This document shows, in pieces, positions 1-64,000 of a stretch of DNA of 64,000 bases. Below the pieces are notes generated by a model. The model saw nothing but the letters and a program-made list of their open reading frames with translations. It was not told the DNA's origin and ran no database searches. Source of the stretch: an uncultured Eubacteriales bacterium (GTDB lineage: Bacteria; Bacillota; Clostridia; Lachnospirales; Anaerotignaceae); the NCBI GenBank assembly GCA_900546215.1, contig URCD01000001.1, positions 15,540-79,539 of the forward strand. The letters are read 5' to 3'. Numbering within the stretch: the stretch's first letter is position 1; each line of letters begins with the position of its first letter. Both the position numbers and the translations under genes were made by a program.

Positions 1-447
1 ATGTCTGAAATCAACAGAGCGACATTTTATAAATATTATAATGACCCATTTGACCTGATGGAAAAAATTGAAGAAGAAATGCTGGAGGAGCTTGAGTTTT
101 TGACAGAACAGCCTAAGGAGGATAATTTGGCGGACAGCTTTATACTTATTCTTAAGAGGATTAGGCAGAATGAAGAACTATATCAATCGATTGTTTCTGA
201 AAACGGCGACTGCGAGTTTGCGGAAAGAATTTTTGACATATTTTACAAACGGACTGAAGTAAGCATGGACACGGAGTTTTCTCATATGACCGGTACGCAG
301 CGCGAGTGGCTTTATTATTATATGGCAAAAGGATGCAGCGGAGTTCTAGGAAGATGGATTAAAAATGACATGAGAGAGTCGGAGGCCGAGGTGGCGGTGT
401 TCATAAGCAGACTTGTGAATTCTATAAATAAGGAATTTAAAAAGTAA
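1..447 (+). CDS. TetR/AcrR-family transcriptional regulator, C-terminal part. The gene probably starts upstream of the window
   Basis: ORF is open from base 1. 'NRATFYKYY' resembles the end of a TetR HTH helix 3, followed by a helical ligand-binding domain. Stop at 445-447. Confidence 0.5.
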   Translation: MSEINRATFYKYYNDPFDLMEKIEEEMLEELEFLTEQPKEDNLADSFILILKRIRQNEELYQSIVSENGDCEFAERIFDIFYKRTEVSMDTEFSHMTGTQREWLYYYMAKGCSGVLGRWIKNDMRESEAEVAVFISRLVNSINKEFKK

Positions 448-487
448 CAGCCCTACGCTTTAAGCGTAAGGCTGTTTATTATTTTTT
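446..487. terminator. Bidirectional rho-independent terminator between convergent genes
   Basis: Hairpin cagccctacgc-tttaa-gcgtaaggctg, flanked by an A-run on the left and a T-run on the right. Confidence 0.6.
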
Positions 488-3037
488 CCTGCTGTAGGGC
501 GTATCCTCAAGAGGAAGCTTTGTTCTGAATTTACCGTCATAGTTATAATAAGCCAGCTGGACTGCTGGGGCTGTTGGGATTGAGGCTATTTCGCCTATTC
601 CTTTGGCGCCGTAGGCCAGTCCTCTTATTTTTTTGCCTATTGAAGCTGATTTTATTTCAGGAGTTTTATCAGCTCTGAAAAGTCCAAGACTTCCAAACCT
701 TGCGGCCGGCCTCCCCTCATTGAGAGGATAGTCCTCAGTAAGGGCGTAGCCGAGGCTCATGACAACGCCGCCCTCAATCTGGCCTTCCACAGACTTTGGA
801 TTTACCGGGGTTCCGACATCATGTACCGCCACAACCTGTTTAATTGTTCCGTTGTCATTCAGCTCTACAAGATGGGTTGCGTAGCCGTAGGCAATATGAC
901 TGATAGGATTTTCTTTGTCGGATCCAAGCTTATCAGTAACGCCGGTATATTCACCAAGAAATTCTCGGCCCTCAAGGGCTTCAAGAGAGCCTTCCTGCTC
1001 CATGGCCTCCTTAAGCGCCTTGGCGGCCCTTACCGCGGCCTCGCCTGTAAATAAGGTCTGGCGTGACGCGGTAGTATTGCCGGCATTGGGAGATGTTTTG
1101 GTGTCCGGTGTGTCATATGATATTCTGTCAGGTGAAATCCCCGTTGTTTCGCAGATCATTTGTACCTGTACAGTTCCCATTCCCTGTCCTATACAGGCAG
1201 CGCTGGAGGTAACGTGAATCTTACCTTCCTTTACTGTTATCCGGCATCTTCCAGTATCAGGTACGCCTACTCCTAAACCGCTATTTTTCAGCGCACATGC
1301 AATTCCCGCTTTGGGATTTTTTTCATATATATCCCTTACTGCATCAAGTGTTTCCACAAGTGCTGTGGTATCGTCTGCAATCTGCCCGTTGGGAAGTATG
1401 TTGCCCGGTCTCAGAGCATTGCGGTAGCGTATCTCAAAGGGGGTCAGCCCAGCCATTTCAGCCAGCTGGTTCAAGTTGCACTCTGTAGCAAAGCAGCTTT
1501 GCGTAACACCAAAGCCCCTGAACGCTCCGGCAGGAGGATTATTCGTATAATAAGCTTTTCCGGTTATATCAATAACCTGATAATTATACGGCCCGGCCGC
1601 ATGGGTACAGGCTCTCTGCAAGACGGGACCGCCGAGACTGGCGTAAGCCCCCGTATCTGATATTATTACCGCCTTCATAGCGGTTAGGTAACCGTTTTCA
1701 TCGCAGGCTGTTGTAAAATCCATTTCCATGGCGTGCCGTTTCGGATGGACAAGTATGCTTTCAGCTCTCGTTAGACGCACCTTGACAGGCCGGCCCGTGG
1801 CCTGCGCAAGCAGTGCTGCGTGGTGCTGTACGCTCATATCCTCTTTTCCGCCGAAGCCGCCGCCAACCATAGCCGCTGATACACGAACCTTTTCAATGGG
1901 AATGCCAAGTGCGTCAGAGCATTCACGCTGTGTTTGATATATGCCCTGGTCTCCGCTTATTATGTGTATACCGCCTTCCTCTGGATAGGCCACTGCGCAT
2001 TCCGGCTCCATAAACGCGTGCTCTGTAAAGGGTACGCTGTAGTGGTTTGTGACCTTGTATCTGCTTTTTGCGATTACCTCATCGGCGTTTCCGCGTACAA
2101 GGTGCTCGCTTGCCAAAAGGTTTCCATCCTCATGCACAAGCGGCGCGTTATCTTTCATTGCTTCATTTGGAGAAAACACTCCTTCAAGCGGCGCATACTC
2201 TACCTTGATAAGCTTTTTAGCCTGTTCAAGAATTTCAGCAGTTTCCGCCGCTATAAGCGCTATTGCATCTCCTAAATAGTGGGTAATTCCTCCAACAGGA
2301 ACCATGACATCCCAGTCACGCTTAAGATGTCCTACTTTTTTGGTTCCGGGAATGTCGGCCGCGGTCATTATACAGACAACGCCGTCCAGCTTTTCAGCCT
2401 CAGAGGTGTCAATGGAAAGCACCCTTGCTCTGGGATATTCGCTTCTAAGCGCTGAACCGGCAAGCATGTTTTCCATATAGTAATCGTCAGCATATTTGGC
2501 CTCGCCTGTAACCTTTGCGGCAGCATCAACACGGGCCATGCTCTCGCCTAAAAGGCCGGTAGAAACAGGCTCGTTTATTTCTGAATTTTCTCTGAATATT
2601 TCGGCGGCCATAAGTATGGCATCCTCGATTTTTTTGTAGCCGGTACAGCGGCATATATTATTTTTTATAGCCGTTTTTATATCATCTCTTGAGGGGCTTG
2701 GATTTTTATCCAGAAGAGCTTTGGCGCAGATAACCATGCCGGGTATACAAAATCCGCACTGAACCGCCCCTGCGTGGGAAAAGGCATAGCTGTATACAAC
2801 TTTTTCTCTGTCCGTTAAACCCTCAGTTGTGGTTATGCTTTTTCCGTCAAGGTTTTCAGTCTTCTGTACGCATGCCTTCTGCGCCCTTCCGTCTATAAGT
2901 ACGGTGCAGGTGCCGCAGGCTCCTTCCGCACAGCCGTTTTTCACGGAGGTAAGCCTGAGGCTGTCTCTTAAAAATGTCATTAGTCTTACGTTTTCGGTAA
3001 CTGTGTATGAAATGCCGTTTACTGTAAATACGGACAT
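479..3037 (-). CDS. xdhD: Xanthine-dehydrogenase-family molybdenum hydroxylase with an N-terminal [2Fe-2S] domain fused to a molybdopterin domain (XdhD-like). No FAD domain.
   Basis: N-terminus has the CAEGACGTC and CRCTGY 2Fe-2S motifs, followed by the aldehyde-oxidase/XDH hammerhead 'AAKVTGEAKYADD' and MoCo-binding regions. I prefer the start at 3037 (GGAGAGGAAG RBS 7 nt upstream); the longer ORF to 3070 has no RBS. Confidence 0.75.
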   Translation of the reverse strand: MSVFTVNGISYTVTENVRLMTFLRDSLRLTSVKNGCAEGACGTCTVLIDGRAQKACVQKTENLDGKSITTTEGLTDREKVVYSYAFSHAGAVQCGFCIPGMVICAKALLDKNPSPSRDDIKTAIKNNICRCTGYKKIEDAILMAAEIFRENSEINEPVSTGLLGESMARVDAAAKVTGEAKYADDYYMENMLAGSALRSEYPRARVLSIDTSEAEKLDGVVCIMTAADIPGTKKVGHLKRDWDVMVPVGGITHYLGDAIALIAAETAEILEQAKKLIKVEYAPLEGVFSPNEAMKDNAPLVHEDGNLLASEHLVRGNADEVIAKSRYKVTNHYSVPFTEHAFMEPECAVAYPEEGGIHIISGDQGIYQTQRECSDALGIPIEKVRVSAAMVGGGFGGKEDMSVQHHAALLAQATGRPVKVRLTRAESILVHPKRHAMEMDFTTACDENGYLTAMKAVIISDTGAYASLGGPVLQRACTHAAGPYNYQVIDITGKAYYTNNPPAGAFRGFGVTQSCFATECNLNQLAEMAGLTPFEIRYRNALRPGNILPNGQIADDTTALVETLDAVRDIYEKNPKAGIACALKNSGLGVGVPDTGRCRITVKEGKIHVTSSAACIGQGMGTVQVQMICETTGISPDRISYDTPDTKTSPNAGNTTASRQTLFTGEAAVRAAKALKEAMEQEGSLEALEGREFLGEYTGVTDKLGSDKENPISHIAYGYATHLVELNDNGTIKQVVAVHDVGTPVNPKSVEGQIEGGVVMSLGYALTEDYPLNEGRPAARFGSLGLFRADKTPEIKSASIGKKIRGLAYGAKGIGEIASIPTAPAVQLAYYNYDGKFRTKLPLEDTPYSRKK

Positions 3038-3149
3038 AGTATCGCTTCCTCTCCGTTTTATTATATTCATGTTATCATTTTAAACAGCGTTATTCAAGGC
3101 CGTTGACAATAGTGCGTTATTCTAAATTGAGGATAATGCATTTTCTGAC

Positions 3150-3195
3150 AACGCCTTTATTTACTTTGAGTTTAATGATATAATTTTATAATCAA
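3150..3195 (+). promoter_or_regulatory. Candidate sigma-A promoter region for xdhA (extended -10 'tgatataat')
   Basis: TGnTATAAT-like element at 3176-3184, plus a second tataat at 3187-3192. It sits in the 206-bp divergent region between the two hydroxylase genes. Confidence 0.3.
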
Positions 3196-3243
3196 AAAAA
3201 GTATTGTGGTAAGACATATATATAGACAAAGGGGTGAATAAAT

Positions 3244-5526
3244 ATGGCTGTTGGTGTAAGCGAGAAGCGCGTTGATGCCTTTGAAAAGGTAACAGGACGC
3301 GCTAAATATACCGATGATATGACTGAAAAAAATTTTTTGGTGGCTAAGGTATTCAGGTCCACAATAGCTAATGGAGTCGTAAAATCTCTGGATATTTCCG
3401 AGGCGGAAAAGATACCAGGTGTTGTCAGGATAATTACCTGTTTTGACGTGCCGCAGTATAAATTTCCCACAGCGGGACATCCGTGGTCAACAGACCCACA
3501 TCATCAGGACGTTGCCGACAGGCTTCTGCTAACAAGCAGAGTCAGATATTACGGTGACGATGTTGCCGCTGTAATTGCCGAGGACGAGGTTTCCGCAAAC
3601 CGCGCTTTAAGAGCAATAAAGGCTGAGTATGAGGAGTACCCCTTCGTCCTTGACCAGATAGAGGCTATGCAGGACGGGGCTCCCCAGATACATGAGGAAT
3701 ATAAGAACAATATACTTGCCCATACTCAAATGAAAAAAGGAAATTATGATGAGGCAGCGAAAGAGGAAGGGCTTATAAAGTTTGAGGGCTGGTATGACAC
3801 TCCTACTGTTCAGCACTGCCATATGGAAAACCATATATGCTACGCCTATGAGGAAGCTGGAAGGATAGTCGTTGTGTCCTCGACGCAGATACCGCATATA
3901 GTACGCCGTGTTGTAGGTCAGGCGCTGGGAATTCCCTGGGGTAAGGTAAGGATTATTAAGCCTTATATCGGCGGAGGTTTTGGAAACAAGCAGGACGCGC
4001 TGTATGAGCCTCTGTGCGCATACCTTACAACGCAGGTAGGAGGAAGACCGGTAAAAATTGATATGACAAGGGAGGAAACCTTTGCCTGCAACCGTGTACG
4101 CCACGCCATAAGAGTACATCTTATTACATACGCAAGGCCGGACGGAACATTTGTGGCAAGAAAATGCGAGTCATTCTCAAACCAGGGAGCCTATACCTCC
4201 CATGGGCACAGTATAGCAGCTAAAGGTATTTCCGCATTCAGCCAGATATATAAATGCGATGCCTATGAGGCAGACGCTTATTCAATATATACAAACAGGG
4301 CGACAGCGGGAGCCATGAGAGCCTATGGAATACCTCAGATTACCTTCGCCATGGAAAGCCATGTGGAGGACATTGCGAAAAAGCTTGGCATTGACTCAAT
4401 TAAGCTGCGTCAGAAAAATATGATGGAGGTCGGGTTTAAGGACGATTTCTCGAAGAATGAAAATTACTTTGACAGTCTTAACCAATGTATTGCCAAGGGC
4501 AGGGAATATATACACTGGGACGAGAAGCTGGAGAAATATAAAAATCAGACCGGCCCGGTTCGCAGAGGAATCGGAATGTCAATATTCTGGTACAATACGG
4601 CCGTGTGGCCTATATCGCTTGAGACCAGCGCATGCCGTATGGTGCTTAACCAGGACGGCTCCATACAGCTTCAGGTAGCTGAAACAGAAATTGGACAGGG
4701 AGCTGATACGGTATTTGCACAGATGGCTTCAGAGGCGCTTGGCATTAAATTTGAGGATGTGCATGTAATATCAACGCAGGATACCGATGTTACGCCCTTC
4801 GGTACAGGCGCTTATGCTTCTAGGCAGACCTACGTGGCTGGTTTCTCAATCAAACAGACAGCGGACCTTTTAAAGGATAAAATACTTGGTCATGCACAGG
4901 AGCTTACGAGAATGCCCAAGGCAAATCTTGATATAATAGATGGAAATATTGTTAGAGTATCTGACGGACGCGCGCTTATGACACTGGGTGATTTGGCTAA
5001 CGAGGTGCTTTACAGCCTTACAAACTGCGAGCATATTACAGCCGAAAGTACATATCAGATTAAGAGCAACGCCTATTCCTTTGGTTGTTGTTTTGCGGAG
5101 GTTGAGGTTGATATACCGCTCTGCAGGGTAAACGTACTGGATATCATAAACGTGCATGACTGCGGCAAGCTTATTAATCCTCAGCTTGCTGAAGCACAGG
5201 TTCACGGCGGAATGAGCATGGCAATAGGATACGCCCTGAGCGAGCAGCTTTTATATGACGAAAAGACAGGAAAACCGTTAAATAATAACCTTCTTGATTA
5301 TAAGCTGTGTACAACGATGGATCATCCTCATTTGGAGGCGCAGTTTGTTGAAAATTATGAGCCAACCAGTGCATTTGGTACAAAGGCTCTTGGGGAACCC
5401 CCGGCGGTTCCGGCTGCTCCTGCCATAAGAAATGCAGTTTTGAACGCAACGGGAGTATCCATGTATAAACTTCCTCTTAACCCGCATAATCTTTTTGTGC
5501 GTTTTAAAGAAGAAGGACTTATTTAA
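3244..5526 (+). CDS. xdhA: Xanthine dehydrogenase family, molybdopterin-binding large subunit
   Basis: 760 aa. N-terminal 'RVDAFEKVTGRAKYTDD' is the a/b hammerhead signature, followed by MoCo-binding domains. RBS aaaggggtg. Confidence 0.8.
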   Translation: MAVGVSEKRVDAFEKVTGRAKYTDDMTEKNFLVAKVFRSTIANGVVKSLDISEAEKIPGVVRIITCFDVPQYKFPTAGHPWSTDPHHQDVADRLLLTSRVRYYGDDVAAVIAEDEVSANRALRAIKAEYEEYPFVLDQIEAMQDGAPQIHEEYKNNILAHTQMKKGNYDEAAKEEGLIKFEGWYDTPTVQHCHMENHICYAYEEAGRIVVVSSTQIPHIVRRVVGQALGIPWGKVRIIKPYIGGGFGNKQDALYEPLCAYLTTQVGGRPVKIDMTREETFACNRVRHAIRVHLITYARPDGTFVARKCESFSNQGAYTSHGHSIAAKGISAFSQIYKCDAYEADAYSIYTNRATAGAMRAYGIPQITFAMESHVEDIAKKLGIDSIKLRQKNMMEVGFKDDFSKNENYFDSLNQCIAKGREYIHWDEKLEKYKNQTGPVRRGIGMSIFWYNTAVWPISLETSACRMVLNQDGSIQLQVAETEIGQGADTVFAQMASEALGIKFEDVHVISTQDTDVTPFGTGAYASRQTYVAGFSIKQTADLLKDKILGHAQELTRMPKANLDIIDGNIVRVSDGRALMTLGDLANEVLYSLTNCEHITAESTYQIKSNAYSFGCCFAEVEVDIPLCRVNVLDIINVHDCGKLINPQLAEAQVHGGMSMAIGYALSEQLLYDEKTGKPLNNNLLDYKLCTTMDHPHLEAQFVENYEPTSAFGTKALGEPPAVPAAPAIRNAVLNATGVSMYKLPLNPHNLFVRFKEEGLI

Positions 5527-5541
5527 GGGGAGGTATGACAG

Positions 5542-6423
5542 ATGTATGATATAAAAGCGTTATATGAGGCGCAGTCGGTATCCGATGCTGTGAAGCTCCT
5601 TACGGAACACCCGGATGCCGTTGTAATAGCAGGCGGAAGCGATGTGCTGATAAAGATGAGAGAAGGCAAGCTTGCAGGCTGTGAGCTTGTAAGCATATAC
5701 GGCCTTGACGAGCTTAGGGGAGTAAGGCTTGAGGAGGACGGAACAATCCGTATACTTCCTCTGACAAGCTTTTCGCATATAACAAAAAACGACATAATTC
5801 AAAAATATATAAATGTGCTTGGCGAGGCTGTGGATATGGTAGGCGGCCCGCAGATAAGAAATATCGGAACAATCGGCGGAAATACCTGCAACGGTGTTAC
5901 CTCGGCTGATTCCGCGTCAACGCTTCATGCCTATGACGCTGTTATGGAAATAACGGGGCCTGACGGAATCAGGCAGATTCCTATTCACGATTTTTATATA
6001 AGCGCCGGCAAGGTAGACCTGAAGCATAACGAGCTGCTTACTTCAATACTTATAAAAAAAGAAAGCTATGAAAACTGCTTTGGCCACTACATAAAATACG
6101 CAATGAGAAACGCCATGGATATAGCCACAACTGGATGTTCAGCCAACGTTAAGCTTTCATCGGATAAAAAGACCTTTGAAAGAGTACGTATAGCATATGG
6201 GGTTGCTGCTCCAGTTCCCGTCAGGGCGAAAAGTGCTGAGGATTTTATAAACGGCAGGGCAGTTACGCAGGATACTGTAGACGAGTGTGCAAAGCTTGCC
6301 TTGAATGACGTTAATCCAAGAACAAGCTGGAGAGCCTCAAAGGAGCTGAGACTGCAGCTTATAGAGGAACTTTCAAAAAGGGCTGTTACTGAGGCTGTAA
6401 AGCTGGCTGGAGGTGAGCTGTGA
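5542..6423 (+). CDS. xdhB: Xanthine dehydrogenase family FAD-binding subunit (CoxM/XdhB-like)
   Basis: 293 aa. 'VIAGGSDVLIKMREG' and 'GTIGGN' FAD-binding molybdopterin-dehydrogenase motifs. RBS ggggaggt. Confidence 0.75.
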   Translation: MYDIKALYEAQSVSDAVKLLTEHPDAVVIAGGSDVLIKMREGKLAGCELVSIYGLDELRGVRLEEDGTIRILPLTSFSHITKNDIIQKYINVLGEAVDMVGGPQIRNIGTIGGNTCNGVTSADSASTLHAYDAVMEITGPDGIRQIPIHDFYISAGKVDLKHNELLTSILIKKESYENCFGHYIKYAMRNAMDIATTGCSANVKLSSDKKTFERVRIAYGVAAPVPVRAKSAEDFINGRAVTQDTVDECAKLALNDVNPRTSWRASKELRLQLIEELSKRAVTEAVKLAGGEL

Positions 6424-6908
6424 TGCAGAGAAAGCTTGTAAAATGCACTATTAACGGAAAGTATACCGAGACTATGGTAGATGTAAGGGCATCCCTTACG
6501 GATATGCTCAGAAACGATTACAGGCTTACGTCGGTCAAAAAGGGCTGCGAGGTGGGCGAGTGCGGCGCGTGCAACGTCCTTATAGATGGGGAGTGCTTTA
6601 ACTCCTGTATTTACCTTGCGGTTTGGGCAGACGGAAAGGAAGTCAGAACCCTTGAAAGCCTGCTTGGACCTAATGGAGAGCTTTCAGATATACAGCAGGC
6701 GTTTATCGACGAAGGGGCTGTTCAGTGCGGTTTTTGTACTCCAGGGTTTATAATGTCTGCCGTTGAAATACTTGAGAGCGGAAAAAGGTACTCAAGAGAC
6801 GAGCTGAAAAAACTGCTTTCAGGGCATCTTTGCCGATGTACTGGATACGAAAATATAATTAATGCGGTAGAAAAGACAATGTTAAGCAGACTGGAAAATA
6901 AACAGTAA
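6423..6908 (+). CDS. xdhC: Xanthine dehydrogenase family [2Fe-2S] small subunit
   Basis: 162 aa. The CEVGECGAC, QCGFCTPG and CRCTGY cysteine motifs are present. The ATG overlaps the xdhB stop (TGATG). RBS ggaggtgag. Confidence 0.8.
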   Translation: MQRKLVKCTINGKYTETMVDVRASLTDMLRNDYRLTSVKKGCEVGECGACNVLIDGECFNSCIYLAVWADGKEVRTLESLLGPNGELSDIQQAFIDEGAVQCGFCTPGFIMSAVEILESGKRYSRDELKKLLSGHLCRCTGYENIINAVEKTMLSRLENKQ

Positions 6909-6940
6909 AATGTTTATAAATTTGATGAGCTTCAAAGTAA

Positions 6941-6970
6941 GGCGGATATTATATATCCGTCTTTTTTGTT
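6941..6970 (+). terminator. Rho-independent terminator after xdhC
   Basis: ggcggatat-tat-atatccgtc followed by ttttttgtt. Confidence 0.6.
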
Positions 6971-7433
6971 GCTCGGTAAAAAATTCCTTTATTAAACTAA
7001 AATTTTATATGTTACAAAAAACAATTGTATATAAAATAAAAGGTGGAAATATCGTAAAATAATTCTTTTTTCGTATTATTTAACTTAATTTTGTCGGGAT
7101 AAGTGTGCAAAATCCCGTATTCTATTGACGAAAGTTGAAATATTTAATAAGCTTTATAAAAATACAGAAGGCGTTAAGCCGACTGACACAATTTAATATT
7201 GAAACATAATCCGAAGCCTGGTCCGAAAGAAAGGAGAAGAGCAGAGCGGCCAACCGGCCGCCATAGGAAGAATGAGAGCGGATTTTGTTCAGATATAAAA
7301 GAAACGGCCAAAACACAACAATTCCCCAAAAGCTGTGTTTTTGCCTGCGCTTTTTTGATGAATAAAACCCCTCTAAATTTTCCTCTGCTCACTTCAGCAA
7401 GACCAGGCTTTTTATATTTATTCATAGCTTGGG

Positions 7434-7467
7434 ACAACTTTTAGTTGGGGAATACAATTTTTAGTTG
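7434..7467 (+). promoter_or_regulatory. Tandem direct repeat ACAAyTTTTAGTTG x2, immediately upstream of the enolase-superfamily gene
   Basis: acaacttttagttg (7433-7446) and acaatttttagttg (7454-7467), 8 bp apart, ending 18 nt before the start codon. Confidence 0.3.
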
Positions 7468-7485
7468 TAAAGGATGGTGTTTCAA

Positions 7486-8652
7486 ATGAAAATTGCAGAA
7501 ATCAAAACTTATCCGCTTATGTACATGAAGGAATCTCCTAAAATACCCAGGACATTTCTTCTTTGTAAAATAACAACCGACGACGGGCTGGTGGGCTGGG
7601 GAGAGGCAAGCTCGGCGTACGGTCATTCTTATCCTCTTGTTGTCAAAGAAATCATCGACCACACTCTCTCCAGACTTGTTATAGGAGAGGATCCCCGGGA
7701 TATCGAAAAACTTGTGTCTAAAATGCGCACATGGATATGGGGATACCTCGGCCCTGTGGGAGTTTCAAATCAGGCTATTGCCGCCGTTGAAATTGCCATG
7801 TGGGATATTGTCGGAAAGGCAGCAGGACAGCCGGTGTATAAGCTGCTTGGAGCATTTAGGGACGAAATTGAGATTTACGGGACGGGCTGTACAAATTTTG
7901 ATGTGGATTATGAATGGCACAGGGAGTTTTTCAGACCATTGCTTGAGGCAGGATTTAAGGGGGTAAAATGCCGTGTAGGAAAAAGCAAGGATTGGGATGA
8001 GGCCTTTGTAGCCAACATCCGTGAGTTTATAGGCGACAACAAAAAGTTGTTTATTGATGCGTATATGACGTATACCCCGGAGACCGCATTTGAGATGGCA
8101 GGAAGATTTGCCGGCTATAAGCCTTATTTCTTTGAGGAGCCTATATCACAGTATGACCTTGAATCCTTGGAGAAAATATCTAAAGAGTCCCCTGTTCCTA
8201 TTGCACTGGGGGAACGTGTGACATCTCTTTATGAGTTCAAAAATCTCAGGGAAAAGCATATAGGCCAGATATGGCAGCCGGACGCATGCATAGCCGGAGG
8301 AATATCCGAGGCGAAAAAAATCTGCGCTTTAGGCGAGGCATACAGCATAGAATGCATACCTCATATAGGGGGCATAACGGCTGTAGGTATAGCCGCAAAC
8401 TTAAACCTTGCGCTTTCATGCAGAAATGTTAAGCAGCTTGAGGTTGATGGCGCTATGCTTCAGCCTATGAGGGATGACATAATAGAGGACGACATTTTTA
8501 ACATTGTAAGGATTAAGGATGGAATGCTAAGGCCATCGGGCAGGCCCGGGCTGGGAATAGAAATAAGGGAAGATGTGCTTAAGGATTTTAAATATGAGAG
8601 AGGTCCTGTTTATCCCGATTTCTATCCGCAGTATGGTTCTGGCATACTCTAA
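7486..8652 (+). CDS. Enolase-superfamily enzyme (mandelate racemase / muconate lactonizing enzyme family; dehydratase-like)
   Basis: 'MKIAEIKTYPL', 'VGWGEASS' and the MR/MLE fold pattern. ATG 7486 is preferred over 7474 because of AGGA spacing. Confidence 0.7.
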   Translation: MKIAEIKTYPLMYMKESPKIPRTFLLCKITTDDGLVGWGEASSAYGHSYPLVVKEIIDHTLSRLVIGEDPRDIEKLVSKMRTWIWGYLGPVGVSNQAIAAVEIAMWDIVGKAAGQPVYKLLGAFRDEIEIYGTGCTNFDVDYEWHREFFRPLLEAGFKGVKCRVGKSKDWDEAFVANIREFIGDNKKLFIDAYMTYTPETAFEMAGRFAGYKPYFFEEPISQYDLESLEKISKESPVPIALGERVTSLYEFKNLREKHIGQIWQPDACIAGGISEAKKICALGEAYSIECIPHIGGITAVGIAANLNLALSCRNVKQLEVDGAMLQPMRDDIIEDDIFNIVRIKDGMLRPSGRPGLGIEIREDVLKDFKYERGPVYPDFYPQYGSGIL

Positions 8653-8708
8653 AAAATTTTTATAGAACCAAAACAATATTTTTATGCCGATAAATAAGGG
8701 ATTTTGTA

Positions 8709-8737
8709 TTGACAAAAATATTTTTGTAAAATATAAT
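8709..8737 (+). promoter_or_regulatory. Consensus sigma-A promoter (TTGACA-17-TATAAT) driving the nucleoside-transporter operon
   Basis: ttgaca at 8709-8714, an exact 17-nt spacer, tataat at 8732-8737. About 185-nt leader before the first CDS. Confidence 0.65.
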
Positions 8738-8922
8738 AATTAAAACTTTTATAAATGAGTAATTTGTGATATAATAAAATATTACGCATTTTTATAAAGG
8801 GCTATGAGTCGGTTAGATGACAATGACGTCGTTGCTTTTAAGTAACGGCGTTTTTTGCAAGTTGGACGCTGTTAATTATTGTGTCAAAGGGGCGCAATGA
8901 GGATATAGAAAGGGAGGATAAA

Positions 8923-10038
8923 ATGAAAAGGAATTTAAAGAAACTGCTTGCAATGGCACTATCTGCCACAATGGTACTTTCAGTGGCTGCATGCTCCAGC
9001 TCTAAAAAGGAGGAGCCTGCGGACAAGGGACAGACAGAAGAAAGCGGAACAAAATCTGACATTAAAATTGGCCTTATTACAACAATCGGAGGACTCGGTG
9101 ACAGCTCAATCGGTGATGAGGGCTATAACGGAGTAAAAAACGCTTCCGAAGTACTTGGTTTTGAATTTGACTATTCAGAACCCATGACATCACAGGACCT
9201 TGAGGCACTTATAATCGAGTATTCCGAATCAGGCGAATATGACCTCATAGTCACACTTGGAAATGAATCTCTTGAGCCGGTTCAGTCTGAGCAGGCAAAT
9301 TATCCTGACCAGAAATATCTTGTATATGATATTGAGGCAGAGCATGAAAACGTTATTACAGAATGGTTCTCAAAGGATGAAATCGGTTTCATGGCAGGAT
9401 GCTTCATGGCGCTTATGGAGCCTTACGGACAGCTTATAATTAATGGGGAAACAAAAACCTGGGAACCCGGAAACACATACGGCCTTATAATCGGAGGAGA
9501 GTATCCTTCAACGGTTTCGGCAATTACAGGCGCAGCGGCTGGCATTAAATATATTGACCCTGAGAACGAGTATTTATACGCAATTGTAGGCGACTGGAAA
9601 GACCAGGCTAAAAATAAGGAGCTTGCCCTCTCAATGTACGATCAGGGAGCTCACTTTATTTTCCATAACGCAGGCGGCGGATGCAACGGAATACTTGAGG
9701 CTGCCAAGGAAAGAGACGGTTTCTTTGTTGGTTACGATGGAAACCAGAACAACTTAGACCCTACACATGTAGTTGCTTCTTCAATCAAATGCAACAGTGA
9801 CGTTATTCTTCGTGTGCTTACGCAGTTTGTTGAGACAGGAGAACTGGCATGGGGAACAGCAGAGGAAAATGGATACGCAAACGGCGGTATCGACTTCGTA
9901 TATCAGGACGGACTTGAGGTTCCTGAGGAAGTATCTGCTGCTATGGAAGCAATAAAAGAAAAATTGAAAGCCGGAGAAATAACACCTCCTTCAACATGGG
10001 AAGACGTTGAAACATTCACAGCGGTATACGAAGGCTGA
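8923..10038 (+). CDS. BMP-family (PnrA/TmpC-like) ABC substrate-binding lipoprotein, nucleoside-type
   Basis: Signal peptide and lipobox 'VAACSS'. 'KIGLITTIGGLGDSSIGDEGYNG' is the BMP-family signature. RBS agggagg. The GTG-extended ORF from 8881 is rejected. Confidence 0.8.
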   Translation: MKRNLKKLLAMALSATMVLSVAACSSSKKEEPADKGQTEESGTKSDIKIGLITTIGGLGDSSIGDEGYNGVKNASEVLGFEFDYSEPMTSQDLEALIIEYSESGEYDLIVTLGNESLEPVQSEQANYPDQKYLVYDIEAEHENVITEWFSKDEIGFMAGCFMALMEPYGQLIINGETKTWEPGNTYGLIIGGEYPSTVSAITGAAAGIKYIDPENEYLYAIVGDWKDQAKNKELALSMYDQGAHFIFHNAGGGCNGILEAAKERDGFFVGYDGNQNNLDPTHVVASSIKCNSDVILRVLTQFVETGELAWGTAEENGYANGGIDFVYQDGLEVPEEVSAAMEAIKEKLKAGEITPPSTWEDVETFTAVYEG

Positions 10039-10108
10039 TAAATATGAGATCACACAGATGTCATAGGGGTTCAACCTCTATGACATTTGTTTTAAGGAGG
10101 CCAGACAG

Positions 10109-11650
10109 GTGGAAAACAACATTATTGAAATGAAAAATATCTGCATATCCTTTGGAGACCTCATGGCCAATAAAAACGTAGACTTTTCAGTTAAAGAGGG
10201 AGAGATAATGGCGCTGCTGGGGGAGAACGGAGCCGGTAAGTCAACCCTAATGAAAATTCTCTACGGTCTGTATGCGAGGGACAAGGGCGAAATAACGGTA
10301 GAAGGCAAAAAAATGCCGCATAAGTATTCGCCTATGGATATGATTAATCTTGGTATTTCAATGGTTCCACAGCAGTTTATGCTTGTAGACGCCTTTACGG
10401 TTGCAGAAAATATAATTCTGGGCAAGGAGAAGGTTGTAGGAAAATTTGTATTTAATAAAAAGAAGGCTGAACAGCTGGTTGCGGACCTCTGCGAGGAATT
10501 TGACATACGTCTTAACCCATCCGATACTGTAGCCTCGCTTTCCCTTGGAGAAAAGCAGAAAATAGAAATTCTTAAGGCTCTGTACAGGGGCGGCAGGGTA
10601 ATAATACTTGACGAGCCGACAACAATACTAACCCCTCAGGAGGTTTCAGAGCTTTTTTCTCTTTTAAAATCTCTAAAGGCAAAGGGCATATCGGTGATTT
10701 TAATTGCGCATAAGCTTCAGGAGGTTATGGACGTTACAGACAGGATTACAGTTATGAGGCTTGGGGAAAAGGTGGCGGTAGTTAATACTGCCCAGACAAA
10801 CATAAACGAGCTTGCTGAAACTATGGTAGGCAGAAGGCTTAACAGCGTTTGTGTGGATTTCAAGGAGGAGCATGAGGCTCCGCTTATCAAATTTGTAGAC
10901 GTTTCTACAAAAAAGCAGGGAGAAAGATGCCCTCTCAATAATTTTAACCTGGAGCTTTATCCGTCAAGAGTTGTGGGAATTGCAGGAATTGACGGCAACG
11001 GACAGACAGAACTTGTGGAAGTAATGGCCGGCATAAAGCAGATTAAAAGCGGTTCTATAATAATTGACGGCAAGGAAATCAGGGATAATTCCCATGCCGT
11101 TATGAAAGATCAGGGAATAGGGATAATTCCCGAGGACAGAAGGGAACAGGGATTGGTGCTGGACCTTTCGATTAAGGACAATATTATTATAGGACGAAGA
11201 AAGGACAAGGAATTTGTCAACAAGGGTGTGTTTAAAAAGAGAGATGTTAATGCCTATGCCGATGAGCTTATAAAGGAATTTGACGTGCGTCCGCCCAAAA
11301 GGGACGTTATCTGCCGTTTTGTTTCAGGGGGAAACCAGCAGAAAATAGTACTGGCTAGAGAACTGAGCAGGCCGGGTCTTAAAACAATTGTCGCTTCACA
11401 GCCTATAAGAGGACTTGATATAGGAGCGATAGAGTTTACTCACAGAACCCTTTTAAGATTTCGTGAGGAAGGAAAGGCCGTACTCCTTATATCCAGTGAT
11501 TTGGATGAGATAATGGAGCTGAGCGATTATATAGCGGTATTGTCTGAAGGAGAAATTGTCGCCTTTAAGCCAAGAAACCAGTTTACAGTAGAGGAAATAG
11601 GCCTGTATATGGGCGGAGAAAAAGCTGAGGAAAGGAGAGACGCCATATGA
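10109..11650 (+). CDS. ABC transporter ATP-binding protein with duplicated ATPase domains
   Basis: 513 aa. Walker A 'GENGAGKST', two ABC signature regions, Walker B 'ILDEPT' twice. GTG start 7 nt after aggagg. Confidence 0.8.
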   Translation: MENNIIEMKNICISFGDLMANKNVDFSVKEGEIMALLGENGAGKSTLMKILYGLYARDKGEITVEGKKMPHKYSPMDMINLGISMVPQQFMLVDAFTVAENIILGKEKVVGKFVFNKKKAEQLVADLCEEFDIRLNPSDTVASLSLGEKQKIEILKALYRGGRVIILDEPTTILTPQEVSELFSLLKSLKAKGISVILIAHKLQEVMDVTDRITVMRLGEKVAVVNTAQTNINELAETMVGRRLNSVCVDFKEEHEAPLIKFVDVSTKKQGERCPLNNFNLELYPSRVVGIAGIDGNGQTELVEVMAGIKQIKSGSIIIDGKEIRDNSHAVMKDQGIGIIPEDRREQGLVLDLSIKDNIIIGRRKDKEFVNKGVFKKRDVNAYADELIKEFDVRPPKRDVICRFVSGGNQQKIVLARELSRPGLKTIVASQPIRGLDIGAIEFTHRTLLRFREEGKAVLLISSDLDEIMELSDYIAVLSEGEIVAFKPRNQFTVEEIGLYMGGEKAEERRDAI

Positions 11651-12714
11651 AAGATAATATGAAATTTAAAAAGTTTTTAGGCGACGCCGGAAGAATTGTG
11701 GCGGCATTCCTTATAGCTCTTATAATAGGCGGAATTTTCCTTGCCTTTTTAGGACAGTCACCGATAGAGGCATATATAGTTATTTTTTCCAAGGCCATAG
11801 ACGGCTTTGACCAGGTGCTTAGGCGTATGACCCCGCTTATGCTGACGGGACTTGCGGTTGCTATCCCTCTTAAAACAGGAATGTTAAATATGGGCGGAGA
11901 AGGCCAGATTGCAGTCGGTGCGCTTATAGGAGCGCTTGTCGGCGCATATGTGCCGCTGCCGGGCATTATTCATCCTATAGTATGTATGATAGCCGCTGCA
12001 ATAGGCGGAGGAATTGCGGCGCTTATTCCGGCATTTCTTAAGGTTAAGTTTGGTTCGGGAGAGGTTGTAACCTCTATCATGCTTAACTACGTTATTATGT
12101 ATATCATTAAATATCTTACAATGTATCCGCTGAGAGCATCCAACAACATGCCTCAGACAGCTGATGTTTTAGATTCAGCCGTTTTGGCAAGACCTGTTCA
12201 GGGACAGCAGTGGGCATGGGGGCTTTTTATCGCCCTTGGAATTTGTTTTCTTATGCAGTTTTTCCTTGAAAAAACCAATAAGGGACTGGAGCTTAAAAGC
12301 GCAGGATTAAGCCCGCTTACCTCAAAGTATCAGGGAATCAATATCAGGACGCTTTCTCTGCTTGGCATGGTTATAGGCGGTGCGTTGGCTGGCGTTGGAG
12401 GAACTCTTGAGGTTCTTGGCGGAAAATACGCATATTTGGACGGATATTTTGACAACTATGGATGGGACGGAGTGGCTATCTGTTATATGGCAAAGGGAAA
12501 TCCCATTGTTGTTATACTTACGTCATTCATTATTTCCGTAATAAGGGTAGGTGCGGCTGCGCTGGACAGAAAAACAAATATATCGGTATTCTTTTCCATT
12601 GCCCTCTACGGAGTTATAATCATTCTTCTTGTTTCACCCCATCTTATCCAAATTATTATTGACTTCTTCAAAAAGAGATTTGCACCAAAAGAAACGGCAA
12701 AGGAGGAAGCGTAA
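11647..12714 (+). CDS. ABC transporter permease (BMP-family system)
   Basis: 355 aa, multi-TM hydrophobic. ATG overlaps the upstream stop (ATATGA). Confidence 0.75.
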   Translation: MKDNMKFKKFLGDAGRIVAAFLIALIIGGIFLAFLGQSPIEAYIVIFSKAIDGFDQVLRRMTPLMLTGLAVAIPLKTGMLNMGGEGQIAVGALIGALVGAYVPLPGIIHPIVCMIAAAIGGGIAALIPAFLKVKFGSGEVVTSIMLNYVIMYIIKYLTMYPLRASNNMPQTADVLDSAVLARPVQGQQWAWGLFIALGICFLMQFFLEKTNKGLELKSAGLSPLTSKYQGINIRTLSLLGMVIGGALAGVGGTLEVLGGKYAYLDGYFDNYGWDGVAICYMAKGNPIVVILTSFIISVIRVGAAALDRKTNISVFFSIALYGVIIILLVSPHLIQIIIDFFKKRFAPKETAKEEA

Positions 12715-13599
12715 ATGGCAATATCGACTTTATTATCAAGCTCGCTTAGAATGATGACTCCTCTGCTTTTCGCGGCCCTGGGAGTGCTTGTAACCTCAAA
12801 AGCCGGAGTCGTAAATATGGGCATGGAGGGGAACATGCTCTTTGGCGCATTTATTTCGGTCTATTTTACATACGTCACCGGAAATCCGCTGGTTGGGCAG
12901 ATAGCGGCGCTTATGTTTGGCATGATATACGGACTTGTAATGTCCTTTTTCATAATCATATGCAAGGCAAATCATACCGTGTGCGGCCTTGGACTTAACT
13001 TTGTAGCCCAGGGTGCGACCACTGTTTTGCTTGGCACGGTATGGAACACTTCAGGAATATCTCCGTCAGTTACAAAATTTCCCTCATTCACAATGGGGCC
13101 TTTAGGACTGCAGTCCTATAATATAATCATTGTTCTGCTGCTTTGCGCGCTTGTATGGTTTACGCTTGGCAGGACTAACTTCGGACTCAGAATGCGCTCA
13201 GTTGGCGAAAACCCGGCTGCTGCTGATTCAGTTGGTATATCCGTAGGAAGATACCAGCTTATGGCCATGATTATTGCCGGGGCTTTAGGAGGGCTTGCAG
13301 GTTCTGAGCTTGCCATAGGACAGACAGGCTCCTTTGCTAAGCTTATGACCTCATCAAAGGGCTTCCTTTCCTACTCAGCGGTTATTTTTGGCGGCTACGG
13401 AGTTATAGGAACAATTCTTACAACCTTTGTTCTGGGATTTTTGGACGCGTTCCAGATGAGGGCGCAGACCGTATTCAATATTCCAGGACAGCTTCTTCTT
13501 ATGCTTCCTTACCTGTTTACGCTTATTGCGCTTATAGGTGTGGGCAATGTCAAGAAGCCTGCGGCTATGGGCAAAATTTATGAACGAGGAAAATTCTGA
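12715..13599 (+). CDS. ABC transporter permease (second permease)
   Basis: 294 aa, multi-TM. Starts 1 nt after the upstream stop. Confidence 0.75.
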   Translation: MAISTLLSSSLRMMTPLLFAALGVLVTSKAGVVNMGMEGNMLFGAFISVYFTYVTGNPLVGQIAALMFGMIYGLVMSFFIIICKANHTVCGLGLNFVAQGATTVLLGTVWNTSGISPSVTKFPSFTMGPLGLQSYNIIIVLLLCALVWFTLGRTNFGLRMRSVGENPAAADSVGISVGRYQLMAMIIAGALGGLAGSELAIGQTGSFAKLMTSSKGFLSYSAVIFGGYGVIGTILTTFVLGFLDAFQMRAQTVFNIPGQLLLMLPYLFTLIALIGVGNVKKPAAMGKIYERGKF

Positions 13600-13623
13600 T
13601 ATTTTACGGGAGGCAGATAATCA

Positions 13624-15732
13624 ATGAACGCTATCAACAATATAAAATATTTATTAAGTCCTAAGACAATTGCAATTCTTGGATGCTCGGAAACAAATCC
13701 GGGCGGCGCAACGCTTAAAAATCTTTTGAATTTGGGATATAAAGGTGAAATTTATCCGGTACATCCTAAAAAGGAAGAGGTAATGGGAATAAAGTGCTAC
13801 AAATCACTTGAGGATATAGGCAAAGAGGTTGACTGCTGTGTCGTATCACTTAGAGCCTCACTTATACCGCAGACTATAGAGGATATGAAAAAATGCGGTG
13901 CAAAGGCGGCGGTTGTGTTTGCCAGCGGATTTTCGGAAACAGGAGATGAAGGCAGAAGGCTTCAGGCTGAGGTTTCAAAACAGATTGAGGAGGCCGGAAT
14001 AGCCGTATGCGGAGCAAACTGCCTTGGGCTTATAAACCTTACTGACAATATACCTCTTTACAGCGCACCAATCGATGCGGAAAACGAAAACGGGCCTATC
14101 GGTATGGTAGCCCACAGCGGTTCCGCCTGTATAGCTATGATGAGCGCGGCAAGGGGAACCGGCTACAGCTATCTTATTTCCTGCGGCAATGAGGCTGGCC
14201 TTGGCGTACAGGATTACTTTGAATATATGCTTGAGGATGACAGCACGAAGATTTTGGCAGGCTATCTTGAGGCCGTAAGAAGCCCGGAGAAGCTGGCGCG
14301 CGTTGCCGATATGGCGGTTCAAAAGGGCAAGCCTATTGTAGTGTTTAAAACAGGGCGCTCTGAAATAGGACAGAAAACAGCTTCGGCACATTCAGGTGCG
14401 CTTGCAAGTCCTACGGCTATAGTTGACGCATATTTTAAGAAAAACAATATATTAACGGCGAAAAGCTTTGACGAGCTTGCCGAGGCATGTGAGTTGCTTT
14501 CAAAGCTTAAGGACTGGGACCTTGAAACGGATAAAATTGCATGTACAGCCATTTCGGGCGGTCAGCTGGGCTTTACCAGCGATGTTGCAAGCGAGGAAGG
14601 CGTCGAGTTCGGACAGATTGGTGAGGAGGCCAAGGCAAAAATCAGAGCGGTGCTTCCTGACTTTGCTACGGCTAATAACCCTCTAGACGTTACGACAGCG
14701 CTTTTCGACCCCCCGGCTTATAAGGAATGTATAAGGGCCATGGCGGGAGACCCCTCAATCGGCCTTATACTTATCTGCCAGGATGCGGAGGCAGGAATGG
14801 CTGTTGACGAAAGTAAGCTTTACTGCTCCATAGCGCAGGCTATTGTGGAGGTACAGCAGGAAATCAGCAAGCCCATAGCAGTTTTCTCACCAATATCGGC
14901 AGGCTTTGACAAACCGTTCGCGAAAATATTAAGAGACGGCAATATACCGCTTTTACAGGGCGCACATGAGAGTCTTCATGCGGTTAAGCTGCTTATTGAT
15001 TGGGATAAAATTAAAAAGAATTATGGTAAAAAGGCAGAGATAACAGAGCAGAAAAAACTTGATTTTAACGGAAGCAGAGTTCTCAGTGAAAGGCAGAGTA
15101 AGGCCCAGTTTGAAAAATTCGGACTTAGCGTGGCTAAGGATATTCTGGTTCAGACCAAGGACGAGGCAGTTAAGGCTGCGGATGAAATAGGGTATCCTGT
15201 GGTAATAAAGGTAGACTCACCCGATATTCTTCATAAAACAGAGGCTGGAATTGTAAAGCTGAATATTAAAAATGAGGCTGAACTTACTGAGGCATATGAT
15301 GCTGTGATTGCCAACACTAAGAGTTATAATGCTGACGCGAGGATAAGCGGCGTTTCAGTTCAGGAGATGGTTGAAAGCGGTGTTGAAATGCTTATCGGCG
15401 CTAAAAATGATCCTTCTTTTGGACCGTCGGTAATGGTGGGTCTGGGAGGCATATTCGTAGAGGTATTTAAGGATTTCTCCCTGTCTCTGGCTCCGGTTAA
15501 TAGGGCTGAAGCCTTAGAAATGATAAATTCGCTTAAGGGAAGCAAGCTTCTTTATGGAGCTAGGGGAGCAAAAGAAGCAGATACAGAAGCCCTTGCCGAT
15601 TTTATTGTAAAATTCAGCCAGATGGTTGCCGCAAATAGAGATACCTTTGCTGAAATAGATATTAACCCTGTGATAGTTCTTGAAAAGGGAAAGGGTGTAA
15701 AGGCTGTTGACGGACTTATTATCAGCAAATGA
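13624..15732 (+). CDS. ADP-forming acyl-CoA synthetase (acetate--CoA ligase [ADP-forming] family: CoA-binding + succinyl-CoA-synthetase-like + ATP-grasp domains)
   Basis: 702 aa. N-terminal CoA-binding 'IAILGCSE' Rossmann, a C-terminal ATP-grasp-like region, and overall NDP-forming ACS architecture. RBS gggagg. Confidence 0.65.
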   Translation: MNAINNIKYLLSPKTIAILGCSETNPGGATLKNLLNLGYKGEIYPVHPKKEEVMGIKCYKSLEDIGKEVDCCVVSLRASLIPQTIEDMKKCGAKAAVVFASGFSETGDEGRRLQAEVSKQIEEAGIAVCGANCLGLINLTDNIPLYSAPIDAENENGPIGMVAHSGSACIAMMSAARGTGYSYLISCGNEAGLGVQDYFEYMLEDDSTKILAGYLEAVRSPEKLARVADMAVQKGKPIVVFKTGRSEIGQKTASAHSGALASPTAIVDAYFKKNNILTAKSFDELAEACELLSKLKDWDLETDKIACTAISGGQLGFTSDVASEEGVEFGQIGEEAKAKIRAVLPDFATANNPLDVTTALFDPPAYKECIRAMAGDPSIGLILICQDAEAGMAVDESKLYCSIAQAIVEVQQEISKPIAVFSPISAGFDKPFAKILRDGNIPLLQGAHESLHAVKLLIDWDKIKKNYGKKAEITEQKKLDFNGSRVLSERQSKAQFEKFGLSVAKDILVQTKDEAVKAADEIGYPVVIKVDSPDILHKTEAGIVKLNIKNEAELTEAYDAVIANTKSYNADARISGVSVQEMVESGVEMLIGAKNDPSFGPSVMVGLGGIFVEVFKDFSLSLAPVNRAEALEMINSLKGSKLLYGARGAKEADTEALADFIVKFSQMVAANRDTFAEIDINPVIVLEKGKGVKAVDGLIISK

Positions 15733-16750
15733 ATTTGAAAGGCCGATAAAGGACTGGCCTAAAATTGACCTTCACAGACATTTGGAGGGAGCTGTGAGAA
15801 CGGACACCTTCAAAGATATAGTCAGGGAATATAAAATAGAACTCCCGGAGGGGGAATATACGGGCATACGGGACAATATATGCATATGCTCAGGGGATGA
15901 AAAATCCCTTACAGCCTTCCTTAAAAAGTTTGTATGGCTGAGAAAATTATTTGTTAATAAAGAGGCTCTCGCAAGGATAACCTACGAGGCTGTTGAGGAC
16001 GCGGCAAAAGACAATGTAATATATCTTGAGCTGAGGTTTAATCCGGCAAGGATGTTTGGCTGCGGGCTTTCGCATAGTGATGTAATTGACGGCATAAATG
16101 AAGGCATAAGGCTTGCAAAGGCAAAATATCGGATTAATGTCGGCCTTATATGCGGCATAGCAAGGGATATGGAGTATAGCTTCGCCTCAGATACAATTGC
16201 TTTCGCAGTAAAAAATATGGACAAGGGCATACTGGCTATGGACATCATGGGAGACGAAAAGTCCAGCCCCAAGGAGTTCAGCCGGCTTATAAAAGAGGCA
16301 GCAAAGGCTGGTCTTCCCGCTACCGTACACGCCGGAGAGGCAGGTCCTGCCGAAAACATAATTGAGAGTATAAATGAGCTTGGAGCTGTAAGGATAGGCC
16401 ATGGCAGCCATATACTTGAAAATAAGACGGCTCTGGAGCTTGTAAAGGAGAAAAACGTACTTATAGAGGCATGCCTTACAAGCAACGTACAGACAGGAGC
16501 GGTAAAGGATATGGTCAGCCATCCGCTTAAAACGCTGCTGGCAGAGAATGTACCTGTATGCCTTAATACCGATGACCCGGGCGTCAGCGGATGCCTTGAT
16601 TTGAGCGGTGAGTTTTATACGGCTAAAAGCGTATTTTCATTGGACTTTGAGGATTTAATCAAAATGCTTATGACAGGCGCTGAACATATATTTGACATAA
16701 ACAGCAGGGACACAATAAAGAGGGATATAAAAAACTATTTTAAAATTTAG
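15707..16750 (+). CDS. Adenosine/adenine deaminase family amidohydrolase
   Basis: 'IDLHRHLEGAV', 'HAGE' and 'CLNTDDPG' are the classic ADA metal-binding motifs. Its TTG start overlaps the upstream gene by 26 nt. Confidence 0.75.
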   Translation: MTDLLSANEFERPIKDWPKIDLHRHLEGAVRTDTFKDIVREYKIELPEGEYTGIRDNICICSGDEKSLTAFLKKFVWLRKLFVNKEALARITYEAVEDAAKDNVIYLELRFNPARMFGCGLSHSDVIDGINEGIRLAKAKYRINVGLICGIARDMEYSFASDTIAFAVKNMDKGILAMDIMGDEKSSPKEFSRLIKEAAKAGLPATVHAGEAGPAENIIESINELGAVRIGHGSHILENKTALELVKEKNVLIEACLTSNVQTGAVKDMVSHPLKTLLAENVPVCLNTDDPGVSGCLDLSGEFYTAKSVFSLDFEDLIKMLMTGAEHIFDINSRDTIKRDIKNYFKI

Positions 16751-16761
16751 GAGGAATTATT

Positions 16762-17574
16762 ATGAGTACTGTTATAACGGAAGTAAAAAGAAGAGTAGGC
16801 TACATAACAATGAACAGGCCTGAAAAGCTTAATGCCTTAAATGATGACCTTCTTATTGATTTATACGACGCTCTCGATAAATTTGATAAGGATGAAGATG
16901 TAAGGTGCGTTATCCTCAAGGGTGCAGGACGTGCATTCTGCCCCGGATTTGACCTTTCTCCCAGAGAGAATCCCTTTGTTACGGTTCCGGACTGGAGAGG
17001 ACATGTTGAACTCGGAAATAAGGTTACATGGAAGATCTGGGAAATGACAACGCCTGTAATCGCGGCTGTTCATGGCTTCTGTCTTGGCGGCGGCTGCGAC
17101 CTTGCTGCTGTATGCGACTTTACAATCGCTTCTGAGGACGCGGTTTTTGCAGAGCCTGAAATACAGTTTAACTCAGCTCCTCCGTTTATGATGCTTCCAT
17201 ATGTTGTGGGAATTAAAAAGGCTAAGGAAATTATCCTTACCGGAGACCGTTTCTCAGCTTCCGAAGCTGAAAAAATCGGACTTGTAAACAAAGTTGTACC
17301 GGCTGACAAGCTTGATGAGGAAGCAACTGCCCTTGCTATTAAGCTTGTTAAAATACCTCAGATTTCGGTTCAGATGAATAAGCTTTCAATCAACAGAATT
17401 TATGAGGCGGCAGGCTTCAGAAGCGGCATTAACGCGGGAGCGGAGATGTTCCCTCTTGTACTTATGACAAGTACACCTGAATTTGAGAGATTTAACGAGG
17501 TTAAGGAAAAGGAAGGACTTGCCGCCGCTTTTAAGTGGAGAGATCAGTTCTTTGCAGATGACAACCAGGAGTAA
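16762..17574 (+). CDS. Enoyl-CoA hydratase/isomerase (crotonase) family protein
   Basis: 'KGAGRAFCPGFDL' and 'AAVHGFCLGGGCDLA' are the crotonase oxyanion-hole motifs. RBS aggagg. Confidence 0.8.
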   Translation: MSTVITEVKRRVGYITMNRPEKLNALNDDLLIDLYDALDKFDKDEDVRCVILKGAGRAFCPGFDLSPRENPFVTVPDWRGHVELGNKVTWKIWEMTTPVIAAVHGFCLGGGCDLAAVCDFTIASEDAVFAEPEIQFNSAPPFMMLPYVVGIKKAKEIILTGDRFSASEAEKIGLVNKVVPADKLDEEATALAIKLVKIPQISVQMNKLSINRIYEAAGFRSGINAGAEMFPLVLMTSTPEFERFNEVKEKEGLAAAFKWRDQFFADDNQE

Positions 17575-17586
17575 GGAGGAAGCCCT

Positions 17587-18393
17587 ATGGCATTTGAAAC
17601 CCTTAAATACTCAGTAGAAAATAATGTTGCCTCAATTACCTTTACAAGGCCTGAAAAGCTGAATACGCTTAACATGAAGGTATGGGCGGAAATTGTAGAG
17701 GCTTTGGATACGGCAGAAAAGGACGACGAGGTAAACAGCATGCTCATTATGGGCGAGGGGCGCGCTTTCTGCGCAGGCTTTGACATGGACGACTCCGCAG
17801 AACAAAAGGAGCAGTCCGTGTGGGAGCAGTGGCTGGAGCTTAGGAGCGAAAGGGAAAATTCCCTCAGGCTATGGAATTTCAGGAAGCCGATTGTTGCCGC
17901 AGTACAGGGCTACTGCCTTGGCGGAGGCCTTGAGCTTGTCAATCTTGTGGATTTCATAATTGCGGCTGACAACGCTAAATTCGGGGAAAGTGAAATGCAG
18001 TATTCTTTCCTGCCTCAGCCATCAATGCTTTGGCTTTTGGGAGCTAGAAAAACTAAGGAAATTCTTATGCTGGCCGAGCGTTTCACAGCGGAGGAAGCAT
18101 ATAGGATCGGCTTTGTAAATAAAGTTGTTCCCCTTGAAAATCTTGAGGCGGAGTCAAGAAGAGTAGCGGAGCGCCTTGCAAAAATGCCTACGGAGACAAT
18201 GCAGCTTACAAAGAAAATGATAAATAAGGCCCTTGACGAGCAGGGCATGGATATTATCGGTGAGTGGGGCTGGGATACATTCCTTGTTTCCAAGCTTATG
18301 ACGACAAAACTAAGCGCCGAATATGACAGAATAGCCGCTGAGCAGGGCACCTCGGCAGCTATAAAATGGATGAACGAAAGATTTAAAAACTAA
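17587..18393 (+). CDS. Enoyl-CoA hydratase/isomerase (crotonase) family protein, second paralog
   Basis: 'GEGRAFCAGFDM' and 'AAVQGYCLGGGLELV'. RBS aaggagg. Confidence 0.8.
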   Translation: MAFETLKYSVENNVASITFTRPEKLNTLNMKVWAEIVEALDTAEKDDEVNSMLIMGEGRAFCAGFDMDDSAEQKEQSVWEQWLELRSERENSLRLWNFRKPIVAAVQGYCLGGGLELVNLVDFIIAADNAKFGESEMQYSFLPQPSMLWLLGARKTKEILMLAERFTAEEAYRIGFVNKVVPLENLEAESRRVAERLAKMPTETMQLTKKMINKALDEQGMDIIGEWGWDTFLVSKLMTTKLSAEYDRIAAEQGTSAAIKWMNERFKN

Positions 18394-18397
18394 TTGA

Positions 18398-18436
18398 AGA
18401 GAGGGCGCAGCGTAAGCTGCGCCCTCTCTGTTTATA
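18398..18436. terminator. Bidirectional terminator between the crotonase gene and helD
   Basis: agagagggcgcagc-gtaa-gctgcgccctctct, a perfect 14-bp stem. Confidence 0.7.
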
Positions 18437-18440
18437 AGGG

Positions 18441-20603
18441 TCATAATAAATGACTTGCCTCACCTTCACAAAACAGATTAAGCCTGTGAAGGGCTCTTGT
18501 GCATGCGATATACAAAAGCTTCCTGTCATCTTCCGTATAAAAATTAATGCTGTCGGCGCCGCAAACTAAAACCGCGTCAAACTCTAGTCCCTTAGACATA
18601 TATACAGGTATTATAAATATACCTTCAAGATCCAATGAGCAGCCGTTTTTAATTAACTTTATATCAATACATTCATTCAAGCTCTCAAACAGCGAAGACG
18701 CGGCTTTTTCTGTTTTGCATATCAGGCCGATTGATTTGTATCCGGCTTGCGTACATGTCCGGATTTCTGAGACAATCATATTTATAAACGAGGTATGGTC
18801 AAAACCGATGTGAATTTCCGGTTTTTCTCCATGCCGGCTGAAGCCAGAAAAATCTTCGGTTTTTCCTAAAAATTTCAAGCTGTAATTTAATATCTCTTTG
18901 GTACAGCGAAAGCTTTTATCCATTATTACAAGAGCTGGCCTTTTTTTATTCAATATTTTTTTAATTTGCTCATATAGCCCTAAATCCTCCCGCTTTTCAA
19001 GCGTTTGATTTATATCGCCTAATATCGTGAATTTTGCGTTTGGAAAAAGCAGATTAAATATTTCATAATGCAGAGGATAATAATCCTGAGCCTCGTCAAT
19101 TACGACCTGTTTTATATTTCTATATTTTTTTTCACCGTACAATTTTAGTGTTAAATATGCATTTGCAGCGGCGTCGTCATAATATAAAGCTGCTGAGCTT
19201 AGATTTTCACACGTATAATTAATAATATCTCCAATATTGTCCGGCATATCAAGATTTTCTGACAAACTCATAAAATAATTGTTATCGCTGAACAGGCATC
19301 TGTAAAGGCGTCTGACATCAAGCCTTATAAACCTCTGTATTTCAGACTTAATTTTCAATATCTTAAATTTATCGAATTGCTTAGAGCTGAGTTTTGCGCT
19401 CTCTAAAATAAAATCCGAAAGCTGTTCCAGCCTAAGCCCCAACGGAGTGGATTTCCTTCCGGATAAAATTTTGTTTTTAAGAGTATCTTTGCTGACAATA
19501 AGATTTCCGTTGTAATATATATCCTCAAAATCGATCCACCTGATTGGCAGGTCGTCAATAAAACGGTCTAATATTTCTGTAAAAAGAGGTGACATTTTAA
19601 ATTCCATGCTTTTTTTGATTATATCCCGGCTGTTGGAATTAGAGATTAGGTTTTCCAAAAATTTGTCTTTAGGCTGAATACGCTCCGTCTTTAAAATATT
19701 AGAAAGAATACCGTCAAACACTTCAGAAATCACATTTTCTTCTCCAAGCTCCGGCAGAACGTTGGAAATATAACGTTCAAACACAGGGCTGGGCGAAATA
19801 ATTATTATGTTGCTTGAGAGCAGATTATCCGACAGACCCTGATACATAAGATAGGCCGCCCTGTGAAGGGCAACGGACGTTTTTCCGCTTCCGGCTGAAC
19901 CCTGAACCATAATTAAGTCACTGTCTAAATTCCTGATAACAATATCCTGTTCCTTCTGTATCGTCTCAACAATGGATTTCATTTTGGCGGAAGTATTTTG
20001 AGACAGCAGTTTCCTGAGAAATTCGTCCGCAATTTGAATGTCAGAGTCAAAAAAATATTCCAATAGTCCATTATTTATCTCGTACTGACGCTTCAGTGTT
20101 ATCTCGCCGTATATCCTACCAATTGGGGCGTCATAGTATGCCGGACCGGATGCAAAACGGTAAAATACACCTGCTATAGGAGATCTCCAGTCATAGACGC
20201 ACATATCTGCCGAATCATCCTTTGACAGGGAAAAACGTCCTATATAGATTTTTTCTGGCGTTTCCTCATCCTCGAATTTAAAATTAATTCGGGCAAAGTA
20301 GGGAGACTTAATTAAGTTTTCAAGTATAAGTATTTTATTTTCAACTGTATCGTATTCAGCTATCTTATCACTAAGAGGATTGACGTACTGGCTTAACTCG
20401 GCAAGGGCCTCAAAGCCCTCGCTTCCCCAAAGACCTGATATATAGTGGGAAGTGTTTTCACGCAGTTCCTTTTTGACATTGGCAATGGCTGCCCGGTTTT
20501 CGTTATTGCGCTGTCTTGCCTGATTAAGCTTGTTTTTAGCTAAAGCTATGGTTTTAAAGAGCCGTTGAGTTTCATAATCAAGTTCGGACTGTAGATCTCC
20601 CAT
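18441..20603 (-). CDS. helD: HelD-like UvrD-family DNA helicase (helicase IV)
   Basis: 720 aa. Walker A 'GSAGSGKTSVALHRAAYL', Walker B 'VIDEAQDY', an N-terminal coiled-coil region, and a C-terminal UvrD_C region. Confidence 0.7.
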   Translation of the reverse strand: MGDLQSELDYETQRLFKTIALAKNKLNQARQRNNENRAAIANVKKELRENTSHYISGLWGSEGFEALAELSQYVNPLSDKIAEYDTVENKILILENLIKSPYFARINFKFEDEETPEKIYIGRFSLSKDDSADMCVYDWRSPIAGVFYRFASGPAYYDAPIGRIYGEITLKRQYEINNGLLEYFFDSDIQIADEFLRKLLSQNTSAKMKSIVETIQKEQDIVIRNLDSDLIMVQGSAGSGKTSVALHRAAYLMYQGLSDNLLSSNIIIISPSPVFERYISNVLPELGEENVISEVFDGILSNILKTERIQPKDKFLENLISNSNSRDIIKKSMEFKMSPLFTEILDRFIDDLPIRWIDFEDIYYNGNLIVSKDTLKNKILSGRKSTPLGLRLEQLSDFILESAKLSSKQFDKFKILKIKSEIQRFIRLDVRRLYRCLFSDNNYFMSLSENLDMPDNIGDIINYTCENLSSAALYYDDAAANAYLTLKLYGEKKYRNIKQVVIDEAQDYYPLHYEIFNLLFPNAKFTILGDINQTLEKREDLGLYEQIKKILNKKRPALVIMDKSFRCTKEILNYSLKFLGKTEDFSGFSRHGEKPEIHIGFDHTSFINMIVSEIRTCTQAGYKSIGLICKTEKAASSLFESLNECIDIKLIKNGCSLDLEGIFIIPVYMSKGLEFDAVLVCGADSINFYTEDDRKLLYIACTRALHRLNLFCEGEASHLL

Positions 20604-20711
20604 TATTAAAGCCTCCTTACTTTTAAAAACGTGGTTTTAAACTGTTATAAAAGTCTAGCACGGCTGATGATGCAAAAACAGTCTTGTTGTTGCTTTTTTC
20701 TCATGGTACAA

Positions 20712-20752
20712 TAAAAATGGAAGGGCAGATTTATTGCCCTTCCATTTTTATA
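20712..20752. terminator. Terminator downstream of the ABC-2 permease operon (minus strand)
   Basis: atggaagggca-gatttat-tgcccttccat with A/T runs on both sides. Confidence 0.6.
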
Positions 20753-21944
20753 TTTCCTTTTTCTTTTCCTTTTTGCAGGCTGCCATGCACAGGACTGCGC
20801 CCAGTATTAGTGCAGAGCACGGCACTATGGCCTCAATTCCGGGTATGCCGCTTATTTTATAAAGCGGACTGGAGTAATAAAAGGCATTCACCAGAAGCTT
20901 CATCGCAATTATAGCGCTGATTATTATAAGAGGTATAAGCTTCAGCAGCATAGCAACCAGGTTTTGGCTGTATCTTGATAAAAAGAAGGCGGCTGAAGCG
21001 GCAGAAACGCCCGCCGCATAGGACAGCAGAACCATAACGGCAAGCCAGCCTCGTAATGTCCAGTTGAACCACGGCAGGCTTCCCTGCATGAACGAGAGCA
21101 TACGGCAGTCAAAAAATACGGATGGGATTTTTAACAGAAATACTGTGCCGAACAATAAAATATTAATTGTGGTAAGCGCAATGGCTGAAAGTACGGATGC
21201 CTTAAACTGCGTATTAAGTATTTTTCTTCCATGGCGTGAGCTCCATTGCAGCTGTCTCATTTTTCTCATTTTATCCCTGACTGTAAGAGGTGAAATAAGC
21301 AGGCACACTGACACAATGATCCAAACGAGCAGATTTGAAAAGTACCGAGAGGCTGTATCGGTAATCTCATTAGGAAGCATATTTTGCCATAAAACTCCGT
21401 CTGAAAGAAGTTTATTTGCATTGGACAGCTCTTTTTTGTCATATTCTGCTGCCTGCAAGGCTGAAAGCCAGCTGTCGTACATTTGGGTATACGTATCCAA
21501 CGCGTATATACGGCCGTCTATATTTTTGGTTTCCTCACTTTGAAGATAATTCAGCATAATGTTGGCGTCTGAATACAGCTTCTGCTCATCGGCGCCGATC
21601 TGGCCTGACACGCTGTAGACCGCTTTGTTATAGAATTCCTTGAACTCATCATAGCTATTTACCCCATGTTCTTTAAACAGGCTGTTGGAGGCCGTATATC
21701 TGTCCGCCTCCGCGATAAGCTTCGGATAAGCGGCCTTAGCCTTAGCAGCTTCGTCGGGGGAGAGGGATGTGCCGTATTCTTCTGCCCATTGTTCAGCCGT
21801 TCGCATCAGTCCGTCCATTTGAGGGCCGTTTGGAAAATACTGAACATAAAAGTTTAAAAACATCGCATAAAAGACAGCGCCAGTTAAAATAAGCACAGCT
21901 ATAATTCCCGGCCGCCAGATTTTTTTAATTTCTTCTTTTATCAT
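20748..21944 (-). CDS. ABC-2 type transporter permease / polytopic membrane protein
   Basis: Multi-TM protein. Start placed at Met 21944 (RBS gaaaggatg; TAATG overlap with the upstream stop). The longer ORF to 22040 would overlap the upstream gene. Confidence 0.6.
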   Translation of the reverse strand: MIKEEIKKIWRPGIIAVLILTGAVFYAMFLNFYVQYFPNGPQMDGLMRTAEQWAEEYGTSLSPDEAAKAKAAYPKLIAEADRYTASNSLFKEHGVNSYDEFKEFYNKAVYSVSGQIGADEQKLYSDANIMLNYLQSEETKNIDGRIYALDTYTQMYDSWLSALQAAEYDKKELSNANKLLSDGVLWQNMLPNEITDTASRYFSNLLVWIIVSVCLLISPLTVRDKMRKMRQLQWSSRHGRKILNTQFKASVLSAIALTTINILLFGTVFLLKIPSVFFDCRMLSFMQGSLPWFNWTLRGWLAVMVLLSYAAGVSAASAAFFLSRYSQNLVAMLLKLIPLIIISAIIAMKLLVNAFYYSSPLYKISGIPGIEAIVPCSALILGAVLCMAACKKEKKKEI

Positions 21945-23089
21945 TATATAACATCCTTTCTGCCAAAACGCCGTAAGCTTGTTTTCAGCAAAAACGCTCC
22001 TGTAATAAGGCATACCGCTGCAGAGCAGCATTCCTGCCACGGTACCATTGCTCCGGCGCCCATATCAGTGAACCATAGGGGCTCAAACCACCACAGCGGA
22101 ATGTATGTCCAGTGCATGAGCTGGTAAATAAGCCAAAGCTTGCTGTCTCCGGAGAATATAAAAATACCAAAGTTCAATACAGCGGCTGAAAACAGAAGCA
22201 GAAAACCCTTATAGGTATCTGAGCATAAAATTCCGGCTGAAAATGCTATGATATAGGCAATTATAACGGTTACAGCCCCAAGACCGGCTGAAGCAATCGT
22301 ATATTCAAGCAGTGTAAACGGCTTCCAGGTAATAAACGGGATGCTGTATCCTACAGAATATATTTTGTTAAACTGGCTTGAGACGTTTGAGTTCCATATT
22401 CCTCCCATAGAGTTCATCGCCGAAAAGGCAAGTACTGCCGCGGCAATAAGAAGCGTGTAAACTGAAACTGTCCATATTCCTCCGGTAATTGCTTTAAGCC
22501 GCTGTATTTTACGGCCCGTTTTAGTCGAGTATATGCAGTATGCGGTTCCCTTCTGCTTTTCACAGCCGGAAAGGTAAAGCGCCATAAGCGCCGCAATTAT
22601 GATTCCTTCTGTAACAGCGGCCCTGATTACAGTTCGGAAAAGTCTTTCATGTAGCAATTCCGTCTCCTCTGCGGCATATACGCTCAGTGAAGCTTCCGTT
22701 TTAGCTAGGGCATTAACGCTGTACTGAAGCTTTTTATATTTACTGTCAATTATATCGGCGGCAGTTCCGCCTATTTTGTACAGGCCTATATAATGATTTC
22801 CTATTTCAGAGGCGTCAAAGCCCTCGAAAATGTCCTCAGCGCCGGCTGTATTGGAAATCAGCCTGTCTTTGTATTCATTATCGGGAAGTCTGCAGAGCTT
22901 TTCTGTGAAATCATCTCCCATAACACCTTCCGTATACTCATATACGCTTCCTATGTAGGCTATATATTTCCTGCTCTCTCCGGGAAGGCACAGCAGAGTA
23001 TTAATAATCAGGCACAGCACTGTGAATATTGCAAACATCGGTACTGACCACAGCTTTTTGGTCTCGTGTACTAAAAGCTCTTTTTTCAT
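21944..23089 (-). CDS. ABC-2 type transporter permease / polytopic membrane protein
   Basis: 381 aa, multi-TM. ATGA overlap with the ATPase gene. Confidence 0.6.
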   Translation of the reverse strand: MKKELLVHETKKLWSVPMFAIFTVLCLIINTLLCLPGESRKYIAYIGSVYEYTEGVMGDDFTEKLCRLPDNEYKDRLISNTAGAEDIFEGFDASEIGNHYIGLYKIGGTAADIIDSKYKKLQYSVNALAKTEASLSVYAAEETELLHERLFRTVIRAAVTEGIIIAALMALYLSGCEKQKGTAYCIYSTKTGRKIQRLKAITGGIWTVSVYTLLIAAAVLAFSAMNSMGGIWNSNVSSQFNKIYSVGYSIPFITWKPFTLLEYTIASAGLGAVTVIIAYIIAFSAGILCSDTYKGFLLLFSAAVLNFGIFIFSGDSKLWLIYQLMHWTYIPLWWFEPLWFTDMGAGAMVPWQECCSAAVCLITGAFLLKTSLRRFGRKDVI

Positions 23090-23937
23090 AATTCCTCATC
23101 CCTGTATACATAAAGGAAAACGTCCTCAAGACTTGGTATTGCCGGGCGACCGTTTGCCGGTGGCTCATCAGATACTATCCGAAGCATAGTCCCGCCTTCT
23201 CCCTGTATTTCGCTTAACATCAGCTGACCTGGCCTTATTCCCTGCGTCGACGGAACCTCAAATATCTTTCCGCTGAGTAAGGAGCATATGTTTAACGGGC
23301 TGTCGCAGCAGTAAAGCCTGTGGTCCTTAAGCATAATTATTTGCCCGGCTATAGTTTCAATGTCAGATACTATATGTGTAGAAAGTATAACTATCCTGTT
23401 GTCCGCAAGGGAGTGTATCAGGTTTCTGAAGCGTACTCGCTCCTTTGGGTCAAGACCGGCTGTAGGTTCGTCAAGGATTAGTATTTTCGGGTCGTTAAGC
23501 ATTGCCTGAGCTATGCCTACACGCTGTATCATTCCGCCGGAGAAACGCCCCATCTTTTTGTTTTTAAAACCGCTAAGGGAGACAAGCTCCAAAAGCATGT
23601 CTATCCGCTTGGCGGCCTCTTTCCTATTTAGTCCCTGAAGGGCGGCCATATATTTCAAGAACTGAACAGGAGTGTAGTTCTGATAATATCCAAACTCCTG
23701 AGGAAGGTATCCCAATAAGCCGCGGTATTTTTCGTCCAAGTTGATAATATCCTCGCCTTTCCACAAAATTGAGCCCTCTGTTGGGAAAATCAGTGTTGTA
23801 AGCATTTTTATAAGAGTGGTTTTTCCTGCCCCGTTAGGTGCAAGCAGGCCGTAAACGCCGTTTTTAAAGGACAGGCTGATATCCTCAAGGGCGGTAAAGG
23901 TTCCAAAGCGTTTTGTAACATGATTAACTGAAAGCAT
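23086..23937 (-). CDS. ABC transporter ATP-binding protein
   Basis: Walker A 'GPNGAGKTT', signature 'FSGGMIQR', Walker B 'LILDEPT'. Start 23937 (AAGGAGG 6 nt upstream) is preferred over 23979. Confidence 0.8.
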   Translation of the reverse strand: MLSVNHVTKRFGTFTALEDISLSFKNGVYGLLAPNGAGKTTLIKMLTTLIFPTEGSILWKGEDIINLDEKYRGLLGYLPQEFGYYQNYTPVQFLKYMAALQGLNRKEAAKRIDMLLELVSLSGFKNKKMGRFSGGMIQRVGIAQAMLNDPKILILDEPTAGLDPKERVRFRNLIHSLADNRIVILSTHIVSDIETIAGQIIMLKDHRLYCCDSPLNICSLLSGKIFEVPSTQGIRPGQLMLSEIQGEGGTMLRIVSDEPPANGRPAIPSLEDVFLYVYRDEEL

Positions 23938-24661
23938 TGACTGCCTCCTTTCTGTCAAATAAATAATGACGTACTTCAATAAGATATATGGACAGTGCCA
24001 GTACAGAGGTTAAATAAAACAAAAATACAGGGACTTTAAGAAGCAGTTCTCCAAATTTTTCACCTGAATTAAGCATTATTACTGATACTGTTGTCCAGAT
24101 GGCATACACACCCAATATATACCTTTTCTTTCCGGATATAAATGCCGCAAGAAGAACAGCGGCGAATATAAACAGTGATGAAAATGATACTCCCATAAGA
24201 CGGGGAAACGATACCGACTCTCCGCTCAGGACATAGAAAAGTGAAGTGACAGGCACACATACTATAATTGATATGCCCCCAAATAGAAGCATCCGCAGGG
24301 CTGTAAGCTGACGCAGAGTGTATCTGCAGGTCATCTTAAGCTCGTAAGTACCGCTCATTCGCTCTTTCCACTGTGTTAAAAAGTGGAGAAGCCCGTAAAG
24401 CGCGGGAGAAAATACGAATACAGCGGGGCACAGTGAGCCTTCTCCTCCTGAAGCCGAATAGGCAAACGGAATTATAAACAGCGCGAAGGCCAGAAAGGCC
24501 AGAAAAAGGCAGTCGCCAACCCCAAAAAACAGCGTTTGCATATCAACAGACTTAAAAAGCTTTGGAATACTGCTCCTTAGGGTCTTCGGCCTTGGCATTC
24601 CCTGGCTGATTATAAAATCAATGGATTTATTTTTTTCTTCTTCACTAATAATCATTGCCAA
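23924..24661 (-). CDS. Polytopic membrane protein immediately downstream of an ECF sigma (putative anti-sigma factor)
   Basis: 245 aa with about 6 TM segments. Start overlaps the sigma-gene stop. RBS gaaaggag. Confidence 0.5.
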   Translation of the reverse strand: MAMIISEEEKNKSIDFIISQGMPRPKTLRSSIPKLFKSVDMQTLFFGVGDCLFLAFLAFALFIIPFAYSASGGEGSLCPAVFVFSPALYGLLHFLTQWKERMSGTYELKMTCRYTLRQLTALRMLLFGGISIIVCVPVTSLFYVLSGESVSFPRLMGVSFSSLFIFAAVLLAAFISGKKRYILGVYAIWTTVSVIMLNSGEKFGELLLKVPVFLFYLTSVLALSIYLIEVRHYLFDRKEAVNAFS

Positions 24662-25181
24662 ACTCCTTTCTGAGCCGCGATGTTAAACGGTAGTATACAG
24701 CCTTTATTTTTGCTTCGGGCTGACCCGTCAAAGAGGCTATTTCTGGAAACGTTTTTTCACCATAGACGCGCAGACGGAATATTTCCTGAACTGCAGGGTC
24801 AAGGGCTGAAACGTATTTTTCCACAATTTCCAACAGCTCCTGATTTTCAATATTGGTAATAAAGCTGTCCTCGGTACTTATGTCATTATCCTCAATTGGA
24901 ACTGTGACGGGAACGAAACGCCGTCTTAAATCAATGACCTTATTGGTTGCTATACGGTACAGCCATGTACGGAAAGAGGCTTTTTTGCTGTCAAAGGAGG
25001 GCAGGGAGCCCAGTGCCGCTATAAAAATATTTTGGGTAAGGTCAAGGGCTTCATCTTTATTAGAGCATTGCCGGAAAGTATATATATAAATTTCGTCGTA
25101 ATACGTCCGAATAAGCTCGTCAGCGGCGGTCTTTGAACCGCGTCGGAGAATATCCCGTATAAGCTTTGTATCCCTGTCCAT
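24645..25181 (-). CDS. ECF-subfamily RNA polymerase sigma-70 factor
   Basis: 178 aa. Region-2 'DLTQNIFIAAL' and a region-4 HTH. Typical ECF size. Confidence 0.75.
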   Translation of the reverse strand: MDRDTKLIRDILRRGSKTAADELIRTYYDEIYIYTFRQCSNKDEALDLTQNIFIAALGSLPSFDSKKASFRTWLYRIATNKVIDLRRRFVPVTVPIEDNDISTEDSFITNIENQELLEIVEKYVSALDPAVQEIFRLRVYGEKTFPEIASLTGQPEAKIKAVYYRLTSRLRKEFGNDY

Positions 25182-25347
25182 CTTTCACACTCCTTCCCGT
25201 ACATTTATATATTCGGATAAAGCATAGCTGCCGTTGCACTTATTATAGCAAATAGTTTAAAAAAATATATTTATAGACGGAATATTGCATTAGTGCTACA
25301 ATTGTTTTAAAGATGAGATCGGAATTTATTTTGTCAGGAGGCGAGAA

Positions 25348-27015
25348 ATGAAATCAATACAGACTAAATTTATAGCGCTTATATTAAGCTGTGTAGTTTT
25401 ATGCGCCGCCGTTATCGGGGGTGCGGGCGTAATAAACTCCAAAAAAGTTGTTGATACAGATTCATCTAAAATTATGAATCTGACATGCAGTGAAAAAGCC
25501 CAGGAGCTGAACGGACAGCTTACGCGCATACAGCAGTCTGTGGAAACCTTGGCTTATTATACTACAGAGCAGCTTGAAAGCGTGGAACGCCTCATGACGG
25601 ATAAGGAGTATATGGCTGAATATACGAAAAAGCTTGAGGATGTGGCTGTAAATGCGGCGAATAATACTGAGGGGGCTGTAGCTGTCTATGTACGGTTTAA
25701 TCCTGAATACTGGGAGCCTACGTCGGGCTTGTTTTGGAGCAAAACGGAATTAAGCGGAATATTCCAGCAGCTGACGCCGACGGACTTTTCCAATTATAAT
25801 CCTGACGATGTGGAGCATGTCGGCTGGTACTATATTCCGGTCAAAAACGGAAAAGCAACTTGGCTTTCTCCATACATGAACCAGAATATAAACATAAATA
25901 TGATTTCCTATGTTATTCCCATATACAGAAACAACATTATAGTTGGCGTTGTTGGAATGGACATTGATTTTGACGTAATTACAAGCACTGTGGCTGATAT
26001 GAAAATCTATGACACCGGATATGCATTTTTAACTGACAGCCAAGCCGATATAATGTACCATAAAGACCTTACAATAGGTGTTAATATGGAAAATGCCGAC
26101 GCAAGCCTTGGACCTGTAGCGCATGAACTGGAGAATGGGACCAGCGGAAGCTCACTGTTCTCATATCAGTGGCAGGGAGTACAGAAAGAGCTGGCTTTCA
26201 GAAGCCTTGTTAATGGCATGAGATTAGCTCTCACCGCACCGAAGTCAGAAATTGACGCTGCTAAAAACAGCCTGATTTTTCAAATAAGCATTGCCGGGCT
26301 TTGTATTTGCATAGTGTCTGTTCTGCTTACGGTCTCGCTTACCAGAAAAATAATTAAACCGCTGAGAGAGCTGAATGACGCTGCTAAAAAAATAGCTGAG
26401 GGGGATTTGAGCATAGCTTTAACCAAGCAGACAAAGGATGAAGTTGGAATGCTGGCTGAAAGCTTCCAGCTTACTGTAAACCATTTGCAGAAGTATGTTA
26501 ACTATATAAATGGCCTTGCCTACCGGGATTCCATGACGGGAGTTAAAAATAAAACTGCTTATGACGAAATGGCTAAAAAAATAGAGGAAAAGATGCGTAC
26601 AGAGCAGCCTGAATTTGCGGTCATAGTATTTGACATAAACGGGCTTAAACAGGTAAATGATAATTTTGGCCATGATTTTGGGGATATTCTCATAATTGAC
26701 TGCAGTAAACTGATATGTAAAAGCTTTAAACGAAGTCCGGTATACCGTATAGGCGGAGACGAATTTGTAGTTATATTGGAAAACGATGATTTGGAACATT
26801 ATCAGGAACGTCTTGAGGATTTCCAAAGAGAGATAGAAGAGGCTAACCGCACCTCAAATGTTGGCTTTAAAATTTCAATAGCCAGGGGCATTGCTATTTA
26901 CAACAGCGGAACGGATTTAGTTTTTGCCAATGTATTTAAAAGGGCCGACGAAGCTATGTACCAAAATAAACAGATAATGAAACAGATTGAATTAAAGCAA
27001 AACACACCTAAATAA
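25348..27015 (+). CDS. Membrane-anchored Cache-HAMP-GGDEF diguanylate cyclase
   Basis: N-terminal TM plus periplasmic sensor, a second TM, a HAMP-like segment, then a GGDEF domain with an intact 'RIGGDEF' active site. RBS caggagg. Confidence 0.8.
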   Translation: MKSIQTKFIALILSCVVLCAAVIGGAGVINSKKVVDTDSSKIMNLTCSEKAQELNGQLTRIQQSVETLAYYTTEQLESVERLMTDKEYMAEYTKKLEDVAVNAANNTEGAVAVYVRFNPEYWEPTSGLFWSKTELSGIFQQLTPTDFSNYNPDDVEHVGWYYIPVKNGKATWLSPYMNQNININMISYVIPIYRNNIIVGVVGMDIDFDVITSTVADMKIYDTGYAFLTDSQADIMYHKDLTIGVNMENADASLGPVAHELENGTSGSSLFSYQWQGVQKELAFRSLVNGMRLALTAPKSEIDAAKNSLIFQISIAGLCICIVSVLLTVSLTRKIIKPLRELNDAAKKIAEGDLSIALTKQTKDEVGMLAESFQLTVNHLQKYVNYINGLAYRDSMTGVKNKTAYDEMAKKIEEKMRTEQPEFAVIVFDINGLKQVNDNFGHDFGDILIIDCSKLICKSFKRSPVYRIGGDEFVVILENDDLEHYQERLEDFQREIEEANRTSNVGFKISIARGIAIYNSGTDLVFANVFKRADEAMYQNKQIMKQIELKQNTPK

Positions 27016-27017
27016 TT

Positions 27018-27055
27018 AAAAGCCTCTGAAAATATTTTCAGAGGCTTTTTTGTTA
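27018..27055. terminator. Bidirectional terminator (cyclase / queG convergent)
   Basis: Perfect palindrome aagcctctgaaaat-a-ttttcagaggctt, followed by ttttttg. Confidence 0.7.
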
Positions 27056-28204
27056 TCTGTTTTTTTCCAACGCCAATTTTATTTCAGCTCTAACGGCGCT
27101 GTCATTTTCAGTTTTGTTAAGCTCATTAAGATAATTAATGGCTTCTATTCCGCCTATTTTACCCAGAGCCCAGACTGCATATTCCCTTATGAGAGGGTCG
27201 CTGTCCTGGGCGGCGGTTATCAGGTCGGGGACGTACTTTTCATCCCGGCTGTTTCCTATAGCTATGGCTGCGTTTCGTCTGAAATAGCGGATGCCCCTTA
27301 TATAGTTATACATAATTGGCCATACTACTTCCTCATAGTATTCATCGTCCATGTTAAGCACCTTTGCAAGGTCAAATTTTTCAGCAGTAAGCTCGAGAAA
27401 ATTATCCTTTACACATGCCTTTGATAAAACGGCCTTGTTTCTTGGACATACCTCCTGACAGACGTCGCAGCCATGTATACGCAAGCCCATTTTATCTCTT
27501 ATATCATGAGGTATATGAGTAACGGGCGAGCCGTCTTTGTTTGGCGGAAGCCAGTTTTCCTGCGTAAACCAGTTGTTAAACGCGAGACATTTTCTTGGAT
27601 TGAGTACGCCGGGGGCCTCTATTGCCCCTGTGGGACAGCGGTCTATACATATATGGCAGTCCTGTGGACATTGGCGTTTAATTGTAGGCTCATCATAATC
27701 AAGCTCTCGATCTACAACAACCGATGTAAGTATAACGAATGAGCCAGTTCCTTTAACGTACGCAAAATTATTTTTCCCATAGGTAGCAATACCTGCTCTT
27801 GCCGCGGCCAATCTGTCTGGAACGGTAGTTCCTTTACAGACATTTATTCCATTATCCTTTAAAAATTCCTTAAACAGGCCAATGCGCGCTCCGTTCATGG
27901 TTTTTTCTCTTGGATTATAGCACCTTGCCTGATAAGCCCTGCCTACCTTGCCGATAAGCTTTTCCGGGAATGCAATGTGGGAGAAGCCGTAAGCAAGGGA
28001 GATAATGGATTTAGCTTCAGGATTTGTCTTCTTTGGAGCCGCGCCTGTTAATGGGCTTCTTGCGTTGGAAATATAAAAATCATATGTATCGGTACGGCTG
28101 CCCAATTCATCTATGTATTCCGTAAACTCGTCTGCGGAACATACTCCAACGTCGATGTAGCCTAATTCAAGTGCCTTTGACTTAATTTTTTCGGTTAAGG
28201 TCAT
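27053..28204 (-). CDS. queG: tRNA epoxyqueuosine reductase QueG
   Basis: 383 aa. Two 4Fe-4S ferredoxin motifs (CPQDCHICIDRCP, CDVCQEVCP) plus C-terminal HEAT repeats 'DPLIREYAVWALGKIGG'. Confidence 0.8.
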   Translation of the reverse strand: MTLTEKIKSKALELGYIDVGVCSADEFTEYIDELGSRTDTYDFYISNARSPLTGAAPKKTNPEAKSIISLAYGFSHIAFPEKLIGKVGRAYQARCYNPREKTMNGARIGLFKEFLKDNGINVCKGTTVPDRLAAARAGIATYGKNNFAYVKGTGSFVILTSVVVDRELDYDEPTIKRQCPQDCHICIDRCPTGAIEAPGVLNPRKCLAFNNWFTQENWLPPNKDGSPVTHIPHDIRDKMGLRIHGCDVCQEVCPRNKAVLSKACVKDNFLELTAEKFDLAKVLNMDDEYYEEVVWPIMYNYIRGIRYFRRNAAIAIGNSRDEKYVPDLITAAQDSDPLIREYAVWALGKIGGIEAINYLNELNKTENDSAVRAEIKLALEKNR

Positions 28205-28246
28205 AATAACTCTCCTTTTGTGTATTTACACTATTAGTTTAAAATT

Positions 28247-28669
28247 TTATTCTGCTGTCTGAAGATTGTAAAGCATTTCCATCAGCAGACCGGCATTTTT
28301 ACTGCCAAGCATCTCGGTTATTTTATCCTGTACAGACTGCCATATTGGAATGGTTCTTTTTAGAAGATAACGTCCCTCACTGGTAACTGTAAGCTGGTTG
28401 TTGCGCTCTCCTTCTTCTGATATGTCCTGAATATATCCCATAGCTATTATGGACTTCAGGTTTCTAACAAGAGTGCTTCTTTCTAAGCCGATATGGTCGG
28501 CCAACTCAGTTGTTGTCGCCATACCGAGTTTATTAAGATTTATTATAATTGAGAACTGGTTGAGGGATATGCCTTCGTTTTTAAGGGCCTCGTCATACAG
28601 CTCGGTTACGGCTGACGCCGCACGGCGAAGCATTATACAGTAGCATATACTGTTTACGGGTTTTTTCAT
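28247..28669 (-). CDS. MarR-family transcriptional regulator
   Basis: Winged-HTH 'LNQFSIIINLNKLGMATTTELADHIGLERSTLVRNL'. Start 28669 (RBS agaggtga) is preferred over the GTG-extended ORF. Confidence 0.75.
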   Translation of the reverse strand: MKKPVNSICYCIMLRRAASAVTELYDEALKNEGISLNQFSIIINLNKLGMATTTELADHIGLERSTLVRNLKSIIAMGYIQDISEEGERNNQLTVTSEGRYLLKRTIPIWQSVQDKITEMLGSKNAGLLMEMLYNLQTAE

Positions 28670-28680
28670 AATATCACCTC

Positions 28681-28694
28681 TGTGTATATACACA
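28681..28694. promoter_or_regulatory. Perfect 14-bp palindrome TGTGTATATACACA upstream of marR (candidate operator)
   Basis: Seen directly. It lies 12 nt upstream of the chosen marR start, on the minus strand. Confidence 0.4.
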
Positions 28695-28715
28695 AAATAT
28701 CACATAATCTAAAAC

Positions 28716-28756
28716 ATGTCAAGGCGTTTAAAAAAGGTATGGCATTTATTTAATGC
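28716..28756 (-). terminator. Terminator for the SDR gene (minus strand)
   Basis: aaggtatggcatt-tattt-aatgccatacctt, with an A-run on its plus-strand left side. Confidence 0.6.
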
Positions 28757-28867
28757 CATACCTTAAATATCGTCAAGCTTATATTTATCAGCCAACGGTT
28801 TTGCAGAAATACTTCCGGCATATTAACACACAAAATTATTTAATCAGTAATAACCAAGCAATACCGT

Positions 28868-29647
28868 TTAAATGCTGGTATAGCCGCCGTCTATATATAT
28901 TATCTGTCCCGTTGTATAGTTTGAAGCCTCCGACGCAAAATAAACAACCATTCCCGCAAGGTCGCAATCAGCGTTGCCGAAACGTTTAACAGGAATATGC
29001 CTGAACATTTCTTCTCTTGTTGCAGGATCCTCGAAAAGTACCTTTGTCATAGCTGTTTCAAAGAAGCCGGGCGCCACTGCGTTTACAGTAATTCCATACT
29101 GTGCCCATTCAACGGCAAGGGCCTTTGTCATCTGCATTACTGCTCCCTTAGCTGCAACATAGGAAACTATATTGGGACGTGCCACAACACGGGCATTAAT
29201 GGACGAAATATTAATAATTTTTCCTTTTATTCCTTTTTCAATCATGTGCTTTCCTACAGCCTGACATGCAAGGAATACGCCTTTAAGCTGTACATCCTGC
29301 ACCTTGTCCCAATCCTCTACTGTATATTCTATAGCGGGCTTTCTTATATTTACGCCTGCGCTGTTTACGAGGATATCAATATGTCCAAGTTTATCAATAA
29401 CCTTTTCTACAAGAGCGTCAACGCCGTCCTTTGTTGAGATGTCAGCTGATATTCCATAGCACTGTCCGCCGGTTTTTTCAGTGATACCGTTTGCCGCCTT
29501 GTCACAGTCAGCCTGATTACGGCTGGATACTACTGCTGCTGCGCCTGCTTCAACAAGCCCCTTGGCGATACCCTCTCCAAGCCCCTTGCTTCCTCCGATT
29601 ACAAGCGCTACCTTACCTTTAAGTGAAAACATGTCCATAACACTCAT
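28868..29647 (-). CDS. SDR-family NAD(P)-dependent oxidoreductase (gluconate-5-dehydrogenase-like)
   Basis: 'VALVIGGSKGLG' Rossmann motif, an 'NSAG' motif and a catalytic YxxxK ('YVAAKGAV'). Confidence 0.8.
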   Translation of the reverse strand: MSVMDMFSLKGKVALVIGGSKGLGEGIAKGLVEAGAAAVVSSRNQADCDKAANGITEKTGGQCYGISADISTKDGVDALVEKVIDKLGHIDILVNSAGVNIRKPAIEYTVEDWDKVQDVQLKGVFLACQAVGKHMIEKGIKGKIINISSINARVVARPNIVSYVAAKGAVMQMTKALAVEWAQYGITVNAVAPGFFETAMTKVLFEDPATREEMFRHIPVKRFGNADCDLAGMVVYFASEASNYTTGQIIYIDGGYTSI

Positions 29648-29769
29648 GATATAATCCTCCTTAATTTCGCTTATTGTTGAAATTTCCCTATTAATTATAA
29701 CACATAGGCATATTGGTGTACATAATTAATTAATAACATAATTATATATAAGCAATTTTTGTGCCAAAT

Positions 29770-29810
29770 ATAAAACAGCCTAAATCCCATACTAGGGATT
29801 TAGGCATGTC
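29770..29810 (-). terminator. Terminator for the sigma/anti-sigma operon (minus strand)
   Basis: gcctaaatccc-atacta-gggatttaggc, with an A-run on the plus-strand left. Confidence 0.6.
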
Positions 29811-29867
29811 TTTGTTTCAAGACTAATTTTGTTGTTAAAACAAAACTGATGTTTTGATTTCACTACT

Positions 29868-31259
29868 TTAATCTAATGTAAATACATATTCGTCCGACAA
29901 TATATAATGTGGAGAGGAAAGTGTGACGCTTCTATAGTCATTTAAATTAATTCTGTCATTTCCAAACGCCGCTTTCCACTGGCCGTTTTCATTTTCGGTC
30001 CAGCTGGCTGTTCCGCCGATATTTTTGCCGTTTATGATTCTAAATCCAATTTCAGATAAATGTATATTGTCCTGCTTGTCAGTAGCAGTAAATTCGATGC
30101 CAATGCTTTCATCCCACTTTTCTGAACCTACTGTCATGTTAGTTATATTCAGGTCTGCATACTTTAAGCTGACTTTTTTAGGAAAATCAATTGTCCCGTC
30201 CTTTTTAACCTTAAAGTTCAAAACTATATCCTCATTATCAAGAACCTCAACAACCGGAACATGAAGCTCTGCCGCGGTTTTTTCTTCATCGGTAAATCCG
30301 TATGAACCAAGGTCGAAATAGAATTCCGTTCCGTCGCCTCCGTTGTAGCCGGCTGGTATTTCCTGTCCGCCGATAACGAGGTACGGCAGTATATCATCGC
30401 CATTTTCCTTTGCGGCGTACTGAATATATCCATATACCTGGGCAAATTCACTGTAGTTGAGAGAATACATCTTTATATAAAGGGTATCATCGTCCCATCT
30501 GGGAACCACTGTCAGCGAAATATTATTTCTCATGGCTGTTGGGCCTATTTGATCAATACTGTCATAGAATTCTATAGGCTTGAGCTTGACGTCAAAGGAA
30601 AGGTCTCCTATTGTAAGGTTTATTGGAAGGTTCACTCCGTATTCCTCTATGGTTTCAATCAAATCTGTTACTCTTACCGTGTTTGTCATCTCCGTCCGGC
30701 TGCCGCCGCCGTAATAATCAGGTGACTCACAGGCTTTACCGGCTACTATGACATCCGGAACAATATTAAAGGACGGGCCAAATGGGCTTCCATTATCTGA
30801 AACTTTTATAAAAGATGATACACCGTTGTCGTCCAGCAATTTTTGAAGGTCATCGGCAGTTGCGTTGTATTTTATATCATCTTCTTTAATGAAATCCAGA
30901 GTTATTTTATATACTATATCCACATTAAAGTCAGATACATAGGCGTTTTCCAATGTGACTGTAACCTTTCCGTCCGTCTGGGTAACGGGGTCGCCGTCCA
31001 TGGAATAAAGTATCCCTGAGGGAGCCCTTGTGGTGTCATTCTGTTCACTTATTGACATACCGGGAATAAATGAAAAGATTTTCTTTATAGCCGCCTGTGC
31101 CGAAGGGGAGTAGCTGACCGCGGTAACTGCTACGGCAAATGCCGCGGCCGCAACTGCCCACCTTCTCCACATAACAGGCTTTTTAGCGGGCTCGTCAGCC
31201 TCTTCAATATAATTTGGGTCTATATTACCAAGTTCCTTATATAAATCTTCTTTTTTCAT
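29868..31259 (-). CDS. Single-pass membrane protein downstream of a sigma factor (DUF4179-like anti-sigma factor with a large extracellular domain)
   Basis: 463 aa. Short cytoplasmic N-terminus, a TM 'WAVAAAAFAVAVTAV', and a long extracytoplasmic domain. ATGA overlap with the sigma-gene stop. Confidence 0.55.
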   Translation of the reverse strand: MKKEDLYKELGNIDPNYIEEADEPAKKPVMWRRWAVAAAAFAVAVTAVSYSPSAQAAIKKIFSFIPGMSISEQNDTTRAPSGILYSMDGDPVTQTDGKVTVTLENAYVSDFNVDIVYKITLDFIKEDDIKYNATADDLQKLLDDNGVSSFIKVSDNGSPFGPSFNIVPDVIVAGKACESPDYYGGGSRTEMTNTVRVTDLIETIEEYGVNLPINLTIGDLSFDVKLKPIEFYDSIDQIGPTAMRNNISLTVVPRWDDDTLYIKMYSLNYSEFAQVYGYIQYAAKENGDDILPYLVIGGQEIPAGYNGGDGTEFYFDLGSYGFTDEEKTAAELHVPVVEVLDNEDIVLNFKVKKDGTIDFPKKVSLKYADLNITNMTVGSEKWDESIGIEFTATDKQDNIHLSEIGFRIINGKNIGGTASWTENENGQWKAAFGNDRINLNDYRSVTLSSPHYILSDEYVFTLD

Positions 31260-31810
31260 ATCTCAATTCCCTCCTTTTCCAAGTATTCTCTTAAGGCAGT
31301 CCTTGTTCTGAAAAGGGATGACTTCACTTTGCCCTGACTTATACCGTATCTTTTTGCAATATCGGATATGGAATCAGAGTGCCAGTATCGCCTGACAAAG
31401 TAAATTCTCGCGTCCTTTTTAATGCCTGACAGAAATAAATTTATGGCTCGGGAAATCTCGCCTTTTTCATAATCTTGCTGCGCTGTCTGGGACGGTATCA
31501 TTTCCTCAACCTCCGAAAGCAGCATATCAAACTGGGAATTTCTTTTTTGGGCCCTGTAATATTCATAGCGGTTTAAAGCAGTTCTTCTGGCAAGCATACC
31601 GAGGTATGTTTTAAGAGGATTTGGCTCTGCGGGAGGTATGGTATTCCATGCCTTTAGATAGGTGTCATTTACCGCTTCCTCACTGTCCTGCCTGTTCTGT
31701 AGTATGTTCATTGATATTTTCCTGCAGTAGGATCCGTATTTGACATTGGTTTCTTCAATGGCGTTTTCCATGCGTCCGATATATAAATCAATTATTTGTT
31801 TGTCGGTCAT
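31256..31810 (-). CDS. Sigma-70 family RNA polymerase sigma factor (ECF-like)
   Basis: Region 2 'EAVNDTYLKAWN' and a region 4 HTH 'ISDIAKRYGISQGKVKSSLFRTR'. Start 31810 is preferred (GAAAGGA with 9-nt spacer). Confidence 0.7.
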   Translation of the reverse strand: MTDKQIIDLYIGRMENAIEETNVKYGSYCRKISMNILQNRQDSEEAVNDTYLKAWNTIPPAEPNPLKTYLGMLARRTALNRYEYYRAQKRNSQFDMLLSEVEEMIPSQTAQQDYEKGEISRAINLFLSGIKKDARIYFVRRYWHSDSISDIAKRYGISQGKVKSSLFRTRTALREYLEKEGIEI

Positions 31811-31893
31811 TATTGTCATTCCTTTCTAAGGGCCCTTCACTAATAAATACAGGAAATGCCGGCGGAGGTTTCATTTATATACTAATTATATCG

Positions 31894-31925
31894 AAAAAAT
31901 TCCGCGGATTATCCGCGGAATATAT
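31894..31925 (-). terminator. Perfect palindrome aattccgcggat/atccgcggaatt: terminator of the ModE-like gene or a protein-binding site
   Basis: 11-bp arms with a 1-nt centre, and an A-run on the plus-strand left side. Confidence 0.4.
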
Positions 31926-31983
31926 AAAGCTGATTAAAGAATTTATCCTTTGACTTCAGGAAATCCTCAGCAAGAAGGTTGCT

Positions 31984-32355
31984 TTATAGTTCATTACCCA
32001 ATTCAGATATGGGATAAAATGAAAATATATCTTTAATAATACGGTCAGAAGCATCCTCAATTTCAGCGCAGTACTGCCTGTAGGCGGCCATCATTTTTTT
32101 AGCCTCATCGGTTACTTTAGCGCCGCCTCCGCTTTTTCCGCCGGTTGTGGAGCATAAAAGCTTAAACCCTAAATTTTTTTCGCATTCCTTAACAATTTTC
32201 CATGCCTTAGAATAGGCCATGTCCATACTGATAGCGGCTCTGCGGAGCGAGCCATATTCCTCTATCTGCTCCAAAAGGAGGCATATTCCCGGACCGAAGC
32301 ACTTGTCCTCGGTATACAGATGTATTCTAATCTTAGCCTTAAGTTCCTTTTCCAT
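31984..32355 (-). CDS. ModE-N-terminal-like winged-HTH regulator (LysR-type HTH / molybdate-responsive regulator family)
   Basis: 123 aa. 'GSLRRAAISMDMAYSKAWKIV' matches the ModE/LysR HTH. Divergent from yqeC. Confidence 0.55.
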   Translation of the reverse strand: MEKELKAKIRIHLYTEDKCFGPGICLLLEQIEEYGSLRRAAISMDMAYSKAWKIVKECEKNLGFKLLCSTTGGKSGGGAKVTDEAKKMMAAYRQYCAEIEDASDRIIKDIFSFYPISELGNEL

Positions 32356-32413
32356 TGTAAACCCTCCAAAAAAGTGTTATCCTTAGAATAATATAACGGT
32401 GAGGTGTAGGCGT

Positions 32414-33085
32414 ATGCTTTCAGAAATTTTAAATATTAAACCCGGGCTTACCTCAATTATAGGAAGCGGCGGTAAAACAACGCTTATGTACAGTCTTGCC
32501 AAAGAACTGTCAGCGTCAAAAAAGGTCGTTATCTGCACCTTTACAAAAATTTATAAGCCTGAACATATTATAACACTTACAGACCCATCAGAGGAAGATA
32601 TAAAAAATGCACTTTTGGCCAATAACTGTATATGTGTCGGAAAGTTATCCACAGAAGAAAAATTAACAATGCCGGATATTCCTGTGGAAATTTTGCTGAA
32701 ATACGCGGATTATGTAATTTCAGAGGCAGACGGGGCAAAGGGGCTGCCTTTAAAAGCCCATAGGCATTATGAGCCGGTTATCCACAGAAAACCTGTGAAT
32801 ACAATTCAAGTTCTGGGGATAAGTGGCATAAATAAAAAAATTAAGGATGTCTGCCATAGGCCTGAAACATATGCGGAAATAGCCGGAGCGTCAATAAACG
32901 ATAAAGTAACGCCTGAAATGGCCGCCCGTGTGGTCAAAAGGGAAGGTCTATGCGACACGCTTATAATAAACCAGGTGGAAAATGACGATAATATGAAGGA
33001 CGCGGAAAAAATTGCCGCTTATTTGGACATACCGGTTTTTGCCGGAGAAATAAGGAAAGGGGATTTGATATGCTTGCGATTATAA
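32414..33085 (+). CDS. yqeC: Selenium-dependent molybdenum hydroxylase accessory protein YqeC (P-loop protein)
   Basis: About 224 aa. N-terminal P-loop 'IGSGGKTTLMY'. Positioned next to yqeB and selD. ATG 32414 (RBS ggtgaggtg) is preferred over the GTG-extended ORF. Confidence 0.65.
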   Translation: MLSEILNIKPGLTSIIGSGGKTTLMYSLAKELSASKKVVICTFTKIYKPEHIITLTDPSEEDIKNALLANNCICVGKLSTEEKLTMPDIPVEILLKYADYVISEADGAKGLPLKAHRHYEPVIHRKPVNTIQVLGISGINKKIKDVCHRPETYAEIAGASINDKVTPEMAARVVKREGLCDTLIINQVENDDNMKDAEKIAAYLDIPVFAGEIRKGDLICLRL

Positions 33086-33855
33086 AAGGGGCTGGAGACA
33101 TCGCTTCAGGAATAGCACTCAGGCTCAGGCACGCTAAATTTGATGTTGTTATGACAGACTTGAAAAAGCCTACGGCAATCAGACGTACCGTCTGTTTTTC
33201 TCAGGCAATAGTAAACGGAGAAACGGCTGTGGAGGATGTTAAAGCCGAAAAAGCCGATAATACGGACGATATACAGGATATTATAAACAGGGGAAACATT
33301 GCGGTTATAGCCGATGCAGAGGGAGAGTGTATAAAAAAGCTTAAACCCTATTTTCTGATAGACGCTGTATTGGCAAAGAAAAACTTAGGAACGTCAATTG
33401 AGGACGCTCCGGTCGTTATAGGCGTGGGCCCAGGCTTTACCGCCGGTATTGACTGCGATGCTGTTATTGAAACCCAAAGGGGACACTATCTTGGCAGGGT
33501 TATATTAAAGGGAAGTGCTGCTGAGAATACGGGGGTTCCCGGAAATATAGGAGGATATACCACCGAAAGAATAATTAGGGCGGCAAAAGACGGTATTTTT
33601 TCACCCGTCTGCGCCATAGGCGATATTGTGGAGGCCGGTCAGACTGTGGCATATGTTGATGATGAGCCTGTTAAGAGCCAAATCGGCGGAGTGCTCAGAG
33701 GTATTCTGCCTAAGGGAACTCCTGTATTTAAAGGAATGAAAAGCGGCGACGTTGACCCGAGATGTAAAATTGAACACTGCTGGTGCGTATCAGACAAGGC
33801 ATTAGCTGTCGGCGGCGGGGTACTTGAGGCAATGCTTGCGCTGAAGGAGGATTGA
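33070..33855 (+). CDS. yqeB: Selenium-dependent molybdenum hydroxylase system protein YqeB (EF2563 family)
   Basis: 261 aa. 'IIKGAGDIASGIA' N-terminus is typical of the YqeB family. Overlaps the yqeC 3' end by 16 nt and the selD start. Confidence 0.65.
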   Translation: MLAIIKGAGDIASGIALRLRHAKFDVVMTDLKKPTAIRRTVCFSQAIVNGETAVEDVKAEKADNTDDIQDIINRGNIAVIADAEGECIKKLKPYFLIDAVLAKKNLGTSIEDAPVVIGVGPGFTAGIDCDAVIETQRGHYLGRVILKGSAAENTGVPGNIGGYTTERIIRAAKDGIFSPVCAIGDIVEAGQTVAYVDDEPVKSQIGGVLRGILPKGTPVFKGMKSGDVDPRCKIEHCWCVSDKALAVGGGVLEAMLALKED

Positions 33856-33857
33856 AA

Positions 33858-34892
33858 ATGGATGATATAAGGCTTACAAAGCTGGCTGACTGTGCTGGCT
33901 GCGGTGCAAAGGTAGGCGCCGGCGTGCTTGCAAAGCTTCTTGAGGATATAGAGGTGCTTGATGACCCAAACCTGCTGGTTGGATTTGATAAAAGCGACGA
34001 TGCATCAGTATATAAAATAAATAATGAGCAGGCCATTGTCCAGACTGTGGATTTCTTTCCTCCCATATGCGATGACCCATATATATTTGGACAGATTGCG
34101 GCTGCAAATGCCATGTCTGATATATACGCAATGGGCGGACAGCCTAAGCTTGCACTGAATATAATGGCTGTTCCAACGTCTATGAACAAGGAGCATGTCC
34201 ATGCAATCCTAAAGGGCGGATATGAGAAGGTTTACGAGGCCGGGGCGCTGATAACGGGAGGACATTCTATTTATGACAAGGAACCAAAATATGGTCTTTC
34301 AGTGACTGGCTTTGTACATCCGGATAAAATAATTACAAACAGCGGAGCAAGGGAAGGCGATGTGCTTATACTTACAAAGCCAATAGGAATCGGAATTATT
34401 ACAACAGCCGCTAAGGCTGACATGGTATCTGAGGAAGGCCTGCAATTTGTGTATTGCCTTATGTCAACGCTTAATAAGTCGGCGAGGGACATAATGGTCA
34501 AGTACAACGTGCATGCATGTACAGATGTGACAGGCTTCGGACTCATGGGGCATCTTTTGGAAATGGCGCAGGGTTCAGATAAAGCCGCTGTTGTTGATAC
34601 AGAAAATATAGATTATATAAATGAGGCAAAGTTTTTAGCACAAAGTGGTATACTGCCGGAGGGACTTTACCGAAACAGGAGCTACGCGGAAGGATTTGTT
34701 GAACCTGGAAATATAAAGCTTTCAGTGCAGGACATGCTGTTTGATCCCCAGACCTCAGGAGGACTGCTTATCGCGGTTTCTCCAGAGGATGCGGATATGC
34801 TGTTCAATGAGCTGAAGGGAAGGGTGCCAAGCGCCCAAAGGATAGGACATATAGAAAATTATAAGGGCGGAGCTAGGATTATTTTGAGATAA
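33858..34892 (+). CDS. selD: Selenide, water dikinase (selenophosphate synthetase), Cys-type
   Basis: 'DCAGCGAKVGAG' corresponds to the SelD GCGCK active-site loop, with Cys (not TGA) at the catalytic position. AIR-synthase-like fold motifs are present. RBS gaaggagg 7 nt upstream. Confidence 0.8.
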   Translation: MDDIRLTKLADCAGCGAKVGAGVLAKLLEDIEVLDDPNLLVGFDKSDDASVYKINNEQAIVQTVDFFPPICDDPYIFGQIAAANAMSDIYAMGGQPKLALNIMAVPTSMNKEHVHAILKGGYEKVYEAGALITGGHSIYDKEPKYGLSVTGFVHPDKIITNSGAREGDVLILTKPIGIGIITTAAKADMVSEEGLQFVYCLMSTLNKSARDIMVKYNVHACTDVTGFGLMGHLLEMAQGSDKAAVVDTENIDYINEAKFLAQSGILPEGLYRNRSYAEGFVEPGNIKLSVQDMLFDPQTSGGLLIAVSPEDADMLFNELKGRVPSAQRIGHIENYKGGARIILR

Positions 34893-34952
34893 CTCTATTG
34901 TGTACAAACCTGTTTTGACGTATAATAAAGCGTTAAAGGGGGTTGAAAATGA

Positions 34953-35669
34953 GTGAAGGAATATAAATTTGCAGTTAAAAAGGTTCTGCCTGTGCTGTTT
35001 TCATATATATTTATCGGAATCGCAAGCGGGCTTTTGCTTAGGGATGCGGGATACTCATTCATTTGGGCGCTCCTTTCAGGAATGTTTGTATACGCCGGCT
35101 CCATGCAGATAGTTATGGTACCTCTTCTTGCAGCCAAAACCCCGATATGGCTTTTGGCTGTGATGACGCTGTTCATAAACGCACGGCATATTTTTTACGG
35201 AATTGGCTTTATAGATGAGTTTAAGGAAATAAAGAAGCGTTGTTTTTGGAAATATCCTTATATGATATTAACTGTAACGGATGAAACCTACTCAATACTT
35301 TGCTCACTTGACTGCCCAAAGGAATATGACAGGCTTAATGTGGAATTTTACATACTTTGCACAACGCATATTTTATGGATAGTAAGCTGTACGCTTGGCT
35401 CCATTATTGGAAACGTAATACCGTTTGACACGACTGGCATAGATTTTTCGGCTACCGCATTTTTTATATGTATTGTAGTGGACCAATGGAAGCAGTTTAA
35501 ATCCCATATCCCTGCTGTGACAGGGGCTGTAAGCGCCGCTGTATTCTATTTTATTTTAGGAGCTGAGAGCTTTCTTCTTCCTGCGCTTTCCATAAGCGCA
35601 CTTGTCCTTGTTTTAATGAAGGACAGGGTCAGAGTGAAAATGATGAGGGGAGAGGTTGCAAATGAATGA
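34953..35669 (+). CDS. azlC: AzlC-family branched-chain amino acid exporter subunit
   Basis: 238 aa, multi-TM, with an AzlC N-terminal pattern. GTG start. Confidence 0.65.
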   Translation: MKEYKFAVKKVLPVLFSYIFIGIASGLLLRDAGYSFIWALLSGMFVYAGSMQIVMVPLLAAKTPIWLLAVMTLFINARHIFYGIGFIDEFKEIKKRCFWKYPYMILTVTDETYSILCSLDCPKEYDRLNVEFYILCTTHILWIVSCTLGSIIGNVIPFDTTGIDFSATAFFICIVVDQWKQFKSHIPAVTGAVSAAVFYFILGAESFLLPALSISALVLVLMKDRVRVKMMRGEVANE

Positions 35670-35997
35670 CGCTGTATTCACGGCTTTATCTATAGCAGTA
35701 ATAGCTTTAACGACATGGCTGTGCCGTGCATTTCCTTTTATATTATTTTCGGGGAAACGTAATATACCGGAAACAATTTCCTACTTAGGAGGAGTGCTTC
35801 CGGCGGCTATTATGATAATTCTGGTAATATATTGTCTCAGAAATGTGGATCTTATAAATTATCCGCACGGGCTTGCGGAAATTGTTTCTATAGCCGTTAT
35901 TGTTTTTCTCCAATGGAAGAAGGGCAATACAATTCTTACCATAGTTGTGGGCACTGTTTTATATATGACTTTAATACGAACTGTATTTCCGATATAA
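35656..35997 (+). CDS. azlD: AzlD-family branched-chain amino acid exporter small subunit
   Basis: 113 aa hydrophobic protein overlapping the azlC end. Confidence 0.65.
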   Translation: MQMNDAVFTALSIAVIALTTWLCRAFPFILFSGKRNIPETISYLGGVLPAAIMIILVIYCLRNVDLINYPHGLAEIVSIAVIVFLQWKKGNTILTIVVGTVLYMTLIRTVFPI

Positions 35998-36031
35998 AAT
36001 GGCCGAAGCATAAGCTTCGGCCATTTTTTTA
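35996..36031. terminator. Bidirectional terminator (azlD / dehydrogenase convergent)
   Basis: aaatggccgaagc-ataa-gcttcggccattt followed by ttttttt. Confidence 0.7.
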
Positions 36032-36940
36032 GATTTCCAGCTTGCCAATGGTAACGGCTAGCTTCTCAGCTATAGTATCAAGCCTTGATTTTTGCTCGCC
36101 TATAAGCTGCGGCATTTCATAGCTTTTTATTCCATTGCATCCAACTGCCACAGGTACTCCGAAAGATACGCCGCTGTAGCCGTATTCTCCCTCAAGCACT
36201 GAGGAGCATTCAAGAACCTTGCCTGAGTCGGTCGCAACTGCCTCAATAAGCTCCTCAATGTTTATTGACGATGCCCAGCCTGATGTTCTTCCGCAGTCAA
36301 GGGCAGAAAACTGGACAAAAAAATTCGACGTAATGCTTTCAATTTCCTCTATCTGCTGGTCAGACAGGTTAAGAGGTTTTTTGCCGCATGTCATTTTATC
36401 ATAGAGATTTATCTGCCCATTGCCGTGCTCGCCTATACAGAAGCCGTCAAGCTCCTTGAAATCCCGTCCGGTAACCTTAGAGGCGGCCCACTTAAGGCGG
36501 TAGGTATCATTTCCGTTGAAACCTAAGATTTTTTTCCTGTCCCAGCCTAAAATTTTATATATTACATAATTAAAAATGTCGACAGGATTTGTAGCATTAA
36601 TGATTACGGCTTCTGAGCAATTGGCCTTTATCTGCTCGCAGATGGGCTTAACTATTTTCATATTATCACGGAGATATTCCATTCTGTCCTCAACCCTGCG
36701 TTCAGGAATGCTGGCGGTTATAAGAATTATGCCGCAGTCCGCCAAATCGCTGTAGCTTCCAAAGGAAATTTTTGTTTTAGAGGCGCTGTATACGGCCTGT
36801 CCCATATCCATTACGTGGTTTTTAACCAAATTTTCCTTTATATCCACCAGCTTTATTTCTTCCAGATAACCCTTCATCCCCGCGAGAAAAGCTGAAGTCG
36901 AGCCTAACAGCCCCGCACCTCCAATTACACCAAGTTTCAT
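36029..36940 (-). CDS. Lactate/malate dehydrogenase family NAD-dependent 2-hydroxyacid dehydrogenase
   Basis: 'MKLGVIGGAGLLGSTSAFLAGM' Rossmann motif, 'ITASIPERR' and a 'GEHGN' substrate/catalytic loop. Confidence 0.7.
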   Translation of the reverse strand: MKLGVIGGAGLLGSTSAFLAGMKGYLEEIKLVDIKENLVKNHVMDMGQAVYSASKTKISFGSYSDLADCGIILITASIPERRVEDRMEYLRDNMKIVKPICEQIKANCSEAVIINATNPVDIFNYVIYKILGWDRKKILGFNGNDTYRLKWAASKVTGRDFKELDGFCIGEHGNGQINLYDKMTCGKKPLNLSDQQIEEIESITSNFFVQFSALDCGRTSGWASSINIEELIEAVATDSGKVLECSSVLEGEYGYSGVSFGVPVAVGCNGIKSYEMPQLIGEQKSRLDTIAEKLAVTIGKLEI

Positions 36941-36955
36941 AGCTAAAACCTCCTT

Positions 36956-37597
36956 TTATAAAAGATTGATAATATTTCCTGACCATTCCATAAGCATTTT
37001 GGAAGAACCGTCAAAATCCTCCTTCCATTTTTCCTCAGCCAGCAGTTCAAGTACAGGCTTATCCTCACCCGTCAGCAGCGGAATAAGATCGGCATTTTTT
37101 TTGATATATTCCTTGTTTTCAAGATAATGTTTAGCTTTGATAACAAACGAAGCCTGTTTTAAAATTTCTCTGAGCGCATCAGGGCTCTTTTCGTGTACAG
37201 CGTTATGAACGCAGGCATGGTATATGTTGCAAGCGCCCATATGTACAAAGCGTCGTATGTCGTAATTGGCTATATATCCCCTTATCCAGTCAATACTGCC
37301 GTAAACTGCAGTTGTGTCATAATAAAACTGGAATAAATCGGTTCTGTCCCAATTGGCCAGCTCCTCGCGCCCAGATATAAAGCCGCATATTTTGTCCCTG
37401 CTTTCCAGACTGGATATGGCAGTTTCATATTTTTTTAAATCCTCATAGGAGAGCTTATCCAATACAACCACAACATCTATATCGCTGTCCGCAGTGGCTT
37501 CACCTCTGCCTTGGCTTCCCTGAATTCCAACAAATAACGTTCTTCCGGGAAAGGTCTGCAGCACCCTCTCGGCAAATCTGTTAAGCCATTCTTTCAT
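36956..37597 (-). CDS. Pol-beta-superfamily nucleotidyltransferase domain protein (ANT/KNTase-like fold)
   Basis: 'GIQGSQGRGEATADSDIDVVVVL' is the G[SG]...D.D nucleotidyltransferase motif, with a helical C-terminal domain. Start 37597 (GGAGGTAAGG RBS) is preferred. Confidence 0.6.
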   Translation of the reverse strand: MKEWLNRFAERVLQTFPGRTLFVGIQGSQGRGEATADSDIDVVVVLDKLSYEDLKKYETAISSLESRDKICGFISGREELANWDRTDLFQFYYDTTAVYGSIDWIRGYIANYDIRRFVHMGACNIYHACVHNAVHEKSPDALREILKQASFVIKAKHYLENKEYIKKNADLIPLLTGEDKPVLELLAEEKWKEDFDGSSKMLMEWSGNIINLL

Positions 37598-37654
37598 AGT
37601 CAACCTTACCTCCAAAATATACGGCAAAGCCGCAGTGTCTACTGCGGCTTATAT

Positions 37655-40606
37655 TTAAAGCAAATAACCGTACTCGTTTTTTACCGTTAAAATTATTGTC
37701 TCAATATTTTTGTCCAGTGTGTTGTTTTCAGAAAGGTCATAATCATTTACCTCTCCGTTTATGCGAACCTTATATTTGTTTTCTCCGAGAGGCAGAAATC
37801 CGTTGTTTTCACTGTCACGGAAGTCCTCTGCGCTGTTAAACAGCGTAAGCTTATCCTTATAGGGTGCGCTGTCATAGGGACAGAAGGTTTTGCAGTTTCC
37901 GCACTCGTTGCACATACGGTCAACATGCAGTATCTGTGCGCCCATTCCCTTTGGCTTAATAATGACGTTGGCCCTGTTGGGGCATACGTCTGCGCAGCAT
38001 TCGCACACAACATTGCAGGAAAGACATCTGTCACCCTCGCATGAGGAAGGCATTTTCAATATTCCCTTTTTCGCCGCGGCTGACTCCTCACATTCATGCG
38101 CGCAGTCGGGGATAACGGCTTCAATGGGTGCATTTGCCACAGCCTTTGCAAATTCTTTGGCATCGGCTATACACTCAACAACCGTAGAGGGCCCCCTAAG
38201 TGCGTCGCCTGCAGCATATACTCCGTCAATATTTGTTTTAAATTCGGGACGGCCTTTTTTGTTTACATCTATGCCCTGGGTTTTAAAGAAGTCTCCGTCA
38301 ACGCCCTCACCGACAGCGGCTATTACTGTGTCGGCATTTATATATATCAGCTCGTCTGTCTCAACGGGGCTTCTTCTTCCGCTTTCATCAGGGTCGCCCA
38401 ATACCATTTTTCTGGCAGTCAGTATGCCGTGGGACTGGCACACTGGAGCGGCAAGCTCAATAAATTCCACTCCGTCGTGTATAGCCAGCATAAGTTCCTC
38501 AGTGTCGGCCGGCATATATTTTTTTGTGCGCCTGTATACAATTGCCACATTTTCTACGCCATCTGCCCGCTTTGCGGCCCTTGCGGCGTCCATTGCCGTG
38601 TTTCCTCCGCCGATAACGGCCACGTTTTTACCAAGCTCAATATTTTTACCGGACTTTAAGTCTCTTAAAAATTCAATTACATTTAACACATTACCATCAA
38701 TATCAAGCTTTCCGGGCTTTTCAGCGCCAACACAGTAAAGTATATGAGTGTAGCCCTTGCCTTTAAGCTCAGAAAGTGAAGGGGCGGGAGTATTCAGTTT
38801 GATTTCAGCGCCCATTTTTTCAATGAGGTCCGTGTCCTTTTCTATAGATTCATCGCTTATTCTGAAGGCGGGTATTACATTCCTTACAATTCCGCCAAGC
38901 CTGGCTTCCTTCTCGTAGACTGTTGTCCTGATACCGCTTTTGCCTAAGAAGTATGCGGCCGCCATACCGGCCGGCCCTCCCCCTACAATAGCGGCCTTGG
39001 CCTTTGATACGGGTTCAGGGGCCTTTAAATTTTTCATTATCTCATCATAGCCGTTTTCCGCCGCCGTAAGCTTCTCCGCGCGTATCATTACAGGCTCTTC
39101 ATAGAAATTCCTTGTGCATTTGTCCATACAGTGATGGGCGCATATGGTTCCGGTTATGAAGGGCAGAGGGTTTTTATCAGTAATAACCTTAAGTGCGTCA
39201 GCATATTTTCCCTGCCTGCACAGCTCTATATATTCAGGGATATCCTGCCCAATTGGACAGCCGCCCTTGCAAGGCGCTGTGAAGCAGTCTGTAAGGGGAA
39301 CCTTTTTATCCAGCTTTCTTTTAGGCAGAGGCTTGATTGGCTTTATATGATGTATGTCAGATTTAGCTGATTCGGAAAGTTCAGATGTCTTTGCGCAGTC
39401 CACACCTGAAAACGGATTAAACGGACAGGCCTCAAGCTTTTGGGCAAGTTGTGTAAGCCTCTGGTAGCCTCCAGGCTTGAGTATTGTCGTAGCGACAGTT
39501 ATAGGCCATATCCCGGCTTCAAATAACTTATCTATGTTGAAATAATCAGCGCCGCCCGAATAGCTGATACGCATCTTTCCACCAAACTGGGCAGCAATTC
39601 GGTTTGCCATTTCAATAGTAAGCGGATAAAGTGCCTTGCCGCTCATATACATTTCCTCAGAAGGAAGCTCTCCTGCCTTTACGTCTACCGGGAATGTGTT
39701 TGAAAGCTTCAGTCCAAATTCCAAACCATTGTCATCTGCAAGCCTTTTAAGCCTTGTAAACATAGGTACAGCATCCTCATACTGCAAATCCTCGTTAAAA
39801 TGGTGCTCGTCAAAGGCAATGTAGTCATAGCCCATATCATCCAGGGTTTTTCTTGCATAGTCATAACCAAGAATTGTTGGATTGCATTTTACAAAGGTAT
39901 GCAGATGCTTTTCTGTAATCAGATAAGATGCTATGCGCTCAATTTCCTGCGGAGGACAGCCGTGCAGTGTGGATAAGGTAACGCTTGTGCATACTTTGGG
40001 CGTAATACTTTCTATATGTTCTGCTTCGGAAGGAAAATATTTTTTAAGAACTGACTTGTATTCATTCCACTGGGGAAGCCTTGAGGCGTCCTTAAGCCCT
40101 TCTATAAAATTATCAATTTTTTCACTCTTTATGCCTTCAAGGTCATAGCCTACGCTCATATTAAAAATAAACCCGTCAGATGAGCCAAGGCCAAATGCCT
40201 TTGAGAATACCTTAAGCGCAAGCCATGCCTTTACGTACTCGTCAAGCGCCTGCCAGACCAGAAGCTCGGTGGACCATTCGCAGTTGTAGCCTTCGTCCTC
40301 CGCCAGTATACACGGCCTTGCTATACACGCCGCAAGCTCCTCGCCGTCCATTATCTGTACTGTTTTAAGCTCGAAAAACCTGCTTCCGGCAAAATAGGCT
40401 GCGATTATGTTCTGCGCGAGCTGTGTGTTGGGGCCGGCCGCCGGGCCGAACGGCGTTTCCATGCTTTCTCCAAATATAGAAAGCGTTTTATTATCTTTTT
40501 TTATGTAGGGGCGCTGTACGCCAAACATTTTTCCGGTGCTATTGTATTCCGTTACCGCCCAGTTTATAAGCCTGTCAAAGGGAATGGGCGTCATTCGTTC
40601 ACTCAT
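37655..40606 (-). CDS. ygfK: YgfK-like large Fe-S flavoprotein (dihydropyrimidine-dehydrogenase-like TIM barrel + GltD-like FAD/NAD(P) domain + ferredoxin domain; 'putative selenate reductase subunit YgfK' family)
   Basis: 983 aa. GltD-like 'CKGGCPIGQDIPEYIELCRQGKYADALKV', dinucleotide fold 'AIVGGGPAGMAAAYFL', and C-terminal 4Fe-4S motifs 'CLSCNVVCECCADVCPN' and 'CNECGNCKTFCP'. Confidence 0.7.
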   Translation of the reverse strand: MSERMTPIPFDRLINWAVTEYNSTGKMFGVQRPYIKKDNKTLSIFGESMETPFGPAAGPNTQLAQNIIAAYFAGSRFFELKTVQIMDGEELAACIARPCILAEDEGYNCEWSTELLVWQALDEYVKAWLALKVFSKAFGLGSSDGFIFNMSVGYDLEGIKSEKIDNFIEGLKDASRLPQWNEYKSVLKKYFPSEAEHIESITPKVCTSVTLSTLHGCPPQEIERIASYLITEKHLHTFVKCNPTILGYDYARKTLDDMGYDYIAFDEHHFNEDLQYEDAVPMFTRLKRLADDNGLEFGLKLSNTFPVDVKAGELPSEEMYMSGKALYPLTIEMANRIAAQFGGKMRISYSGGADYFNIDKLFEAGIWPITVATTILKPGGYQRLTQLAQKLEACPFNPFSGVDCAKTSELSESAKSDIHHIKPIKPLPKRKLDKKVPLTDCFTAPCKGGCPIGQDIPEYIELCRQGKYADALKVITDKNPLPFITGTICAHHCMDKCTRNFYEEPVMIRAEKLTAAENGYDEIMKNLKAPEPVSKAKAAIVGGGPAGMAAAYFLGKSGIRTTVYEKEARLGGIVRNVIPAFRISDESIEKDTDLIEKMGAEIKLNTPAPSLSELKGKGYTHILYCVGAEKPGKLDIDGNVLNVIEFLRDLKSGKNIELGKNVAVIGGGNTAMDAARAAKRADGVENVAIVYRRTKKYMPADTEELMLAIHDGVEFIELAAPVCQSHGILTARKMVLGDPDESGRRSPVETDELIYINADTVIAAVGEGVDGDFFKTQGIDVNKKGRPEFKTNIDGVYAAGDALRGPSTVVECIADAKEFAKAVANAPIEAVIPDCAHECEESAAAKKGILKMPSSCEGDRCLSCNVVCECCADVCPNRANVIIKPKGMGAQILHVDRMCNECGNCKTFCPYDSAPYKDKLTLFNSAEDFRDSENNGFLPLGENKYKVRINGEVNDYDLSENNTLDKNIETIILTVKNEYGYLL

Positions 40607-40668
40607 TGGATTTCATCTCCTTGGGTATTAAGTTTGCAGCCGTTATTCGGATTTTCTGAAAGGGTTTA

Positions 40669-42006
40669 TCAGAGGCTGTAGTTTATATTCTTCCAAAGCT
40701 TTTTGGCTGTCTCAAGAATTTTAGAGTTTATCTCTTCCTCATCTATATCAATAAGCTGTCTGTTATGCATAAGTATTTTTCCGTTTGCAACAGTTGTAAG
40801 GCACTGCCTGCCGTTCATTCCGAATATCATGTGACCGTCAATGTTGTCGGCTGAAAAAGGAGTGTACGGCTTATAGTCCATAACTATAATGTCCGCCGCG
40901 GCTCCCGACTTTAAAACGCCAAGCGGTTCGTCAAAATATCTGGCGCATATTTTTGCGTTGTTCGTAAACAGCATTCCTGTAGCTTCAGCCCAGCCGACAT
41001 TAGGCATTTTTGCGTTATGTCGCTGGATTGCGAGCGCCGCCTTAAGGCTTTCAAGCATATCGTGGGTATAGGCGTCTGTACCAAGGCCGATAAGTATTCC
41101 CCTGTTGTAAAGATTAAGTACTGGAGAACAGCCAACGGCGTTGCCCATATTGGATTCAGGATTATTCACCACCATAGTGTCGCTTTCTCTGATTATGTTC
41201 ATTTCCCTGTCGTTTACATGTATACAGTGGCCAAGTATTGTTTTGGGGCCGAGTATATTCATGTCCCTAAGCCTTTCAACAGGACGTTTTCTGTGTTTTT
41301 CCCATGTATCCTGTACGTCGTTTATGCCCTCGGATACATGTATATGAAAGCCTGTCATACCGTTATTCGCCTCAACGCATTTTTCAAGCGTTCTATCCGA
41401 AAGGGTAAACAGCGCATGCAGTCCAAACATAGCCTTCAGCATGCAGTCTGGCTCGTCTGCCGTATGCTTTATAAAGTCGTAGTTTTCCTTAATGGCCTGA
41501 TTTGCTTTTACCTCGCCGTCCCTGTCGCTTACCTCATAGCAAAGACAGCTTCTTATGCCCATTTCCTTAGCAACGTCCGCAATTTCAAAAAGTGAGGATG
41601 GAATATATCCATAGCTTGCGTGATGGTCAAATATGGTGGTAACGCCATTTTTAATGCATTCTATGTAGGTTGCATATGCCGAGGCTCTGGTGCCCTCCAA
41701 ATCCAGCTTTCTGTCGATATTCCACCACATTCCCTCCAGTATTTCATAGAAATTTCTTGGGTTATAGCCGTTTATTGAAAGACCCCTTGCGAGGGCGCTG
41801 TATATATGAGTATGAGTGTTGATAAAGGCAGGCATTATTACGTTGCCCTCCGCGTCTATTATCTCTGCGTTGGGATATTTCAGCTTAAGGGTAAGGTCGT
41901 CGCCGACTTCCACAATTTTATTGCCCTCAACAGCAACTCCGCCGTCCTCGTAATATGGGTTATCACTGTCTCGGGTAATAACTTTTCCGTTTGTAATCAG
42001 ATACAT
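40669..42006 (-). CDS. ssnA: SsnA-like amidohydrolase (chlorohydrolase/aminohydrolase family associated with Se-dependent Mo hydroxylases)
   Basis: Amidohydrolase metal ligands 'INTHTHIY', 'HASYG' and 'GTDA'. Start 42006 (GGGAGGAA RBS) is preferred over the 26-codon N-terminal extension. Confidence 0.65.
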   Translation of the reverse strand: MYLITNGKVITRDSDNPYYEDGGVAVEGNKIVEVGDDLTLKLKYPNAEIIDAEGNVIMPAFINTHTHIYSALARGLSINGYNPRNFYEILEGMWWNIDRKLDLEGTRASAYATYIECIKNGVTTIFDHHASYGYIPSSLFEIADVAKEMGIRSCLCYEVSDRDGEVKANQAIKENYDFIKHTADEPDCMLKAMFGLHALFTLSDRTLEKCVEANNGMTGFHIHVSEGINDVQDTWEKHRKRPVERLRDMNILGPKTILGHCIHVNDREMNIIRESDTMVVNNPESNMGNAVGCSPVLNLYNRGILIGLGTDAYTHDMLESLKAALAIQRHNAKMPNVGWAEATGMLFTNNAKICARYFDEPLGVLKSGAAADIIVMDYKPYTPFSADNIDGHMIFGMNGRQCLTTVANGKILMHNRQLIDIDEEEINSKILETAKKLWKNINYSL

Positions 42007-42186
42007 ATATATTCCTCCCTCGCTTTTCATAAATTTTTTCAAATAGTCTAAATAAATTTTATTATACTTTGGACAGAAAAGCAATTAAAACATTGGCTGG
42101 AGCAGATACGCATTGTTTATTTTTATCGAAACATATATAATAGAACAAGCCGGACGTAGCGGTTAATAAAATATAGGAGGACTGGA

Positions 42187-42657
42187 ATGAAGCTGCTGTT
42201 TAAGCAAAGACTTTTTACATGGTTTGACAGTTACGATATTTATAATGAAAACGGAGACACACTTTACACCGTTGAGGGCCAGTTTAGCTGGGGACATTGC
42301 CTGCATATTCTGGACAGAAACGGCACGCACGTCGCAACGGTGCAGGAAAAGGTTTTTAGGCTGCTTCCGAAATTTGAGCTGTACATAGGAGATAACCTAA
42401 TCGGCTGCATTGAAAAGGAATTTACGTTTTTTAAACCATCATACAATATAGATTTTAATGGCTGGAGAGTAGAGGGCGAAATATTTGAATGGGATTATAA
42501 CATAATTAACCCTCAGGAGGAAATTGTGGCAGTAATAACCAAGGAGCTTTTCCGCTTTACTGATACATACGTTATTGAAGTAAAAAACAGCGGAGATGCT
42601 TTATATGCCCTTATGCTGACGCTTGCCATAGACGCGGAGAAATGCTCAAGGAATTAA
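42187..42657 (+). CDS. LURP-one-related / DUF567 (tubby-like fold) family protein
   Basis: 156 aa. The 'LFTWFDSYDIYNENGDTLYTVEGQ' pattern is typical of the YxjI/LURP1 family. RBS aggagg. Confidence 0.5.
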   Translation: MKLLFKQRLFTWFDSYDIYNENGDTLYTVEGQFSWGHCLHILDRNGTHVATVQEKVFRLLPKFELYIGDNLIGCIEKEFTFFKPSYNIDFNGWRVEGEIFEWDYNIINPQEEIVAVITKELFRFTDTYVIEVKNSGDALYALMLTLAIDAEKCSRN

Positions 42658-42693
42658 TCCGCTTTTATAGATTATTTTTTTGGAGGTACTGAT

Positions 42694-43725
42694 ATGATAA
42701 GATTTAACAACGACTACAGCGAGGTGGGACATGAGCGCATACTTAAAAAGCTCGCCGATATAAGCGGTACTCAGGTATGCGGCTATGGCGAGGATGAGTA
42801 TTGCAGGGAGGCTGCCGATATAATTAGGAACCTTATCGGAAAGGCCGATGCGGACGTACATTTTCTTGTCGGAGGCACACAGGCAAACCTTACGGTTATC
42901 TCGGCGGCTTTAAGACCCCACCAGTGCGCTCTATGTGCCCAAACGGGACATATAAACGTGCATGAGACAGGCGCGATAGAGGCAGTGGGACATAAATGCA
43001 TGGCAATTAAAACGAAGGACGGGAAGCTTACAGCGGAAATGGTGCGAAGGGTGCACAAAGACCATTGGGCAGACGGTTCGCATGAGCACATAGCGCAGCC
43101 GAAGCTTGTTTATATATCCAATTCAACTGAAATCGGAACAATATACAAAAAGGCTGAGCTGGAGGAGCTTTACAGGGCGTGCAGGGAATGCGGGCTTTAT
43201 CTGTTTATGGACGGCGCAAGGCTTGGCTACGCGCTGGCAAGCAGCGAAAATGATTTGGATTTAAAGACAATCGCCGACAACTGCGACGTTTTTTACATAG
43301 GAGGAACAAAGGGCGGAGCAATGTTCGGAGAGGCCGTTGTTATTATGAATGAGGCTTTAAAGGAAGATTTCAGGTATATAATTAAGCAGAAGGGCGGAAT
43401 GCTTGCAAAGGGCTGGCTTCTGGGCATCCAGTTCAGTGAGCTTTTAAGGGACGGCCTTTATTTTGAGCTGGCGCAGCATGCCGACAGGCTGGCTGATAAA
43501 ATTAAAGATGCCGTTAAAGAGGCCGGTTATCCGTTTTATTCTGAAAGTCCCACAAATCAGCAGTTTGTTATTTTCCCCGACAGCCTTATTGAGAAGCTCT
43601 CGGAGAAATATGTGCTTTCATATCAGGAGAGAATTGATGAAAGCCACAGCGCTGTCAGGATATGTACAAGCTGGGCGACAAAAGAGGAAAATGTGGATAT
43701 GCTGATTAAGGATATAATGGGTTGA
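42694..43725 (+). CDS. Low-specificity L-threonine aldolase (beta-eliminating lyase family, PLP-dependent)
   Basis: 343 aa. 'IRFNNDYSEVGHERIL', and 'GGTKGGAMFGEAVV' fits the PLP lysine region of threonine aldolases. RBS ggaggt. Confidence 0.7.
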   Translation: MIRFNNDYSEVGHERILKKLADISGTQVCGYGEDEYCREAADIIRNLIGKADADVHFLVGGTQANLTVISAALRPHQCALCAQTGHINVHETGAIEAVGHKCMAIKTKDGKLTAEMVRRVHKDHWADGSHEHIAQPKLVYISNSTEIGTIYKKAELEELYRACRECGLYLFMDGARLGYALASSENDLDLKTIADNCDVFYIGGTKGGAMFGEAVVIMNEALKEDFRYIIKQKGGMLAKGWLLGIQFSELLRDGLYFELAQHADRLADKIKDAVKEAGYPFYSESPTNQQFVIFPDSLIEKLSEKYVLSYQERIDESHSAVRICTSWATKEENVDMLIKDIMG

Positions 43726-43730
43726 GAAAA

Positions 43731-43768
43731 TTAAAAAAGGACTTGGAAAATTCCAAGTCCTTTTTGTA
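43731..43768. terminator. Bidirectional terminator
   Basis: aaaaggacttggaa-aat-ttccaagtccttttt. Confidence 0.7.
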
Positions 43769-43774
43769 TATGTA

Positions 43775-44110
43775 TTATTTTGCCTTAGCTACTTTAGCCA
43801 GTACGGTATGCTCTTCAAAATTAGTCTCAACGGCTTTTTTGATTACATCAACATCCATTTTTACATTTTCCATGTCTTCGGACAGAGTGTCCAGCTTACC
43901 CAGCTTTTCAGACATAGCGCTGTAACTCTCAACCAATAACTGTATATTCTTATTTATAACAGTCTCCTGCGTTGTTTCTATTTTAATAAGACGCTTATCC
44001 ATGGCATCCATTTTAGCGTTTAAATCGGCGTTCATGTTGTCCATTTTACTGTTAAGAACAGAAAACATTTCTTTTACGGCACTAATAACTTCGTTTGTTT
44101 CATCAGTCAT
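43775..44110 (-). CDS. Small coiled-coil protein of unknown function, translationally coupled to the XRE regulator
   Basis: 111 aa, heptad-rich with no TM. Start 44110 (AAGGGGGAT RBS) overlaps the XRE stop by 8 nt. Confidence 0.5.
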   Translation of the reverse strand: MTDETNEVISAVKEMFSVLNSKMDNMNADLNAKMDAMDKRLIKIETTQETVINKNIQLLVESYSAMSEKLGKLDTLSEDMENVKMDVDVIKKAVETNFEEHTVLAKVAKAK

Positions 44111-44456
44111 TTTTATCCCCCTTAAAACTTTCATATTCCTTTATTAAAGCAGTCATAGTGGATATTATAAATTCTTTCTCTTTTTGATTTAACTGGTTCA
44201 TTAAAAGAGACAATTCCTTTTCTTTATAAGGGTTATTATTTTCATCATTAAAAAATTCTGACGGAGTTATATCTAGGTACTCACAAATATAGAAAAAACC
44301 TGTCATTGATGGGAACCCACGACGATTTTCTATTTGATTAATATATGCTTCATTTTGTCCAAGATTTAAACTCATATCCCTTGCGGTAACGCCTTTTTTG
44401 ACCCTTAATTCCTGTAACCTTCTATAAAATAAATTTTCTATATCTGAAGAATGCAC
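44103..44456 (-). CDS. XRE-family helix-turn-helix transcriptional regulator
   Basis: 117 aa. HTH 'VTARDMSLNLGQNEAYINQIENRRGFPS'. GTG start with a GAGGAGG RBS. Confidence 0.75.
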   Translation of the reverse strand: MHSSDIENLFYRRLQELRVKKGVTARDMSLNLGQNEAYINQIENRRGFPSMTGFFYICEYLDITPSEFFNDENNNPYKEKELSLLMNQLNQKEKEFIISTMTALIKEYESFKGDKND

Positions 44457-44512
44457 CTAACTCACCTCCTCACAGATTATTATACTTATGTTGTATTTAA
44501 TTAATATGAGAT

Positions 44513-44608
44513 ACAATCCTATATTTATGTTGATATATGCTGGTAAAAATCATAAAATAGATATTGTATAGGATTGTGGCTTATTTTTAAGTGGCAATCT
44601 ATAGGATT
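44513..44608. promoter_or_regulatory. Operator-like repeats: an 11-bp perfect inverted repeat ACAATCCTATA / TATAGGATTGT plus a third TATAGGATT copy
   Basis: Copies at 44513-44523, 44567-44577 and 44600-44608, in the AT-rich divergent region between the XRE gene and the dehydratase operon. Confidence 0.5.
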
Positions 44609-44688
44609 AAAACTAATTTATTTAATTAGTTATGCGATTATATTAAATTTTTTCTCACTTTTATTGTTAAATAAAAAAGGGCGGTTTT

Positions 44689-44961
44689 ATGGCTGGAAAA
44701 ATTATCTGCCTCCGAAAAGACTGCATAGGTAATCTTTGTGATGAATGTCAGCTTTTGGAGTTCTTTGATATCGAAATAGGAAGAAATAAAAAATGCCAAT
44801 TCTATAAAAAAGACAAAAACTACAGAAAAATAAAACATATAGAAAGCCTGAAGCCTGCTGATGACAGGCCTTGGGACGAGATACTGGCCGATATAGACTG
44901 GGACAGCCTGACAGCTAGGATTTTTCATAGTATAGATGAAAAATTAAAAGGAAAAAAGTAA
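44689..44961 (+). CDS. Hypothetical small Cys-containing protein (CxxC...CxxC)
   Basis: 90 aa ORF with a weak RBS. 'CLRKDCIGNLCDEC'. Coding status is uncertain. Confidence 0.3.
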   Translation: MAGKIICLRKDCIGNLCDECQLLEFFDIEIGRNKKCQFYKKDKNYRKIKHIESLKPADDRPWDEILADIDWDSLTARIFHSIDEKLKGKK

Positions 44962-45063
44962 AATTGGGCGGCGGCATAAACATTGACTTCTTTAACCATT
45001 GTGTTACTATTAAATGTAATCTGCTTTTAAATAAATCAGTAAATGGATATAAAGGAGACTGCA

Positions 45064-46335
45064 ATGCCAGACATTATAACAAAATTTGGACAGCATATTA
45101 ATAAAGAAATTGTAAAGAACCCTGATATGGCAAGAAAAGAGCTTCTTTTAGGCTATAGAACATTTAACCTCAAAATGAGATACGCTCCTGACAAACGGCT
45201 TTCACCTGCCAGAAAATATCTGGGCAAGGTGTGCATGGACGAGCATATAAAGTCCTTTGCGCATGCTGATAACTCGGCATTGGTAAGTGTGTTTCTTCCA
45301 TGTGAAATAATACACGCCTTTGGCCTTAACACAATATTTGCCGAGGGCTTTGCCGGATATATGACGGGAGCCTACGCTGAAAAGGCCTTTGTTGAGGCCG
45401 CGGAGGCTGAAGGAATAGCCGAAACCTACTGCTCCTACCATAAAATTCTGATGGGCGCGGCATTTACCCAGGTACTGCCGAAGCCTAAGTTTATTATAAA
45501 TACGTCAATTGTATGCGACGCGAATAATCTTACATTCAGGGCCCTGGCCGACTATTATGGTGTTCCGCAGTTTTACGTTGACGTACCGACAGCGGCAGAC
45601 GAGGAAAGCGTTAAATATGTCGCAGAGCAGCTTAAAGAGATGACAGCCTTTATTGAACGACAGACGGGTAAAAAGCTCGACGAATCCGTCCTTAAAGCGT
45701 CCGTAGCAAGGACAAGGGACTCTATAAACAACTTTAAAGAATGTCTTGAGCTTAAAAAGAACACATATTTAGCCAACGATATTACAAGCGAGATGTATGA
45801 GGTTTTTGCAACGCACCCGCTTTTTGGAACAGAGGAAACCCTTAAATATTCGCAGATGCTTGTTGAGGATTTAAAAAATGCGGAGCCTAAAAGGGGAATA
45901 AGGCTGCTGTGGATGCATACGATACCTTATTTTCAGGAGCCGCTCAGGGACAGGCTTAATTTCAATGAAAAGTGCCAGATTATAAGCTGCGACATGAACT
46001 TTGAAAACCTTGTTGAGACAGACCCCGAAAAGCCCTACGAGAGCATGGCGCGGCGTATTGTTATGAGCAGCTTTAACGGTTCTGCAGAAAACAGGATAAA
46101 TAAGGCCGCAGAGATAGCTGAAAGCCTTGGCGCCGACGGCGTAATTTATTTTTGCCATTGGGGCTGCAAGCAGACGATGGGCGCGGCGGTAAACGCGAAG
46201 AAAAAGCTGGAGGAAAGGGGTTTCCCAACGCTTGTGTTAAACGGCGACGGAGGGGACAGAAGAAATACCAGCGACGGGCAGATACTTACAAGGCTTGACG
46301 CTTTTATAGAAATGCTGGAGGATATGAAAAAATGA
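45064..46335 (+). CDS. 2-Hydroxyacyl-CoA dehydratase family protein (HgdA/HadB/FldB-like component D subunit)
   Basis: 'CSYHKI', 'VCDANN' and 'GVIYFCHWGCKQT' are the HGD-D family cysteine-ligand motifs. Start at the internal Met after the AAAGGAGA RBS. Coordinates are uncertain by +/-1 nt: my reading of the sequence text places the RBS-adjacent ATG one base later than the ORF track implies. Confidence 0.65.
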   Translation: MPDIITKFGQHINKEIVKNPDMARKELLLGYRTFNLKMRYAPDKRLSPARKYLGKVCMDEHIKSFAHADNSALVSVFLPCEIIHAFGLNTIFAEGFAGYMTGAYAEKAFVEAAEAEGIAETYCSYHKILMGAAFTQVLPKPKFIINTSIVCDANNLTFRALADYYGVPQFYVDVPTAADEESVKYVAEQLKEMTAFIERQTGKKLDESVLKASVARTRDSINNFKECLELKKNTYLANDITSEMYEVFATHPLFGTEETLKYSQMLVEDLKNAEPKRGIRLLWMHTIPYFQEPLRDRLNFNEKCQIISCDMNFENLVETDPEKPYESMARRIVMSSFNGSAENRINKAAEIAESLGADGVIYFCHWGCKQTMGAAVNAKKKLEERGFPTLVLNGDGGDRRNTSDGQILTRLDAFIEMLEDMKK

Positions 46336-47981
46336 TGTATTATGTTTGCAAATATACTCCCCTGGAGCTCATGGAAGGGCTTGGCGCGCAGATGATGAGG
46401 CTGGAGCCCCTGCCAAGTAATTTTGACATCGCAGAAAGTCTCGGTCATCCCAATATGTGCGGCTACGGCAAGGCTGTTATTGAGGAAATATACGCCAAGG
46501 ATATTAAGGAAATTCTGCTGGTGGACTGCTGCGACGTTATCCGCAGGGTTTATGATATACTTGTGGAAAGCGGCCGTATGGACTTTGTCTATCTGCTTGA
46601 GCTTCCACATAAAACCGGGTTGGCTGAAACAGAGCTGTTTAAAATGAATTTGAGAAAGCTGGCAAAGGCCTACAGTGCCTACAGCGGGAATTCTTTCGAT
46701 GTAAAGCGCGCAATGTCAGCCTTTACCGAAACAAAGAAAAATCCTGATGAAAAGCATATAAGCATACTTGGCGCACATGGAGGAAAGTACCTTTATAAGA
46801 CTATAAGCGGTAAATTTTCAATGCCGGTGCATGACGATACATGTACGGGAAACAGGTCAATTGACGTACCGGGAACGCCTGAGAATATAGATGAATTTAT
46901 AGACGGATATGCTCCGGGACTGCTTAGGCAGACGCCCTGCATGCGTATGTATGATAACAGCACAAGGGGAGAAACGGCAAAGGGCGCCGCGGGAATAATA
47001 TATCATACAATGAAGTTCTGTGATTATTACAGCTTTGAATACATGGGCATTAAAAATAAGACGGGTGTTCCGCTCCTGAAAATAGAGACTGACTGTACCA
47101 GCCAGAGCGAAGGCCAGCTTTCAACTCGATTGGAGGCCTTTGCGGAAACTATAGATACAGGCGTGAAACGGAGGAGACCAGACATGAAGACAGACGGAAA
47201 AATATATACTGCGGGAATTGACAGCGGCTCCACAAGTACCGACGCGGTTATAATGGACAGGGATAAAAACATAATTGGAAAGGCGATTGTACCGACTGGT
47301 GCGGGCGCCACAAACGGCGCTAAAAAGGCTTTGGCAGCGGCGCTTGAGGAAGCGGGAATAAATGAGGACAGCCTTACGCTAACTGTAACAACAGGCTACG
47401 GAAGGGAAAACATAAGCTTTGGGAATTCGTCCGTGACAGAAATAACTTGCCATGCCAAGGGAGCGCATTACCTTGACCCTTTGGCAAGAACGGTAATAGA
47501 CATTGGGGGTCAGGACTCAAAGGCAATAAGAATTGATGAAAACGGCTCTGTTCTTAGCTTTGTAATGAATGATAAATGCGCAGCTGGAACCGGACGGTTC
47601 CTTGATATGATGGCGAGGACAATGGAACTTACGCTGGATGAAATGGGAGAGCTTGGACTGCATTGGAAAAACGATGTTGTTATTTCAAATATGTGTACGG
47701 TTTTTGCAGAGTCTGAGGTTGTCTCACTTGTGGCTCAGGATACGCCTCCGGCTGATATTATTCACGGGCTTAATAATTCGGTCGCGGGAAAAACAGTATC
47801 TCTGGTAAAGAGACTTGGCGGCGAAAAAGGGTATATAATGACCGGCGGAGTGGCTAAAAATAAGGGAATTGTTGAGGCGCTTGAAGAAAAACTTGGTGAG
47901 AAGGTATTTATATCAGAAAATGCCCAGCTTTGCGGGGCAATAGGCGCGGCGCTTATCGGAATGGAATCATTGACTGAATAG
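46332..47981 (+). CDS. Fusion protein: 2-hydroxyacyl-CoA dehydratase small-subunit-like domain (N-terminal) + BadF/BadG/BcrA/BcrD-type ATPase activase (HgdC-like, C-terminal)
   Basis: N-terminal ~280 aa has HGD-D-like Cys clusters ('MCGYGK', 'VDCCDV'). The C-terminal domain has 'IYTAGIDSGSTSTDAVIMD' (ASKHA phosphate-1 motif) and 'DIGGQDSKAI', typical of dehydratase activators. ATGATG overlap with the upstream gene. Confidence 0.65.
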   Translation: MMYYVCKYTPLELMEGLGAQMMRLEPLPSNFDIAESLGHPNMCGYGKAVIEEIYAKDIKEILLVDCCDVIRRVYDILVESGRMDFVYLLELPHKTGLAETELFKMNLRKLAKAYSAYSGNSFDVKRAMSAFTETKKNPDEKHISILGAHGGKYLYKTISGKFSMPVHDDTCTGNRSIDVPGTPENIDEFIDGYAPGLLRQTPCMRMYDNSTRGETAKGAAGIIYHTMKFCDYYSFEYMGIKNKTGVPLLKIETDCTSQSEGQLSTRLEAFAETIDTGVKRRRPDMKTDGKIYTAGIDSGSTSTDAVIMDRDKNIIGKAIVPTGAGATNGAKKALAAALEEAGINEDSLTLTVTTGYGRENISFGNSSVTEITCHAKGAHYLDPLARTVIDIGGQDSKAIRIDENGSVLSFVMNDKCAAGTGRFLDMMARTMELTLDEMGELGLHWKNDVVISNMCTVFAESEVVSLVAQDTPPADIIHGLNNSVAGKTVSLVKRLGGEKGYIMTGGVAKNKGIVEALEEKLGEKVFISENAQLCGAIGAALIGMESLTE

Positions 47982-47990
47982 GGTGGTTAT

Positions 47991-48557
47991 ATGGGAAATT
48001 ACGACGACTATAAAAGGGGACGGGATTTAGCTTGGGAGACGCTGATTAACAGCGGCGTTTCTTCGCTGCCCGTTGAACTTGACCGGGTTGCCGTCTGCTG
48101 CGGGGTTAGCGTGATTTCCTTTGAGAGGGCTGTTAAGGCTGGATATATTTATGAGGACGAGGCTGTGGGCAGAATGTTTGCCAAAACCATAGACGGTATA
48201 AAAACAGTTTTTGTGAATAACACCTTGGAGAACAAGGGGAGCATCCGCTTCTTAATCGCTAAGGGCATTGGCTGCTGCCTTTTGGCTAAAAATCCTTCAT
48301 ATATAACGGAAAGAACAGCTTATGAGGCCGGAATTTTTGCAAGAGACCTGCTTATGCCGGCAACGGTGCTGTTTGGACTTGGAGTGAAGGACGCTGCCGA
48401 CATCGCAAGAATATGTCATGTGTCTCAGAGAGCAGCGCAAATAAGGGCGGAAAGAATGGCGCAGCTGTACGAAAGAAACCGTTTCAATGGACACCCTTTG
48501 GAGAAACAGGTCAGAGCCCAGTTTGACATATTTATAAATGAAAATAAACTGAATTAA
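47991..48557 (+). CDS. ImmA/IrrE-like (COG2856) protein with a degenerate metalloprotease motif
   Basis: 188 aa. 'RFLIAKGIGCCLL' aligns with the ImmA 'RFTLAHELGHLLL' (HEXXH replaced by K-G-x-x-C). The C-terminus, 'ICHVSQRAAQIRAERM', is ImmA-like. It starts 10 nt after the fusion gene. Confidence 0.45.
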   Translation: MGNYDDYKRGRDLAWETLINSGVSSLPVELDRVAVCCGVSVISFERAVKAGYIYEDEAVGRMFAKTIDGIKTVFVNNTLENKGSIRFLIAKGIGCCLLAKNPSYITERTAYEAGIFARDLLMPATVLFGLGVKDAADIARICHVSQRAAQIRAERMAQLYERNRFNGHPLEKQVRAQFDIFINENKLN

Positions 48558-48590
48558 AAAGGACAGCCAATAATCGGCTGTCCTTTTAAT
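48555..48590. terminator. Bidirectional terminator
   Basis: aaaaaggacagcc-aataat-cggctgtcctttt. Confidence 0.65.
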
Positions 48591-49129
48591 TAGTCTTCGC
48601 CCAGGGAAGGAAGCTCCTCCATTTGGTTATCCTTTGGACTTCCGCCCACATAGGTTATTTTACTTCTGTCAAGGTCATTTATTTCGCAGTACATCTTACA
48701 GGTGACATCATTTCCTGATATATAGATAATATTCATGCCCTTCTTTAGCTGAACGGTATCATTTGACCAAATTGCGTCATAGGCTTCATCTGTTGCGGGA
48801 GAAAGCTTAAAGACCGTTTTGCTGTCTTCGTCCTCAGCGTAATATCCTAGCTCAACACCATCCTCGTCGTTTGTGCTGTAGGTATATTTAAGCGTAATGT
48901 CGGTATCCTCAGCCGCTTCAATGTAAAAGATATTTCCTTCATTTTCAGAAAGATAGACCTCAAACTCCGCTGTAACGGGGTCGCCTGCATCAATGGTAAG
49001 CTCCCTGAACACTGTGGTTTCATAGTCAATCAGCTTCCTGTCCTTATAAGAGGACTCATCTGTCCTGACGCATGCTGACAGGCCAAGCGCTGTTATACAG
49101 CACGTTAAAATAATTGCTGCCCGTTTCAT
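48590..49129 (-). CDS. Secreted lipoprotein of unknown function
   Basis: Signal peptide with lipobox 'LGLSAC', and an acidic mature domain. Confidence 0.55.
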   Translation of the reverse strand: MKRAAIILTCCITALGLSACVRTDESSYKDRKLIDYETTVFRELTIDAGDPVTAEFEVYLSENEGNIFYIEAAEDTDITLKYTYSTNDEDGVELGYYAEDEDSKTVFKLSPATDEAYDAIWSNDTVQLKKGMNIIYISGNDVTCKMYCEINDLDRSKITYVGGSPKDNQMEELPSLGED

Positions 49130-49209
49130 TTAATCCCTCCCAATATTCTGTTTTCCTTAGTATACATGGTGTTTTTAAAGAAACGAAGCTTTTTTTCTTA
49201 AATTTTTCC

Positions 49210-49246
49210 AAATAAACAGGCACAGCGGATAAATGCTGTGCCTATA
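49210..49246 (-). terminator. Terminator for the aminotransferase/ECF operon (minus strand)
   Basis: aggcacagc-ggataaat-gctgtgcct, with an A-rich plus-strand left side. Confidence 0.55.
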
Positions 49247-49249
49247 GCT

Positions 49250-50395
49250 TTAATAAATAACGTTTTTATTTATCTCATCCATAAATACTTCGTACATACT
49301 GGCCTTTAAAGGATACTCAAGCTTGGCAAAGGTTTTGTCAAGAGCCTGGAAGGTTTCGGCCATATCTCTAATATTGGCATTTTCTCCCATGTGGCCTATT
49401 CTGAATACCTTTCCGGAAAGCATATCAAAGCTTCCTGCAAGAAGTATATTGTAATCATCCCTCATTGTATCAAGTATCTGATCGTCCGTAAGCATTTCAG
49501 GCACGTTGACTACCGTTACCGTATCGGAGTAGCCGCAGTCAGGATAAAGAGTAAGGCCGGCGGCCTTTACAGCCTTTCTGGAAGCTTCAGCTATAACAGA
49601 GTGCCTTTCAAAGACAGTCTTATCAAAGTACACATTTTTGACGGCCTTATTAAGCCCTATAATGTCGCTGATGGGCATTGTATAGGGAAACCATTTCTGT
49701 GTGTAATAATCCTTAAAGGTAAGTATGTTGCAGTAAAAAGAGGCGATAGGCGTTTTTCTGTCAACCATTGCCTTTAAGGCATCGCCGCTTACGGAAAGCA
49801 TAGTAAGCCCCGGAGGTGCGGAAAGCGCCTTTTGTGAGCCCATACAGCAAATATCTATCTGCGCCTCATCCACATTTAAAGGTACTCCGAAGGACGACGA
49901 AACAGCGTCCACAACAGTGAGAATTCCGTATTCCTTAAGTATAGGACATATGGCGGCAACGTCATTTAATATGCCGCTTGGCGTGTCGCAGTGAACAAGG
50001 GTAGCGTATTTGAAATTGCTGTCACCCTCAAGATAATTTCTAAGCTCCGCCGGGTCAATGGGCTTATGATAATCCTTGGTATAATAAACGGGCTTACCCC
50101 CGTATATTTTGACAAAGTCTCCAAATCCCTTGCCGTATACACCGTTATCGATTATAAGCACTCTGTCGCCCTGGTCGGTAAGTGAGGCGCAGGACGCCTC
50201 AAGTCCGAGTATGCCCTCACCGGAAAGTATATATATATTTCCGGAAGAATTAATTATTTTTCCAATCATATCGCAGGTTGTTTTATAATATTCGGCAAAA
50301 TCCTTGTCAATATCTGGATTAGTTGTTATAAGGCTCCTTGCGGCCCTTACGTTATCCCTAACCTGGGTAGGTCCCGGTGTCATTATTTTGTACAT
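49250..50395 (-). CDS. Class V PLP-dependent aminotransferase (alanine-glyoxylate / serine-pyruvate aminotransferase-like)
   Basis: 'MTPGPTQV' N-terminus, typical of AGT-family class V. Start 50395 (AAGGAG RBS) is preferred. Confidence 0.7.
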   Translation of the reverse strand: MYKIMTPGPTQVRDNVRAARSLITTNPDIDKDFAEYYKTTCDMIGKIINSSGNIYILSGEGILGLEASCASLTDQGDRVLIIDNGVYGKGFGDFVKIYGGKPVYYTKDYHKPIDPAELRNYLEGDSNFKYATLVHCDTPSGILNDVAAICPILKEYGILTVVDAVSSSFGVPLNVDEAQIDICCMGSQKALSAPPGLTMLSVSGDALKAMVDRKTPIASFYCNILTFKDYYTQKWFPYTMPISDIIGLNKAVKNVYFDKTVFERHSVIAEASRKAVKAAGLTLYPDCGYSDTVTVVNVPEMLTDDQILDTMRDDYNILLAGSFDMLSGKVFRIGHMGENANIRDMAETFQALDKTFAKLEYPLKASMYEVFMDEINKNVIY

Positions 50396-50399
50396 AGTA

Positions 50400-50936
50400 T
50401 CAACTCCTTGCAATCAATTGTAGCTGCTTTTTAAGCGGCTTAGCCAAAGGCACCACTATAACGGCTGCGGTAAGAATCTGGACAATATTGCCGGGGATGC
50501 TGGCGGCAGGAACGGCCCAGTTGCCATAAATTATGGCTTCCGCTATATAGTAGCCTAATATCTTTATTATAAGCGCTGCAGCAACTGCAAGCAAGTACCA
50601 CAATATAGTGTTGTGCTCATTTTTTTCAGTGATTTTTCCAACAGTGTATCCCATTATGCCAACAATAACAAAGGTAAACGGTGCCCACAGCGTCCAGCCT
50701 GAAAAAAGGTCGAAAAGCGCCATTCCGAATGCGCCGCAGATGGCCCCAGTCTTTTTTCCGAAAATTATCGCCGCAAGGAAAAGGGGCACATTGCCTAAAT
50801 GTATAAGCCCTCCGTTGGCCGCAATAGGCAGCCTTATGTTAATAAAGCCGGTTGCTAAAAATACAAGGGCAATAGAAAGCCCGTTAATTGCTAAGGTTTT
50901 TACAGATGATTTTGAATTTACTGCTGTTCCGCTCAT
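50400..50936 (-). CDS. ECF-transporter substrate-specific (S) component family membrane protein
   Basis: 178 aa, about 5-6 TM, glycine-rich helices typical of S components. RBS AAGGAGG. Confidence 0.5.
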   Translation of the reverse strand: MSGTAVNSKSSVKTLAINGLSIALVFLATGFINIRLPIAANGGLIHLGNVPLFLAAIIFGKKTGAICGAFGMALFDLFSGWTLWAPFTFVIVGIMGYTVGKITEKNEHNTILWYLLAVAAALIIKILGYYIAEAIIYGNWAVPAASIPGNIVQILTAAVIVVPLAKPLKKQLQLIARS

Positions 50937-50942
50937 AGATGT

Positions 50943-50971
50943 TTCCTCCTTATTGACTGTAAATAGTATGT
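50943..50971 (+). promoter_or_regulatory. Consensus sigma-A promoter (TTGACT-17-TATAAT) for the MocR-type regulator
   Basis: ttgact at 50943-50948, a 17-nt spacer, tataat at 50966-50971. Confidence 0.55.
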
Positions 50972-51047
50972 GACATATAATACTATTAAACTGATTGTAT
51001 TAAAACTGCCAGTTTATAAAAATATTATGGTATCAGATGGAGGGCCT

Positions 51048-52448
51048 ATGATAAATTTATCCAACAGAAATGAAGGACAACCCTTGTATTTCCAAATATA
51101 TACTCAGCTAAAAGAAGAAATACAAAACGGAAGACTTAAGGCTGGAGATAAGCTTTTTTCAAAAAGAAAAATGGCGGAAAGCCTGAATGTAAGCGTAAAT
51201 ACCATAGAGACCGCTTACAGCCAGCTCCTAAGCGAGGGCTTTATAGAGGCGCGAGTAAAAAGCGGCTATTATGTATGTGACATTGATGAGTTTATTTTTA
51301 CGAATATAAAGCCGGTGCCCAGGTCTTTAGATGGTGTTAAGGAAAAATCTATAGATATAAAATATAATTTTGCTACAGACGGAGTAGATTACGAAAATTT
51401 TCCCTATAATACATGGCGCAGACTTATGAAAAGCTGCTTTAATGAATACAATCCGTTTATATTGAGAGGCGCTCCTCCGGAGGGGGACTATGAACTGAGA
51501 AAGGCTGTAGCATCGCATATATACAGTTCCAGGGGCGTAAGCTGCCGGACAGAGCAGGTGATAATAGGCGCCGGGGTAGACAATCTTCTAAATACCATCA
51601 GCGGCATTTTGGGCAACGGATGCAAAATAGCAATGGAGGAACCGGTATATTTCGAAGCATACTCATTCTTTAAGGCATTAGGGCACAGTCTTTGCTCAAT
51701 TCAGGTTGATGACGGGGGAATCCGTACTGATTTGCTTCCTGAGGATGACAATACGGCTGTATATGTTACACCGTCACACCAATTTCCTTTAGGAATAACC
51801 ATGCCCGCTGGACGAAGGGTAAAGCTTTTGAACTGGGCCTATGCCAAGGAAAATCGGTATATAATCGAGGACGATTACGACAGCGAATTCAGATATAATT
51901 CCAAACCGATACCGTCTGTACAAAGCATAGACGTAAAGGGAAGGGTTATTTATTTGGGTACATTTTCAAAGACAATAGCTCCCTCAATTCGTATAAGCTA
52001 TATGGTTCTGCCGGAGAAGCTTTTGGAGTTTTATAATGAAAGATATACCAAATTTTCCTCTGCCGTGTCTGTTCTCGAGCAAAATATACTTACGGCTTTT
52101 ATAAGTGAGGGCCACTATGAAAGGCATTTGAACCGAATGAGGAAACTATATGGAGAGAAAAGGGCTGTTTTGCTGAACGAGCTGAAAAAAATCGGAGGAA
52201 AAATAAAAATAAACGGGGAAAATGCGGGACACCATATGGCAATCAGGCTGATGTCTGATTTAAGCGAGGAGGAAATGATTGAATCTGCCAAAAAGTGCGG
52301 CGTCAGGGTCTATCCGATTTCCACTTATTTTATCAGGAGCGTGCCGCAAAAATACAGAAGCACAGTGCTTATAGGATATGCTGAGCTTTCAAAAAAGCAG
52401 ATTACAGAAGGCATTTCATTATTAAAAAAAGCATGGGGATTAAATTAA
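51048..52448 (+). CDS. MocR/GabR-family regulator (GntR HTH fused to a class-I aminotransferase-like domain)
   Basis: N-terminal GntR HTH 'LYFQIYTQLKEEIQNGRLKAGDKLFSKRKMAESLNVSVNTIETAY', then an aminotransferase-fold domain. ATG 51048 (RBS ggaggg) is preferred over the upstream-extended ORF. Confidence 0.75.
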   Translation: MINLSNRNEGQPLYFQIYTQLKEEIQNGRLKAGDKLFSKRKMAESLNVSVNTIETAYSQLLSEGFIEARVKSGYYVCDIDEFIFTNIKPVPRSLDGVKEKSIDIKYNFATDGVDYENFPYNTWRRLMKSCFNEYNPFILRGAPPEGDYELRKAVASHIYSSRGVSCRTEQVIIGAGVDNLLNTISGILGNGCKIAMEEPVYFEAYSFFKALGHSLCSIQVDDGGIRTDLLPEDDNTAVYVTPSHQFPLGITMPAGRRVKLLNWAYAKENRYIIEDDYDSEFRYNSKPIPSVQSIDVKGRVIYLGTFSKTIAPSIRISYMVLPEKLLEFYNERYTKFSSAVSVLEQNILTAFISEGHYERHLNRMRKLYGEKRAVLLNELKKIGGKIKINGENAGHHMAIRLMSDLSEEEMIESAKKCGVRVYPISTYFIRSVPQKYRSTVLIGYAELSKKQITEGISLLKKAWGLN

Positions 52449-52543
52449 TCGTCTTTTTATTGAACTGTTTTCTTCCAGATGGTATACTTAACGAGTATTT
52501 AACATCGAATTTACTCTGATTTAACAGAAAAAGGGAGAAAACA

Positions 52544-53596
52544 ATGACTGTAACACTATCCGAATTTCTCGGGCAAATATCGTCTAATCCAATGATGGCG
52601 GTTACCGTAATACTTACACTGGGCGTTATACTTATGAACGGCTGTACCGACGCTCCAAACGCCATCGCTACATGTGTGTCCACAAGGGCAATGCGGCCGC
52701 AGCATGCCATAGCAATGGCCGCGATATTCAATTTTATCGGTGTTCTTGTTATGACAATGATAAACGCAAATGTTGCTTCAACCATTTATAATATGGTGGA
52801 TTTCGGCACTGATACGAGAGCGGCGACAGTCGCTATATGCGCTGCTTTATTTGCCATAATCGTATGGTCCTTCACATCATGGAGGCTTGGGCTTCCTACC
52901 AGTGAAAGCCATGCTCTTGTGGCCGGAATTTCCGGTGCGGCCATCGCCATACACGGAGGTATCGCGGGAATTAACGGGGCCGAGTGGATAAAGGTTATTT
53001 ATGGACTTGTGCTTTCCACACTTCTTGGCTTCTTTTCAGGATACATAGTAGTAAAGGTTATAGAAAAAATCTGTAAACGAATGGACAGGCTTAAAACAAC
53101 GAAATTTTTTAAGGGAGCCCAAATTGTCGGCGGAGCTTCAATGGCATTTATGCACGGAGCTCAGGACGGACAGAAGTTTATGGGCGTTTTTATGCTCGGT
53201 ATATTTATATCAACCGGCAGATCCGGAATAACAGAGTTTGAGATACCGATTTGGCTTATGGTAATATGCTCTGCCGTAATGGCTTTTGGTACATCGGTAG
53301 GTGGCTATAGGATTATCAAGTCAGTGGGAATGGATATGGTTAAGCTTGAATCCTATCAGGGCTTTGCGGCCGATATAGGAGCTGTTGTCAGTCTGCTTGT
53401 GGCGTCTGTTACAGGTATACCTGTAAGTACGACACATACAAAAACAACATCAATTATGGGCGTTGGAGCCTCAAGAAGAATTTCTGCGGTAAACTGGAGC
53501 GTTGTAAAAAATATGGTTAAAACATGGATACTGGTATTTCCGGGCTGCGGACTTATGGGCTATATAATGGTAAAAGTGTTTATGATGGTATTCTAG
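52544..53596 (+). CDS. PiT-family inorganic phosphate transporter
   Basis: 350 aa. Contains the 'GCTDAPNAIAT' (GANDVANA-like) PiT signature, here and repeated near the C-terminus. Confidence 0.75.
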   Translation: MTVTLSEFLGQISSNPMMAVTVILTLGVILMNGCTDAPNAIATCVSTRAMRPQHAIAMAAIFNFIGVLVMTMINANVASTIYNMVDFGTDTRAATVAICAALFAIIVWSFTSWRLGLPTSESHALVAGISGAAIAIHGGIAGINGAEWIKVIYGLVLSTLLGFFSGYIVVKVIEKICKRMDRLKTTKFFKGAQIVGGASMAFMHGAQDGQKFMGVFMLGIFISTGRSGITEFEIPIWLMVICSAVMAFGTSVGGYRIIKSVGMDMVKLESYQGFAADIGAVVSLLVASVTGIPVSTTHTKTTSIMGVGASRRISAVNWSVVKNMVKTWILVFPGCGLMGYIMVKVFMMVF

Positions 53597-53606
53597 GAGG
53601 ATAAAG

Positions 53607-54236
53607 ATGTCTGCTGATAGAAAAAAAGATTTTGATTACTTCGGTTACTTCTGCAAATGTGCTGATTTCGTATGCCAGGCTGCGGATTACCTTAATGAGT
53701 GCATAACAAATTTTGAATATGCCTCAGTATTTGAAAGGGTAACGCTTATGCATAAGATTGAAAATGAGGCTGACCTTACAAAGCATGAAATGACAAAGGC
53801 GCTTACCCACGAGTTTCTGCCGCCAATTGAAAGAGAGGATATTGTTTCCCTTTCCGTAAAGCTGGATGACGTTGTGGATGCTATAGAGGACGTTATGCGC
53901 CGGATATACATGTTTGATGTAAAGGAGATACGACCGGAGGTTCTGGAGTTCACAAAACTTATTGTTGAGGCCTCCAAGGGGCTTAAGGCCACTCTTACTG
54001 AATTTCGCAACTTTAAATCCTCAAAGATTATAAAGGAGCAGATAGTTGCCGTTAATACAGTCGAGAGCAAGGGAGACTATCTTCATACAAAGATTTATCA
54101 TAAGCTTTTCAGCGACGGTACAGATACAAGGGACATTATAATATGGACAAACATATTTGATGAGTTGGAGGACTGTCTGGATGCCTGCGAGGAGGCAGTA
54201 GACGTCGTGGAGCTTGTAATAATGAAAAACTCTTAA
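53607..54236 (+). CDS. DUF47 / TIGR00153 PhoU-related protein (Pit accessory)
   Basis: 209 aa, helical, with PhoU-like repeats. RBS taggagg. Confidence 0.6.
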   Translation: MSADRKKDFDYFGYFCKCADFVCQAADYLNECITNFEYASVFERVTLMHKIENEADLTKHEMTKALTHEFLPPIEREDIVSLSVKLDDVVDAIEDVMRRIYMFDVKEIRPEVLEFTKLIVEASKGLKATLTEFRNFKSSKIIKEQIVAVNTVESKGDYLHTKIYHKLFSDGTDTRDIIIWTNIFDELEDCLDACEEAVDVVELVIMKNS

Positions 54237-54311
54237 ATTACCATTAGTGAATATTATTTCCCTATATCTGCGGCAAAAATGACAAAGTTTTTATAAATGT
54301 CGTAAGATGTA

Positions 54312-54340
54312 TTGACTTTACTAAGAAATGATGTTACTAT
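54312..54340 (+). promoter_or_regulatory. Sigma-A promoter (TTGACT-17-TACTAT) for the riboswitch-controlled transcript
   Basis: ttgact at 54312-54317, a 17-nt spacer, tactat at 54335-54340. Confidence 0.5.
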
Positions 54341-54382
54341 CCACGATAGAATATTAATATCTGCTTTGGGCGACCAAAGCTC

Positions 54383-54612
54383 TGATAGAGGCGCAGAAAA
54401 AATCAGTATTGCGGAACAATGGCGGGCGGCCGTTCTGCTTGAAAGGGTTTTCTGCCGAAGCTTGTTTGTTCTGCCCGGGACAAGCTGGCTGGGACGATGC
54501 ATAACATGCAGCGTACTGTCACTTATGTGGAGAGCTATCATAAAACCTTATGATTTGTTTTATCAGTGCCGAATCTTCACTTGAGCAGAGGAATATTCGG
54601 CACTTTTTATTT
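54383..54612 (+). promoter_or_regulatory. Lysine riboswitch (L-box) aptamer plus intrinsic terminator expression platform
   Basis: L-box consensus blocks are present in order: GATAGAGGCGC, AGTATTGC, GAAAGGG, GCCGAAG, ACTGTCA, TGGAGAGCTATC. They are followed by the terminator gtgccgaat...attcggcac plus a T-run (54563-54612), 30 nt before the transporter start. Confidence 0.75.
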
Positions 54613-54646
54613 GTATTAAAATTTTACATTAAAGGAAGGTATGAAC

Positions 54647-55540
54647 ATGAAGAAAAAGTTATTTTCAGTAGCAGCATTAGCGATGGCTTGTACAGTCGCA
54701 TTGGCAGGCTGCTCATCAAAATCAAACGAAACATCAAATGAAGACTCAGGAAAACAGCAGACAGCGGCTGACGGTGAAGGCGCGGCAGCAGACAACGTAC
54801 TCACAGTAGCAATGGAATGCGGATACGCTCCATATAACTGGACACAGCCGACAGACCAGAACGGAGCAGTTCAGATTAAGGACAGCCCCGACTATGCTTA
54901 CGGATATGACGTAATGATGGCAAAGCATATTGCTGAGGAGCTTGGCATGGAGCTTGAAATCGTTAAGCTTGACTGGGATTCACTTGTACCAGCAGTTCAG
55001 TCGGGAACAGTAGACTGTGTTATCGCAGGACAGTCAATCACATCTGAAAGACTTGAAATGGTAGACTTTACAGAGCCTTACTACTATGCTTCAATCGTTA
55101 CGCTTACAAAGGCAGACAGCCCCTACGCAGACGCTGCAAGTGTAGCTGACCTTGCCGGCGCAACATGTACTTCACAGCAGAACACAATATGGTATAACGT
55201 TTGCCTCCCTCAGATTCCCGATGCAAACATTCTTCCTGCACAGGAATCAGCTCCGGCTATGCTTGTTGCGCTTGACGCAGGCAAATGCGACATCGTTGTA
55301 ACAGACCAGCCTACAGGGCTTGCGGCTACAGTAGCATATCCTGACTTCAAGCTTCTTGACTTTACAGGCACAGAGGGCGAATTTGAAGTATCAGATGAAG
55401 AAATCAATATCGGTATCTCTCTTCAGAAGGGCAATACAGAGCTTCTTGACAAAATCAACGGCGTACTTTCCACTATGACACCTGATGACTATGTTCAGCT
55501 GATGAACGAGGCTATATCTGTTCAGCCCCTCAGCGAGTAA
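54647..55540 (+). CDS. Amino-acid ABC transporter substrate-binding lipoprotein (probably lysine-specific, given the riboswitch)
   Basis: Lipobox 'LAGCSS' and a family-3 SBP fold pattern. Start 54647 (aaggaagg, 7-nt spacer). Confidence 0.75.
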   Translation: MKKKLFSVAALAMACTVALAGCSSKSNETSNEDSGKQQTAADGEGAAADNVLTVAMECGYAPYNWTQPTDQNGAVQIKDSPDYAYGYDVMMAKHIAEELGMELEIVKLDWDSLVPAVQSGTVDCVIAGQSITSERLEMVDFTEPYYYASIVTLTKADSPYADAASVADLAGATCTSQQNTIWYNVCLPQIPDANILPAQESAPAMLVALDAGKCDIVVTDQPTGLAATVAYPDFKLLDFTGTEGEFEVSDEEINIGISLQKGNTELLDKINGVLSTMTPDDYVQLMNEAISVQPLSE

Positions 55541-55580
55541 TTTATAATATTTTGCGCCAGACAGAAAGGAGAGAGCTAAA

Positions 55581-56402
55581 ATGCCCGCAACATTCGGAGA
55601 ACGAGTATTGTACATCTGGGAGCGCTACAGCGGATCCTTTCTGCGCGGCGCCGGAAATACAATGCTTATTGCTCTGATATCAACCTTAATAGGCTGTATT
55701 ATCGGATTTATTGTAGGTATTATCCAGACAATACCCACTGACAGAAAAAAGAACCCAATCAAATGGTTTTTCGTAGGCTTAATAAAGTTTATACTGAACG
55801 TTTATGTCGAGGTGTTCAGAGGAACGCCAATGATGGCGCAGGCCATGTTCATTTACTTTGGCTCCGCAGTCCTGTTTAATATTAATATGGGAATGTGGCA
55901 GGCCGCGTTCTTCATTGTTTCCATAAATACCGGAGCGTATATGGCGGAGACGGTCAGAGGCGGAATACTCTCAATTGACCCCGGTCAGACTGAGGGTGCG
56001 AAGGCTATAGGCATGACTCATTTTCAGACAATGGTTAACGTAATTCTTCCACAGGCTCTGAGGAATATTATGCCTCAGATAGGAAATAACCTTATAATCA
56101 ATATTAAAGATACCTGTGTTCTTTCAGTAATAGGAATTGTAGAGCTTTTCTATACCACAAAGGGTATTGCCGGAGCGCTTTATACTTATTTTGAAGCATT
56201 TGCAATCACAATGGTAATCTATTTCATACTTACATTCGCATGCTCAAGAATACTGCGTTTTTGGGAAAACAGGATGGACGGTCCGGATAACTTCGACTTG
56301 GCCACAACCGATACGCTTGCGCATACAAGCGGAATGTACAGCTATAATAAAAAGGTATCTAAGGTTGGAAACCTTAATAACGACAGCAGGGAGGGAAGGT
56401 AA
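55581..56402 (+). CDS. Amino-acid ABC transporter permease (HisM/GlnP family)
   Basis: Multi-TM with the EAA-like loop '[23 protein letters not shown]'. Confidence 0.8.
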
Positions 56403-57145
56403 TGGAGGATAATCATGTATTCCAGATAAACCATTTAGGCAAGACCTTCGGTGCGAACGTCGTTTTAAAGGATATAGACTTTACAGTAGACCACGGCGAC
56501 GTCACATGTATAATTGGCGCGTCGGGCTCAGGAAAATCGACTCTTCTCAGATGTATGAATCTTCTTGAAACTCCGACAAGCGGCGAGATACTTTTCCACG
56601 GCAAGCCCATAACAGGCAAAAACTTTGACCAGTGCTCCTACCGTGCCAAGGTTGGAATGGTATTCCAAAGCTTTAATCTTTTCAGTAACATGACCGTACT
56701 TGAAAACTGTATGGTAGGTGTTACAAAGGTTTTGAAAAGAAGCAAGGAAGAGGCACGCCAGTCAGCTATTTATTATCTTGAGAAAGTAGGCATGGCACCG
56801 TATATAAATGCTAAGCCAAGACAGCTTTCAGGCGGACAGAAACAGCGTGTTGCAATTGCGCGCGCCCTCGCAATGAAACCTGAGGTAATTCTCTTTGACG
56901 AGCCGACATCGGCGCTTGACCCGCAGATGGTTGGTGAGGTTCTTGCAGTTATAAGAACTCTTGCTGAGGAAGGCTTTACGATGATAATTGTAACCCATGA
57001 GATGGCCTTTGCCAGAGACGTTTCCAGCAACGTTGTGTTTATGGCAGACGGAGTTATATGCGAAAAGGGAAGCCCTGAGGAAATATTTGAAAATCCAAAG
57101 GATGAAAAGATGAAGGAATTCCTTTCAAGGTTTAGAAATTCATAA
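56402..57145 (+). CDS. Amino-acid ABC transporter ATP-binding protein (GlnQ-like)
   Basis: Walker A 'GASGSGKST', signature '[15 protein letters not shown]', Walker B '[11 protein letters not shown]'. Confidence 0.85.
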
Positions 57146-57146
57146 A

Positions 57147-57182
57147 ACAAAAGCCTCACTCATTGGGTGAGGCTTTTATTAA
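57147..57182. terminator. Bidirectional terminator
   Basis: aaaagcctcac-tcattgg-gtgaggctttt. Confidence 0.7.
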
Positions 57183-57238
57183 TTAATCAGAGATTTTTGC
57201 ATTACAAAGTTTGTAAGAAATACTCCGTTTCTTAATAC

Positions 57239-57637
57239 CTACTGTTCTTTAATTACATTGTAGCCGCGCCTTAGAAAAAATGGCTTTGCCGTTATAGATG
57301 CGTGTACAGTTATCAGGCCTGTATTAACAGATGCCTCAAGCAGGCTGCAAATAGCCGATGCTGTGCCCTTTCCCTGAAAATTCCTATGTACGAAAAGCCT
57401 ATCCAGATAGCCCGTTTCATCTATATCTCCAAAACCGATTAATATTCCGTTTTCTACCGCAACTAAGCAATAATGCTGCGTAAGTGAACGGTCCCATTTA
57501 TCAAGGTCCGGATTTTTCGGCGCCCATGCATCAAGCTGCTCCTTACTGTAGTCTGCTGCGTTGACCGTATGTACGGTATTATAAAACAGCTTTGCGGTAG
57601 CCGGACAGTCAGCTGAATTGTATTTTCTTATAACCAC
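57239..57637 (-). CDS. GNAT-family N-acetyltransferase
   Basis: 132 aa. 'RNFQGKGTASAICS' acetyl-CoA binding motif. Confidence 0.7.
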   Translation of the reverse strand: MVIRKYNSADCPATAKLFYNTVHTVNAADYSKEQLDAWAPKNPDLDKWDRSLTQHYCLVAVENGILIGFGDIDETGYLDRLFVHRNFQGKGTASAICSLLEASVNTGLITVHASITAKPFFLRRGYNVIKEQ

Positions 57638-57741
57638 ACTGTATCCTCCTTAAACAAAAATTAAATTTGCCGATACAGCCAATAATAGCATATAAGCAAT
57701 TCCAAGGCAACAAAGTGATGAGGCACATCAGTATTTCTGTA

Positions 57742-57770
57742 TTGACCGAGCAGTGATTTTATGCTATCAT
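57742..57770 (+). promoter_or_regulatory. Sigma-A promoter (TTGACC-17-TATCAT) upstream of a leader ORF and the corC-like gene
   Basis: ttgacc at 57742-57747, a 17-nt spacer, tatcat at 57765-57770. Confidence 0.45.
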
Positions 57771-57822
57771 ATATTGCAATAACTATTTCTAGAGGTTTGA
57801 TTTTAAGGAGGATTGTTTGGCA

Positions 57823-57930
57823 ATGGAAGATGACAGCGGCGATAGTTGCGACCATAATTATACTCGATTGCTTGAACTTGAATATCTTGAATATTTTATA
57901 AGAGGCATACCCGCAGTTTACAGGAATTAA
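57823..57930 (+). CDS. Candidate 35-codon leader peptide ORF (MEDDSGDSCDHNYTRLLELEYLEYFIRGIPAVYRN)
   Basis: An AAGGAGGA RBS lies 11 nt upstream. It is not in the ORF track (<60 aa). Its stop codon lies inside the downstream hairpin. Confidence 0.25.
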   Translation: MEDDSGDSCDHNYTRLLELEYLEYFIRGIPAVYRN

Positions 57931-57960
57931 GCTATGGGTGTGCCTTTTTGTACTTTTTTT
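57903..57960 (+). terminator. Hairpin plus T-run between the leader ORF and the corC-like gene (candidate attenuator)
   Basis: ggcatacccgcag...ctatgggtgtgcc (imperfect) followed by tttttgtacttttttt. Confidence 0.35.
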
Positions 57961-57990
57961 AGGGTTATTTAAATATTTAGGAGGATTAAA

Positions 57991-59295
57991 TTGAGTTCAC
58001 TAATACTACAGATTGTACTTATATTTTTAAACGCGGTTTTCGCTTCCGCCGAAATTGCGGTTATTTCAGCTAATGACGCCAGGCTTTCCAAGCTTGAAGA
58101 GGAAGGCAACAAAAACGCCGCAAAATTAAAAAGATTAACTGACCAGCCTGCAAAATTTTTAGCAACAATACAGGTAGCCATTACTCTTTCGGGCTTTCTG
58201 GCATCAGCCTTTGCCGCCGAAAACTTTTCCGATAAGCTTGTAGACTGGGTAATTGGAATGGGCTATACGGCTGTACCGGCCTCAACACTCAATTCAATAG
58301 CTGTCGTTTTGATTACATTGATACTTTCATATTTTACATTGATTTTCGGTGAGCTTGTGCCTAAACGTATTGCTATGAAAAAGGCCGATAAGCTTGCTCT
58401 GGCAATGGCGCCTATGATAACTGTTGTATCAATGGTCTTTGCTCCGATTGTTTGGCTTTTGACGGCTTCTACAAATGGGATACTTCGCCTTATAGGCATT
58501 GACCCCAACGCTGAGGAGGATGATGTCAGCGAGGAAGAGATAAGGCTTATGGTTGACGAAGGCGGTCAAAAGGGAATTATTGATGTTGAAGAGCAGGAAA
58601 TGATAAATAATGTGTTTGAGTTTGACGATTTGACAGTGGATGAATTTGCTACACACAGAACGGATATATCGCTTCTCTGGCTTGACGAGTCGGTTGAGGA
58701 ATGGGCGAACACTATACATGAAAGCAGACATACTAAATATCCTGTATGTGACGAAACTGTTGATAAAATAATAGGAATACTTGATGTTAAGGACTTTTTC
58801 AGGCTTATGGATGAGCCTAAGGAAAGAATTATTAAGGATGCTGTAAAGCCGGCGTATTTTGTTCCGGAAAGCGTCCACGCAGATGTGCTGTTCAGACAGA
58901 TGAAAAATACTCATAATTATTTCGCGGTTGTACTTGATGAATACGGAGGAATGACGGGTATAGTAACAATGAACGACCTGCTTGAGCAGATTGTAGGAGA
59001 TTTGGATGAGGAGCCTACCCCCGAGGAGGAAGAACCGGATATAGAAAAAATCGACTCAAAGACATGGAAAATACAGGGAGGTGCGGAGCTTGACGAAGTA
59101 GCCGATACCCTTAAAATACAACTTCCTATTGAGGAATATGACACCTTTGGAGGCTATATTTTCGGTAATTACGGTACAATACCTGATGACGGCTCTGTGT
59201 TTGAAATCAGCCTTCCGCCGCTTCATGTGAAGGTTACGGAAATTAAGGACCATAGGATAAAAAAAGCACTCGTGTGCTTTGACGAGGCTTTATAA
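57991..59295 (+). CDS. HlyC/CorC (CNNM) family transporter: DUF21 + CBS pair + CorC_HlyC domain
   Basis: 434 aa. N-terminal DUF21 TM region, two CBS domains, and a C-terminal transporter-associated domain. TTG start 5 nt after taggagga. Confidence 0.7.
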   Translation: MSSLILQIVLIFLNAVFASAEIAVISANDARLSKLEEEGNKNAAKLKRLTDQPAKFLATIQVAITLSGFLASAFAAENFSDKLVDWVIGMGYTAVPASTLNSIAVVLITLILSYFTLIFGELVPKRIAMKKADKLALAMAPMITVVSMVFAPIVWLLTASTNGILRLIGIDPNAEEDDVSEEEIRLMVDEGGQKGIIDVEEQEMINNVFEFDDLTVDEFATHRTDISLLWLDESVEEWANTIHESRHTKYPVCDETVDKIIGILDVKDFFRLMDEPKERIIKDAVKPAYFVPESVHADVLFRQMKNTHNYFAVVLDEYGGMTGIVTMNDLLEQIVGDLDEEPTPEEEEPDIEKIDSKTWKIQGGAELDEVADTLKIQLPIEEYDTFGGYIFGNYGTIPDDGSVFEISLPPLHVKVTEIKDHRIKKALVCFDEAL

Positions 59296-59308
59296 TGCTA
59301 CATAAGAC

Positions 59309-59340
59309 TTGCCGGGTTATTAACCCGGCTTTATTTATGC
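59309..59340 (+). terminator. Rho-independent terminator
   Basis: gccgggtta-t-taacccggc followed by tttattt. Confidence 0.6.
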
Positions 59341-59489
59341 TGATTTATATATTTGAGTTTTGTTTATAATGTTCAATATACGGCTGTTTTAGAAATGAAT
59401 TTTATAAGATTTAAAGATAAAATCTTTTTGACTTAAATGCGTTAAAGTGCTAAAATAAGAATGCATATTTTAGGAAAGGACTTAAAAAA

Positions 59490-60797
59490 ATGAATAATAT
59501 CAAATTGAAGTACGGAAAATCAGAAGTTGAAATATCTCTTGAGGGTGCGAAAAGCGTAACAACGCTGCTTGAAAATCCTATGGAAGAGATTAAAGATATA
59601 AAAAAGGAATTTCGATATTGTGTTGAGGATGGGGCAATAGGCACGAAGCCCTTGAAGGAGCTTATTGCCTCCGATGATCCTGTAACAATAGTTATAAGCG
59701 ATATGACAAGATTTTGGATGCATCAGGATGTGATTTGTGAGCTTCTAGTAAGATACCTTCATGAGGATATGCAGGTGCCCTTTGAAAACATTGCCGTGGT
59801 CATAGCCCTTGGCACTCACAGGAAGAATACCGAAGAGGAAAAGAAAATTCTTGCAGGGGAATATGTTTATAGCAATGTCGCTGAGGTAGTTGACCATGAC
59901 TGCGACGCTGATGACCTTGTTTTCGTCGGAACAACTGATATGGGGACAGCGGTCAGCGTCAATCCGCTTGCTGTAGGAAGAAAGCTCATTGTAATCAGCG
60001 GTACGGTTCATCACCTGATGGCAGGCTACGGCGGGGGCAGAAAGAGTATTGTTCCGGGAATAGCTTCAAGAGAGACAATAAAGATGAATCATATAAGGGC
60101 GCTTGACCCATCTGAGCCTAAATCGGATGACAGGGTTGGGAGCGGCAAGTTCACAATGAATCCGATAAATATTGATATGAGAGAGGCCGGGGAGCTTGTA
60201 AATCCCGTATTTGGTATTAATATCTGCGTCAACTCTGCGTCAAAGCACAGCGGACTTTTCTGCGGCGATTTTGATAAGGCATGGAAGGAGAGCTGCATGT
60301 ATATTCAAAGGTCATATGGACTTCCGATACAGAGCGAGGCGGATGTTGTATTTGTAAGCTGCGGCGGATTTCCAAAGGATCTGAACTTCTACCAGTCCAC
60401 AAAAAGCCTTTTTAACGGTATAAGGGCCCTGAAGGAGGGCGGTACAATAGTAATGCTTGCGGAATGCAGTGAGGGCAGCGGGGCAAGGGATTTCTTTGAC
60501 TGGATAGAGCCGTTAAAGGCAGGCTGTCTCGATGAAAGCCTGAGAAAGGACTTTACAATCGGCGGGTATATATTCTATGCGGCATGCGAGTCAATAAGAA
60601 AGGGCAATGTGCTGCTTCTTTCAAGCCTTGACCCCAATGAAATTAAGGATATGGGCGTAAAATCATTTAACAGCATGGACGAGCTCATGAAAAATGTTGA
60701 TTTAAACGGAAAGGATGTATATGTAATACCATATGGAGGCAGCCTTGTGCCCCAGCTTCAGGAGACATACATGGAATTTATTGACGACTTAAAATAA
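59490..60797 (+). CDS. larA: LarA-family (nickel-pincer-nucleotide-dependent lactate racemase-like) 2-hydroxyacid racemase/epimerase
   Basis: 435 aa. N-terminal DUF2088 pattern 'VEISLEGAKSVTTL', the 'DMTRFWMHQD' region, and a C-terminal LarA domain. Substrate specificity is not assignable from sequence. Confidence 0.55.
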   Translation: MNNIKLKYGKSEVEISLEGAKSVTTLLENPMEEIKDIKKEFRYCVEDGAIGTKPLKELIASDDPVTIVISDMTRFWMHQDVICELLVRYLHEDMQVPFENIAVVIALGTHRKNTEEEKKILAGEYVYSNVAEVVDHDCDADDLVFVGTTDMGTAVSVNPLAVGRKLIVISGTVHHLMAGYGGGRKSIVPGIASRETIKMNHIRALDPSEPKSDDRVGSGKFTMNPINIDMREAGELVNPVFGINICVNSASKHSGLFCGDFDKAWKESCMYIQRSYGLPIQSEADVVFVSCGGFPKDLNFYQSTKSLFNGIRALKEGGTIVMLAECSEGSGARDFFDWIEPLKAGCLDESLRKDFTIGGYIFYAACESIRKGNVLLLSSLDPNEIKDMGVKSFNSMDELMKNVDLNGKDVYVIPYGGSLVPQLQETYMEFIDDLK

Positions 60798-60816
60798 AAC
60801 TTGGAGGACACCAAAG

Positions 60817-62223
60817 ATGAACATACCTTTAATCATAGTTGTTTTATACGTAATACTGCTGTTTGGAATTAGCTTTTATGTTTCTAATAAACAGAAAAAG
60901 GACGGAGATTCTTTTCTGCTTTATAAGGGCAAAAACGGAATATTTGTCGTGGCCTCAAGTATTGCCGGGCTTGCGATTGGAGGGGCTTCTACCATAGGTA
61001 TAGCCGAAAACGCATTTACGGTAGGTCTCTCGGCAGGCTGGTATGATACTGCATGGGCTATAGGCGCTGTTATAACAGCCTTTCTGGCGGTTAAATATTT
61101 ACGAAAAAGCGGTTACAGTACAATAAGCGCCTTGGTAAATGAAATGTACGGCAAAAAAACAAGCTTTATTATGGTAATATCCATGTGTATAATCCAGTCT
61201 GGTATAATTGCCCTCCAGTATAAGGCCGGAGGCTCAATACTGGCGGCGCTGCTCCCCGAAATTTTTACGACGGAGTCAGGCACATTCTTTTCATTTATCA
61301 TTTTCATGCTTGTAGCCATGATTGGCGGAATGGGCAGCGTATCTCTAACAAATGTACTTAACCTCATACTTATATATGTCGGCGTCATCGTTGCGACTAT
61401 AATTGTTCTCAGCGGTCACGGCGGCTGGGGTGCAATACAGACGCTTGTTGCGGCGGAACCCGAGGTTCCTTATATGAGCCTTACAGAAGGCATGGGCTGG
61501 ATAGGAATTATAAGCTGGATTATAGTTATGATTGGAAATACAAACTCAGTACAGGGAGTTGTGCAGATTGGCCTTACTGGAAAGGACGACAGGTCAGCAA
61601 AATGGGGGTATATAATAGGGGCAGTGCTTATGGTACCGGTAGGCTTTATATGCGCGCTTTTGGGTGTTGCCAGCAAGGCGCTTCTTCCGGAGGCTGCGGC
61701 TGCGGAGGCTCTTCCGAAAATACTAATGAGCATACCTCCTGTGTTGGGCGGAATTACGCTTTCCGGCCTTTGGGCGGCAGATATGGGAACCGGCTGTTCT
61801 ATGATCGTGGGCCTTTCCACAACTGTAAGCTCAGACATAGTATACCGTCTGCCTGTTGGACAGAAGCTGCAAAACAGAAAGGCAGTCGTCAACAAAATTA
61901 TAGTTGTACTTTCAAGTATAGTTACATATCTCATAGCCACTCAGATGGGGGCAATTCTCGGCGCGATGCAGAAGGCACTTTCACTTGCAATCGGAACCTC
62001 ATTTATAGTAATAGGCGCCCTTCTCGCGCCTAAATTTTCAAGCAGAAAGGCTGGCTTCTGGACGATTTTGGCCTCAATTATAGCTATCATACTTTGGAAT
62101 TTTGTTCCATCGCTTACAGGCATATTTAAGAGCGTCGGCATATTCATGGTTATTGTCTGCGGAGTGGTATTTATTATAATAAGCGCGGTCGATAAGGATA
62201 AGGTGCAGATTAACAGACAGTAA
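60817..62223 (+). CDS. Sodium:solute symporter (SSS) family transporter
   Basis: 468 aa, about 13 TM. N-terminal 'LLYKGKNGIFVVASSIAGLAIGGASTIG' resembles the SSS signature region. RBS ggagga. Confidence 0.55.
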   Translation: MNIPLIIVVLYVILLFGISFYVSNKQKKDGDSFLLYKGKNGIFVVASSIAGLAIGGASTIGIAENAFTVGLSAGWYDTAWAIGAVITAFLAVKYLRKSGYSTISALVNEMYGKKTSFIMVISMCIIQSGIIALQYKAGGSILAALLPEIFTTESGTFFSFIIFMLVAMIGGMGSVSLTNVLNLILIYVGVIVATIIVLSGHGGWGAIQTLVAAEPEVPYMSLTEGMGWIGIISWIIVMIGNTNSVQGVVQIGLTGKDDRSAKWGYIIGAVLMVPVGFICALLGVASKALLPEAAAAEALPKILMSIPPVLGGITLSGLWAADMGTGCSMIVGLSTTVSSDIVYRLPVGQKLQNRKAVVNKIIVVLSSIVTYLIATQMGAILGAMQKALSLAIGTSFIVIGALLAPKFSSRKAGFWTILASIIAIILWNFVPSLTGIFKSVGIFMVIVCGVVFIIISAVDKDKVQINRQ

Positions 62224-62225
62224 AT

Positions 62226-62262
62226 AAAAAGGAGATGTTTTTAACATCTCCTTTATTTTTAT
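62226..62262. terminator. Bidirectional terminator
   Basis: aaaggagatgtt-ttt-aacatctccttt followed by a T-run. Confidence 0.7.
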
Positions 62263-62873
62263 TCAATTATCTCGTCAGCCAGTCTTTTAATTGCGTCCCA
62301 GTCATTGCGGTTCATATGGTCATAAACGGCTATTAAATGGCAGCCGGCGCCCTTTGCGCTTTTGGCCGCATAAAGAGCGTCCTCATAGACTGTTGTGCTT
62401 TCAGGCCTGAAGCCCATTAAATCACAGGTTTTTAAAAATATATCCGGGGTTCGCTTAGACATCCCAAGGGTTTGGGCGGTATAAACCTCTTTAAAGCAGT
62501 GGCCTATTCCATTTCTGTTCATAGCTGCAATCGCTAAATCTCTGTCGGAGGTCGTAAGTATACACATTTTAGAGCCGCTTTCGTATTCGGAGAGAACGAG
62601 CTCCTTCATTCCCGGTTTTAGTTTAAGCTCATTGCGGTAGTTATTGCTTATCAGCTTTAGGAAATCCTTAACAATACTCTTTACGGTTCCTTCAAGCCCA
62701 AGATGTGTGATAAAATACTGCGCGGATTCTTCCATCGTCTTGTTCTCTATTACCTCCCTTAAATCAGGAGGAGGGTTTATTCCCTTTTTTATAAGATATA
62801 TACTGCCGAGATTTTCCCACATTCCCATGGAATCCAGCAGTGTTCCGTCCATGTCAAAAATTATATTTCTCAT
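62259..62873 (-). CDS. HAD-superfamily hydrolase (beta-phosphoglucomutase-like subfamily IA)
   Basis: 'IIFDMDGTLLDS' motif I at the N-terminus. Confidence 0.75.
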   Translation of the reverse strand: MRNIIFDMDGTLLDSMGMWENLGSIYLIKKGINPPPDLREVIENKTMEESAQYFITHLGLEGTVKSIVKDFLKLISNNYRNELKLKPGMKELVLSEYESGSKMCILTTSDRDLAIAAMNRNGIGHCFKEVYTAQTLGMSKRTPDIFLKTCDLMGFRPESTTVYEDALYAAKSAKGAGCHLIAVYDHMNRNDWDAIKRLADEIIE

Positions 62874-63193
62874 TATTCCCAGTCTTTTTCATTGTTTCCG
62901 TCAAGGTACTTGTCTGTTTTCTGGTTGATTGTAAGTATTCCATCAGTCGGGTTAAAGTCTATTTTTACATAACTCATTACGCTTGGAGCGCCGGCTTCAA
63001 TTGCTATGTACTGGCACTGCTTTACAATATCTATAAGCTGGTCAAGCTCGCCCTCGATAGTTGTTTCAAAGGGTGACACAAATGTTTTAAGCCCCTGGGC
63101 TTTAATATATTCTATGCACTTGTCAACTACTTCGCAGATTTTGTCTTTTTCAGTTACTCCCGGCAGAACCTGTATTGCTACACTTGCTTTCAT
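62873..63193 (-). CDS. MTH1187/YkoF-family (thiamine-binding-like) small protein
   Basis: 'MKASVAIQVLP' start, typical of the family. Start 63193 (AAGGAGGA RBS) is preferred over the longer ORF. Confidence 0.55.
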   Translation of the reverse strand: MKASVAIQVLPGVTEKDKICEVVDKCIEYIKAQGLKTFVSPFETTIEGELDQLIDIVKQCQYIAIEAGAPSVMSYVKIDFNPTDGILTINQKTDKYLDGNNEKDWE

Positions 63194-63295
63194 GCTGTAT
63201 TCCTCCTTAATGTAATTAAATTCCTTTATCCTATAGAATATCACAGTGATAATTTTTATTCAAGGCCATAATTTTTTGTTTTTTCAAGGGTGTAT

Positions 63296-63328
63296 AATAA
63301 ATGCCCCGGAAATTCCGGGGCATCTAAA
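63296..63328 (-). terminator. Terminator downstream of the livF-like gene
   Basis: atgccccgga-aat-tccggggcat. Confidence 0.55.
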
Positions 63329-63329
63329 A

Positions 63330-64000
63330 TCAGCCTTTTCCAAGATATAATTCTTTTACCTTCTCATTGGCCAGAAGCTCTTTTCCGGTGCCATGGAGGG
63401 CTATTGTGCCTGTCTCTAGAACATAGGCTATATCGGCCGTATGGAGGGCCATATTGGCATTCTGCTCTATGAGCAGTATTGTAACGCCGTTTTTATTTAT
63501 CTCTTTTATAATATTGAATATTTCCTTAACTATAAGCGGAGCAAGTCCCAGTGAGGGCTCATCCATCATTATCAGCTTGGGACGGCTCATAAGAGCTCTA
63601 CCTACAGCCAGCATCTGCTGCTCGCCGCCGGAAAGTGTACCGGCCTGCTGCCAGTTTCTTTCCTTAAGACGGGGAAACAATGTGTATACCCATTCAATAT
63701 CATCATTAAGGTTATCCTTGCGGAGGTAGGCTCCGATTTTCAGATTTTCAAGAACAGTCATATCAGGAAATACATGACGGCCTTCTGGTACCAGCGTAAT
63801 TCCTTTATTAACTATACCGTAAGTCGGAAGCTTGGTAAGCTCCTCGCCGTTATATGTTATCGAACCGGAGGCAGGATGAACCAATCCGGTAATTGTGCGC
63901 AGTATTGTCGATTTTCCGGCTCCGTTTGCGCCGATAAGCGTTACAATTTTACCTTCTGGAACCTCAAATGAAACATCGCGGACGGCTTTGATACCGCCGT
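63330..64000 (-). CDS. Branched-chain amino acid ABC transporter ATP-binding protein (LivF-like). The N-terminus continues beyond the window end
   Basis: Walker A 'GANGAGKST' is encoded at ~63900-63930, with an ABC signature and Walker B downstream. The ORF is open to position 64000. Confidence 0.7.
   Translation of the reverse strand, partial: GGIKAVRDVSFEVPEGKIVTLIGANGAGKSTILRTITGLVHPASGSITYNGEELTKLPTYGIVNKGITLVPEGRHVFPDMTVLENLKIGAYLRKDNLNDDIEWVYTLFPRLKERNWQQAGTLSGGEQQMLAVGRALMSRPKLIMMDEPSLGLAPLIVKEIFNIIKEINKNGVTILLIEQNANMALHTADIAYVLETGTIALHGTGKELLANEKVKELYLGKG

Follow-up and report, generated by a model that had tools for sequence, protein, structure and literature searches.

The 2,8-dioxopurine (urate) pathway is encoded by a cluster whose reference form is xdhD-ygfM-ygfK-ssnA-hyuA-ygeW-yqeA-ygeY-ygeX of E. 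coli, with variants in Clostridium sporogenes and C. difficile (PMC12507026; bioRxiv 10.1101/2025.04.24.650524). In two 2025 studies YgfK was shown to be an NAD(P)H:2,8-dioxopurine reductase and SsnA the ring-opening hydrolase coupled to it (PMC12507026; bioRxiv 10.1101/2025.04.24.650524), and an earlier note on the DNA described here, in which the reactions of both proteins were regarded as not established, is therefore outdated on this point. The pathway is complete as published and does not require a nucleotidylation step (PMC12507026; bioRxiv 10.1101/2025.04.24.650524). It consumes four electrons per urate and ends in pyruvate, and in gut isolates label from urate was recovered in lactate, acetate and butyrate. 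The cofactor of the E. coli YgfK is NADPH and not NADH (Liu et al.).

We analysed a 64-kb stretch (the window) of a gut MAG assigned to Candidatus Metalachnospira, in which four co-oriented genes are found on the minus strand, ssnA (40669-42006, 445 aa from an ATG that is also used by gene callers), ygfK (37655-40606, 983 aa), a nucleotidyltransferase gene (NTase; 36956-37597, 213 aa) and a gene of the LDH/MDH family (LDH-like; 36029-36940, 303 aa). The gap between ygfK and the NTase gene is 57 nt and that between the NTase and LDH-like genes is 15 nt, and the NTase gene has its own ribosome-binding site; the coordinates and gaps reported in the earlier note were all verified. The gene order is identical on 24 of the 24 contigs that were read for the source species. 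SsnA exceeds the cut-offs of two whole-protein HMMs, NF005540 (656.7 bits against 444) and TIGR03314 (578.4 bits against 455.5), and YgfK, which contains Fer4_20 and Pyr_redox_2 domains, is aligned over residues 2-983 with TIGR03315 at 1340.8 bits against a cut-off of 835.3. By analogy with the published enzymes, the ssnA product is predicted to be the amidohydrolase that opens the ring of the reduced 2,8-dioxopurine (PMC12507026), and the ygfK product an Fe-S flavoprotein with NAD(P)H:2,8-dioxopurine reductase activity.

The locus thus has in common with the 2,8-dioxopurine cluster the adjacent ssnA and ygfK genes, both above equivalog cut-offs, and the window also carries a Se-dependent XDH, an XdhA-type XDH, YqeB, YqeC and SelD. 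Unlike in the E. coli cluster, none of hyuA, ygeW, yqeA, ygeY and ygeX is found within the 64-kb window, whereas the LDH-family, threonine-aldolase-like, NTase and LOR-domain genes that are present here are not mentioned in the published descriptions (PMC12507026; bioRxiv 10.1101/2025.04.24.650524). The locus is a modest, lineage-specific variant of an already known cluster, and its two extra genes, NTase and dehydrogenase, have separate histories.

Inspection of the transcription signals revealed a bidirectional intrinsic terminator at 35996-36027, with a 14-bp stem containing seven G-C pairs, a 4-nt loop, and one A-rich and one T-rich flank. The LDH-like and AzlD genes converge on it, and it closes both the operon and azlCD, in agreement with the bidirectional terminator that had been noted at the end of the gene set. 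A second hairpin on the minus strand, 37627-37650, had been missed. It lies immediately 3' of the ygfK stop codon, has a 10-bp stem, AAGCCGCAGU-AGAC-ACUGCGGCUU, and is followed by an interrupted U-tract, UUUGCCGUAUAUUUU; its fold energy is -22.2 kcal/mol (z = -2.9). The hairpin is kept in the related locus L006 and is missing from six loci that do not have the NTase gene, and it is possibly a leaky terminator or a piece of the inserted segment. It could end a good share of the transcripts. The only promoter-like site in the ygfK/NTase gap (37641-37614, 9 of 12 matches) was rejected, since its transcription start would fall within the NTase ribosome-binding site. Promoter-like sites are only in modest excess in the region (21, against a shuffle mean of 15.3 with an sd of 3.1), and no candidate that would drive the NTase and LDH-like genes was convincing. 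When Rfam was scanned across the whole window, the only match was a lysine riboswitch at 54378-54545, and no riboswitch or leader was found near the operon.

The dehydrogenase is a regular neighbour of ssnA-ygfK and a conserved member of the cluster in this lineage. Homologues with at least 70% identity are found inside an ssnA-ygfK cluster in 12 of the 12 loci with readable flanks, which supports the proposal that the dehydrogenase belongs with these genes, and they are always accompanied in the cluster by a gene for a threonine-aldolase-like PLP enzyme (PF01212). In the window the PLP gene is on the plus strand (42694-43725), divergent from ssnA; it adjoins ssnA at 11 related loci, and the twelfth (L094) ends short of that position. 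The PLP enzyme scores 58 bits against LtaE, for which the cut-off is 312. Two layouts, related by inversion of the neighbouring segment, could be distinguished: in layout A the LDH-like gene is downstream of ygfK, and in layout B the PLP gene is directly upstream of it. In both, less than 50 nt separates the LDH-like gene from a cluster gene that is transcribed in the same direction.

These findings bear on a rival reading, in which the dehydrogenase would be a lactate or malate dehydrogenase of the housekeeping type that stands beside ssnA-ygfK only by inherited gene order and has no role in purine degradation. The linkage is indeed confined to the lineage with YgfK of at least 71% identity, in which the SelD-YqeB-YqeC, sigma factor and HGD-D genes are syntenic as well, so that part of it may reflect the inheritance of gene order, and neither the next-closest clusters, which are of the Oscillibacter type (YgfK 66-68% identity) and have neither the LDH-like nor the PLP gene, nor the published ones carry the dehydrogenase. 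However, inherited order does not readily account for a co-directional position next to a cluster gene that survives the inversion of the adjoining segment, and the sequence of the enzyme also argues against a housekeeping role. Ldh_1_N (98.8 bits) and Ldh_1_C (25.5 bits) match above the Pfam gathering scores, but the protein scores well below every NCBIfam LDH/MDH cut-off, including those of TIGR01771 for L-lactate dehydrogenase (180.8 bits against 303.55) and NF004863 for malate dehydrogenase (181.9 bits against 283). Full-length alignments were obtained with the Haloferax MDH 4BGU, the Bacillus anthracis MDH 3TL2 and the Lactobacillus LDH 1EZ4 (E 5e-39 to 1e-34), with which it shares the Rossmann fold and the catalytic domain. 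The catalytic Arg/Asp/Arg/His set is conserved, the invariant R86, D145, R148 and H172 being the equivalents of Arg109, Asp168, Arg171 and His195, and a GxGxxG region (G7-G13) and the NAD-type acidic residue D33 are present.

The specificity residue differs, however. Position 102 is Gln in LDHs and Arg in MDHs, whereas here Glu80 of the conserved P79-E80-R81 loop aligns, ungapped, with Arg102 of 4BGU and 3TL2; P79 and E80 are at least 90% conserved across the LDH-like subfamily. On these grounds the protein would be an NAD-dependent L-2-hydroxyacid dehydrogenase of a divergent LDH/MDH subfamily with Glu at the 102 equivalent, and the Glu together with the scores below the LDH and MDH cut-offs suggests that its substrate may be neither pyruvate nor oxaloacetate. 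Paralogues of the enzyme adjoin OFOR (2-oxoacid:ferredoxin oxidoreductase), acyl kinase, PTA and lactate permease genes at 25 loci. Among them are members of IclR-regulated operons (L091, L093, L115 and others) with a lactate permease, a four-subunit OFOR, an acyl kinase and a phosphotransacylase; they have 33-56% identity to the LDH-like protein and share its P-E-R loop and catalytic residues, but their setting is different, with no ssnA or ygfK nearby. The distant paralogues thus appear to belong to operons for the use of 2-hydroxyacids via OFOR, and as dedicated catabolic-operon enzymes they further count against the housekeeping reading, which we regard as unlikely.

The history of the NTase is of a different kind. 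We surveyed the 8-kb neighbourhood of its homologues (44-53% identity) in 80 species-representative genomes, among them Clostridia, Fibrobacter, Bacteroidaceae, Treponema and Methanolobus, and in 79 of them no ygfK, ssnA or LDH-like gene is found within that distance. The single linked case, L006, belongs to the same lineage, with an NTase that is 92% identical and YgfK or the LDH-like gene close by. No neighbouring gene family is shared by more than 10 of the 80 loci, and purine-related neighbours are absent across the family. Conversely, the NTase is missing from all 12 related ssnA-ygfK loci and from two more distant clusters; in the six loci with layout A, ygfK is followed by a 37-46-nt spacer with a ribosome-binding site and then by the LDH-like gene. 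The lack of linkage in 79 of 80 genomes and the NTase-free sister loci indicate a lineage-specific insertion, in which the NTase is an unrelated gene that was placed between ygfK and the dehydrogenase gene in this lineage only. Between the source and L006 the NTase has a dN/dS of 0.10 at a dS of 0.41, that is, purifying selection comparable to that on YgfK, so the gene was present before the two lineages split and has been selected since. Its base composition (GC 0.42 and GC3 0.43, against 0.44-0.46 and 0.47-0.48 for the neighbours) gives no clear foreign signal, and no target-site duplication or flanking repeats were seen at the junctions.

Could the four genes nevertheless form one functional unit, into which the NTase was recruited, for instance as the adenylylating enzyme of a cofactor or intermediate, or as a regulator of YgfK or the dehydrogenase? 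The tight spacing and separate ribosome-binding site of the NTase within the operon, an arrangement that is fixed on the 24 contigs of the species and in L006, and the level of purifying selection are what such a unit would lead one to expect. Yet the NTase is unlinked nearly everywhere else and has no purine-related neighbours, twelve sister clusters do without it, and the published pathway has no need of a nucleotidylation (PMC12507026; bioRxiv 10.1101/2025.04.24.650524); we consider a single unit very improbable. The earlier suggestion that the NTase serves the purine pathway, by nucleotidylating a substrate or cofactor, accordingly found no link in the survey, and the four-gene order, whose conservation in relatives had been put forward as a check, is not kept outside its own lineage as far as the NTase is concerned. 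The fallback offered in the same note, an unrelated ANT-like gene that is merely located here, fared better, in view of linkage in one genome of 80, twelve clusters without the gene and an ANT-type fold.

In the NTase, PF01909 (33.6 bits against 21) covers only the N-terminus, PDB profile matches are confined to the N-terminal 60 residues, and the sole NCBIfam match is MntA_antitoxin, at 24.2 bits against a cut-off of 60. The family comprises more than 3,600 proteins from several phyla, with an invariant G27-S28, ten residues, D39-x-D41 motif and a strongly conserved, Cys/His-rich C-terminal motif, CNIYHxCxHNxxHEK. The AF2 model (pLDDT 94) gave ANT(4')-Ia, AAD(9) and AadA as the best Foldseek matches (E 2e-6 to 2e-4, TM 0.5-0.6, probability 1.00), and in this structural comparison of the 213-aa protein, which had been proposed earlier, GlnE was a poor match. 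With ANT(4')-Ia (1KNY, 6UN8), AAD(9) (6XZ0) and ANT(3'')(9) AadA (5G4A) it shares an N-terminal pol-beta NTase fold, the GS...DxD motif and a C-terminal helical bundle, but it is about 40 residues shorter, with 10-14% identity and an rmsd of 5-7 Å, has the Cys/His-rich motif of its own and matches no AMR profile. From the model, the NTase is predicted to be a two-domain ANT-fold enzyme of an uncharacterised family.

The structural matches, the intact catalytic motif, and a patchy, cross-phylum distribution in which the accessory neighbours vary and include MATE efflux and acetyltransferase genes, would fit an ANT/Lnu-type enzyme conferring resistance to aminoglycosides or lincosamides that came to lie in the operon by chance. 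Against this, identity to the solved ANTs is low, the NCBIfam profiles place the NTase in no curated resistance family, and no aligned counterpart of the C-terminal motif was seen in the ANT matches. Strict anaerobes, which are the hosts of the NTase, are intrinsically insensitive to aminoglycosides, and this too counts against a resistance function, which we find doubtful. As a plasmid-borne resistance gene the NTase was rejected, 72,556 plasmids yielding a single weak match (37% identity, on a Subdoligranulum plasmid). Other candidates were likewise discarded: an MNT-HEPN type VII antitoxin (MntA), given the score, the flanking ygfK and LDH-like genes in place of HEPN and the absence of a recurrent partner gene across the 80 loci; a GlnE-like adenylyltransferase, for which the structural match is weak (TM 0.47/0.25); and an anti-phage protein (CBASS cyclase or Hailong HalB), since the PADLOC matches span only residues 4-64 with at most 33 bits, the HalB match reaches a TM of only about 0.5 and there is no conserved effector neighbour.

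Taken together, the data probably reflect a known ssnA-ygfK module, conserved dehydrogenase and PLP accessories, and an unrelated, inserted NTase. SsnA and YgfK form the module for reductive dearomatisation and ring opening in the anaerobic 2,8-dioxopurine (urate) pathway, and in the Ca. Metalachnospira-related lineage this module appears to carry the dehydrogenase and the threonine-aldolase-like PLP enzyme as two conserved accessories, the dehydrogenase presumably being co-transcribed with ygfK in layout A or with the PLP enzyme in layout B. The most likely reaction of the dehydrogenase is an NAD(H)-dependent interconversion of a small 2-oxo acid and the corresponding 2-hydroxy acid. Lactate and pyruvate, in which the pathway ends, are the leading candidates, and this interconversion would tie the four-electron urate pathway to the redox balance of the cell. 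A supply of NADH by the putative dehydrogenase is plausible, although the NADPH specificity of E. coli YgfK (Liu et al.) weakens a simple NADH-supply model. The NTase gene is functional and was inserted in an ancestor of the species group, at a point between ygfK and the gene for the dehydrogenase; read-through probably accounts for its transcription today, and its product most likely nucleotidylates a small molecule unrelated to purine breakdown. Its retention in the operon under selection leaves room for recruitment to a local role.

A more specific proposal, which we rate as quite unlikely, is that the Glu-102 dehydrogenase and the PLP enzyme constitute, in this lineage, a hitherto undescribed last branch of the 2,8-dioxopurine pathway, or that lactate oxidation supplies electrons for urate reduction. 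In the former case, the PLP enzyme would replace YgeX and act on a C3 intermediate with an amino or ureido substituent, from which it would free a 2-oxo acid; this acid, which may bear a polar or positively charged group, would then be the substrate of the dehydrogenase. In the latter, lactate oxidised by the dehydrogenase would feed electrons to urate reduction, as formate does in E. coli.

Gut anaerobes remove host urate by the 2,8-dioxopurine pathway, which is of relevance to gout. In an abundant gut lineage ssnA-ygfK is accompanied by a dehydrogenase and a PLP enzyme, and these provide a concrete, testable lead on the source of the four reducing equivalents and the fate of the pyruvate end product in Clostridia. 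The NTase, a member of a large ANT-fold family in anaerobes, serves as a caution that a gene may be tightly positioned within an operon and yet, as appears to be the case here, not share its function.

The four-gene set singled out in the earlier note was recovered with the same coordinates, minus-strand orientation and gaps: ssnA (40669-42006, 445 aa), ygfK (37655-40606, 983 aa), a nucleotidyltransferase gene (NTase, 36956-37597, 213 aa, PF01909) and a gene of the lactate/malate dehydrogenase (LDH/MDH) family with both Ldh_1 domains (36029-36940, 303 aa), separated by 62, 57 and 15 nt, respectively. On sequence scores, the family assignments of SsnA (657 bits to NF005540, cut-off 444) and YgfK (1341 bits to TIGR03315, cut-off 835) are firm. 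A 14-bp bidirectional terminator at 35996-36027 separates the dehydrogenase gene from the convergent azlD. Gene order was identical on all 24 contigs read for the window's species, and a Candidatus Metalachnospira gut MAG carries three of the proteins under consecutive accessions, MDY4082147-49. The observation was confirmed, but its interpretation, that both extra genes belong to the operon, was half right: within this lineage the dehydrogenase gene is a cluster member and the NTase gene an insertion.

The reactions of YgfK and SsnA had been considered unestablished, which two 2025 studies contradict (PMC12507026; bioRxiv 10.1101/2025.04.24.650524). In the pathway they established, urate is reduced to 2,8-dioxopurine by a Mo/Se hydroxylase, YgfK uses NAD(P)H to reduce the purine ring, SsnA then opens the ring, and HyuA, YgeW/YqeA, YgeY and YgeX convert its product to pyruvate, ammonia and ATP; for none of the cluster variants does either study mention a lactate/malate dehydrogenase, aldolase or nucleotidyltransferase. 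The window encodes a Se-dependent XDH (479-3070; TIGR03311, 1364 bits), an XdhA-type XDH accompanied by FAD and 2Fe-2S subunits (3244-6908) and the labile-selenium-cofactor genes yqeC-yqeB-selD (32399-34892), and therefore the upper half of the pathway is present; hyuA, ygeW, yqeA, ygeY and ygeX were not found within the 64 kb. The plus-strand stretch 7474-18393, flanked by the XDH genes and a UvrD helicase gene, holds a mixture of purine and acyl-CoA genes, namely an enolase-superfamily acid-sugar-dehydratase-like gene, a Bmp-type nucleoside ABC transporter, an ADP-forming acyl-CoA ligase, adenosine deaminase and two enoyl-CoA hydratases. Elsewhere, an amino-acid ABC transporter operon (54641-57145) is preceded by a lysine riboswitch (54378-54545, plus strand, 94 bits).

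Loci with dehydrogenase homologues were recovered by exact look-up and a metagenome scan and then searched with the window's proteins. The homologues fall into two groups, of 69-91% and at most 56% identity, and in all 12 loci with a homologue of at least 70% identity and sufficient flanks the dehydrogenase gene lies inside the ssnA-ygfK cluster. Six loci show ssnA, ygfK and the dehydrogenase gene in succession (layout A: L089, L090, L094, L098, L099, L100), and in the other six ssnA and ygfK are divergent from a gene for a PLP enzyme that directly precedes the dehydrogenase gene (layout B: L086, L087, L088, L095, L096, L167). The two layouts differ by an inversion of the stretch running from the PLP-enzyme gene through ygfK, and in both a cluster gene precedes the dehydrogenase gene on the same strand with a gap below 50 nt. 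The PLP enzyme, threonine-aldolase-like (42694-43725, plus strand; PF01212, 58 bits against an LtaE cut-off of 312), was not flagged in the earlier note; related loci that reach that far have it beside ssnA, and it is in no published urate cluster. Both proteins are absent from the two next-closest ssnA-ygfK lineages, Oscillibacter hominis (66% YgfK identity) and another at 68%; therefore, the association of the dehydrogenase with ssnA-ygfK is real, yet confined to one lineage, and its weight is limited since surrounding synteny is also kept there. The dehydrogenase and PLP enzyme are probably lineage-specific accessories of a well-described pathway. An HGD-D/double-cubane-type protein pair (45043-47981, plus strand), whose second member carries a fused acyl-CoA-dehydratase activase domain, is also kept beside the cluster in L086 and L089.

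The four-gene order is not kept in the sister clusters. In all six layout-A loci a mere 37-46 nt, which include a ribosome-binding site, separate the ygfK stop codon from the dehydrogenase start codon, and the NTase is absent from these, from the six layout-B loci and from two more distant clusters; the parsimonious reading is a single gain in the window lineage. We also scanned NTase homologues, one genome per species, which gave 80 loci, and searched these with the window's YgfK, SsnA, LDH-like, PLP-enzyme, SelD, YqeB, YqeC and AzlCD proteins. A single locus, L006, matched any query, and its NTase is 92% identical, which places it in the window's lineage; the other 79 had no match within 8 kb, and when all neighbouring ORFs were clustered no neighbour recurred in more than 10 of the 80. 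A role for the NTase in the pathway, as proposed earlier, is not borne out by linkage in one locus of the same lineage and sister clusters that lack it: the NTase is a lineage-specific insertion and probably a bystander to the purine cluster. Its dN/dS against L006 (0.10 at dS 0.41; YgfK 0.08, dehydrogenase 0.03) shows that the gene is not decaying.

Immediately 3' of ygfK, a 10-bp hairpin (37627-37650; -22 kcal/mol, z = -2.9) is common to the window and L006 and missing in the uninterrupted loci; it either arrived with the NTase or was gained afterwards. Because its U-tract is interrupted, it may act as a leaky terminator, and as no credible promoter was found in the ygfK-NTase gap, expression of the NTase and dehydrogenase genes probably depends on read-through. 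A LOR/LURP-one-related gene (PF04525; 42187-42657, plus strand, 156 aa) between ssnA and the PLP-enzyme gene had no match in any of 12 related clusters, and so is a second lineage-specific insertion. In L166, from another lineage, ssnA and ygfK are separated by a small cytidine/dCMP-deaminase-family gene (9555-9968) and ygfK is followed by a DUF6198 gene (12959-13624), and in L088 DUF6198 also follows the LDH-like gene (8918-9580); positions around ygfK therefore seem to pick up small genes easily.

In domain searches the NTase matched only generic PF01909, a hit confined to the first 65 residues. Its family comprises more than 3,600 sequence clusters, strongly conserved in an N-terminal GxQGSxxRxE...SDID motif and, further along, in CGFISG and CNIYHxCxHNxxHEK; it is near-absent among sequenced plasmids, and hosts of the loci include Clostridia, Fibrobacter, Bacteroidaceae, Treponema, Fusobacterium, Sumerlaeota, Anaerolineaceae and the archaeon Methanolobus (44-53% identity). 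AlphaFold, run with 25 family members, gave a confident model (pLDDT 94.4, pTM 0.87), whose best solved-structure matches were the two-domain aminoglycoside nucleotidyltransferases ANT(4')-Ia, AAD(9) and AadA (E 2e-6 to 2e-4, TM 0.5-0.6), although with just 10-14% identity. MNT antitoxins matched the N-terminal domain only, whereas Hailong HalB, LinB and GlnE were weaker. No curated resistance or antitoxin family scored above cut-off, and PADLOC matches were restricted to the generic N-terminus, so the protein would be an ANT-type small-molecule nucleotidyltransferase in its mode of action, outside every characterised family. The alternative raised earlier, an unrelated ANT-like gene at this site, is supported by the lack of linkage as well as by the predicted fold; the ANT-fold family to which the gene belongs is large and uncharacterised. 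Insensitivity to aminoglycosides is intrinsic to strict anaerobes, which makes some other compound the probable natural substrate.

The dehydrogenase scores below every LDH/MDH cut-off (181-182 bits against NCBIfam cut-offs of 283 and 304). R86, D145, R148 and H172, equivalent to catalytic Arg109, Asp168, Arg171 and His195, are invariant, as is the glycine-rich NAD motif, and D33 occupies the acidic position associated with NAD preference. At specificity position 102, where LDH has Gln and MDH Arg, it has Glu80 in a conserved P-E-R loop that aligns without gaps to solved MDHs; this Glu is unusual and does not fix the substrate. R81 may substitute for Arg102. Distant paralogues (33-56% identity; L091, L093, L103, L108-L118, L120, L138, L157 and others) adjoin a four-subunit 2-oxoacid:ferredoxin oxidoreductase in 25 loci, frequently with an acyl kinase, a phosphotransacylase, a lactate-permease-family transporter and an IclR regulator. 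Their layout is that of a catabolic route from 2-hydroxy acid through 2-oxo acid and acyl-CoA to ATP, in what seems to be an undescribed operon for 2-hydroxyacid breakdown.

The urate pathway ends in pyruvate and consumes four electrons per urate (PMC12507026), and published data on gut isolates trace labelled urate to lactate, acetate and butyrate. In light of this, the most economical reading is that the dehydrogenase acts where the pathway ends, interconverting pyruvate and lactate, or a close analogue, with NAD(H). In one direction pyruvate could be drained off as lactate; in the other, as also suggested earlier, a 2-hydroxy acid could supply electrons for the reductive steps. E. coli YgfK is reported to use NADPH only (bioRxiv 10.1101/2025.04.24.650524), which counts against a simple NADH hand-off, whereas the other study found NAD(P)H functional (PMC12507026). 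A LarA (lactate-racemase family) homologue and, directly after it, a sodium:solute symporter (59490-62223, plus strand) are encoded some 23 kb away from the dehydrogenase gene and may be relevant to 2-hydroxyacid metabolism. The cluster is a modest new variation on the known urate cluster, of interest chiefly as a clue to redox coupling and to what becomes of the C3 product in Clostridia-type urate degraders.

Follow-up and report, generated by a model that had tools for sequence, protein, structure and literature searches.

Organization of the Locus

The window analyzed here is the whole 64,000-nt stretch of DNA, and the locus of interest within it (Table 1) holds six genes: on the minus strand, an XRE-family regulator and a small coiled-coil protein and, on the plus strand, a 90-aa Cys-rich open reading frame (ORF), an HGD-D family subunit, a fusion of an HGD-D-type domain to an activase, and a 188-aa ImmA-like protein, referred to below as pseudo-ImmA. 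A preliminary description had given this six-gene layout together with a K-G-I-G-C substitution at the HExxH position of the last protein; ORF analysis and alignment recover both, and profile searches return the same domain calls (XRE, HGD-D, activase fusion, and ImmA-like). The terminator at the left edge of the unit has a counterpart in the sister strain L051. The enzyme operon has the GC content of its neighbors (45%–46%), and the genes flanking it keep their synteny across genera. The 44–45 kb segment of the window has a GC content of 30.8%. Together, the HGD-D subunit, the fusion, and pseudo-ImmA form an operon of three genes that is chromosomal and has been inherited vertically within a clade of gut Clostridia of the Anaerotignum/Metalachnospira type.

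The probable promoter of this operon lies downstream of the 90-aa ORF and ∼400 nt downstream of the operator-like repeats, and in seven of nine loci from different species a TTGACT box precedes the HgdA-like start by 55–85 nt. With no terminator predicted between the 90-aa ORF and the enzyme genes, transcription could read through from the former into the latter.

Table 1. Features of the locus, in window coordinates
Feature	Position	Strand	Details
Hairpin terminator, left edge of unit	43734..43765		Between Beta_elim_lyase gene and coiled-coil gene; 14-bp stem, then T-run
Coiled-coil protein	43775..44110	-	111 aa from better start 44110 (AGGGGGA Shine-Dalgarno); 119 aa if read from 44134
XRE-family HTH regulator	44103..44456	-	117 aa; HTH_19 1.5e-6, RstR-like 4e-7, phrog_2967 6e-11
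Strain-variable regulator cassette (XRE and AT-rich divergent promoter/operator region)	44111..44678		568 nt; GC 26.6%
Operator-like repeats TATAGGATTGT	44513..44610		44513-44523(-), 44567-44577(+), degenerate copy 44600-44610(+)
Cys-rich ORF	44689..44961	+	90 aa; C7, C12, C17xxC20, C36
Probable native sigma-70-type promoter of enzyme operon	44983..45010	+	TTGACT-16-TACTAT, upstream TG; promoter scan
HGD-D family subunit (HgdA-like)	45064..46335	+	423 aa; ORF also opens at 45043 (430 aa); PF06050 1.8e-68
Fusion gene	46332..47981	+	549 aa; HGD-D (PF06050) 8.9e-35, BcrAD_BadFG (PF01869) 9.5e-65, TIGR00241 activase 1.6e-77
Pseudo-ImmA	47991..48557	+	188 aa; ImmA/IrrE (M78) fold; HExxH replaced by K91-G-I-G-C95
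Intrinsic terminator, closes operon	48557..48587	+	12-bp stem, 6 GC pairs, then T-run

A Predicted Orphan Fe-S Enzyme Tethered to Its Own Activase

The HGD-D subunit, whose gene overlaps the fusion gene by 4 nt, carries five invariant cysteines (87, 130, 158, 371, and 375 in the 430-aa numbering) and is 74%–84% identical to its orthologs within the clade and 50%–57% identical to those in other Clostridia. It scores far under the NCBIfam equivalog cut-offs of HadB, BzdO, and DCCP, and its best PDB matches are BzdO (9e-17), DCCP (4e-12), and HadB (1e-9). The fusion protein consists of a short HGD-D-type domain (residues ∼1–285) and an ATP-dependent electron-transfer activase (“archerase”; residues ∼291–545), with PDB matches to MbdQ, HadI, and HgdC at 1e-64 to 1e-69. 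Its HGD-D-type domain has six invariant cysteines (6, 43, 66/67, 171, 203, and 230), in the same order as in DCCP, the last four of which align to DCCP Cys positions.

Two HGD-D-family subunits and a BcrAD_BadFG activase are also what make up HgdAB/HgdC, HadBC/HadI, FldBC/FldI, and the class I benzoyl-CoA reductases. In contrast to the 2-hydroxyacyl-CoA dehydratases, however, the catalytic subunits here are remote (79 bits with the HadB model, against a cut-off of 750), the activase is fused, and CoA-transferase or pathway genes are absent from the loci examined. Class III DCCP-reductase fusions, proteins of ∼550 aa in which an HGD-D-type domain is joined to an ATP-dependent reductase, are abundant in Firmicutes (PMC7317905; Jeoung, Martins and Dobbek, ChemBioChem 2020). 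The present fusion resembles this group (DCCP of C. hydrogenoformans; E. coli YjiM/YjiL) in its ∼550-aa architecture and in having no CoA-transferase nearby, and differs from it in always being preceded by a separate 423-aa HGD-D subunit and in its shorter Cys spacing. Judged from sequence, the pair would be closer to a class III double-cubane protein-reductase fusion than to a 2-hydroxyacyl-CoA dehydratase proper, an assignment based on the order of the cysteines, whose spacing differs (X103 versus X166–170), and on the one-paragraph description in a review; with the NCBIfam double_cubane model, whose cut-off is 350, the score is 69.

The enzyme pair stands alone among unrelated neighbors, with no ImmA near it, in contigs of Oscillibacter, Anaerovoracaceae, and other Clostridia type. 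No CoA-transferase was found among the genes neighboring the window locus, as had been remarked before, and this extends to every enzyme-pair locus examined, none of which holds a CoA-transferase or pathway genes. The two genes encode a predicted orphan ATP-dependent Fe-S radical enzyme, with the short subunit tethered to its own activase.

The Third Gene Encodes a Pseudo-ImmA

The third gene starts 9 nt past the TAG of the fusion gene, with a GGTGG Shine-Dalgarno sequence ahead of it. Taken alone, the 188-aa protein matches Peptidase_M78 at E = 0.014 (15.6 bits, under the cut-off of 22), but the profile is matched by 18 of 18 clade members (best 1.3e-6), and full-length homologs with PF06114 are 36%–41% identical to it (E about 1e-26 to 1e-33). 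Its best structural match is CapP. The ImmA homology claimed in the preliminary description is real, so that the lack of an ImmA fold that would have refuted it does not apply, and the loss of the catalytic motif is real as well: in the alignment, K-G-I-G-C occupies the HExxH position, a loop of 10–12 aa is missing, and Ala stands in place of the downstream Glu. The replacement motif shows hardly any variation (none at A90, G92, I93, and G94), and the protein keeps the FARDLLMPA segment, likewise invariant, and the RAERM...FNxHPLE helices at the C terminus, both common to active phage ImmAs. The protein is, as far as its sequence tells, a domesticated pseudo-protease.

In size, fold, and full-length homology, pseudo-ImmA is like the ImmA of the ImmA/ImmR modules of prophages and ICEs (Peptidase_M78/COG2856), from which it differs not only in the active-site changes above but also in its setting: there is no ∼150-aa XRE repressor ahead of it and no integrase behind it, and it ends an Fe-S enzyme operon. 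CapP, which pairs with CapH in CBASS, and IrrE/PprI, which pairs with DdrO in Deinococcus, are active as zinc proteases, carry a GAF-like domain as an additional C-terminal part (240–300 aa in the target chains), and have a conserved XRE repressor as partner, whereas pseudo-ImmA, at 188 aa, has neither a metal motif nor such a partner. M. tuberculosis PrpR/RamB combines an XRE HTH with non-catalytic IrrE-like and GAF-like domains and binds CoA and a [4Fe-4S] cluster (PMC6765138). PrpR is the sole documented precedent that we found for an IrrE-like fold lacking HExxH that works by binding, and it shares a link to acyl-CoA metabolism; it is, however, a 486-aa DNA-binding transcription factor, whereas pseudo-ImmA is a stand-alone protein with neither HTH nor GAF-like domain, 16% identical to PrpR and sharing nothing with it beyond the fold at the sequence level.

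Distribution and Evolution of Pseudo-ImmA

The trio of genes recurs in about 15 other loci, from Anaerotignum sp. MSJ-24, Ca. Metalachnospira, and related uncultured Clostridia (L001, L003, L004, L015, L016, L018, L019, L021, L022, L054, L055, L058, L059, L064, and L066); seven further contigs end within the fusion gene. In most loci, pseudo-ImmA follows the fusion gene at a distance of 9–28 nt. All ImmAs with a degenerate motif are linked to HgdA-like and fusion genes, with the exception of one lineage (L020 and L060–62) that has pseudo-ImmA without adjacent enzyme genes; these may lie elsewhere in its genome. Conversely, neither an HgdA nor a fusion gene was found near HExxH-intact ImmAs (0 of 62 loci), which in the loci inspected stand behind XRE repressors of ∼150–170 aa and with integrases or recombinases.

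The nearest active relatives of the 188-aa protein are prophage ImmAs of the phrog_1914 subgroup from related Clostridia, and gene 3 is a domesticated copy of their ImmA anti-repressor protease. In a neighbor-joining tree without support values, the HGD-linked ImmAs are monophyletic, and the KGIG group has as its sister the xQxxH forms (L021 and L022), which come from Anaerotignum sp. MSJ-24 and one Metalachnospira; the earliest change seen is E-to-Q. Across all ∼20 divergent loci, at 42%–60% amino-acid identity, the ORF remains intact, with omega values of 0.08–0.26 overall (0.078 for the window versus L013, at dS 0.49; 0.113 for L003 versus L015; 0.15–0.26 for other pairs); i.e., pseudo-ImmA is under purifying selection. 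Its dN is 2.3–4.4 times that of the enzyme genes in the same genome pairs.

These data suggest a scenario in which a prophage-type ImmA would have been captured once behind the enzyme genes, losing first the first His and the catalytic Glu (xQxxH forms) and then the remaining metal ligands and the loop (KGIG form), after which the gene would have been kept intact under purifying selection. We regard this scenario, and the identity of the pseudo-ImmA operon, as highly probable.

Possible Roles of Pseudo-ImmA

The best explanation of the locus as a whole is, in our estimate, a domesticated pseudo-ImmA in an enzyme operon, with a decoy as the preferred function (probability roughly 0.55). Unable to cut, pseudo-ImmA would work by binding through its retained ImmA scaffold, presumably via the FARDLLMPA segment and the C-terminal helices. 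As to the decoy itself, which we rate as less likely than not, we propose tentatively that pseudo-ImmA, as a non-cleaving decoy or trap, captures either ImmR-type repressors belonging to related prophages or the signal by which the ImmA of these prophages is activated, and that its steady output from a housekeeping operon would damp prophage induction. We lean this way because pseudo-ImmA lasts without adjacent enzyme genes in one lineage, because its dN exceeds that of the enzyme genes, because E-to-Q is the earliest change seen, and because the motifs kept are those common to active phage ImmAs. A role tied to the enzyme would agree at least equally well with the 9–28 nt spacing and with the near-absolute linkage to the enzyme genes.

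Such a role, our second choice and in our view rather unlikely, would have pseudo-ImmA assist or regulate the Fe-S enzyme as a partner that binds the complex, the substrate, or an acyl-CoA-like metabolite in its former zinc cavity and tunes enzyme activity, assembly, or stability, much as the inactive IrrE-like domain of PrpR binds CoA. Besides the position of the degenerate-motif gene at the 3′ end of the operon, the near-invariance of A-K-G-I-G speaks for it, as it implies that the site once catalytic has come under a new constraint, and the strong KGIG conservation suggests a new ligand or contact site, not mere retention of the old substrate groove. A precedent is PrpR, in which the non-catalytic IrrE-like domain forms a CoA-binding cavity with the GAF-like domain (PMC6765138). 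Against the role, pseudo-ImmA, with its 188 aa, has no GAF-like domain, which in PrpR makes up half of that pocket. Moreover, the same two-gene cassette runs without an ImmA-like gene in most Clostridia, one lineage has pseudo-ImmA with the enzyme genes not adjacent, the protein evolves 2–4 times faster than the enzyme subunits, and its conserved motifs are those of active phage ImmAs. The locus may in any case be, as proposed at the outset, an uncharacterized enzyme module with pseudo-ImmA as sensor or adaptor.

An Exchangeable Regulator Upstream of the Operon

Homology of the window to L051 and L041 ends exactly at 44110 and restarts at 44679, with 98.5%–98.8% identity outside; in L051, the XRE cassette is replaced by 846 nt with an RHH-like gene of 61–65 aa, and the sister strains with this cassette carry the same pseudo-ImmA. 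The 232-nt intergenic region contains both exact TATAGGATTGT copies of the 64 kb (both strands scanned), 11-mers that are inverted and 43 nt apart, while the third copy has two mismatches; the repeats flank or overlap promoter-like hexamers at 44530–44558(+) and 44590–44563(−) in the promoter scan. The XRE protein, whose homologs (40%–54% identity) come from faecal phage contigs and one integrase-bearing UViG, is by these matches a putative regulator of mobile-element type. The 90-aa ORF, a predicted gene also in L041–L044 and L051, has no match in Pfam, NCBIfam, PADLOC, or PHROG and no homolog at the loci of other species. Together with XRE and the coiled-coil gene, this ORF makes up a species-specific island of ∼1.25 kb, located between the terminator of the upstream gene and the operon's own promoter. 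The region directly upstream of the operon is an insertion hot spot, occupied here by XRE or RHH cassettes and in L018 by HNH- and MobC-like ORFs; L016 and L018 also have RHH-like homologs on the upstream side of the operon.

The preliminary description had read XRE and pseudo-ImmA as a regulator pair split around the dehydratase, i.e., an ImmR/ImmA-type (or CapH/CapP-type) pair gating the operon, with the dead protease as sensor or adaptor for XRE. XRE is indeed divergent from the plus-strand genes in this strain, across inverted 11-mers overlapping promoter-like sites; read-through into the enzyme genes is conceivable, pairs of XRE and M78 proteins can control adjacent operons, as in CapH/CapP and ImmR/ImmA, and besides the structural match to CapP there is a weak match of XRE to capH (PADLOC, 0.0022). 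However, since the regulator slot is exchangeable (XRE with its operators here, RHH-like in sisters with flanks 98.5% identical), the dead ImmA does not have its ImmR-type partner in XRE. An XRE homolog occurs at none of the other species' loci; at 117 aa, XRE is short, lacks the C-terminal AARG motif common to the repressors paired with the nearest active ImmAs, and has generic mobile-element regulators as relatives, and the operon has its own conserved promoter. As a conserved system, the split pair is largely refuted, and we hold it to be very improbable.

Least credible of all is that gene 3 is left over from a prophage and neutral, and/or that the region as a whole, as had also been entertained, is cargo that a now decayed mobile element brought in, or a defense or toxin island: the prophage origin of the nearest active relatives, the upstream hot spot, and the low GC at 44–45 kb would agree with it, but the ORF is intact and constrained throughout, the operon has native GC and syntenic flanks, neither an integrase or recombinase nor a tRNA was found among the window ORFs examined, PADLOC returns nothing for the enzyme genes, and no mobile-element or defense evidence was found.

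The coiled-coil gene lies outside the conserved operon and is confined to Ca. Metalachnospira sp. contigs. Its protein gave only weak, coiled-coil-type matches in profile searches, and no phage or viral homolog was found. Its ATG overlaps the XRE TGA by 8 nt (ATGACTGA), and in a sister strain the protein is 133 aa long.

A prophage-type ImmA in an Fe-S enzyme operon

Induction of prophages, ICEs and CBASS is typically switched by proteases of the ImmA/IrrE/CapP type. At the locus under study, a prophage ImmA appears to have been domesticated, catalytically inactivated and conserved within a single gut-Clostridia clade, where it closes a three-gene operon for an orphan Fe-S enzyme; the regulator cassette beside the operon is unrelated to it and differs between strains. 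The preliminary description had seen here a dehydratase operon set between the halves of an XRE-ImmA pair. Its observations stand, with all genes found where it placed them and its domain calls reproduced by Pfam and NCBIfam profile searches, and its interpretation holds only in part, the finding being narrower and different.

Coordinates and profile matches of the genes and elements discussed (E values unless marked otherwise)
Feature	Position	Strand	Remarks
Hairpin terminator, edge of unit	43734-43765		
Coiled-coil gene	43775-44110	-	111 aa; ORF also opens at 44134
XRE gene	44103-44456	-	117 aa; HTH_19 1.5e-6 (Pfam/NCBIfam)
Cys-rich ORF	44689-44961	+	90 aa
TTGACT promoter, predicted	44983-45010	+	3' of the small ORF, ~400 nt from the operators
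HGD-D subunit (HgdA-like)	45043/45064-46335	+	HGD-D 1.8e-68
Fusion gene	46332-47981	+	549 aa; HGD-D 8.9e-35, BcrAD_BadFG 9.5e-65, TIGR00241 1.6e-77
Pseudo-ImmA ORF	47991-48557	+	188 aa; GGTGG ahead; 9 nt past the fusion TAG
Hairpin terminator, edge of unit	48557-48587		
MocR-type regulator	50970-52448		492 aa; GntR HTH + aminotransferase domain
Lysine riboswitch	54378-54545	+	RF00168, 94 bits
Solute-binding-protein gene	54641-55540		SBP_bac_3 in homologous locus
Two overlapping long ORFs	20748-23979	-	430 and 381 aa; no Pfam match

The XRE stop and the coiled-coil start overlap by 8 nt (ATGACTGA), with an AGGGGGA Shine-Dalgarno sequence ahead of the latter. For the HgdA-like subunit the start at 45064 is the more likely one: it gives a protein of 423 aa with AAAGGAG as Shine-Dalgarno sequence in front, the orthologs are 423 aa long and open with M(S/A/P)DIITKFGQ, and the seven extra residues of the 430-aa reading are absent from other species. 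The 232-nt AT-rich intergenic region holds two exact, inverted copies of TATAGGATTGT, 43 nt apart and the sole exact ones in the window, with a degenerate third copy close to the pair; this operator 11-mer shows no window-wide enrichment at up to two mismatches (23 found versus 24.5 expected), and significance is given here to the exact inverted pair alone. An Rfam scan upstream of the operon for a riboswitch or leader found none, the only match being an unrelated lysine riboswitch at 54.4 kb.

Pseudo-ImmA has an ImmA-like fold and a degenerate active site

Pseudo-ImmA, the product of the third gene, is labeled "hypothetical" by PGAP. Taken alone, it matches Peptidase_M78 (PF06114) at E 0.014 and 15.6 bits, under the gathering score of 22, and a single-sequence search against the PDB gave no match, so that profile and fold searches were required. 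Of 39 relatives found in a homology search, the more remote are 36-41% identical over the full length and carry PF06114; one of these is annotated in its source as ImmA/IrrE of a siphovirus. PF06114 is matched in 18 of 18 close relatives (best 1.3e-6), the family profile finds CapP (3e-8) and also IrrE/PprI in the PDB, and an AF2 model of the protein has a pLDDT of 94.7. Homology and model together show an M78/IrrE-like fold, and the ImmA-like assignment is upheld by both relatives and profile; the lack of ImmA-fold similarity that the preliminary description had named as its refutation is therefore not what the searches show.

In the alignment, K91-G-I-G-C95 of pseudo-ImmA stands opposite H-E-L-G-H of the intact relatives, just as had been read at the HEXXH position in the preliminary description, and the copies linked to HGD-D genes all read KGIGx, MGIGx, CQIGH or IQLGH. 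A loop of 10-12 residues after the motif is deleted in pseudo-ImmA, and the Glu of the ExxA(N/D)xFA segment is replaced by Ala, at a position that holds A, D, S, E, T or N across the clade and Glu in nearly all HExxH-intact relatives shown. We take this downstream Glu to be the third metal ligand, as in IrrE. Since that role is carried over from IrrE, the loss of proteolysis is a strong inference from the alignment rather than a measurement. In the searchable literature we found no description of a long-conserved, stand-alone inactive protein of the ImmA/IrrE/CapP type; searches on inactive ImmA/COG2856 proteins returned only unrelated pseudoproteases, and the M78 family is absent from a review of pseudo-metallopeptidases published in 2024.

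Pseudo-ImmA travels with the enzyme genes, active ImmAs with lysogeny modules

Genomic contexts were gathered by exact-protein look-up, a scan of one genome per species and a metagenome scan, and the window proteins were mapped onto all of them. With the exception of one lineage, every degenerate-motif ImmA lies directly 3' of the genes for the HgdA-like subunit and the 549-aa fusion of an HGD-D domain with its activase. Complete trios of these genes occur at homologous loci L001, L003, L004, L015, L016, L018, L019, L021, L022, L054, L055, L058, L059, L064 and L066, and a further seven contigs end inside the fusion gene; the named hosts are Anaerotignum sp. MSJ-24, Ca. Metalachnospira spp. (the window itself belonging to a Ca. 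Metalachnospira sp.) and uncultured Clostridiales/Lachnospiraceae. The sole exception is a UMGS1098-like lineage (L020 8202-8750; L060-L062 6001-6531) in which, in several independent assemblies, a KGIG pseudo-ImmA without adjacent HGD-D genes adjoins a gene for a DHH-DRTGG-CBS-DHHA2 pyrophosphatase and retains its downstream Aminotran_5, ECF-S and MocR neighbors.

At none of the 62 HExxH-intact loci do the enzyme genes occur in the neighborhood. The loci inspected have the classical layout of a lysogeny module, in which a Cro-like HTH gene is divergent from an XRE gene of ~150-170 aa that is followed by ImmA, one or two small ORFs and a serine recombinase or tyrosine integrase, with phage genes beyond. 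An XRE gene (147-230 aa) lies directly upstream of the intact ImmA in 12 of 13 genome cases; directly upstream of pseudo-ImmA there is the fusion gene, and no cognate ImmR-type XRE on the same strand. As judged by motif and context, pseudo-ImmA is an inactive M78 member in a new genomic role. The XREs paired with active ImmAs (L023-L035; e.g., L029 9366-9884) have in common a C-terminal (V/A)AARG(F/N) motif, a candidate recognition or cleavage site; an ImmR-type repressor with an AARG tail is not found among the window ORFs.

Pseudo-ImmA is maintained by selection

In a neighbor-joining tree, which is without support values, the enzyme-linked ImmA proteins form one clade. In its first branches, L021 (IACQIGH) and L022 (MAIQLGH), the first His is gone and Gln replaces the catalytic Glu, but the second His is still present and the loop is complete or nearly so; the remaining members (including L063-66 and L089) have (K/M)GIGx together with the loop deletion. 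This natural series, from the active phage form through xQxxH to KGIG, is useful for following the change from a protease to a binding protein.

The pseudo-ImmA ORF is intact at every locus compared, and its dN/dS is 0.078 between the window and L013 (dS 0.49), 0.113 between L003 and L015, and 0.15-0.26 in other pairs; the gene is therefore maintained by selection, and these ratios, together with the integrity of the ORF, are grounds for rejecting a neutral remnant. Compared with the two enzyme genes (omega 0.03-0.075) across matched genome pairs, the gene has a dN 2.3-4.4 times as high, and its GC content of 46.4% matches theirs. A90, G92, I93 and G94 are invariant among pseudo-ImmA proteins that are just 50-60% identical, and the near invariance of the replacement motif suggests that the former active site has come under a new constraint and has not simply decayed. 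Pseudo-ImmA has kept the ImmA fold under purifying selection while losing its catalytic and metal-binding residues; its gene sits beside the enzyme genes and, judging by the spacing, is transcribed together with them.

The neighboring regulator is a strain-variable insertion

The split XRE-ImmA pair of the preliminary description is not supported by a comparison of loci. By tblastn, neither the XRE and the coiled-coil protein nor the small Cys-rich ORF has a homolog at the loci of other species; L001 shares the flanking genes LOR and Beta_elim_lyase with the window, yet has only ~110 nt ahead of the enzyme operon. Over 42000-44110 and 44679-49500, three sister strains (L041, L051, L052) match the window at 98.5-98.8% identity, and between these flanks they have 846 nt bearing an RHH-like gene of 61-65 aa in place of the window's 568 nt (XRE plus operators, 26.6% GC). 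RHH-like homologs sit upstream of the operon in two more species (L016 and L018), and for this reason the RHH-like gene is probably the older occupant of the regulator slot. The window XRE is short and without the AARG tail, and the regulators most closely related to it are encoded on faecal phage contigs and an integrase-bearing viral contig. An island of ~1.25 kb, specific to the window's species, comprises the coiled-coil gene, the small ORF and, between them, the slot held by either XRE or RHH. XRE and M78 genes are not conserved together across loci, and the comparison argues that the XRE is not the partner of pseudo-ImmA; for annotation, an XRE gene near an ImmA-like gene does not amount to a functional pair, the strain comparison showing the two to be unrelated here.

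In 7 of 9 species (including L001, L003, L004, L015, L018 and L019), the start of the HgdA-like gene is preceded, at a distance of 55-85 nt, by a TTGACT -35 box. Its conservation near the operon implies that the enzyme operon has its own predicted promoter, and indicates that the one in the window is native; most simply, the XRE would control itself and the small ORF.

The coiled-coil protein is 133 aa long in L051 (2441-2842, minus strand), and because the additional 22-aa block is made of ~11-aa repeats resembling NADLNAKMDAM, the length difference from the window is a repeat-number polymorphism. This protein has no match in INPHARED or IMG/VR and is assigned to no family in any library. At L018 (Ca. 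Metalachnospira gallinarum), two ORFs at 503-2216, one HNH-endonuclease-like (226 aa) and one MobC-like (162 aa), separate the RHH-like gene from the enzyme operon. With these ORFs in L018 and the XRE and RHH cassettes in the window's species, there is an apparent insertion hot spot just ahead of the operon.

The enzyme pair is dehydratase-like in family only

PF06050 is matched in both enzyme genes and PF01869/TIGR00241 in the fusion, where Cys 416 and 455 are conserved, consistent with two HGD-D subunits and an ATP-dependent BcrAD_BadFG activase. All NCBIfam equivalog scores of both subunits are far under their cut-offs (HadB model 78.9 bits versus 750; HadC model 16-28 bits versus 700), the best PDB matches are BzdO (9e-17), the double-cubane cluster protein DCCP (4e-12) and HadB (1e-9, over a partial stretch), and neither predicted subunit reaches equivalog-level similarity to a characterized dehydratase subunit. 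Class III candidates have been described as having six cluster-ligating Cys with the seventh missing, as combining enzyme and reductase in ~550 aa and as abundant in Firmicutes (PMC7317905). The fusion resembles them in being one Firmicutes polypeptide of ~550 aa with an HGD-D domain (~1-285) and a reductase, the activase (~291-545), and its orthologs in diverse Clostridia are 547-557 aa long. Six Cys positions of its N-domain are invariant (6, 43, 66/67, 171, 203 and 230) and follow the order of the DCCP motif, the last four (66/67, 171, 203 and 230) aligning to Cys positions of the C. hydrogenoformans DCCP; the spacing differs from DCCP, and the double_cubane model scores 69 against a cut-off of 350. 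The fusion fits the published description as a putative class III DCCP-reductase type. Because the subunits are far from characterized members and the class III assignment is putative, "2-hydroxyacyl-CoA dehydratase" should be read here as a family name, not a function.

The HgdA-like proteins form a tight ortholog group (72-84% identity) that is the clade with pseudo-ImmA, the next step down comprising hundreds of homologs at ~50-57% in Oscillibacter, Anaerovoracaceae, Eubacterium and Lachnospiraceae. At three distant loci, the same pair (422-425 aa plus a fusion of 547-557 aa) stands alone among unrelated genes, with no ImmA. CoA-transferase or 2-hydroxyacid pathway genes are adjacent neither in the window, where the lack of a CoA-transferase had been noted before, nor at ~15 clade loci or the 3 distant loci, an LDH/MDH-family gene lying 8 kb upstream with unrelated genes between; the absent CoA-transferase is a trait of the whole enzyme subfamily. 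Pseudo-ImmA is in this sense a clade-specific accessory gene beside an abundant ATP-dependent Fe-S pair, and may help to find the role of the enzyme.

Possible roles of pseudo-ImmA

Pseudo-ImmA would act by binding. Tentatively, and with a probability of about 0.35, we rank first a phage-directed decoy or trap, which would capture either ImmR-type repressors or the signal that activates ImmA, and would cleave nothing; such a host-encoded trap would control prophage induction. We favor it because the conserved parts are those common to active phage ImmAs, because E-to-Q is the first change seen in the series, because pseudo-ImmA evolves faster than the enzyme, because the enzyme pair occurs without it in most Clostridia, and because the UMGS1098-like lineage retains it without adjacent enzyme genes. 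In zinc proteases, an E-to-Q change usually abolishes catalysis and spares substrate binding.

An enzyme- or ligand-binding accessory, which we rank second and think rather unlikely, would accord with the near-absolute linkage to the enzyme genes, with the conserved KGIG site and with the precedent of PrpR, whose non-catalytic IrrE-like domain helps to form a CoA-binding cavity (PMC6765138). Pseudo-ImmA is likewise an IrrE-like domain without HExxH, but PrpR/RamB have an N-terminal XRE HTH and a C-terminal GAF-like domain, whereas pseudo-ImmA is a single alpha/beta domain with terminal helices and no HTH_3 or GAF match, and thus is without the GAF-like half of the PrpR CoA pocket. As a PrpR-like subunit, it would make an orphan radical enzyme of the double-cubane type responsive to a metabolite signal.

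The full proposition, in which the host took over a prophage anti-repressor protease that lost its catalysis and became established in a housekeeping Fe-S operon as a new kind of bacterial pseudo-protease acting as decoy or PrpR-like subunit, we regard as doubtful. If true, either version would give the first function for a stand-alone inactive M78 protein, and would also offer a way into an enzyme family that abounds in gut Firmicutes and lacks a known physiological substrate.

Cargo of a decayed mobile element, also suggested in the preliminary description, is not supported: there is no integrase among the window ORFs examined and no tRNA or att evidence in the window, and the locus has ordinary metabolic and transport genes as neighbors and flanks that are syntenic across genera. 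A toxin or defense role is likewise not borne out, PADLOC-DB 2.0 giving no match for the enzyme genes, the small ORF or the lipoprotein, only capP (E 0.0074) for pseudo-ImmA and only generic HTH matches for the XRE.

Other observations in the window

The lysine riboswitch lies upstream of the solute-binding-protein gene. The MocR-type regulator is called as two pieces (278 and 141 aa) in L051 (10038-11459), where it may be disrupted. The two overlapping long ORFs on the minus strand lie upstream of an ABC ATPase gene and may be unannotated permease components.
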